Below the pieces are notes generated by a model, which saw nothing but the letters and a program-made list of their open reading frames with translations, was not told the origin of the DNA and searched no databases. A DNA stretch of 63,618 bases, filler included, from Octopus bimaculoides (Eukaryota), in the NCBI RefSeq assembly GCF_001194135.2. It is 6 parts of 6 records of this genome, joined end to end, with 100 filler letters (N's around TTAATTAATTAA, not from the genome) between each part and the next. Parts side by side here need not be neighbours in the genome. Positions count along the whole stretch, not along the records: positions 1 to 28,091 come from NC_068988.1; positions 28,192 to 49,852 come from NC_068992.1; 4 more parts are not named here. The stretch is one strand, 5' to 3'. The position numbers and the translations under genes are program-made. Each line of letters starts with the position of its first letter. Position 1 is the stretch's first letter. Shown here one piece after another: positions 1 through 63,618 of this stretch.

Positions 1-41
<41 letters not shown>

Positions 42-351
42 GAAAGAGAAAGAAAGAGGAGGGATAGAGAAAAATAAATAAAAAAATCTAAGAGTCATTA
101 TGTGAAACCTTTTAACAGTAGCACACATCTCAAAATATTTAAGATTTTTTACTGTATTAATCAAAATTTACAAAATATATGATTATTGTTAACTAAAATT
201 TAATCACCGTTGTTTCTGTTACGATTGTCTTATAGTCTTTAAAACTTCTTGCTTATAACGTCAGTAAACTTTGTATGTGATACTCTCTCTAATTTTCCCC
301 ATTCTTTATGAGTTACAGCAAATGAAGTCATTTTAGTTAGAAAAAACTATT

Positions 352-600
352 TTAAATCTGGCTTTTGCTGGAACAATGCACCATAAAGTCTTGACTGGAT
401 TCCAGCCAAATCAATTTCTCAATTTCCTTATCGTGTAGGGACTTTAGGGCTAATTTGGCAGAGTGAACAGTTGCATTATTATGTTGGTATATTGCCAAAC
501 TGTGATGAGTGAACTGTTTAAGTGTGGGTGAAGCTGCTTTCGTAAAACGTCTCCTAAATTGATCTTGTGTAGCCACAGGTCAGGTCAGATCTGATGCATT
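352..600 (-). mobile_element. Tc1/Tc3-like transposase remnant (DDE region)
   Basis: Minus ORF reads AIYQHNNATVHSAKLALKSLHDKEIEKLIWLESSQDF, resembling the Tc1 motif FQQDNAPxHxA...I-x-x-L-x-WP-x-x-SPDL. Catalytic residues are degenerate. Confidence 0.55.
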
Positions 601-1966
601 TTAATTCATATCTGATCCAGTTCATTCGAGCCATGGATATCGGACCAAGTATAGTGTATCTAGGGCTGTATTATTCATTGTATATTTCCGTTTTATATGA
701 TAGCTGCTTAAGAAAGATTTGGTTAATTTTTTTTTTGTGGCCCGATCGTTCATATAGAGGTCCTTCGTTAGCTCAGTTGCCTTCTCTTACTTTTGTACGG
801 TGACACTTTGCAGAGAAATCTAATCTATCGTCTTTCATGCTAAAGCAATTTCACACTATTCATTATGTCGGAATTTGTTATCTGAAATGGAAAGGAAAAT
901 CTTGATTCAGTAACACATTTTGCATATGACTAAGTCCTATTTTCTTTTTACATAAAGTGAACTTTCTTTTAAATCATGTGGATGTTATATTACGTCTTAT
1001 TCACATAACAATATATTGTCAAAATAAATATAGAAATATATAAAAAATAACAAACCTTTGCCTATCGGGTGAGAGTTTTATTGGTGGGGCAATAATCAAG
1101 TTACTAAAATGATAGTATAGCAATAATGAAGCTTTGTGAAAGTGTTTTCGACCGTAGAGTCGGGTTCATCAATAGCTTGTGAGTGGAATATAGTAGACGG
1201 AAACAATACAGAATCCTGTTGTATATTCAATATATTTGCTTTAAGGTGAAAGCTTAAAAAATCACTACTCTCCATTACCTTGTTTCTGATCTTCAAACGG
1301 TCGTAACTGAATAATACAGAAAGTATTTTATAGGTTTGAACTGACGAAGAAAAAGAGATTGAAGCATTTATATATGAGCACTTAAATGAAAAAAATCATT
1401 AAAAGAGCTAGTAGATCGTGTGTGGGTTTTTATATTTACAGAAGAACAAAGATTAGTATATATAAACATACTAAAATTCTAATATCTATGCTATTGAATT
1501 ATTGGAATGCATAGATACATGCGTATACATAGACACATATACACGCGTATGTATATATACATATATATATATAATAATAATAATAATAATATAGATTTAA
1601 TCAAAAGATTAAATGTGGTACTTAAAATGTTTGAGGCACCAGAATTTGGTAAGATAAAAACCAAAAACAAAATCAAGAGATTCGGCGAGTAAAATTTGAA
1701 GATAAGCAACACAAATTTAATAGGTTATAGCAGTACGTACGTTTCGTACAAGCTCCATTTATTCATGTAATGAGAACACCACAGAATGCTGCTGTTCCAC
1801 AGCAGCATAGTCGAGATGGTATGTTTTCTTCTCTTACTCTTGTTTTTTGCAAACATCTTCAAAATGACTTTCTAAAATGAAATTCCATTATGCAGCTGAG
1901 GAGTACAATTTCATTGTACATTCTATGGTGTTCTCACTACATGAATATATATATATATATATATAT

Positions 1967-2027
<61 letters not shown>

Positions 2028-2037
2028 GGCATGTGAA

Positions 2038-2353
2038 GGCGCATAGCTCAGTGGTTGGAGCGTCGAGCTTACGATCGTGAGGTTGTGAGTTCGAATTCCG
2101 GACCGGGCTGCGTGTTGTGTTCTTGAGCAAGACACTTTATTTCACGTTGCTGTAGAAATGAGTTACGACGTCACAGGTAACAAGCTGTATCGGCCTTTGC
2201 TTTTCCCTTGGATAACACTGGTGGCGTGAAGAGGGGAGGCCGGAATGCATGGGTGACTGCTGGTCTTCCATAAACAAACTTGCCCGGACTTGTGCCTGGG
2301 AGGGTAACTTTCTAGGCGCAATCTCATGGTTAGTCATGACCGAAGGGGGTCTC
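2038..2353 (+). mobile_element. tRNA-derived SINE, full length
   Basis: Head GGCGCATAGCTCAGTGGTTGGAGC...GTTCGAATTCCGG has box A and box B. It is followed by a central TTGAGCAAGACACTTTATTTCAC domain and a non-tRNA body, and sits next to a (CA)/(TA) tract. Confidence 0.8.
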
Positions 2354-2364
2354 AGCATATGCGC

Positions 2365-2530
2365 ATATATATTCTTTTATTTATTCCAGTCACTTCACTG
2401 TGGCCATGCTGTAGCATAGCAATGAAGGGTTTTCATTCCAGGACATATTTTGAAATACGAGTAATTCTCTTCTGCAGAACTGTTAAGTTACGGGGACGTA
2501 AACACACCAACACCGATTGTCAAGCCTCAA
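2365..2530 (-). mobile_element. SINE 3' half (major family of this window)
   Basis: CAGTCAC...TGGCCATGCTG...TAAGTTACGGGGACGTAAACACACCA matches the copies at 51955-52350 and 55921-56342. Confidence 0.75.
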
Positions 2531-2971
2531 TACTTACAATCCATAGCATAGCTACCCATCTATAAATTCAAAGCAGTTTCCTCAACAGACTTGGACCAAG
2601 ACAATTTTTCGATACACCGAGCGGTTACTACTAACACGCAAGCCACGGCAGACAGAAAATATGCACTCGAAGCCGAGAATTTGAGTTAATGGAACACATA
2701 AACAATATTTGTATCTTCTGAGGAAACAGAAAATCTTATAATGCAAATAAACGGTTATATAACCCAATACATGCGAAGTTAGGGAATTACTTTGCCTGAA
2801 AGCAATTGTAGTGATTACAAAAAAATGTTATTCATCCACAGAAGCCCGAACGCACAGCTAAATACGTATAATACCACATCGGATAGCACCGCGTGAAATC
2901 TAAAGGTGGCCGAGATTTATACTGTACTCTACAATGTTGTGAACAGAATTTAACCTAACACTATAACTAAC

Positions 2972-3005
<34 letters not shown>

Positions 3006-3717
3006 NNNNNNNNNNNNNNNNNNNNNNNNNNNNNNNNNNNNNNNNNNNNNNNNNNNNNNNNNNNNNNNNNNNNNNNNNNNNNNNNNNNNNNNNNNNNNNN
3101 NNNNNNNNNNNNNNNNNNNNNNNNNNNNNNNNNNNNNNNNNNNNNNNNNNNNNNNNNNNNNNNNNNNNNNNNNNNNNNNNNNNNNNNNNNNNNNNNNNNN
3201 NNNNNNNNNNNNNNNNNNNNNNNNNNNNNNNNNNNNNNNNNNNNNNNNNNNNNNNNNNNNNNNNNNNNNNNNNNNNNNNNNNNNNNNNNNNNNNNNNNNN
3301 NNNNNNNNNNNNNNNNNNNNNNNNNNNNNNNNNNNNNNNNNNNNNNNNNNNNNNNNNNNNNNNNNNNNNNNNNNNNNNNNNNNNNNNNNNNNNNNNNNNN
3401 NNNNNNNNNNNNNNNNNNNNNNNNNNNNNNNNNNNNNNNNNNNNNNNNNNNNNNNNNNNNNNNNNNNNNNNNNNNNNNNNNNNNNNNNNNNNNNNNNNNN
3501 NNNNNNNNNNNNNNNNNNNNNNNNNNNNNNNNNNNNNNNNNNNNNNNNNNNNNNNNNNNNNNNNNNNNNNNNNNNNNNNNNNNNNNNNNNNNNNNNNNNN
3601 NNNNNNNNNNNNNNNNNNATATATATATATATATATATATATATTAGCTATTGATATATTAGATATATAGATATTGCAGGCAGGGGAGTGTACCATTACC
3701 ATCATCCAGCCACGAGA

Positions 3718-3765
3718 CCACCAAATCGTACGGTTTCGACCTTTTGTGGTCTTCCACAGTGGTGG
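3718..3765 (-). ncRNA. Minimal type-I hammerhead ribozyme-like motif (A6U core variant, extra A)
   Basis: Minus strand: CCACCA CUGUGGA A GACC acaaaa GGUC GAA ACCGUACGAU U UGGUGG. Stem I is 6 perfect bp, stem II 4 perfect bp, and stem III is a 10-nt palindrome with one mismatch. Confidence 0.6.
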
Positions 3766-4176
3766 ATACTCTTCGTACTATTTTCCTTCCTAATTGCACC
3801 CCTTGTATAAAATACTTGTTTAGTTTTCTTCGCTTTAATGTTCATTATCCATGATGTCCTCATTTCTTTTACACCAAGCCTTAATTCGTAACAATGTAAA
3901 ACGTAACTCCTCATATATATGTGTGGGGAGGGGGCATGCGCGCGCGCGTGTACGTGTATCTGTATATGCGTTTGTGTACAGATGTCCATGTATGACTGTG
4001 TGCATATTTGTGTACACCCAAATTATATAACTATAAACAACACTGTTTAAATTAAATAACTAAGAGAAATCCTGAGTTTAAGGTGCAGTAATTTACTGCT
4101 GCTTTATTGTGTGCATATTGATACATACATACATGCATAGATACATATACATAGATACATAGATACATAGATAAAT

Positions 4177-4255
<79 letters not shown>

Positions 4256-4499
4256 NNNNNNNNNNNNNNNNNNNNNNNNNNNNNNNNNNNNNNNNNNNNN
4301 NNNNNNNNNNNNNNNNNNNNNNNNNNNNNNNNNNNNNNTATATATAAATGCAGATATATTTATGACGTTACGAATTAATGCTTAGCATACAAGACATGAG
4401 AACATCATGAATAATGAAAATTCATGGAGGGAAACAAAACAAGCATTTTATACAGGGGGTGCAATTAGGAAGAAAAAATATACTTCGTTGCCAATTTTC

Positions 4500-7400
4500 C
4501 ACAAAGATGATAAAAAAAATAAATAGAACCGGGCGCAAAATGCAACACTGTCTAATCGAATCCAAATAGTAATTATGCATTAAGCTGGCTCATAATGAAA
4601 CAAAAATGTATTTAGTAGCTGTTTACATGGCACTAAATCCTTGGATAGACTGTGGGATACAAAGTTAACGTTAAAAGATAATTGAAGCCTTTGGGATGAC
4701 CTTTTCTTTTCAATTCATTTTTGCTATATTATTGCGATTATCTGTAAAATGCTTAGATGCAATGAGTATATTATTCAATATAACGTACCTTCAATTGCAC
4801 TTGTTGCTAACTTTTTATTTATTAAGTTTTCCTTTCAGACCAGATTTTAGTCAATCTGCTTAAGTTTGCAGTATCTTCCCTAGAGGAAACTTCTTCAGAG
4901 TAACGCTATTGTCTATTTTCATCTATACAAATTCTATAACCTACATATCTAACAATGTTATACTGCAAGAGTTCTTATAATGTTGAAGATAGTATTGCGA
5001 GAAATATCTTCTGTTGGAAATATTCAAAATGTTTAGCTGTTTCTAATGTATGACGTCCCTGTACTATATATTTATCCGCGAACCCATAAAGAAAATTATA
5101 ATTTACTAAAACATATACAAGACATTTGAATCACAATTGTAATATCATCATCGAGATTTATTCCTGTTCGTCGCAAGCTGTTTCACGGAGGATGTTTTAT
5201 TGAACATTTTTAACAGTTTCAATATTATCCTAAGCTACTACCATGTACAGCTAATTTAGTATGCATACGAGGCTTCCTTGGGCAATGCTGCAGAATGATA
5301 CCTCTAGTAATATTTATTGTGAGAGCTGTTTCATGTCCACCAAATTTGAAAACTTATTTCAATAAATGACAATATCCTAGTCGTCACGATAACAGACATT
5401 GGCAATGACAATAAAGCAGTCATAGAGTTCAAACCATTACTCAATGTATTTTCTTGTAGTTCGCGAGCAGAAAATATCCACTCATTGCTTCTGCGTCCAG
5501 GGCAAAAATCTGATTGAGACTCAGGAATAAATATTATCCAAAGGTGATGTATAGCACTATGAAATATATTATCTCTGAACAGAGAAATGCATCGAAATTA
5601 CACCTTCAGCAACGCATTTATCCAATCTTGAGAACATTTACAACTTTCAACATGTTATGAGATTAGCCATGTGATTCTTTTGATTTAAACTCGTGCACTT
5701 AAATATCATCAATGTCAGAAAAATTTCTCTTAAGTTTGCCCAAATCATTTCTGAACTGATTATATCAAAGCAATATTGAATTATTATTTGATGAACGTGT
5801 CTTAAAAGTAATCAATCACTCTTTGATGATCAATTTAGCAGATCACTATAATATTCTTTCCAGTGTTGAAATATCGTATTTACAGCTTTATCTGTTTCGT
5901 TCTCATTAGCCTCAACGGGGGTATAGGAAAGTACAAAAACCATAAAATTGATTTATTAGTTACAACGTTCCTTAATATTATTTCTACCATATACTTTCTG
6001 AAGATCATCATAATTCTGAATTTCTTCTGAACATTGTATTGTACCAATAAATTTACATTTTAACATACATATTTTTCCAATGATTATAAACTGATATGGT
6101 TACTATTGTCGCCCAAACAGTTCTTGCTGTTGAACTTCGTAACCATTAATAATTTATTTTCAAATTTTGTAATCCTCACTATTGAAGATGTCCAAAAAAG
6201 CAGTACTCGAGAGTATTAAAGCCTTGTACTAACTCTTGTCTGCTATAGATTTCCTTTACCAATGAAATATCAAGCCTTTTCAAGCGTTGAACGTTTGGGT
6301 CTTGGTTTGAGCTTCTCTTTAGTTCCTACAAAATTAAGCTCTGTGGTAATATATGATAATACTAAAGCTCAATAGGAATTTCTCGTCCCTTATTTATATA
6401 TAAACACACACACACACACACACACACACANNNNNNNNNNNNNNNNNNNNNNNNNNNNNNNNNNNNNNNNNNNNNNNNNNNNNNNNNNNNNNNNNNNNNN
6501 NNNNNNNNNNNNNNNNNNNNNNNNNNNNNNNNNNNNNNNNNNNNNNNATATATATATATATATATATATATAGGCGCAGGCGTGGCTGTGTGGTAAGAAG
6601 CATGCTTCCCAACCACATGGTTCCGGATTCAGTCCCACTGCATGAAACCCTGGACATGTTTTTTCCTCCTCCTAACATTACCGGTTCGACGAAAGAGACC
6701 AATAGAATGAGTAATAAGCTTAGAAAAAATAAGCCCTAGCGTTGATTTCTTCGACTAAAATTCTGTAAAGGAGTACTCCAGTGTCTTCTATTTGATAGGG
6801 TTGATAAGATCTTGTATACCTTTGAAATCATTTAAGCTTTTCTCACTATGAAAATTCATTTCTAAGAAATAAAGATACACAGTTCAATTTTCGTGATGCC
6901 ATTCATTCTAACCCTATTTTATAATGCCAATTATCATGGGCCTCCGAAAACTGGAACATCTGTCACGTCATACAAATCTTACTTTCTGCTAAGAACGTAA
7001 TCTATCATGGGCCTTTTCTGGGAACCTGGGTACATTTAATTTCTTAAGTGAATTTCTTTATGTTCAATGAATGTGTTATAAGGAGTGTCATACAATTCTG
7101 TTACACATTTGTAGCAAATGAAAGCTTATCAGGATCTGACATTGATATTTTTCTCCCATCATGTTCTAAAAGAATTCTTCTTTCAAAACTGTCACTAACT
7201 CTTGCGCTCAAGTCCCCAAAGAATTATCAGTTTATATTCTATTGAATTTTTTTTTACCGAAAAATGCTTTTTAGCTTCTCATAAAAGTGAATTTTCGATT
7301 TGATGAGACGTTCTTTGCTGATTCATCCAGAAGCACATCACTGAATGATCACAAGGTAAATGTATGGACATATACATAAATCTATAACATAAGCCAGTTG

Positions 7401-7800
7401 GTATATCAGTTACTCAGCTACTGTAGACATAATTGCAAATCCATTTCGCATTTCCTGTTCATATCTTCATGTCTTTTACACCAACGAATAATGTAGCTAT
7501 TAGGTATTTCACTATACTGACCATCACCAACAATAAATACAATTGTCAGAGAACGCAACGACATCAATCAGTCCTGTAATGAACAAGTCTCTTACAAAGT
7601 AGAGGAGATTATTTTTTTCATCGAGCGTCTATTTATCAATCTAAGTCCAATATTCGAAATGCCAAACGGTAAATCCTATATGTGTTCGTTGGTAGTCGAT
7701 TGGTGAGAGCTTGAGGCTAACTGCCTTTCTTTGGAAAATTCCGACCGCACAGCTTCGTGAACTCCTATCCCGCTAGGTCTTTTGGTAACATATTACTTTA
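4500..7800 (-). mobile_element. Highly degenerate RTE-type LINE (APE endonuclease + RT)
   Basis: Frameshifted minus-strand motifs occur in the expected order: FGISNIGL / IDVVAFSD (EN N-terminus, ~7650-7550), KLIIL-GDLSARV (~7210), HWKEYYSDLLN (~5860), QSDFCPGRRSNEWIFSARELQE (~5480), LSRLTKIWSE (~4850). Confidence 0.7.
6573..6782 (+). mobile_element. SINE (internally deleted) inserted in the RTE relic
   Basis: GGCGCAGGCGTGGCTGTGTGGTAAGAAGC...GGTTCCGGATTCAGTCCCACTG head plus AAAGAGACCAATAGAAT...TACTCCAG tail. Confidence 0.75.
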
Positions 7801-8190
7801 GGAGGTATACATTTCATAAATATTAATGTATTTTGTGTTTAAAGATTAGCACTAGCCTTATATTATCAAAGCGAATTTATCTCAAGTAGACTGCCGTATT
7901 GGTGTTAACAAACGTTACCTGTGCATTGAAAAGACCTAAGGTATTCGTAATAGAATATATGGTATGCACATTACGACACTGGTCAGAGGTAATAATCTCA
8001 AAAAAAGAAAAAAAAAAGAAAAACTCAACTACCACATTGGATGTAACATATGGTTGCAGATCAATGAATGCAATAGTTTGATATAGTAAATCTTATTCGG
8101 GGTGACCACATATAAGACTAGGTACAATAATCATGATTAAAGGACTCTAATCAATTCTGATAAAGAATGTTTCTTAATTATCTTGCGATG

Positions 8191-8228
8191 TTTGTTCTCC
8201 ACCGAATTATTATTCGGTGGAGAACAAA
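8191..8228. repeat. Perfect 17-bp inverted repeat with 4-nt loop
   Basis: TTTGTTCTCCACCGAAT tatt ATTCGGTGGAGAACAAA. Confidence 0.9.
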
Positions 8229-8240
8229 AGGACTCTGTTC

Positions 8241-8326
<86 letters not shown>

Positions 8327-8963
8327 TTCTCTCTCTTATACTAAAAATGTAGCGACCCAGTGATTGACTTGACATGACGCAACAATCAATATTGCTAGGC
8401 ATTTGCGATTTGAATTAAGTAGCTAAAAATTTATAAGAAGCCAGATGTTAGTCTTTTACTTTTTATTTCTAAAAATGTAATTTATCGTCCATTTTAAAAC
8501 CACCACGCAGCGCTCCGTGCCTTTAGCAGAGTCTTTCAATTACAAGTATTTGTATTACAGTTCAGGCCTCGGGAAAACACTTAATTGTGTATCTCACCTG
8601 TATTTTCTCCAACCCAATATTTCAGAGTCACAGAATATTGGTTATGGACACTTCCATTCCTCTTCTGAATATAGCAGAATTTTGAGTTTATTTAATGAAT
8701 ATTTTCGTGATCTCCCTGGGATCTATTATCAGTGATCCAGTGTTACAATCTTGGACAAGTAACTGACAGGTTAGTTTTGTGAGAATAGAAAGTCTTATTA
8801 ATTATCGGATAGCTGATGTATCGGATCTGATACCTGAATCCGATACCTGATGTACCGGATTCAGTGGAAATTTTGGAAGCGAAGTTAATCACAAGCAAAA
8901 AACAAATTAAAGTTATGTATTCAATAATTTTTTTTCTGTCATTCACCCCACCAAACATGTTCA

Positions 8964-9015
<52 letters not shown>

Positions 9016-9339
9016 TGTGTGCGTGTGTGCGGGTCCGTGCGTGCATGTGTGTGCATCTGTATGTGTGCGTATGTGCATGTGTGTGTGCGTGAGCGTACAC
9101 GCATGTGCGTGTATGTGCGTTTGTGCGTGTGTGTGCGTGCGCGTGCGTACGTGTGCGTGCAAAAACAGGGTTTATACCAACGGTAATGCACAAGTGCCGA
9201 CTTGAGCGCAACTTTAAGCATAAAGATAGTCGTTCACATTGCACATGTTTGTAGAATAAGTCTTCATCCATAGAATGGTACGACTCAAAGTAGTGTTTAA
9301 TGCAAGTCATAGTACAGCCCAACTCACGAATTCCCTTTC

Positions 9340-10120
9340 AAAATTTTAGTTGTGCACCGTAGTACCCAATTCTTCATACACAGCCCCTTCCACCACATCT
9401 GCCTCATCAAATCAATGTTGGATGATCAAATCATTAGATGAGACACGTGGAAGGAAAAAGACACAAGATGGGTGCGCATGGAAGATGAGGAACCACTGTA
9501 GATGAGGATGAAATTTGCCGATTGCGTGATATGTATCCAAAGATATGTGTGGTCGCCTATTCTCATGGTGAATGAAGATAGCTTTCAAAGTTTCGTGAAG
9601 TGTCTTTCTTTCTAACATCTTCCTTGAGATTCTTGGTATCCCAGTTTGCTACAGTCACGTTTCAGAAAATCCAGGGAAATAACACCTTTGTTATCTCCCA
9701 AAACAGTCACCATTAGCCTTCATCCTCGCGTTATAGTAATTTGGCCGTGATTCAACTCTTTCGTCATTGACTTCACTCGAAAGAACTGACCTCCACTCTT
9801 CTCCCTTTCAATAGGGCGTTGCCTGTCGAAGTATCTACTTTGCATATTCTAAATGATAACCAAATTCTTCCATCATATTTTATAATGCATTGTGATCCCA
9901 TTCTAGATGTGCAACAACCTCATGGCTTGTGGCACGTCCGTCTGTGTGAATCAATTCGTTCCCTTGCTTCCGACTCGTGCCAGTGGTTGAATGTCTCCAA
10001 TTGTGCGGTGTGTCTTTAAAGTTGTCTTACTTTTCTTTAAACTTCTTCATCCATTTGTGCGGGTTGTTCAGGTTAATGGTACCATCTCACGTGAATTTCG
10101 GGCATCCTGCCACCGATCTG
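9340..10120 (-). mobile_element. mariner-type transposase remnant
   Basis: ELIHTDGRATSHEVVAHLEW (HTH) and RLMVTVLGDNKGVISLDFLK (cf. KVMATVFWD-KGVILIDFL). Stops and frameshifts present. Confidence 0.7.
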
Positions 10121-10793
10121 GCTTTGAGTAAAAGAATATACAGGTGGATCAGTTAATTAGGATTTTATTCAGCATATTTCCTTAGATTATTGCAGCGATC
10201 CTTCTGTTTTTCTAAGCCCTGTAAGAGAACTCGAAGTTAGGGATTCCGACCAGGCCTATCACGATATACTTAAAGCCAGGAACTTTTAAGCACTGCATCT
10301 TATATACACACTGTGGAAAGTGAACGCAGATCGTCAAAGAACATAACTAGATATAAAAAGGCAATTTTAACCTGTCTGTACGCTATTTCTACTGTGTAAC
10401 GACCAAATGTAAGATAAATACTAAAACAAACCGACTGTTCTCTGCTTTAACCAAACAACAGATTTTTTTTCCTCCAATAGTTTGAAGAGGTCAAGAGTGT
10501 ATGTATAGTTTTTGCATTTAATGTTTTGCATTTCGACGTTTGATATTGTCCTTGTTTCCTTACAGTTAACCTTTCTCCATCAGCTCTATACTTTCAAACT
10601 GTCACCGTTGATGAGGGAAAACGTTTGTTGGCTGACATATTGTCGTGTACTTTTGATCTTGTCAAGCCAAATCATTTGGCTCAGCTGACTTATGTACTTC
10701 CATTGTTTCACTTTCTCAATACCTTCCTTCCTCCTCTTTCGCTTTCATGGTCTCTTCCCTTTCACTATGGGTTTCTACGCATCTATTGCTTTT

Positions 10794-10827
<34 letters not shown>

Positions 10828-10862
10828 ATGTGTGTGTGTGTANNNNNNNNNNTATTGCTTTT

Positions 10863-10896
<34 letters not shown>

Positions 10897-10995
10897 ATGT
10901 GTGTGTGTGTATGTATATATACATACATAGGTACACATACATATGCATATACATACACACATATATATCACATATATGCGTGTGTGCATGTGTGC

Positions 10996-11035
<40 letters not shown>

Positions 11036-11744
11036 GTAAGCATAATATATATATGCATATATGCACGTATATATATGTGTGCATGGAAATATACGCCTGT
11101 ATGTGAGCACAGACACAAACAGACACACACACACTTGTATGCACACACACATTCATACATACACACACACACACATACACACACATATGTTTCTATACAT
11201 ACGCATAAATATATGAGGGTAAGGAGCGTTCGTGCTTATTCCTGTGTAAGCATTTCTATGTATTTATCCTATGCCATGTATACACTTTCTTTGAAAGGTG
11301 ACAGCAGTTTCAACGTTTCACTTAATCTGGCTTTACAAATTCTGTAAGAAGAGATATTAGCCATATATAAACATATTAGAAGAAAATCAACGATGGAACA
11401 AATAGTTTTAGTATGTGGCAGCATGTAGTAAAGTAAAATAAAAGTTAAAAAATCGACATGGTTGATATAATATTTTTAAATTATTGCAAATTGCAGGGGG
11501 GAAAATGATGGCATGCATAGTTTAGAACTTGAGTGAAATATTTTATATGTATTGGGGAAAATTTAATATTAGCTGTTATTGCATGAGTTATTCTAACAGT
11601 TTATGTAAACATGACTATAAAGAGGTTGAATTTCAAAGAAAGCTGCACTGGATTGTAACGGATAATATTGTATTCAAATTTTGTGATAAGGCTAGCAATT
11701 TTGGAATAGGAGTTTAGTCGACCACTAATGCTTAACTGATATTT

Positions 11745-11875
11745 ATTTTATCGACCCAGAAAAGATGACAGGCAAAGTGGTTCTCTGCGGCATTTGAACT
11801 CAGAACATAAAGGCGGTCAAAATGCCGCTAGGCATTTTGCCCAGCGTGCTAAAGATTCTGCCAGTTCGCCGCCTT
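11745..11875 (-). mobile_element. tRNA-derived SINE (GGCGGCGA(G/A)CTGGCAGAA family)
   Basis: Plus strand ATCGACCCAGAAAAGATGACAGGCAAAGT...GAATTTGAACTCAG-like...TTCTGCCAGTTCGCCGCC. Relatives at 11900, 25235, 39600. Confidence 0.8.
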
Positions 11876-11899
11876 GGTAACTGATAATACTGAATCCAA

Positions 11900-12107
11900 A
11901 TTTTGGCATAAGGACAGCAATTTCGGGGGCGGTATAAATCGATTACCTAAACCCTAGAGCTCAAACTGGTACTTATTTTATCGATGCAGAAAAGGTGAAA
12001 GACAAAGTCGCTCTCAGAGGAATTTGAACTCAGATCGTATAGACTGACAAATACCGTTAAGCATTTTGTCCGGCGTGCTAGCGATTTTGTCACCTCCCCG
12101 CTTTAAG
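11900..12107 (-). mobile_element. Second, adjacent copy of the same SINE family
   Basis: GGTACTTATTTTATCGA...AAAGTCG...GGAATTTGAACTCAG...GCATTTTGTCCGGCGTGCTAGCGATT. Confidence 0.75.
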
Positions 12108-12189
12108 ATACCGATATTATAAAGAACAAGCAGAGATACCTTGCCTTACTCGGGATTAAAACGACATCGTTTGCATTACAGTTATGTTG

Positions 12190-12901
12190 AAACAGGTGAT
12201 GCAGGAAAGGGTAGCAATGACGACAAAACATTTGTGGAGAAAATGCTAAAGCTTTGCAAAAACGACAATTTGAGTTTAGCACACCAATTTGTACAGAATT
12301 ATCATTATTATAAAAATGGGACAGATCATATCTGAAAGCAGCTCCAGGTGTTGTGTAGAACGAATTTGTACGTGGTCTGTTTCAGAGAGCTATTCTATTA
12401 GACCTCTGTGTAATCTGGCATGCTAAACGTTGTTTTAATGATTCAGCATTAAGTGCTGCAACATGCATTTGCTGATTTTGGGAAAGTCATCTCCTTCCTC
12501 TCTTGAGACTCCATCTAATGTACTGCAGTATGCCTTTGCTGATCTTCAGAAAGTCTCATCTCCCAACTGTCTTGAGACTCCATTTGATGTGCTGCAGCAT
12601 GCCTTTGCTGATCTTGGGACTACATCAGACGTGCTGCAGCATGCTTTCGCTGATGCTGAGAAAGTCTCCTCATCCTTCTCTCTTGAGACTGTATTTGACG
12701 TGGTGCAGCAGCATACGTTTGATGATTTAGGAAAGCGTCCTGTCCTTTCTGTATTGAGACTCCATCTGACGCATTGCAGCATGCAGTTGCTGATGTTGAG
12801 AAAGTCTCATTCCCTTACGTTTTGAGATTCTCACCTTCGGTTTTCAGCACTCCTTGCTGTATTGGTGTTTCTGGAGAGAATACGTTTTTCCTTGGTGGCA
12901 T
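12190..12901 (-). mobile_element. Helitron Rep/Hel 5' remnant (STPR-like repeats + CxxC region)
   Basis: Minus strand from ATG at 12901: MPPRK..., then repeats such as RLSQHQRKHAAARLM*SQ and RLSEDQQRHTAVH*MESQERKEM, then GAAFRYDLSHFYNNDNSVQIGVLNSNCRFCKALAF (cf. Helitron AAFxYDP...IG-M---C--C-AL-F). Stops and frameshifts present. Confidence 0.75.
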
Positions 12902-28280: not shown

Positions 28281-29320
28281 TTCATGATTATTGTCCTAGA
28301 AACATGTCTTCGAAATTTGCTCCTAAGTTTTTCTTTCGCTTGGATACTTAAAACACGCATTATGTTGATATTGTTGCAACTTTCGTTAATAAGTCGACCA
28401 TCTGGTCGGATGCCAGATACTTTTGGTAGAATGTTGTTTTTAAAATCAAAGTTACATATTTAAAGAAATATCATAAGGTGGAAGAAGTTGGGTGATGACA
28501 GCTGTAAATACAACATCAACAAAACGGCTTCTTTCAGAAAAGTCAAAGTATTCCAAAGCAGTAACAGTCGTACCAAAACCTATACTAACACTACTATTAA
28601 CACTATTGCAATTACTTGGGTTAGCAGCAACAGTAGCAAGAAGTATAGTAATGACGAACAAAACAGTGAAATGTGCATTGAAATTAATAATACCAGTACT
28701 ACCGGCAACATTAACACCAAAACCATTATAAGCACCAACACTACAGTAACGAAACCATTTGCTAACGGATTTACTGGAGTATGTCTGGTGTTAGAGCTAA
28801 TTATTTTATCACTACGTGATCTGAACAACGAAATAAAATTATCAAAAGCAGAACAGATTCATTAACTATGTCAGGGCTTGCCCAGAAGGAAACCCACTAG
28901 AAAACAAAATTATATAATTGTACGGGATTAAATCTCAGACACGTGGGTGTTGGTATGATTACTAGAAAGCTATTTGTTGCAGCCCTTAAAATAGGTCGCT
29001 AGGAGTATATAGAGCCCTTGCTATATTGACATGTCTTCAGGTATATTTTATTGAAGCCAGGATGGAACAACCCGATATACGACATCTGAGATATTTCTAA
29101 TCTATATTGTAGGAGCGGATTGTATTTCTTTAAAAATATATATTTAACATAGTCTTCTCAAGCAACACAAACATCGATGAATGAGCTTATTGCTCCGTCC
29201 CAGTCATAAGTGTTCTCTGAATCCAAACATACAACATCATAAATACTTTTTTTATATACGAGAAGCTAAAAGAAGAAGAAGAAGAAGAAGAAGAAGAAGA
29301 AGAAGAAGAAGAAGAAGAAG

Positions 29321-29361
<41 letters not shown>

Positions 29362-29399
29362 CCTCCCAGTTCTGGGATATCAGGACCATACTAGACGCC

Positions 29400-29880
29400 A
29401 AAGAATTTATTTTGTCCGTCCAGCACCCCACAAGCAGGTTTGCACCAATTCTCTAATCAACCGAATCCACACGGCCCCATCATGTATCCAAGATGCCGGC
29501 CCATCTACCATCATCACTGAGTAGCAGATCCTTCCTAAGAAACACTAGACACCTTAAAAATCTGATCGCTCCGCATCTGTCGGGACGTAGATGACCTCTA
29601 CTCTGAAGTGATGGCCCTGAATATTGGTTACGTCCAGGAATATAGTTGGCATTTGCTGATCCAGGTTTTTCAGAAACAACATCGCGACACTGACGCTCTA
29701 CTAGCCGAATTGCGAGTGATAGGTTTCGTAGTTACCGAACATGGGTTTCAAGCTCGTACCTCGGAGATTCTGGTTTCTCTGATGGTTAATACATCTAAGT
29801 CTAGTAACCTGAGGTCGTTCTGTGGATGGTTTTACTTGAAAGACCTCCGCATGCATTCGAAGTATTCATTCACACTGCTA
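29400..29880 (-). mobile_element. L1/Tx1-type LINE APE endonuclease remnant
   Basis: NDLRLLDLDVLTIRETRI (cf. DVIxLQET) and FRVEVIYVPTDAERSDF. Frameshifted. Confidence 0.55.
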
Positions 29881-30560
29881 TTGTGCGCAAAGCCATCAAG
29901 ATGAAACTACGTATCTCCTTGTGGAATAGCAAGTGATCTGTCACTTCGGGTCACGTGTAGGAGTTTCCAAGAGTAAATTTTATATATATATTTTCTAGTT
30001 GTTCGACGAAAATCTCCCATTGCGATGGTAGTTATTCTTTCTCTTATGTTGTTTTTTAGGATTAGATTTATAGATGTGCTTGTGTTGGTATTTTAATTGT
30101 AGATACGATTTAGTCACCGTGTGAAATATTTGCACGTCGATGTATGTGATTCTTCAATTCTTTGTTCGTTATCCCTGGTATGCTTCTGTGCGGGTATTGT
30201 CCTCGTCATTGGTATGCTGGTAGAATGGGTTGTGTTTGTGTTTGTTGTGGTAATTGTAGGGTTGATGTATTCTATGTTGTTGGTGTTGTGGTGGCGGTGG
30301 AGTTGATTTTTATCAAAGAACATTTTTCTTTTTTCATCCTTTCTTTCCCATCACAAAGAGATATTTTTCTATCCATTTTTCATCTTTTTCTATTTTTGTC
30401 CGTTGCTAGTGATCGTGCTGCTGATGTTTTGTTGATGATGATGTATTATTTTTTAACAAACTCTCTTTCTAATCGCAACACCAGTGCCTGTTCTGGCACT
30501 GATTTTCTATACATCGCCTGCAGGGAGATGAATCACTGTTATCTCTAGCGGTCGAATGTC

Positions 30561-30605
30561 CATCATTGATGAGATCAAGGAAGGTCGAAATCACGTGATC
30601 TGGTG
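30561..30605 (+). ncRNA. Minimal type-I hammerhead ribozyme-like motif (C3U, palindromic stem III)
   Basis: CAUCA UUGAUGA GAUC aaggaa GGUC GAA AUCACGUGAU C UGGUG. Stem I is 5 bp, stem II 4 bp, stem III a perfect 10-nt palindrome; AUC cleavage triplet. Confidence 0.7.
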
Positions 30606-31718
30606 TCTCGGCGCTGGAGGTGGTGGGGATTTCTTTCCTCGTTAACGATATAAACAAACGTGTATTTTGCACCAAAAGCCTATATAAGAGTTTCTTTCAT
30701 ACTATCTACTGCAGTAACGTTTGTTCTAAAAGAACCTCCACGTTTAAGCGGAGCTGATTTCACCTTGTAAGGTTGTTACAGTTTTGTTAAGTGTTAATGC
30801 TGCTTTTGCTGTTGCTCCTCTTTTTGTGACTACTGCATCTGATTCTGCACTTGCTGTGCTTTCACGCTGCTGTCGTTGTTGTTGTTGTTGTTGCTGTTGT
30901 GGTGGTGGTAGTGGTGAGGGGGGTAGTTCTTTCTCAGGGTGTAGCGTTGGCAGAAATAGGGGCCTTCTTTCGTTTAACATGTACCGTGGGCAAATCCAAA
31001 TGAAAGTAGTTAATTGCACCATAAATGTGATACATTGGCCTTATGTCCTCAACCCTTACTTTCAAACTGATGCCATTTGGTCACTCAATTAAGTCAGAGA
31101 TGGTTCCAATATTCTTTTGATTTATTTGTCTTAATTGCTCCAAGCCTAGAGTGAACATTTCTCGCGGTGCATTTGGTGAATTTTCATGACTGCCCCATCT
31201 TCGAAACTTTTTAAGTTAAAAGTATCTAAAAATAAGTGCTTATTATTATGTATACCTGAAAATGTTGTAGGTATCTTTATATTATACAATCCGTATTTGC
31301 TTGGATAGCTATTTGTAGAATCTATGTCTTTTTATTTGATCGTTTGAATTTACAGAAATCCCTTTAGCATTTTCATGTGATGTATAGCATTATTTATTCA
31401 TCATTTTAATTTTGTTTTCATATACTTCTAATGCTATCTTCACTATCCACTAACTTAATATATTTTTATATTTGAATATTGTTTTATGTAAGTGACTCAA
31501 ATGTCAGTTTAGCTTTTAAATACTGCTTAATCCAAAGATATTTTGATATAAAAAGAAACTCCTATTTACTAGCACAATTCTAAAGAATAATAGCGCACCT
31601 CTACTCTAGTGTCTCAAAGTACGACATGTTCTTAATACACAATTTCCAATTGTTGCGTAGAAATTGACCAATCCAGTGGTAACCTTGATCACTGTCTCTT
31701 GGTTTTCTTTTTTTGTAG

Positions 31719-31756
31719 CAATGCTGGAGATCAAGTTTATAGACCTACCCTGACCG
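31719..31756 (+). CDS. Candidate 38-nt exon
   Basis: Strong ggttttctttttttgtag acceptor; only one frame is open (NAGDQVYRPTLT); CCG|gtattt donor. Confidence 0.25.
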
Positions 31757-32749
31757 GTATTTAATTTTCAAAGTGAAGAATAGGAAAGTTGTTAGAAATT
31801 CCTAAAGGTTTCCATTTTAGCAACTGAACAAAGTTATCCATCATGTATTAAAAATGTCTTACTTCCGAGGTCAGAAGAAAGGGACTGTTCTAATGGCCTT
31901 CGCAGGCCCTCCAAGTTAAATGGTATTGATGCTATTTAATACATCTTTTGAATCTTTATAAAGCCACTCTAGCGGGAACGACAAAAGCAAGAAGAAAATT
32001 CCAGACACTGACTTTCGAGAAAGGGAAAAAACTGGGCGCAATCTTTTTTGCTCAGTTGAACAATACGAAGTGGTGAGACGAATAGAGACAAGAAGAACGG
32101 AAATGCTCGAGATTTATGAACTTACTTTCTTCTCGGAGATTCATACAAGTACTATGGTCTTTGTAATAAAGCGATAAATACATTTGCAAGTATACCTTGC
32201 ACTTGTTTACAATTTCGAGTTTACTCCTTGCAGTGTTATTTTTTCCCCGCATTTCTTTTATATGATACCTTTCTTAATATTCTAGCTGATAGCTATCTTA
32301 CTGTATGATGTGCCCTGATTTTTAATTTCTGTTTACGTAGCTCTTCACAATAGAGTTACGCCAGAAGCAAATTGTACGTTCAGAGGCGTAACCGTTTTCA
32401 TAACAAATAACTAATGATTTGTCATGAAAGTATTGCTATAGATAACATTTTATTTTACTATTGTTATATTTTGTATTTCTGTTTCTCGTTCATTTTTATA
32501 TTTAGATGTTTTTGTAATCGATCCAAAAAAGGTATTGGGATATTTTCTTTTTTACCTTTAACATCTATAGTCATATGTATAAGTTTAGATATTCTTCTAC
32601 CAGAACCTGTAAATGATGGCCTCTTTCCCTTTAAATCATTGTGACTGTTGCGTATGTCCTTTTTTCAGTATGACTGTTATGGCTCATTTCAATAATTTTG
32701 TTTCTCTTTATGCTAACACTTAATTCTGGTGTGTGTGTGTGAGTGTTAA

Positions 32750-33095
32750 ACTGCAGTCATGCTTGAGCATCACCTCCAAGAATTTTAGTTCAACGAATCG
32801 ACACTAGTACTTACTTATTAAAACCTGGTATTTATTTTATCCGTCTCATTTACCGAACCACTAAGTTACGATGATATAAACACACCAACAGCGGTTGTCA
32901 AGTTGTCGTGGATGTTGCAAATACACACACATATGTATATATATGCAACGGGCTTCTTTTAGTTTCCGTCTGCCAAATCCACTTACAAGGTTTTCGTCAG
33001 CCCAAGGCAATAGTAAAAGACATTTTTACAAGGGATTGAAGCCAGATCCATGTATTGGAAAGCAAACTTCTTACAACACAGCCACACGCATCCGT
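32750..33095 (-). mobile_element. SINE, full length (major family)
   Basis: Tail GCAGTCATGCTTGAGCA...CTAAGTTACG, internal (CA)/(TA), head GCAAACTTCTTACAACACAGCCACACGC. Confidence 0.8.
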
Positions 33096-33599
33096 ATATT
33101 TATAGATGTGTGTGCGTGTGCGCGCGCGCGTGTGGAATGTTTTTAAAAGTGACACACGCGTTGATATGTATAAGGAAAATATGACAAGGTAGAAAATGCT
33201 AAAATAAGTTTGTCATGAAATAGAATTTGTAACGGTTAGTACCGATTTCTGACTCTTCGACTTTTTCAAATAAGAATAAAACAAAGGTGGATATTAATAA
33301 AGAAAAAAAAANNNNNNNNNNNNNNNNNNNNNNNNNNNNNNNNNNNNNNNNNNNNNNNNNNNNNNNNNNNNNNNNNNNNNNNNNNNNNNNNNNNNNNNNN
33401 NNNNNNNNNNNNNNNNNNNNNNNNNNNNNNNNNNNNNNNNNNNNNNNNNNNNNNNNNNNNNNNNNNNNNNNNNNNNNNNNNNNNNNNNNNNNNNNNNNNN
33501 NNNNNNNNNNNNNNNNNNNTTGCATTTAAATCTGGGATCAATGTACAGTCATCCTCTGGCGTAGACTGATTTTAGTTTTATCAATATATTGATCTTGAC

Positions 33600-34680
33600 A
33601 ACCTGATCAAGTTAACACAAATATCAGGTTTTTCGAAGCAACTCACTGCATCAGCAACTTTTTTAATGCCCCCTTAAAACCATTCTTCACGCATGTCAAA
33701 AGCTGCATAAGGGACGACCTAGATATGTTCAAACACCCTCTTGAAATTAAAAAAAAAACTGCTAGTATCCTTTGAAGTAGGCAACCTGTACGCTGATATC
33801 TCTCACAACACAGGGATGGAGGCAAATGAATTCTGGCAAGGGAATTACTCTAAAGAACTCCCATATCATATCACAAAAGAATTCGTAACAGAAGGGATAA
33901 AATTCATCTTGGAAAATAAGTTCCTTGTATTCAAGGACAACTTCTGTCGACAGTAAAACTGGGACTGCGATGAGTACGAGAATGGACCCCTCTTTTGCTA
34001 ATCTAATCGTAGGGTACATAAAAATCACTCTTTATCGTAAGGTGATAGACAAATACGGTAACCCATTCTCCCTTTACATAGAAAATAACTGGAAGAGATA
34101 TCTAGACGATTGCTTCATTCTTTGTCATGAAAGTATAGAGAGACTTAAAGAATTTCAAGCACGTCTAAATAGACTTGAGATAAACATTCAATTTACGATG
34201 GAACATAGCCTTCAACAACTTAAATTCCTCGACATCCTCATTAAGAAATCCAACAGCAAAATAAAAACAGACATATACTATATGACCACGGACTCCAAGC
34301 AATATCTACCGTTCAACTCATGCCACCCCAGACACAATAGAATGAATATCCCCTTCAGCCTGGCAAAAATGATTTGCACTATAGTATCTGATAGAAGCAC
34401 CAGAGACACACGACTTCATGATTTAAAGGATACACTCATCAGCAGGAATTACAAACCATCCCAAATAAATAAAGGTTTTAAACATGCCCTACAACTCAAC
34501 ATCCACGAACTCAAACATCCCAATCTAGAGAATGAATTACAACTAAAAGTCTTATTATACATGTCCACACACAACCCCCTAAACAATGAAGCCTTTGGCA
34601 CCATCTTCCAGAACAATCCTTCACTAAAAAGGGACCATAAAATCAATTAAATCCTCTAAACGCACACCATCATAAACATT
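33600..34680 (+). mobile_element. Penelope-like element RT pseudogene fragment
   Basis: KSCIRDDLDMF, LVSFEVGNLY, KTGTAMSTRMDPSFANL, WKRYLDDCF, LKFLDILI, TDIYYMTTDSKQYLPFNSCHP: PLE RT and thumb motifs with frameshifts. No GIY-YIG domain seen. Confidence 0.9.
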
Positions 34681-34789
34681 AAAAAACAGTTATGTGAAAA
34701 AGTTACCATAAGAGGGATTAATCAATGTAGTCAACAAACCCCAATATATAGCAGCTGACTACCTGTTAGGTTAAGAATTTATTAAGGAG

Positions 34790-35145
34790 AGTCAGTTCTT
34801 GAATGAAATAGAACTAAAAAGATATACAACCATCGCAATGACTGGAGCTGCCCTAATGCCCATAGCAATTCTGGATTTTTGTCGGTAGAAAGTATTGTCA
34901 AATATGAAGTGATTGTTTCGTAAGTTGAATTCAACCGATTTAGTAATGAATTATTTACTGATCCTGTTTGGAATTTCTTCCGGGAATTGGTCCAGCCAGA
35001 ACTGAATTGCCTCTAGTCCATAATTATGAGGTATACTGGTGTATAAATTAATCACATCAAATGAAACCATGATTGTTTCTTCCTTGACTTTCTTTGGGAG
35101 GTGATTTAACATATCCAAGTCATCTCTGATATAGCTATTGATGTG
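34790..35145 (-). mobile_element. Second, divergent PLE RT fragment in opposite orientation
   Basis: SYIRDDLDMLNHLP...MVSFDVINLYTSIPHNYGLEAI, then after a frameshift NNHFIFDNTFYRQKSRIAMGIRAAP. Confidence 0.85.
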
Positions 35146-35985
35146 TNNNNNNNNNNNNNNNNNNNNNNNNNNNNNNNNNNNNNNNNNNNNNNNNNNNNNN
35201 NNNNNNNNNNNNNNNNNNNNNNNNNNNNNNNNNNNNNNNNNNNNNNNNNNNNNNNNNNNNNNNNNNNNNNNNNNNNNNNNNNNNNNNNNNNNNNNNNNNN
35301 NNNNNNNNNNNNNNNNNNNNNNNNNNNNNNNNNNNNNNNNNNNNNNNNNNNNNNNNNNNNNNNNNNNNNNNNNNNNNNNNNNNNNNNNNNNNNNNNNNNN
35401 NNNNNNNNNNNNNNNNNNNNNNNNNNNNNNNNNNNNNNNNNNNNNNNNNNNNNNNNNNNNNNNNNNNNNNNNNNNNNNNNNNNNNNNNNNNNNNNNNNNN
35501 NNNNNNNNNNNNNNNNNNNNNNNNNNNNNNNNNNNNNNNNNNNNNNNNNNNNNNNNNNNNNNNNNNNNNNNNNNNNNNNNNNNNNNNNNNNNNNNNNNNN
35601 NNNNNNNNNNNNNNNNNNNNNNNNNNNNNNNNNNNNNNNNNNNNNNNNNNNNNNNNNNNNNNNNNNNNNNNNNNNNNNNNNNNNNNNNNNNNNNNNNNNN
35701 NNNNNNNNNNNNNNNNNNNNNNNNNNNNNNNNNNNNNNNNNNNNNNNNNNNNNNNNNNNNNNNNNNNNNNNNNNNNNNNNNNNNNNNNNNNNNNNNNNNN
35801 NNNNNNNNNNNNNNNNNNNNNNNNNNNNNNNNNNNNNNNNNNNNNNNNNNNNNNNNNNNNNNNNNNNNNNNNNNNNNNNNNNNNNNNNNNNNNNNATATA
35901 TTATATATATAATATATATATATAATTTAGAGAAAAGAACCAAAGTTCATGAACTCATTCATGAAAATCCACAGTCACATATAGA

Positions 35986-36118
35986 AAAATTTAATAAGTA
36001 AATACACTAAAAAGAACTATAATAAAATACAAAGTAATAATCAATTATTTTATTATTTTATGATTATTACTTTGTATTTTATTATAGTTCGCTTTAGTGT
36101 ATTTACTTATTAAATTTT
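35986..36118. repeat. AT-rich palindrome with 58-bp arms and 17-nt spacer
   Basis: 35986-36043 is the reverse complement of 36061-36118 with about 2 mismatches. Confidence 0.9.
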
Positions 36119-36770
36119 GTGAGAGGAACAAACGCACACACACATATATATGTGTGAGTGTCTACATATGTGTATATGCGTATGTACATGTGTATGCATA
36201 TACAACCTTCATAGGTATATGTATATGTATATATGTGTGTATATACAACCTTCAACAAAGTAACAGTCATGTATACAATTTGAACTGACACACATATCAG
36301 TACATAAACATACATTCACATGTACATATATATGTACACACACACACACAAACACGTCTACACACCTATTACTCACGTACATCCATAAGTGCATACGTGC
36401 ATACTCACATACATACATATATGCATATATACATACATGCGTAGAGGCATGCACATATTCATACACATGTACACAGATGCATACGCGCACACATGTACAC
36501 GCACATAGAGACATACATGCATACATACATACACACATACATACGTACATATATATCATGAACTAACTGTTACTTACTCAGTTGCAGCACAGCATTTTGT
36601 CAGTGAACAGGTCGAGGTCTCAAAGCGTGTACAAATAACGCAGAATAAATAAATAAATAAATAGTTACCAGAGTGGCAAAAAATTCACATAAATACCAAG
36701 GATGTTACAGCCTACTTAAAAGATAAAAAGTTCAGAGTTTAGTGAAATGTTTTTGATTAACAGATCAATA

Positions 36771-37168
36771 AAGAAATGGAGTTAAACGCAGATGTCATTC
36801 AAATCTTTAAATTTAAGATACATGTTTCGAAGAAGATATTGGAGGGAATAAAACATTAGAGGGAATAAAATATTATAATACAATGTGATCTTCTCATCAA
36901 GGAAAAATAGTCAAACAACATCAATAAGCCATTTTAACCGAATGTAACTACTGTGTATATGATGAAGGGAACGCTGGCAAGTTATTCCAAAAAATGACTT
37001 ACCAGGGTTCCCTTCATCATGTTTATGTTGTTTCTCTTTTTTCCCTGATGAGAGGATCGCATTGTCTAACATCATTTTATTCCCGCCGGAATAATACCAA
37101 TGTTTTCTTCGAAACATTTGTCGGAAGTATAAAGGTTTGAAGAACACCTGCGTTTTACTCCATTTTTT
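36771..37168. repeat. Degenerate ~400-bp fold-back palindrome centred near 36990
   Basis: Inner stem ATGATGAAGGGAAC/GTTCCCTTCATCAT with CTGGCAAGTTATT/AATGACTTACCAG. The outer arms 36771-36908 and 37037-37168 align as diverged reverse complements. Confidence 0.8.
37040..37127 (+). ncRNA. Type-I hammerhead-like motif with canonical core
   Basis: UUUCC CUGAUGA GAGGA...(long loop)...UCUUC GAAAC auuu GUC GGAAG. Stem I is UUUCC/GGAAG; GUC triplet. The mirror copy in the left arm is decayed. Confidence 0.5.
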
Positions 37169-37179
37169 ATATATACATA

Positions 37180-37905
37180 TAATGGACTAACCCGTCGGTT
37201 TCGACATATGAGACTCCAACAACGTACTCTTTCTTTGTCGGTTATAATTCTTGTGTCGAATTTGACATTCAAGTCCCAACAGCGATTTGCAAAGGTCACA
37301 AATGTTGCAAGTTTGAGGATTATATGTCAGTGTAGGTGGTATATTTGCAGCCACTTTTCTCCTGTAACTTTCACCCCGAAGCCTGCTAATGCTGGCTGCA
37401 ATAAAGTTTTTAATAACATTTTGACACAATAATCTCCATTTTTTTCGTACCGAGGCTGCTCACTCAAAGGTGTAGTGAGCTCTCTTCGTCACTAAGAGGT
37501 TACTCTTCAGCTTGCCCCCTTATCTGAGCCATGGTCGACGAACATTCCTTTGCCCTCTCTCAAGATGATTGTGCATGAGGACTTTGAGTATTCTTTCGTC
37601 ACTCGTTCTGATTGTATAAGGAAGCTCTCAATTCCACCACTCTTACATTTGCTAAACAAGTCGACATTCGAAACTTTGTCTTTTAGTGAATAGCAGTTGA
37701 TTGTCCTCAGACAGGTTTTGTGAAAGATGTCTAGTTGGTTAATGTGTTGTCTGTTGGGTATTTACGATTCTGAGCCATACAAAAGAGTAGTAAGAATAGC
37801 TGCTTAATAGACCTGTACTTTGGTGTCAAGTTTGATGCCCATTTTATTCCATAGTCGATGACGGAGTTTGTCAAATGCGTTAGTTGCTTTGGAAGACGGT
37901 TGACG
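37180..37905 (-). mobile_element. RTE (BovB-like) LINE 3' fragment
   Basis: SKATNAFDKLRHRLWNKMGIKLDTKVQVY*AAILTTLLYGSES, WRLLCQ, and a C-terminal CNICDLCKSLLGLECQIRH zinc-knuckle-like motif. Confidence 0.85.
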
Positions 37906-38121
37906 TTATCATAATCAATGGAACATGTAACCCAGTAAAACCTGTTACATGGTTATATATATNNNNNNNNNNNNNNNNNNNNNNNNNNNNNNNNNNNNNN
38001 NNNNNNNNNNNNNNNNNNNNNNNNNNNNNNNNNNNNNNNNNNNNNNNNNNNNNNNNNNNNNNNNNNNNNNNNNNNNNNNNNNNNNNNNNNNNNNNNNNNN
38101 NNNNNNNNNNNNNNNNNNNNN

Positions 38122-38420
38122 GAAGACCGGTGTGTAAACAACAAACAGATGCATTAGTTTAATGCTCGGGAATTGAGAAAGTCTTTTACGTTTCGAGCCT
38201 ACGCTCTTCGACAGAAAGGAACACAGAAATAAACAGGGAGAGAAAATAAAATAGGTTTAGTGGCAAACGATGAATCCAAACAAAGAAGAACAAACAAGAA
38301 AAAATAATAACGCGAGGACGTGGTACAAATAATGTATTATCAGACGCTCAGGAAATGAAGGAAAGAGGGTTTAACGTTTCCAGTTTTGCTCTTCTTCAGA
38401 AATAGAGGAAAGTCCATAGG
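38122..38420 (-). mobile_element. PLE-type terminal repeat with two tandem minimal hammerhead-like motifs
   Basis: Minus strand: UUU CUGAAGA A GAGC aaaa cug GAAAC GUU AAA (~38405-38368, decayed) and CUUU CUGUCGA A GAGC guag GCUC GAAAC GUA AAAG (~38217-38183), about 185 bp apart. Confidence 0.55.
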
Positions 38421-39058
38421 AAGGGAAGACGGAGGAAGAAAATCGCCAAATTTCACACGCGCGGAAGAGAAAGATACACATATGAGTATGCTAGATTATT
38501 TGTTATGTGAAAATGCAAAGGTTAGTTTGAATACCCGATTGTTATTTTGCTTTTAATAGTTATTTTGAATGACATTTTATTATCGGTGCAGAACATTTTG
38601 TTTGATTTAAATATTTACTTTTATATTATATTTTATTTTTTACTTTCTGTTATTTGTATAAGTTTTCTTATTGCTTATAAGAGATGAGTTCTTCATTGTA
38701 TCACAGTTCTTTGCATGGACGTGCAACATACTACAACTACTGAAATGGATTGCTGTAGAAATAAGTGAAATGGAGAATAAGAAACAAAGTACCTTTTGAC
38801 AACTCACCTGCGGAGTCATTTTGGCACTTTTGATGCACCACAATTTTTTTCTACAGCATCTCACCTGCAAGGTACCGCTACACAAAGGGTCGAAATGATC
38901 GTAGTAAATACAGAGTCGTGTGAGGCACAAAGGAATTGCTGAAGTTAATCCAGTGGCGTACACCTCCATATTACTCATGACATCAGGTTGTCGAAAACTA
39001 AGAACGGGCTTTAAATGGTATACTACTAGGTGCATACCCGAATATGAAATTATTACAA

Positions 39059-39103
<45 letters not shown>

Positions 39104-39599
39104 TAGATATTCAGCCTTACACCTCGCTTTCTCCTTCTCTCTCCCTTTATCACTCATCGTTCAGTTTGTGTGTATATATACATACACACATATATGTACA
39201 TATGTATGTATATATACATGTATGTGTGTACGGATGCATGGATGAATAGATATCTTTTTCCCTTGTCTCACGAGCTGGATCTGCCATTCTGTTCAAGTGT
39301 TTCCTCTAGTTCTTTAAATAAGACTTGCTGAGTCTCGTAAAAATTTTGCAAAAGAAACATTCGCCAAGGGATTTTGAAAGAAGTCACAGCACCGGCAGAA
39401 TCTCTTTTCAGACCCTTAAATTTAGAAAAAAGTCATACAGGGGACAATAAATCAACATCAATCCTGCCTCAGTTTGTTTTTATGTTGAGAAAAGCAAAAC
39501 AACTCATGACTAAATATTTTTCACAAAAACTAGAATCAAGCAGAAGGCAACTGAGAAAAATCTTTTCCTGACCAGGCTAAAATTTTCATATTCTTTATT

Positions 39600-39803
39600 G
39601 CCCACAAGGGTCTAAACAAGAACAGACAAACGGATCAAGTCGATTAAATCGACCCCAGTGCGTAACTGGTACTTATTTAATAGACCTCGCATGGATGAAA
39701 GGCTATGTTGACCTCGGCGGAATTTGAACTCAGAACGTAGCAGCAGACGAAATACCGCGAAGCATTTCGCCCAGCGTGTTAACGTTTGTGCCAGCTCGCC
39801 GCC
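39600..39803 (-). mobile_element. tRNA-derived SINE (GGCGGCGAGCTGG family), well preserved
   Basis: ATCGACCCCAGTGCGTAACTGGTACTTATTT...GACCTCGGCGGAATTTGAACTCAGAACG...CCAGCTCGCCGCC. Confidence 0.85.
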
Positions 39804-40163
39804 TAACTAAAATTTTCTGCCAATGAAACATATTCTTCATCCAAATAAGAACAGCATTTACTTCAATCAGCTTATTAAACTCTGTTCATTTACTCAGCTA
39901 ACAGATTATTCTTTTATTTTTTACAATGGTGGCAATTGGTTATACATTAGTTTGAAGTAGGCAGAATTAAAATCGTGGAAAGTTGAACGAGAGTCAAAAG
40001 CCTCTTTAAAATACTGCTGTATTTCCTTAAAGTAGCATTTTTCGGAATTAAATTCATAACTAAATTGGGCTCTATAACCTACAGTAAGAAAAAGTGTAAT
40101 AAATCTGTAATTACCTTATCTAAATCCAGCCCCCTATTAGGGAAAGTGTATGATTCTTTGTAG

Positions 40164-40264
40164 AATTGTTGCAACAACAGAGAGCAGAATGTTGCAAAAG
40201 CATTACAGTCGATACCAGGCCCTTCGCCAGACTTTGGTGCCTGGAGATGCTTCAGAATTTTCTG
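40164..40264 (+). CDS. Candidate 101-nt exon of an unidentified gene
   Basis: tgattctttgtag acceptor and CTG|gttagg donor; GC-richer than its flanks; not TE-like. All three frames are open (e.g. IVATTESRMLQKHYSRYQALRQTLVPGDASEFS or LLQQQRAECCKSITVDTRPFARLWCLEMLQNFL). Confidence 0.35.
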
Positions 40265-43122
40265 GTTAGGCACTAATTTGGATTTTGGGAAGATTTTTGT
40301 AAGCTTTTTTCCTAAATCAGAGGGTGCACAAATGAATAGTGAAGGGGTACCCCTTTAGTGACGAACATGGCCGCTACCATGACATCTTATATTCAAACGC
40401 ATGGGATCTAGTATTCAAACGCATGGGGTCTCACCGTCTCTTGTGTTTTTTAAGACTTTAGAGTGCGATTTCACAGAGCCGTATCAGTCCGAACGACCAC
40501 TTACAGTCTTCCTCAGATTATATTGACTATAAAATCTGGTTTTGTTTCAATGTAGATGAAATAATAATTATTATATAACATTGTCACATTGCTTCTAGAA
40601 GAGCATCCTTATTTGTCTGGTACAGTTTACTGGAAATGATATTTGTAAAATGTCCAAATTCTTCTACTGCTAGTTAGCTGCAAATAAGCTTTTAAAGAAC
40701 AGATTGTTTACAACACATGAAATTATTGTACGTAGCGGATTAGTAATCATGCTAACTAAACACAGCACTTTAAATTAACAATTCGAAAGTCAATTTAATC
40801 ACACTTTCAAATTTTACCAATTTTTTTTTAAAGTACAGAACAATCCAGCTTTTGTCAGGTTTCAGTGACAGAAAGCAATGCATTCTTTGAAATAAAGCTG
40901 AAGAATTCAGTAGTGAAGCAACTCAAAAGTTACATCGATATTAACTGTATTATTCTTTTTATTTGGTTGCAACGGGGTTGGTGTTTATCTGAACTTAGAC
41001 TTGATTGATCAATGGACTTCCAACAATAAATATATCTCGCATATATAGAACTAACAGCCAATATATTGTTCTCTTTTTAAGACGGTGCATTGTGATTCAA
41101 TGGGATTTATGATATAATCCTAGCCTCCATAGCAACAGTGCAGGAGCTCTCTTGTGTTTATTATTTAACATGAAGAGATAGTACTTATAGCCCTGTTGAT
41201 TCTCCATGCTTATTTGATACGATAACCTGGATGAGATTAATAATGATTTCTTACTTTACCACAAGACCATAAATATTAAAGAACGGGGTTATGCATAGTT
41301 GCTTTAAGTGTAATCCCAAGTAGGCAGGTAATTATTTTATCGACCCAGAAGTGCAAAAAAGCAAAGTAAACCTCGGAAATATTTGAGCTCTAAACCAAGT
41401 AATATAATTATAACCTGAAAGGTTTTTATTCTAATACTCTTGCTTCTGCACCTCGGGAAGTAAGCTTCTGCATGGTCAGTCAATGTAGAAATATCAGCCA
41501 AATCTCATACACTTGACTGTCTATAAAGACTAGGGAAAAGAAAACGTCAGATACGGTAGGCTTGAATACTTGCAGTAATGTGAAAAGAAAAAAAAACAGG
41601 ATGATTATGGGTGTGATACCTTTGTTCTTAAGTCTGTTGGAACAGTCTTGCCCTGGAGTGAAACAGTAATTATATTAACATTATTAATATTTAGTTAGAG
41701 TTATAACGGTTTCATTGAAGTTGCAACGTACGCAGAGTTTGTGAGAGAACTATTTAATACAACTTTCAAATGATACGCTACAATTATGACGAAATTTTGT
41801 TATTTCGCAGAATTGAGTTAAATTCCTCTCATGGGCCTTGGGGCAATAATAAACCACCTTTTTTAAAATTATTAGTCACCAGAATATTCGCTTTAGGTCT
41901 TATTAACATTGAAGAAATAACATAACTAAGATAACTACAAGAATTAAATTCTCATTTTCATGTTATTCTTTCTACATATTTTTTCTAATGCTATATTTAT
42001 ACTTTTACTTCGGTTTGATGTTTCCCTGGATGTAATGATTTGTGTTGTCGTAGAGAAAACAGCGATACATAGGTCTTACCATATATCAACTGCTCAATTA
42101 ATATTGATTTGTCTCAACATAAAAGCTCTGTATTTGAAGAAAAGAAAAGTGTGTTGTAAATGATATTGTTAGTATAATTGAATTGAAACCTTATCATAGT
42201 CTCAGTTTGCCAGTGGTTTACATCTTCAATATTACTTTCGCCTTATGTTTTTGATAAATTCGTTTGCTAATATCGGCTGAAAAAAATTCAGTAAACAGAG
42301 AAAGGAAAGAAATGATTTACTCACAGTATTTTGAAGATGCTTTCTATAGTCTCTTTGTAGATGAAGAAGGAAGGCGAATATTGCAAAATCATTTGAATAC
42401 GAAAAGAATAACAACTAAACATTTATTTAACTACTTTTCTAGCAACATCATTTCATATGCCTTATATTTCTTAAACATTCAGCTTCGATACTCACTGCTA
42501 CATACAACTGTGGAGAAACAGACACAATTGCACTCCTTCCGAGCTTTCTCCACCTAGTCAGTCAAATGTCCAGGTTTTATATGTACAGAATGACAGTCCT
42601 TAAGGAATTATACCGAAGGTTTCAGATTCGTCAGTTACGTTCACCCTACTTTAGTCGTCTACAAATACCGTTGCCAAGAAAACATGTAGATAGTTCATGG
42701 GGACCCAGGTGCGAGTCAGTGGCAGCAGAGCAGTTCTTTTTTATCCCGTTACAAGCGTCGATTATCAACGTTCTTTATTTGATTATTTTTATCAAACATT
42801 AATACAGCGTCCGGCCACAAAATGTCTATGATAATTCTAGAGAAATTAAATGCAATGTAGCATGTATCCCATAAACATGTTACGCTATAAATACACAAAT
42901 ACTAGCATTTGCCTTTACTCAGTCTATTGAGTGAAGTTAAATTTGCAGAGTCCTTTCATCTTTAGTTCATATCCATGGGAAAATTTCAACTCTGCACAGC
43001 ATATAAATAACTCGTTAGTGATATTGTGTTACAGTTCTTTGTAGCATACGCCATACCATTAACCGGGATCATGTTATATTACTTTATTATGAATAGGAAA
43101 TAAATACTGTAAGATATTGCAG

Positions 43123-43199
43123 TTTATTCTGTGAAATGTTTACTATATTGTCTGGAGGAAAAAGCTGTGTACATGAGCTTCACATATGCTGCGAGACTG
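43123..43199 (+). CDS. Candidate 77-nt exon
   Basis: atattgcag acceptor and strong CTG|gtaaga donor. Reads YSVKCLLYCLEEKAVYMSFTYAARL, in phase with 40164-40264. Confidence 0.35.
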
Positions 43200-45249
43200 G
43201 TAAGAATCATACAGTTAACCTTCCTCTCGTATTTCGATGGCTCCAACAAAAATGGACGTACATTCGTAACTCCAGTGGGCTGAATTGCTGGAGAAAAATG
43301 ACCGGGCCTTTTGGATATTATACATCTTGAGTGATGGCTAGAATAATAGTGACGTGATAAATAGCGATGTGTGATATGAGGTGTGTAAGTGAAAGTTGCA
43401 CTGGACAAGCTAGATCGAAGAAGCAAAGGCTACTGTAGTAGTGATAGAAAACGGTCAGAAGATACATCATAGTGCTAATTATAGGCAGTATTCGACTAAT
43501 TGACACTTTATTAATCTAACCGGGTTTGAATAAATTCAACGCAGTTCTATATAAGTTTTCAACTGTAAATTTCAGTAATTACAGTCAGAAATAATTTGTT
43601 CCAGAAAGATCGTTAAAAAGAAATTTCATGTAATTTGTGTTACATAATATTTTTTTAATTAGTCGATTTGTACATTTAAACTGGAAACTAACTGAAAAGT
43701 TGTTCATGGTCATTCTACTGTGTTAATTTGTCTGAAGAGAAAATAATTTCAGGTTTTATCAGACACTAGATATTCACTGGTGGTCAATTCATCTTTTTAT
43801 CTCTGTCAAAATTAAATTAAAGATTTTATAGCATCATTTGTATAAATTAGTTTTATTATTAACAGTCACAAATGCTAGCATTATCTCCTGCTATAATTCG
43901 TTTTACTTTCATATAGTGTCATTAATTGTGTTAAGATTTAAACTTTTCTTTAAACCCTTGGCAGAATAGATGTTTCTTTTATAGCTTTTGTTATACTTAT
44001 GGGTGGTGTTTATTGCAAATATTTCAAGATGGTTTTCATAAAACTCACCAGAGGTTATTTTGTGACTTTCTTATTTTTTAATACCAAGATGTTTCAGTTG
44101 AAGATTATGTTATAATAGCTATTGAAGACTTTTATCTGAAATTTGAATTAGGCACTGGTATGAGATTTCAAAAATAACTTATACTCTTTCTCATATTTTC
44201 CCATGTTCATGATTTTACTATATAAATAAAATGGCTGTAAGAGAAGAGTAACAAATCAAAATCAGAACCATGAATTTATATCACACCACAATTATTTGCT
44301 TCTATTTCTAAGCAATACAATTTAAATGGAACAGTTGACAAGAAAGGTTACTACAAAAGTACTGTCGCCCTAACCAGTGGAAGATATACTTTATATCTGA
44401 TAAACACAAGTGATGTAGATCAACATAAGTTATACAACACTTTATAGGCCAGATAAGAATATATATATGTGTGCGTAGTGCGTGTGTATGTGTGTGTGTA
44501 TGTGTAGATGTACATAAGATAACTGTATGTTAATATCATTTTACATACAACTTGACTGTGCTCATACCGTTCACCAGCTGTCTACAAGAGATCGCATCAC
44601 TTTCAGCGCCTACTGATATCATCGCCCCGTCGGGCAGTGCTGGGCATCCACCTAATTTTAGTTCACTCAGTATCATGCTTTTTTCCCCCATTTTAGGATA
44701 TCGGGGAAGCTTTAACACCACTGTAACCACCTCAAAAATGCAGCAACATCTGTAATTATTTGAAGTTGACCACCTGATATTCTACTCCACAAGATGCATA
44801 ACATGACACTTTAGTTCACATCATCAAATGCTTTGGGGTAATTCGCAAATACAATTTCTGCCTTTAACTTCAAAGATTTTGTGCTTTTCTGTGTTTTTTT
44901 TAATGACAAGGATCTATCTACAATAATGTTTATCTCCTTTTGCTGAAGCTGAGGCGAAGTTCTAATTATGAGGCACAGTGATTTTGGTCTGTTAGGGTAA
45001 ATGTGAAAGAATAACACGTCTACAATTTTGAGGCAAGTGAAGGTCACTTTTCATTGAAAGTGGCATAATTCTAGACTTCGAGAAGGCTGTTACTTTATTT
45101 CCGTTATATGTTTCATTTCAGAGGTGCAAAAGATGTTTACGGTGGAGTACGTTCTTCTAGATGATATCAGGGATATGATATTTCTAACCTACTTTAGACA
45201 TTTTCAAACTCTTCTATGATAAACAGACAAATCAGAATCGTCAAGCTAT

Positions 45250-47000
45250 CTACTACCTTGTGGTCGAAAAAGAATTGTCGACAAATTTGGCTTAGTGTAG
45301 ATCTGTTCGATTAAGGAGTCATCAGAAATGTTTGGTTCATGGAGATAATCGCAAGTCAGTGCTTTCCCTACGATGTAAATAACTGGAAAGGCTCATCTTC
45401 ACTTCTTCACTTGGATAGTTATCCAAGTGACCGTCCACTTGTTTACGTTGTGGAAGTTGTCCGTTCTTTCATTTGGAACTTGATGAGTGCTTCTAGTGCT
45501 TCCTTTTACATTTCACCAAGTGGGACTTTAGATGAATCACGTTTATTTTCAATTTATCTTACAAACCTAAATTGATATTTCTGAGCTACGCATTCTTAAG
45601 ACACCCTCTGTAGTTTGTTACCATTACATTGTAAACCAAGATTAGCATCTAATTTCTCCTCTTTTGAAACATTGTCTCGCTTATGTCGGCTTGCAATGTC
45701 ACATACGATACAACTTTTCTTTTCTTCATGAATATCAGAGAGTGATCAAATAGTAATCTTCTGCATCTGCAAGCTCTTTGCACAGATTCGTATCATCTGC
45801 TAATCGGAACAAGGAGGTTTCATAGAACATTTTGTGAGTAGTAGTTGCCATAATGAACCTAACATTTATATGAAAAGGTTTTGTGTCACTTTTAACACAT
45901 TCAGAAGTGTTGCTGGCACTTAAATTTTAGATGTAATTAACCCACTTCGTACTAAATGGAGTCTCAATTGACTAACCTGAAAACTGCATCGCTTTGTACA
46001 ACTATATTAGGCGCGGGATTCTTAAGTTAGATATAGCAAGATTTATTCAAAGCTGATATCATGTCCATTAACTCATCCCGATAATATGCTTTGCTAGACT
46101 TGATCGAAAATTATCCTCAATCTAAAAATAAGGATGACAATTATCATTGTCTTAAAGAGATTGCTGAAACAAAAAGTCGTACAATTCAAAATCACTGGGG
46201 ACAAGCCAAGGCCAAGAAAATCCAAATTTTTTCCGAACAACATCATCTGTGAGGCTTCAATTTTGCTGTCAGTACATGGATCTTTTAGTAGTGTACAAAT
46301 GTTAATGAAGTTTAAAGACTACATTATTGTGTCAGAAAGCAAACCAGACTTGAAGTGTTTGACTGAATATTTCAACAACTTACTGGATATCTCATAAACA
46401 AACATTAATGGGTTTTGTGGTAATATTTTTACATTCCCCAAGCAAGACATTGATTTTTCCAGAAACTACAACTACAGTCCTGAAGCCTTGTATCAATAGC
46501 AAGAAGGTTGTTCTGTATCATAATGTCTTTCATGAGTTTGCTATTTCTATTAGGATTTTTGTTAAAAGCGAAAGAATCAAAATGTAGGCTCTAAATGAAT
46601 TGCAAAATTCCAATCGATTAAGAGGAGGTTCAGCGCCGATTTTGCACTAACTGTAACAGATAGTTTCATATAGAAATGCATAACATCTTCCCCCGAGAGT
46701 TCGTTGTATGCGAATACTCCTGTCACAATTGATCTGTTACCTAATAAAAAAAAAGATTGTGTAAGTGAGCATTAGTCTGTATGAAAGTCGCTTGTCCGTT
46801 TAGTTCAACAGTGGCGTACAACAATTCAAGGAAGATTAGGTCATAAAACTGAAGCCCTACTAAGCCAGTGAAAGACAAAATCTTCAGGTGTGATGTAATA
46901 ACACATGGATTGGGTTCATCCGTTGGCAAAGAGATCATAGTCGTGGACTACTCAGCCGTGTACACATTGGTTTCTCTTGCAGGAATTCAGCGCATCGGAC
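45250..47000 (-). mobile_element. Very degenerate CR1-type LINE RT region
   Basis: SLFRLADDTNLCKELADAED (~45810; cf. LFADDTKL), with weaker upstream WK motif and CR1-like 3' similarity. Confidence 0.5.
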
Positions 47001-48558
47001 AAATGAATTTTCATCTTAAGGATTGTCTGATAGTTAACTGCAGAAGCAACTCAATAGCACACTACACTTGTTAAGCATAAGTTGAACATCTTAGATGAGC
47101 AATTACGCAAACTTCTTAACATTTATAGTGTAATCTTTCTTTTCTCAAGTAATATCCTATCATTATAAGATGTCTTATTTCTGGATATATATACATAGGA
47201 CTAGTCTGAATTATTCTCCTAGTTATTACCATTAGTTTTTATATAAACGTTTCTAGTTTGAATCTTCTTTGGACATATTTACACCTCCAAGAATGGCATA
47301 CATGATGACGATCAGGGATAATGCTGACTGAAACTTAAAATAGAGAGGTAGCTATTGAAATATTTCTCACCTATGAATGTGAGATTAAAACTAACAATGG
47401 TAAACTAAGATAATCAGAGAAGAATAATAATGCACTTGGCTAATGCTAATCTTTCCAAATAACGATTGATGTTCAACTTAAATTGATATTTACAAGAAAA
47501 ACTAAGACGGGAGCAACAATTCTAGATTAATACACTTCTGGGAAGAAAGTGTTTAAAGCATAAGTATGAAGATAAGATCCAGTAAGAATGAGAGGAGATG
47601 AGTGGTCCATGGAAATCTAACCCAGTATTGCATAAGCTTCTAAAACTTATCTAGAAATCATTGAACTCAGGGAAAAATATTCAACTATATATATATTTTT
47701 AAGCTGCAAGACATTAATCACACACAACTCAACACTTGTGCCCTACACGGCACTTGTAGGAGTAACCATACTGATATTGCTTCTCGCCTAAGCATTCATC
47801 CTCTTTCAATATAAGGATACTTGTTTGATAACTTTAGCATTTAGAATTTACTGGTGTTGTACACAACCCAAAGACAAAGACAAAGAAAACATACCGTAGT
47901 AAATTATATATGTTTTAGTATTCTGTCCTGTGTGTTTTGTATATTTTGTTTATTTTATCTGATGTTATGCTTTTGAGTATTCTCACACCAAATTCAGATG
48001 TAAATACCAATCTACAGCAAATGACAATCAATAAATCTTGTTTAATTTACACATTCAAAGTAGTATTAGTAAAACATGGAATCTCTGAGCTCTGGTAGAA
48101 AACTACCTACATAAATTATAAAAGAATTCATAAATATTCTAAAGGATTTAAAAGAAAAATTGTTGGGATTCAGAAATATAAATATGGAAATGAATTTTGA
48201 TGAATAAAGAAACTATGAAGATATCCTGTACTGTATTTAGATTATGAAATGTGTATGCTGCAGTTCAATCATTTTATGAATAATAAAGAGAAGATATTTT
48301 ATTATCAGAAGTCTCAAAGAAAATTACAAAGCGAGAATTAATTTTTCTTTATTTCTTCCCTCTTCTATGTTTGTTGCCAATCTGACAATATAAATTTATT
48401 CCGGGTTTGTAAGGATGTCAGAAAAAGAATATAATGGTATTTTTTCTTTCAGTTTTCCTGTTTTTGGTCTTCTTTTCCCACGAAAATATCTTTGCTTTTA
48501 ATGTTACTTCATCGCAAATGAAGAAGCACATTTTTAAGAATACATATCCTATTTACGT

Positions 48559-48596
<38 letters not shown>

Positions 48597-48793
48597 ACAA
48601 CAGCAGCATCATTATTTTCATATTTCCCTCAGCTTATATATATATATATACATACATATATATACATATTCGTATTTCTTTTGTCACTTGCACGTTTCTA
48701 CTATCATTCATCATTGCCTATTACACTGTACAGTGAATAAATTGCCGTCTAAGTTACGCAAAAATGAAAATAACACTGACATTTCATTTTAAC

Positions 48794-49592
48794 AGATATA
48801 TTTACCAAAATTACATTAAAAATATCTTGAAATGTTAAAGAGTAAATTTATTCAATAAAATTGTTATTGGTTCAACTACAGCCTCCACACGACTTCGGAA
48901 TATCCTGCAACTCTTCTGGACTCTTTTCTTTTTTTAAGTTGGTGAATGCTGCCATAATCTTTGCCTTCAGTTCATCTTTGGCGTTACAAGGAGTTTTGTT
49001 GGACTTTCGCTCAACTGCGCCCCGCACATAATAATCAAGGGGATTAAAGTCTGGGGAGTTAGATGGCTAAATGTTATGGGTGATATGGTTGCAGAAATTG
49101 ACTGACAGCCATGACTGGGTTCACCTGTTTATGTGGCATGGTGCAGAATCCTGTTTCCAGACATAGGCTCTTCCAGCAGACACTCTCTTCACCCAGGGCA
49201 GCACTACCTCCTTCAGGCACTTGATGTCAGCCTCCGTGTTGAGTGTGAGACTGTGTGGGAAGAAGTATGGAGGTATAACGTCACAATCACTAGTGATAAC
49301 TCCATGGTGTTGACTAAGTACTTGATTGTTATTACTCTCGGTACATGCACTGTCTTCAGATTGACACCCAAACACTCTGAAATACTCGCATTGCAGCTTC
49401 CAGCGTGAATGCCATGCAATACAGCATGTCGTTTCCAAATTTCTGGCAGAGTGAATTGCGTCATGGTGCGGTTTGTCTCATAGACGGTGCCCAACTGACC
49501 CTACCATACTGTGTAGTCGACAAAATCAAAACTAAAAAGTGTGCATGCGTGAAATTAGAACTATAAAATGGCGACAATATATCCATTGCTGT
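48794..49592 (-). mobile_element. Tc1/mariner (maT/DD37D-like) internally deleted element, copy 1
   Basis: MTQFTLPEIWKRHAV..., IKCLKEVVLPWVKRVSAGRAYVWKQDSAPCH. Co-linear with copy 2. Confidence 0.8.
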
Positions 49593-49795
49593 ATATAAGT
49601 TTACTTGCATTTATTTCTGATTTCTTATTCAGGGTCTAAGTTCGTGGGATAGATAAGTCTGTTGACTAGAAGCAATAAGCGAGGGTAGATATGCGATACC
49701 TCACCCACACACATACGCCTGCACGCACTCTCTTTCTCTCCCTCTCACTCACTCACTCACTCACACACACACACACACACGCGCGCGCGCGCACG

Positions 49796-49837
<42 letters not shown>

Positions 49838-50184
49838 CATACACACATACACNNNNNNNNNNNNNNNNNNNNNNNNNNNNNNNNNNNNNNNNNNNNTTAA
49901 TTAATTAANNNNNNNNNNNNNNNNNNNNNNNNNNNNNNNNNNNNNNNNNNNNCCCCCCCCCCCATCAATCCGTCCATGCATCTGTCTGTCTGTCTATGAG
50001 CATCATTTCTCTTTTATTTCCTTCAGTCATTCAACTGCAGCCATGCTGGAGCAACACATCTGTAGAGTAATGAGGGATGTCTCGGGACCTCATTTAAGTG
50101 TTTTCAAGGGCTCAGCTAATGCTTGGGGCTGAAGCATTTTCTGGGCCTTAAGAGTTGACCTTAAAATAAAGCCATCATCGCATT

Positions 50185-50992
50185 TTAATAGATTTATTTA
50201 CCAAAATTACTTTAAAATATCTTGAAATATTAAAGAGTAAATTTATTCAATAAAATCGCCATTGGCTTCAACCACGGCCTCCAGACGACTTCGGAATCTC
50301 CTGCAACTCTTCTGGATGGTCTCCTTGTTTAAGTTGGTGAATGCTGCCATAATCCTTGCCTTCACTTCATCTTTGGTGTTACAAGGAGTTTTGTTGGTCT
50401 CTCACTCATCTGCGCCCCACACATAATAATGAAGGGAGTTGCAGTTTGGGGAGTTAGGTGGCCAGATGTTAGGGGTGATGTGGTCGCAGAAATTGTCTGA
50501 CAGCCATGACTGGGTTCTCCTTCTTGTACGGAATGGTGCAGAGTCCTGTCACCAGACACAGGATCTTCCAGCAGCCACCCTCTTCACCCAGAGCAGCACT
50601 ACCTCATCCAGGCATTTGATGTAGGCCTCTGTGTTGAGTGTGAGGCCATGTGGGAAGATGAATGGAGGCATAATGTCACCATCACTAGTGACCACTCCAA
50701 ACACCATGATGTTGACTGGGAGTTTGATTTTTATCACTCTCGGTACATGTCCTCAGATTGACACCCAAACACTCTGAAATGTTCATACTGGAGCTTCCGG
50801 CATGAATACCAAGGAGTACAGCATCTTGTTTCCAAATTTCTGGCAGGATGAATTGCATTGTGGTGCTGTTTTTCTCAAAGATGGTGTCCAACTGACCCTA
50901 CTATACTGTGTAGTCAACAGAATCAAAAACAAACGATGCACATGTGTGAAATTAAAAATATGAATTGGTGACAATTTACCCATTGCACCCTG
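50185..50992 (-). mobile_element. Tc1/mariner (maT/DD37D-like) internally deleted element, copy 2
   Basis: NIMVFGVVTSDGDIMPPFIFPHGLTLNTEAYIKCLDEVV..., IWPPNSPNCNSLHYYVWG. 5' TIR-like end CAGGGTGCAATGGGTAAATTGTCACC next to TA. Confidence 0.85.
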
Positions 50993-51090
50993 TGTATATA
51001 CATCTATTTATATTTATATATATATATATGTGTGTGTGTGTATCTAAATGTATGTATGTATGTATCTATCTCTCTCTTTCTCTCTCTCTC

Positions 51091-51133
<43 letters not shown>

Positions 51134-51774
51134 ATGCGCAGGTATGCATGTATCTATGTATGTATGTATGTGTACGTATACGTGTGTGAATGTGCATGTG
51201 TGCAACAGTACGAAATTTATGTATGCATATACACAGAGACACATGTATACATATGAAAGTGTATGTATGTGTATGTCTGTGTATATATACACATATATAT
51301 ATATATATAAGTTCAAAAAAACAATAACAAAAAAACAAAGTGAGGACGTGATACGGATAGTGTTATTGGACGCTCGGGATATATATACATACATATATAT
51401 ACACATATATGTATATGTGTACCTACACACATGTATATATATATGATCTGCATACAATGTCGTGCCCCACTTTAAAACAATAGCCATCTCTACACAACCT
51501 ACTTCTCCTAAGTAGATTGTTTACTAAGCTAGGCTTGATCATCTCTCATTCCCCATTGTCTGTATATACGATAGCTGCAACTTGATTTCAGGCAATGCCA
51601 TGATTTCATTGTTCTCTTAAACATGAGCGGCACAGATGTGGCTTTTCAGCCCTTCTGGGGACCTACACTCCTTTGTATAGATGTGGGCAACGATGGGTGC
51701 CTCTTACAGCAGGTGTTCAGATAGCTTATCACTCATCCGTATACACTGACACTTACCATTATTTCAATACCCAC

Positions 51775-52755
51775 CCAGGGTTTTGGATTGAGATCCATTG
51801 AGGCCCTAAGCACTTAAAACATTTTGGTGCCCCCCATATATATCTGTAATTCAAAATCTAAACAATAATAAGCCGGAAAATAAATATTTATTTTCCATAA
51901 TTACACAAAACTAACAAAAAACATGGAAAATAATGTTTATTTTTCTATATTTACTTTTTTACTCTTTCATTTGTTTCAGTCATTTGACTGTGGCCATGCT
52001 GGAGCACTGCCTTTTAGTCGAACAAATCGACCCCAGGACTTGTTGTTTGTAAGCCTTGTGCTATCAGTGTCTTCTGCCGAACCCACTAAGTTATGGGGAC
52101 GTAAACACACCAACGTCGGTTGCCAAGTGATGGTTGGGGACAAACACAGACACACAAACATATACACTCCCCCGCCACATATATATATATGATAGGCTTC
52201 TTTCAGTTTCCATATGCCAAATCCACTCACAAGGCTTTGGTTGGCCCGAGGCTATAGTAGAAGACACTTGCCCAAGGTGCCATGCAGTGAGACTGAACCC
52301 GTAACCATGTGGTTGGGAAGCAAGCTTCTTACCACTCAGTCACTCCTGTGCCTTTATTTAGATTTGAAAAGATTTCTCCTACTTTTCTTTTAATTGCAAA
52401 ATCTTTGATTAGATCCTCATAATGGCACCATGAACAGTTTGAAATTATATTTTCTAAAATATTTTAGCAGAATGCCAAAGTTCTGTCAATGGAGGGTTGT
52501 GTGCAGAAGGGCTAAATTAAGACCCATAGAGACCTTAATCACTTAAAAGGTTTTGGTGCCCCCATATATCTGTAATTCAAAATATGAAGAATAATAAACC
52601 GTAAAATAATATTTTTTTAATTTTTCAAACTGAAACAAAACTAACATTAAGATGGAAAATAACGTTTATTTTCATAAACTTCCATTTTATTTAGATTTGA
52701 AGAAGTTTTCTCCTACCTTTTTTTTAATTGCAAAATCTTTGATCAGATCCTCAAA
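51775..52755 (+). repeat. Direct duplication (~230 bp) of a MITE-like end; first copy split by a SINE
   Basis: GGCCCTAAGCACTTAAAACATTTTGGTGCCCC...GGAAAATAATGTTTATTTT [SINE] TTATTTAGATTTGAA...AGATCCTCA is repeated uninterrupted at 52530-52755. Confidence 0.75.
51955..52350 (-). mobile_element. SINE, full length (major family)
   Basis: Tail ACTCTTTCATTTGTTTCAGTCATTTGACTGTGGCCATGCTGGAGCAC through head GCAAGCTTCTTACCACTCAGTCACTCC. Confidence 0.9.
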
Positions 52756-53669
52756 ATTAATCTTTTGTAAAACATCTGCTTCTTTACTTAGCAAAGGTAA
52801 GGCATCCTAAATATTATTCCAGGTAAATTTAAAGGGATTTATTTTTGTTTCCTTGATGCTCTAAGCATGTGCTTATTTTCCTGAAGAAGGAAAATAATCA
52901 GCAGAAGACACGAGAGAAGGAGACCTCAATGTGGCCACTCTATACAAGTATTATTTTAGTTTACGGAGATGTACTTGCATAGCAAGTGACCTGATCTGAG
53001 ATCGTGTGCTGGAACAAAAACAATTGCAGCATGGAAGGTGTTTATAAGCCATTTAAAATAACACACAAAAACCGTTAGATTCACTTCAACATTTCAATTT
53101 AATTTGTCAAAATATTTTCATCGTTTTGAGACCGCGACCTTTTCACTGACAAAATTCCATGTTCTTATGATTGTATATTCCCATTATTGTCANNNNNNNN
53201 NNNNNNNNNNNNNNNNNNNNNNNNNNNNNNNNNNNNNNNNNNNNNNNNNNNNNNNNNNNNNNNNNNNNNNNNNNNNNNNNNNNNNNNNNNNNNNNNNNNN
53301 NNNNNNNNNNNNNNNNNNNNNNNNNNNNNNNNNNNNNNNNNNNNNNNNNNNNNNNNNNNNNNNNNNNNNNNNNNNNNNNNNNNNNNNNNNNNNNNNNNNN
53401 NNNNNNNNNNNNNNNNNNNNNNNNNNNNNNNNNNNNNNNNNNNNNNNNNNNNNNNNNNNNNNNNNNNNNNNNNNNNNNNNNNNNNNNNNNNNNNNATATA
53501 TATATATATATATATATACATTCATTAGAAATGCAGAGACGCCTATAATAGGACATCTACTCGCTAGAAACAGCAGCAAAAATACTACATACCACAAAAG
53601 TTAGGGATAATTTCGAAAGGAAATGAAAAATAAGGAAATGAAATATATATATATATATGTATGTGTGTC

Positions 53670-53812
53670 TATGTCCCTGTAACCTAGCAATTCAGTGAAA
53701 GAGATCGATAGAATAAGTACTAGGCTTACAAAGAATAAGTTCTGGGGTCGATTTGCTCGGCTAAAAGGTGGTGCTCCAGCATGGCCACAGTCAAATGACT
53801 AATGCAAATAAA
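53670..53812 (+). mobile_element. SINE 3' half
   Basis: GAGATCGATAGAATAAGTACTAGGCTTACAAAG...GGTGCTCCAGCATGGCCACAGTCAAATGACT. Confidence 0.8.

Positions 53813-63618: not shown

Follow-up and report, generated by a model that had tools for sequence, protein, structure and literature searches.

A likely non-LTR retrozyme family with decayed type-I hammerhead motifs in the genome of Octopus bimaculoides

The window analysed here, a stretch of 63,618 nucleotides (filler included) from the Octopus bimaculoides genome, contains two distant hammerhead motifs and, near one of them, remnants of Penelope-like elements. Copy B, at 30447..30753 on the plus strand, is a near-complete, non-coding repeat monomer (307 of ~336 nt, 42% GC) delimited by read and contig depth and by reads across its joint, and its type-I hammerhead lies at 30561..30605. 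Copy A, on the minus strand at 3645..3775 (ends approximate), appears from alignment and folding to be a truncated, divergent fragment with a hammerhead (3718..3765) and a 3' arm. It runs into (TA)n and a 613-N gap, and its 5' arm is missing or replaced. Protein homology places a decayed Penelope-like cluster, treated as context only, at 33529..35145, with a GIY-YIG fragment (33529-33639, minus), a 5'-truncated RT (33641-34689, plus) and a second RT (34816-35145, minus). From its linker motif, we take this cluster to be of the Neptune type. Pfam gave no family for the RT frame itself or for endonuclease-like and transposase-like frames.

The strings and coordinates given for both motifs in a preliminary description of this DNA were confirmed by a sequence check. 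Copy A reads CCACCA / CUGUGGA / A / GACC-ACAAAA-GGUC / GAA / ACCGUACGAU / U / UGGUGG (3765-3718, minus), and copy B reads CAUCA / UUGAUGA / GAUC-AAGGAA-GGUC / GAA / AUCACGUGAU / C / UGGUG (30561-30605, plus). The geometry is canonical type-I, with a helix I of 6 bp containing internal loop 1, a helix II of 4 bp and a 6-nt loop 2 that ends in AA. In copy B the core occupies 30566-30572, helix II 30573-30586 and helix III 30590-30599, and cleavage is predicted after C30600. In copy A the core (3759-3753) is followed by an extra A at 3752, helix III (3734-3725) has one mismatch, and position 17 is U3724. The conserved core is defective in both, through A6 to U and the extra base after A9 in copy A and through C3 to U in copy B. 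The preliminary description had not mentioned these defects. Judged by their sequences, both motifs are decayed hammerhead ribozymes and, with one core defect or more each, the two copies are likely inactive, being catalytically dead or weak.

A relaxed hammerhead descriptor, drawn up post hoc with the motifs already known, returned two loci on both strands of the window, exactly copies A and B, while 60 dinucleotide shuffles of the window gave a mean of 0.083 loci, none with a 10-nt palindrome. A descriptor requiring the 15.2-16.2 pair missed copy A. An Rfam search, suggested in the preliminary description, gave weak support: copy B (30548-30621) matched HH9 weakly, below the gathering score (17.8 bits, E 0.072; gathering score 52), and copy A gave no match. 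Across the whole window, the Rfam matches were solely of microsatellite type among the 150 of 287 listed. Sub-threshold scores of this kind would fit a chance resemblance to hammerheads. Taking into account the two loci observed against 0.083 per shuffle, the relationship between A and B, and the position of B inside a conserved repeat, we regard chance as extremely improbable. In a metagenome scan for the hammerhead core, the 11 loci obtained showed neither similarity to A or B (blastn, E 0.1) nor homology to Penelope proteins, and family-specific motif scans of a viral and a prokaryotic collection each gave 0 matches.

When 606 tiles of the window were compared with the B unit, copy A was the best (score 51; mean 23.1, s.d. 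3.9; next 38.5), and 40 of 61 alignment columns were identical. The 3' arm of copy A (3671-3688) also matches a motif built post hoc from loose ends of the family. Copy A is likely a truncated, more divergent relative of B; at a likeness of ~68%, it may represent a sister family.

Four public runs (X2, X14, X17 and X21; 4 of 24 listed) were mapped on 29950-31250 only, at 80% likeness. In X2, 1,414 contigs were placed on this interval, and their summed depth, which does not equal copy number, rose from ~41 to 4,232-78,900 over the bins of 30434-30741 alone, with 1,018 in the next bin and 37-100 in the flanks. X14 and X17, which carry two further species labels, gave depth profiles like that of X2. 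Under three species labels the copy B repeat occurs in high copy, between flanks that are single-copy. A second conserved block of the unit (30654..30697, plus) was the deepest bin in all four runs (78,900 in X2, against 33,584 at the hammerhead).

The end of the unit joins its own start. Four RNA reads pass from 30753 to 30447 through 29 letters, one X17 contig returns from 30748 to 30469, and the loose contig ends that follow 30748 (39, 32 and 26 contigs) look by eye like the 29 joint letters. The unit length is accordingly 307 + 29 = ~336 nt, circularly permuted. A head-to-tail joint signal is also given by permuted monomers, with A and B both solitary in the window, and the four joint RNA reads would be expected from tandem transcripts no less than from circles. 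No pile-up of read ends was listed in the mapped runs (29950-31250). Another X17 contig (30664-30854) spans unit and flank, so that the B insertion is apparently common to another species label and therefore old. In a search for target-site duplications of this old copy, the longest word shared near the ends was 8 nt, lying 14-28 nt off the boundaries. The unit showed no Penelope protein homology (115 query proteins, E 0.05), and a single stop-free frame of 75 codons was noted on the antisense strand.

In RNA run X21, 360 of 12,895,792 reads fell on the mapped region, all in 8 of 30 bins (30434-30785). None of the 360 was at least 95% like copy B, indicating that the transcripts come from other family copies. 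The letters of the family shift B towards A: T>C at 30575, found in 101 of 104 RNA reads, gives helix II Watson-Crick pairs throughout, an added G behind 30604 (31 contigs and 102 loose ends in X2) brings helix I to 6 bp, and 30556 A>G is a further change in this direction. By eye, helix I bears compensatory changes (CUACCA/UGGUAG; GGG/CCC for GAG/CUC) in the loose ends of RNA reads, 37 of them ahead of 30564 and 35 past 30604, provided that both sets represent one subfamily. The insertion after A9, present in A and absent in B, is found in none of the family variants listed.

These data bear on another idea, in which the repeat is old and either SINE-like or a satellite, its hammerhead is no more than a dead relic and its RNA is passive read-through, with no circles. 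The core defects of both local copies, the age of the B insertion and the scarcity of RNA reads, which map in either orientation (61 against 39 in the hammerhead bin), would suit it. On the other hand, the hammerhead bin was deeper than both arms in 4 of 4 runs (33,584 in X2, against 17,767 and 11,569 in the arms either side), in the expressed copies helix II is restored and compensatory changes maintain helix I, and ARAGORN found 0 tRNA genes in the whole window. We consider a dead relic very unlikely.

We estimate a probability of roughly 80% for the following reading: a high-copy, transcribed ~336-nt repeat carries a type-I hammerhead and is likely a non-LTR retrozyme, with copy B as one of its decayed monomers and copy A likely as a truncated relative. 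The short, dispersed, non-coding hammerhead repeat family proposed in the preliminary description is borne out by the high copy number, the ~336-nt unit, its head-to-tail joint and the RNA reads, and the label 'retrozyme' suits a unit with these properties.

The predicted fold of the unit had a z of -3.19, and none of 100 shuffles reached its stability. A good fold (z -2.93) is also predicted for the complementary strand of the entire unit. A long predicted rod (30512..30650, plus) extends helix I and carries the hammerhead at its tip; its energy is -51.5 kcal/mol for the strand that holds the hammerhead and -30.5 kcal/mol for the complement. Its outer pairs comprise 24 Watson-Crick pairs, 11 G-U pairs and one A-C mismatch, and G-U pairs are distributed 11 to 1 between the strands. 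A small 7-bp hairpin is predicted at 30482..30501 (plus). In the minimum-energy fold of the damaged copy B, the core is mispaired with helix III. The unit RNA is predicted to be highly self-paired with the hammerhead free to fold, so that family RNA would form a rod with the ribozyme free at the tip. This RNA likely self-cleaves to give small circles, in the manner of the retrozymes of coral, mussel and salamander.

Monomer cleavage through a helix III of 3 bp is the likely mode of intact members, and the palindrome would permit a dimer fold as an additional path. In B, helix III (30590..30599, plus) can fold within one molecule into 3 bp closed by an ACGU loop, or pair between two molecules over 10 bp. 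As previously described, the 10-nt palindrome is perfect in B, and one of its pairs is mismatched in A. A competing view, directed at the monomer step and not at the family assignment, is that the family cleaves only as dimers and that the palindrome is selected while its sequence changes. Consistent with this, the palindrome occurs in both copies with two pairs changed on both sides, the predicted self-duplex amounts to -12.9 kcal/mol (B) and -9.4 kcal/mol (A), whereas pairing within one molecule contributes just -0.7 kcal/mol to the active fold of B and makes A less stable, and axolotl retrozymes cleave much better as dimers than as monomers. However, only two sequences are compared, and the covariation score on these two rows was equalled in 132 of 500 shuffles, so the covariation proposed as a check gave a non-significant result. 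Moreover, all five differences between the two helices are transitions, and four of them could reflect CpG decay of one CG-rich palindrome loop of GCGC type. Paired transitions restore Watson-Crick pairing automatically, and the earlier statement that selection has preserved self-complementarity is not supported as it stands by these two copies. Monomeric repeats of coral and mussel cleave at ~0.8 and ~0.1 per min (PMC7229834), and most invertebrate retrozyme hammerheads are described as cleaving as monomers (PMC7761336); helix III of B (3 bp and a tetraloop) resembles these. We hold dimer-only cleavage to be less likely than not, with monomer cleavage the better-favoured step.

A more far-reaching proposal would be a still active cephalopod retrozyme with abundant rod-like ~336-nt circles, in which 10-nt helix III palindromes that differ between subfamilies act as a self-recognition code for homodimer-only cleavage. 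We think this unlikely. If true, homodimer-only cleavage would keep co-resident subfamily lineages apart, and the long duplex would offer a ready substrate for A-to-I editing, which is extensive in octopuses.

Minimal hammerheads of Penelope-like elements have reportedly been described by Lunse, Weinberg and Breaker (2017). The two motifs might belong to solo pseudo-LTRs, or to a short non-autonomous Penelope-like derivative, and cleave as dimers. Type-I topology, a palindromic helix III, dispersed and solitary copies and, in copy A, the extra base after A9 are shared with Penelope hammerheads, which occur mostly as solitary copies (PMC4209133). A palindromic helix III or loop 3 is also common to canonical metazoan hammerheads and is hence non-diagnostic (PMC4209133). 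The nearest Penelope remnant lies ~2.8-2.9 kb from B across single-copy DNA, and one RT is on the strand of B. The preliminary description had likened the motifs to the minimal hammerheads of Penelope-like elements and retrozymes and had stated that no RT was adjacent. The Penelope minimal type does not agree with the helices, which measure 4 bp for helix II and 6 bp for helix I, the latter with an internal loop and a long extension, against 7-8 and 4-5 bp in Schistosoma, with differing variants in other animals (PMC4209133), and helix III is present. As for the adjacent RT, remnants are present at a distance of 2.9 kb from B, and they have no sequence link to it. No Penelope protein homology was found between B and 33529 (115 query proteins, E 0.05), no hammerhead core near the remnants (32300-35146), and no homology of A or B to any Penelope ORF end. 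The repeat does not extend beyond 30753 and is continuous with its own start, the octopus unit is without an ORF, and the insertion after A9 is not a feature of the listed family variants. A Penelope origin of the motifs is, in our judgement, improbable. We also considered whether B could be a pseudo-LTR lying upstream of the RT that is ~3 kb distant. This was rejected because the RT lacks its 5' part, the intervening DNA holds no homologous sequence, and the repeat breaks off at 30753. The Penelope-like cluster remains a candidate class of mobilising partner for the retrozyme-like family, without a sequence link to B.

Non-LTR retrozymes are thus likely extended to a cephalopod host, with a unit, its boundaries and signs of expressed subfamilies now given. 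To a specialist, such a family would be expected rather than surprising. Which autonomous element moves retrozyme circles is a question posed in PMC7229834, and the octopus family, with Penelope-like remnants in the same genome, would be a test system for it. The 10-nt palindrome, which lies between the monomer-cleaving invertebrate and dimer-cleaving amphibian designs, would likewise be useful for testing why helix III palindromes persist.

Within Rfam, copy B resembles HH9 (RF02275, clan CL00010), whose model it covers from end to end, with helices of equal length and a loop 2 of 6 nt. It differs from the clan, which includes Hammerhead_1 (RF00163), in its sub-gathering score and in the lack of any match for A. 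HH9 is an amniote intronic family and is not known as a repeat family. For the giant squid genome, 235 Hammerhead_1 matches are listed (PMC6962438). Our literature search found no octopus retrozyme described in the accessible portions of the sources, and further hosts may stand in the supplement of PMC7229834. Both window copies are solitary and damaged, unlike known metazoan retrozymes, and helix III is 10 nt (3 bp and a tetraloop) rather than the usual 1-2 bp and 2-4 nt. Mussel retrozyme hammerheads lack the conserved loop 1-loop 2 tertiary contact. According to PMC7229834 and PMC7761336, metazoan non-LTR retrozymes have units of 150-450 bp and a GC content under 50% (PMC7229834), with 220-240 bp in Acropora millepora, 350-390 bp in Mytilus galloprovincialis and 330/350 bp in axolotl. 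The octopus unit, at ~336 nt and 42% GC, falls within the overall size range and under the GC limit, and like those units it is non-coding, high-copy and transcribed, carries one canonical type-I hammerhead, is strongly self-paired with the ribozyme predicted to be free, and shares its genome with Penelope-like elements. Beside coral, mussel and axolotl, the octopus would be a new host group.

Both hammerhead motifs of the preliminary description, copy A (3718-3765, minus strand) and copy B (30561-30605, plus strand), were present as described in an AT-rich window with many microsatellites and 6,123 N in 30 runs. A relaxed hammerhead descriptor (up to one core mismatch allowed, a 4-bp helix II, GAAA, UH and a 5-bp helix I) recognized exactly two loci, A and B. 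In 60 dinucleotide shuffles of the window, no locus had a palindrome reaching 10 nt and the mean was 0.083 loci, a figure that is somewhat generous because the descriptor was composed after a stricter version had missed A. Copy A was the best of 606 tiles compared with the repeat unit of B (score 51; mean 23.1, standard deviation 3.9), and 40 of 61 columns were identical in the alignment of A and B. Judged by sequence, the two are relatives. Rfam searches gave only a below-threshold HH9 match for B (17.8 bits, E 0.072) and no match for A. Against the core consensus CUGANGA, B deviates with U3; the core of A has U6 and an additional base after A9, and its helix III is interrupted by a C-A mismatch in the second pair. 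By general hammerhead biochemistry, these departures would presumably cripple cleavage in A and B.

The surroundings of B were examined by aligning sequencing runs to 29950-31250 at 80% likeness (4 of 24 listed runs). In the DNA run X2, 1,414 contigs aligned, with 21, 66, 370 and 957 at 99% or more, 95-99%, 90-95% and below 90% likeness, respectively. Their summed depth was 37-100 in the flanks (0 in one bin at a skipped repeat), 4,232-78,900 across 30434-30741 and 1,018 in the following bin. The same profile was observed in X14 and X17, runs labelled as two other organisms. Summed depth does not equal copy number, but the profile suggests that B's repeat is present in at least hundreds of copies. 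The flanks, 29950-30446 and 30754-31200, are near single-copy. Among the listed pieces, the longest begin at 30447. At least four RNA reads proceed from 30753 through 29 letters to 30447, at least one X17 contig jumps back from 30748 to 30469, and, judged by eye, the 29 letters are similar to loose ends present behind 30748 in 39, 32 and 26 contigs (agreement 0.66-0.71). Based on these joints and loose ends, the unit is ~336 nt long and circularly permuted, and B comprises 307 nt of it. As at least one X17 contig spans 30664-30854, joining unit and flank, the insertion of B is likely older than the split from the X17 species. The deepest repeat bin in all four runs, above that of the hammerhead, was 30654-30697, which contains a small possible hairpin; this is a second conserved element of the repeat. 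Broken frames at ~29400-29890 (minus strand), without a Pfam match, resemble by eye the first part of the endonuclease in L1/Tx1-type LINEs, and B may have inserted antisense into the low-complexity first ORF of such an element.

On the minus strand, copy A matches the unit from ~3775, across the hammerhead and part of the 3' arm, past which A fades to (TA)n and a 613-N gap. A motif derived post hoc from the loose ends of the family has its sole window match at 3671-3688 (0 in 100 shuffles). Most likely, copy A is an older copy that has been truncated or a member of a sister subfamily. Upstream of A, 3781-3892 is 84% like 4367-4477 in inverted orientation; this 112-bp pair encloses a microsatellite-rich stretch, and one arm adjoins A at the place expected for the 5' arm.

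Transcription was examined in the RNA run X21, of which ~6% was read. Of 12,895,792 reads, 360 aligned, all inside the eight bins of the repeat; none was 95% or more like B, 79 were at 90-95% and 281 lower. B's repeat family is transcribed, and transcripts of B itself were not seen in X21. Both orientations occurred among the first mates, with counts of 61 and 39 over the hammerhead. Among the sites listed, none had many molecule starts or ends, a result compatible with both the presence and the absence of cleavage and circles.

Among the variants listed, the family letters shift B toward A. At 30575, C replaces T in 101 of 104 RNA reads and 83% of the X2 depth, making helix II entirely Watson-Crick; a G inserted after 30604 extends helix I to 6 bp, and G instead of A at 30556 closes another helix past an internal loop. 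By eye, two groups of RNA loose ends (37 and 35 reads) point to a variant in which each part of helix I has changed in a compensatory manner, provided that the two groups derive from the same molecules. The hammerhead caps a predicted rod (30512-30650, plus strand) of -51.5 kcal/mol, against -30.5 kcal/mol for the opposite strand. Its outer arms contain 24 Watson-Crick pairs, 11 G-U pairs and one A-C mismatch; as a decaying DNA inverted repeat would yield G-U and A-C about equally, the excess favours structure at the RNA level, with the caveat that energy minimisation itself prefers G-U. The z value of the whole-unit fold was -3.19, and that of the opposite strand -2.93.

The palindromic helix III had been taken to indicate possible cleavage as dimers. 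In the monomer, helix III of B has 3 bp and a 4-nt loop and adds a predicted -0.7 kcal/mol; predicted self-duplexes reach -12.9 (B) and -9.4 kcal/mol (A), and by these models a dimer is feasible. In each of the two loop pairs, both partners differ when A is compared with B. The covariation score of these two sequences was reached by 132 of 500 shuffles, and all five helix III differences are transitions, four of which would be explained if a hypothetical ancestor had a GCGC-type loop whose CpGs decayed. A palindromic helix III is common elsewhere, a perfect 8-nt version occurring in 5 of 13 metagenome core matches, all from one unrelated family. According to excerpts of PMC7229834, axolotl repeats require dimers, and monomeric repeats of coral (~0.8 per min) and mussel (~0.1 per min) cleave; excerpts of PMC7761336 report monomer cleavage for the majority of invertebrate motifs. 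Selection on the palindrome and dimer-only cleavage may apply, but we consider them less likely than not.

The preliminary description had stated that there is no adjacent reverse transcriptase (RT), which is inexact, as Penelope RT remnants lie near B. Using 115 of 116 fetched proteins as tblastn queries (one chimeric entry was excluded), we found a GIY-YIG fragment at 33529-33639 (minus strand) and RT sequences at 33641-34689 (plus strand) and 34816-35145 (minus strand). These three decayed Penelope-like fragments (33529-35145) are in inverted arrangement with N gaps on both sides. The best relative of the window's one clear RT frame is an Octopus vulgaris protein (56% identity), in line with an octopus as the likely host, although a transposon match does not establish the species; three of three full-length relatives scanned contained RT and two GIY-YIG. 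A cysteine linker suggests, by comparison with excerpts of PMC8557442, that the cluster belongs to the Neptune clade. We considered B as a pseudo-LTR of the nearby RT and rejected this: the plus-strand RT starts near residue 250, tblastn with the 115 proteins detected nothing homologous in the interval separating it from B, and a hammerhead core was absent from 32300-35146. Frames at 355-720 (minus strand) and 28300-28860 were not matched by Neptune-type proteins; by eye, they resemble Penelope N-terminal or Asn/Thr-rich regions.

Other hammerheads and repeats were also noted. Metagenome contigs L006, L007, L009 and L010 carry a repeat family unrelated to A and B (8-nt palindromic helix III, ~39% GC), a candidate for another retrozyme family; its hammerheads are spaced by 492 and 504 bp in contigs L006 and L007, respectively. 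A type-I hammerhead in a 126-kb contig (L001:1197-1244, 33.1 bits) and a tmRNA gene of alphaproteobacterial type are on the same strand, separated by 22 bases. L004 and L005 contain two related loci with a hammerhead core; L004 (1201-1240 and 1309-1363) has in addition a type-III-like match, on the opposite strand and ~70 bases off. In the window, 48767-49614 and 50163-51017 form an 850-bp direct repeat (82% alike) that by eye contains mariner-like transposase remnants, and 61809-62081 weakly matches a transposase HTH (E 0.017). Broken frames at ~4500-6400 (minus strand), 26946-27400 and 44814-45050 resemble LINE RT pieces by eye; the two that were scanned gave no Pfam match. The 12-base islands between paired 44-N runs at 28136-28147 (a TTAA repeat) and similarly at 49897, 57065, 59104 and 61431 are likely non-genomic scaffolding spacers. 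Self-inverted sequences at 36768-37170 (64% across ~400 bp) and 63107-63237 (94% across 131 bp, adjoining a gap) may represent a MITE and a fold-back of the assembly, respectively.

Motif anatomy, unit, copy abundance, transcription and head-to-tail continuity are directly supported. The two hammerheads are real, and unit, abundance, transcription and head-to-tail joint place their family, with a probability of about 0.8, among the metazoan non-LTR retrozymes, where cleavage, circles and tandem arrays would follow by analogy. In the retrozyme model, as outlined in excerpts of PMC7229834 and PMC7761336, the family would be transcribed as multimeric RNA, which would self-cleave into pieces that ligate into circles; these would be reverse-transcribed by an enzyme taken from another source, proposed to be Penelope-like elements, and permuted copies would be inserted in the genome. 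Literature searches on retrozymes, hammerheads and self-cleaving or circular RNAs in octopus, and on retrozymes in cephalopods, turned up no paper with a description of such a family; the supplement of PMC7229834, Dfam or Repbase may list it. In the giant squid genome, 235 Hammerhead_1 matches were counted without description (excerpts of PMC6962438). With its repaired letters, B's family has the canonical type-I layout of a 6-bp helix I and a 4-bp helix II, as given in excerpts of PMC4209133.
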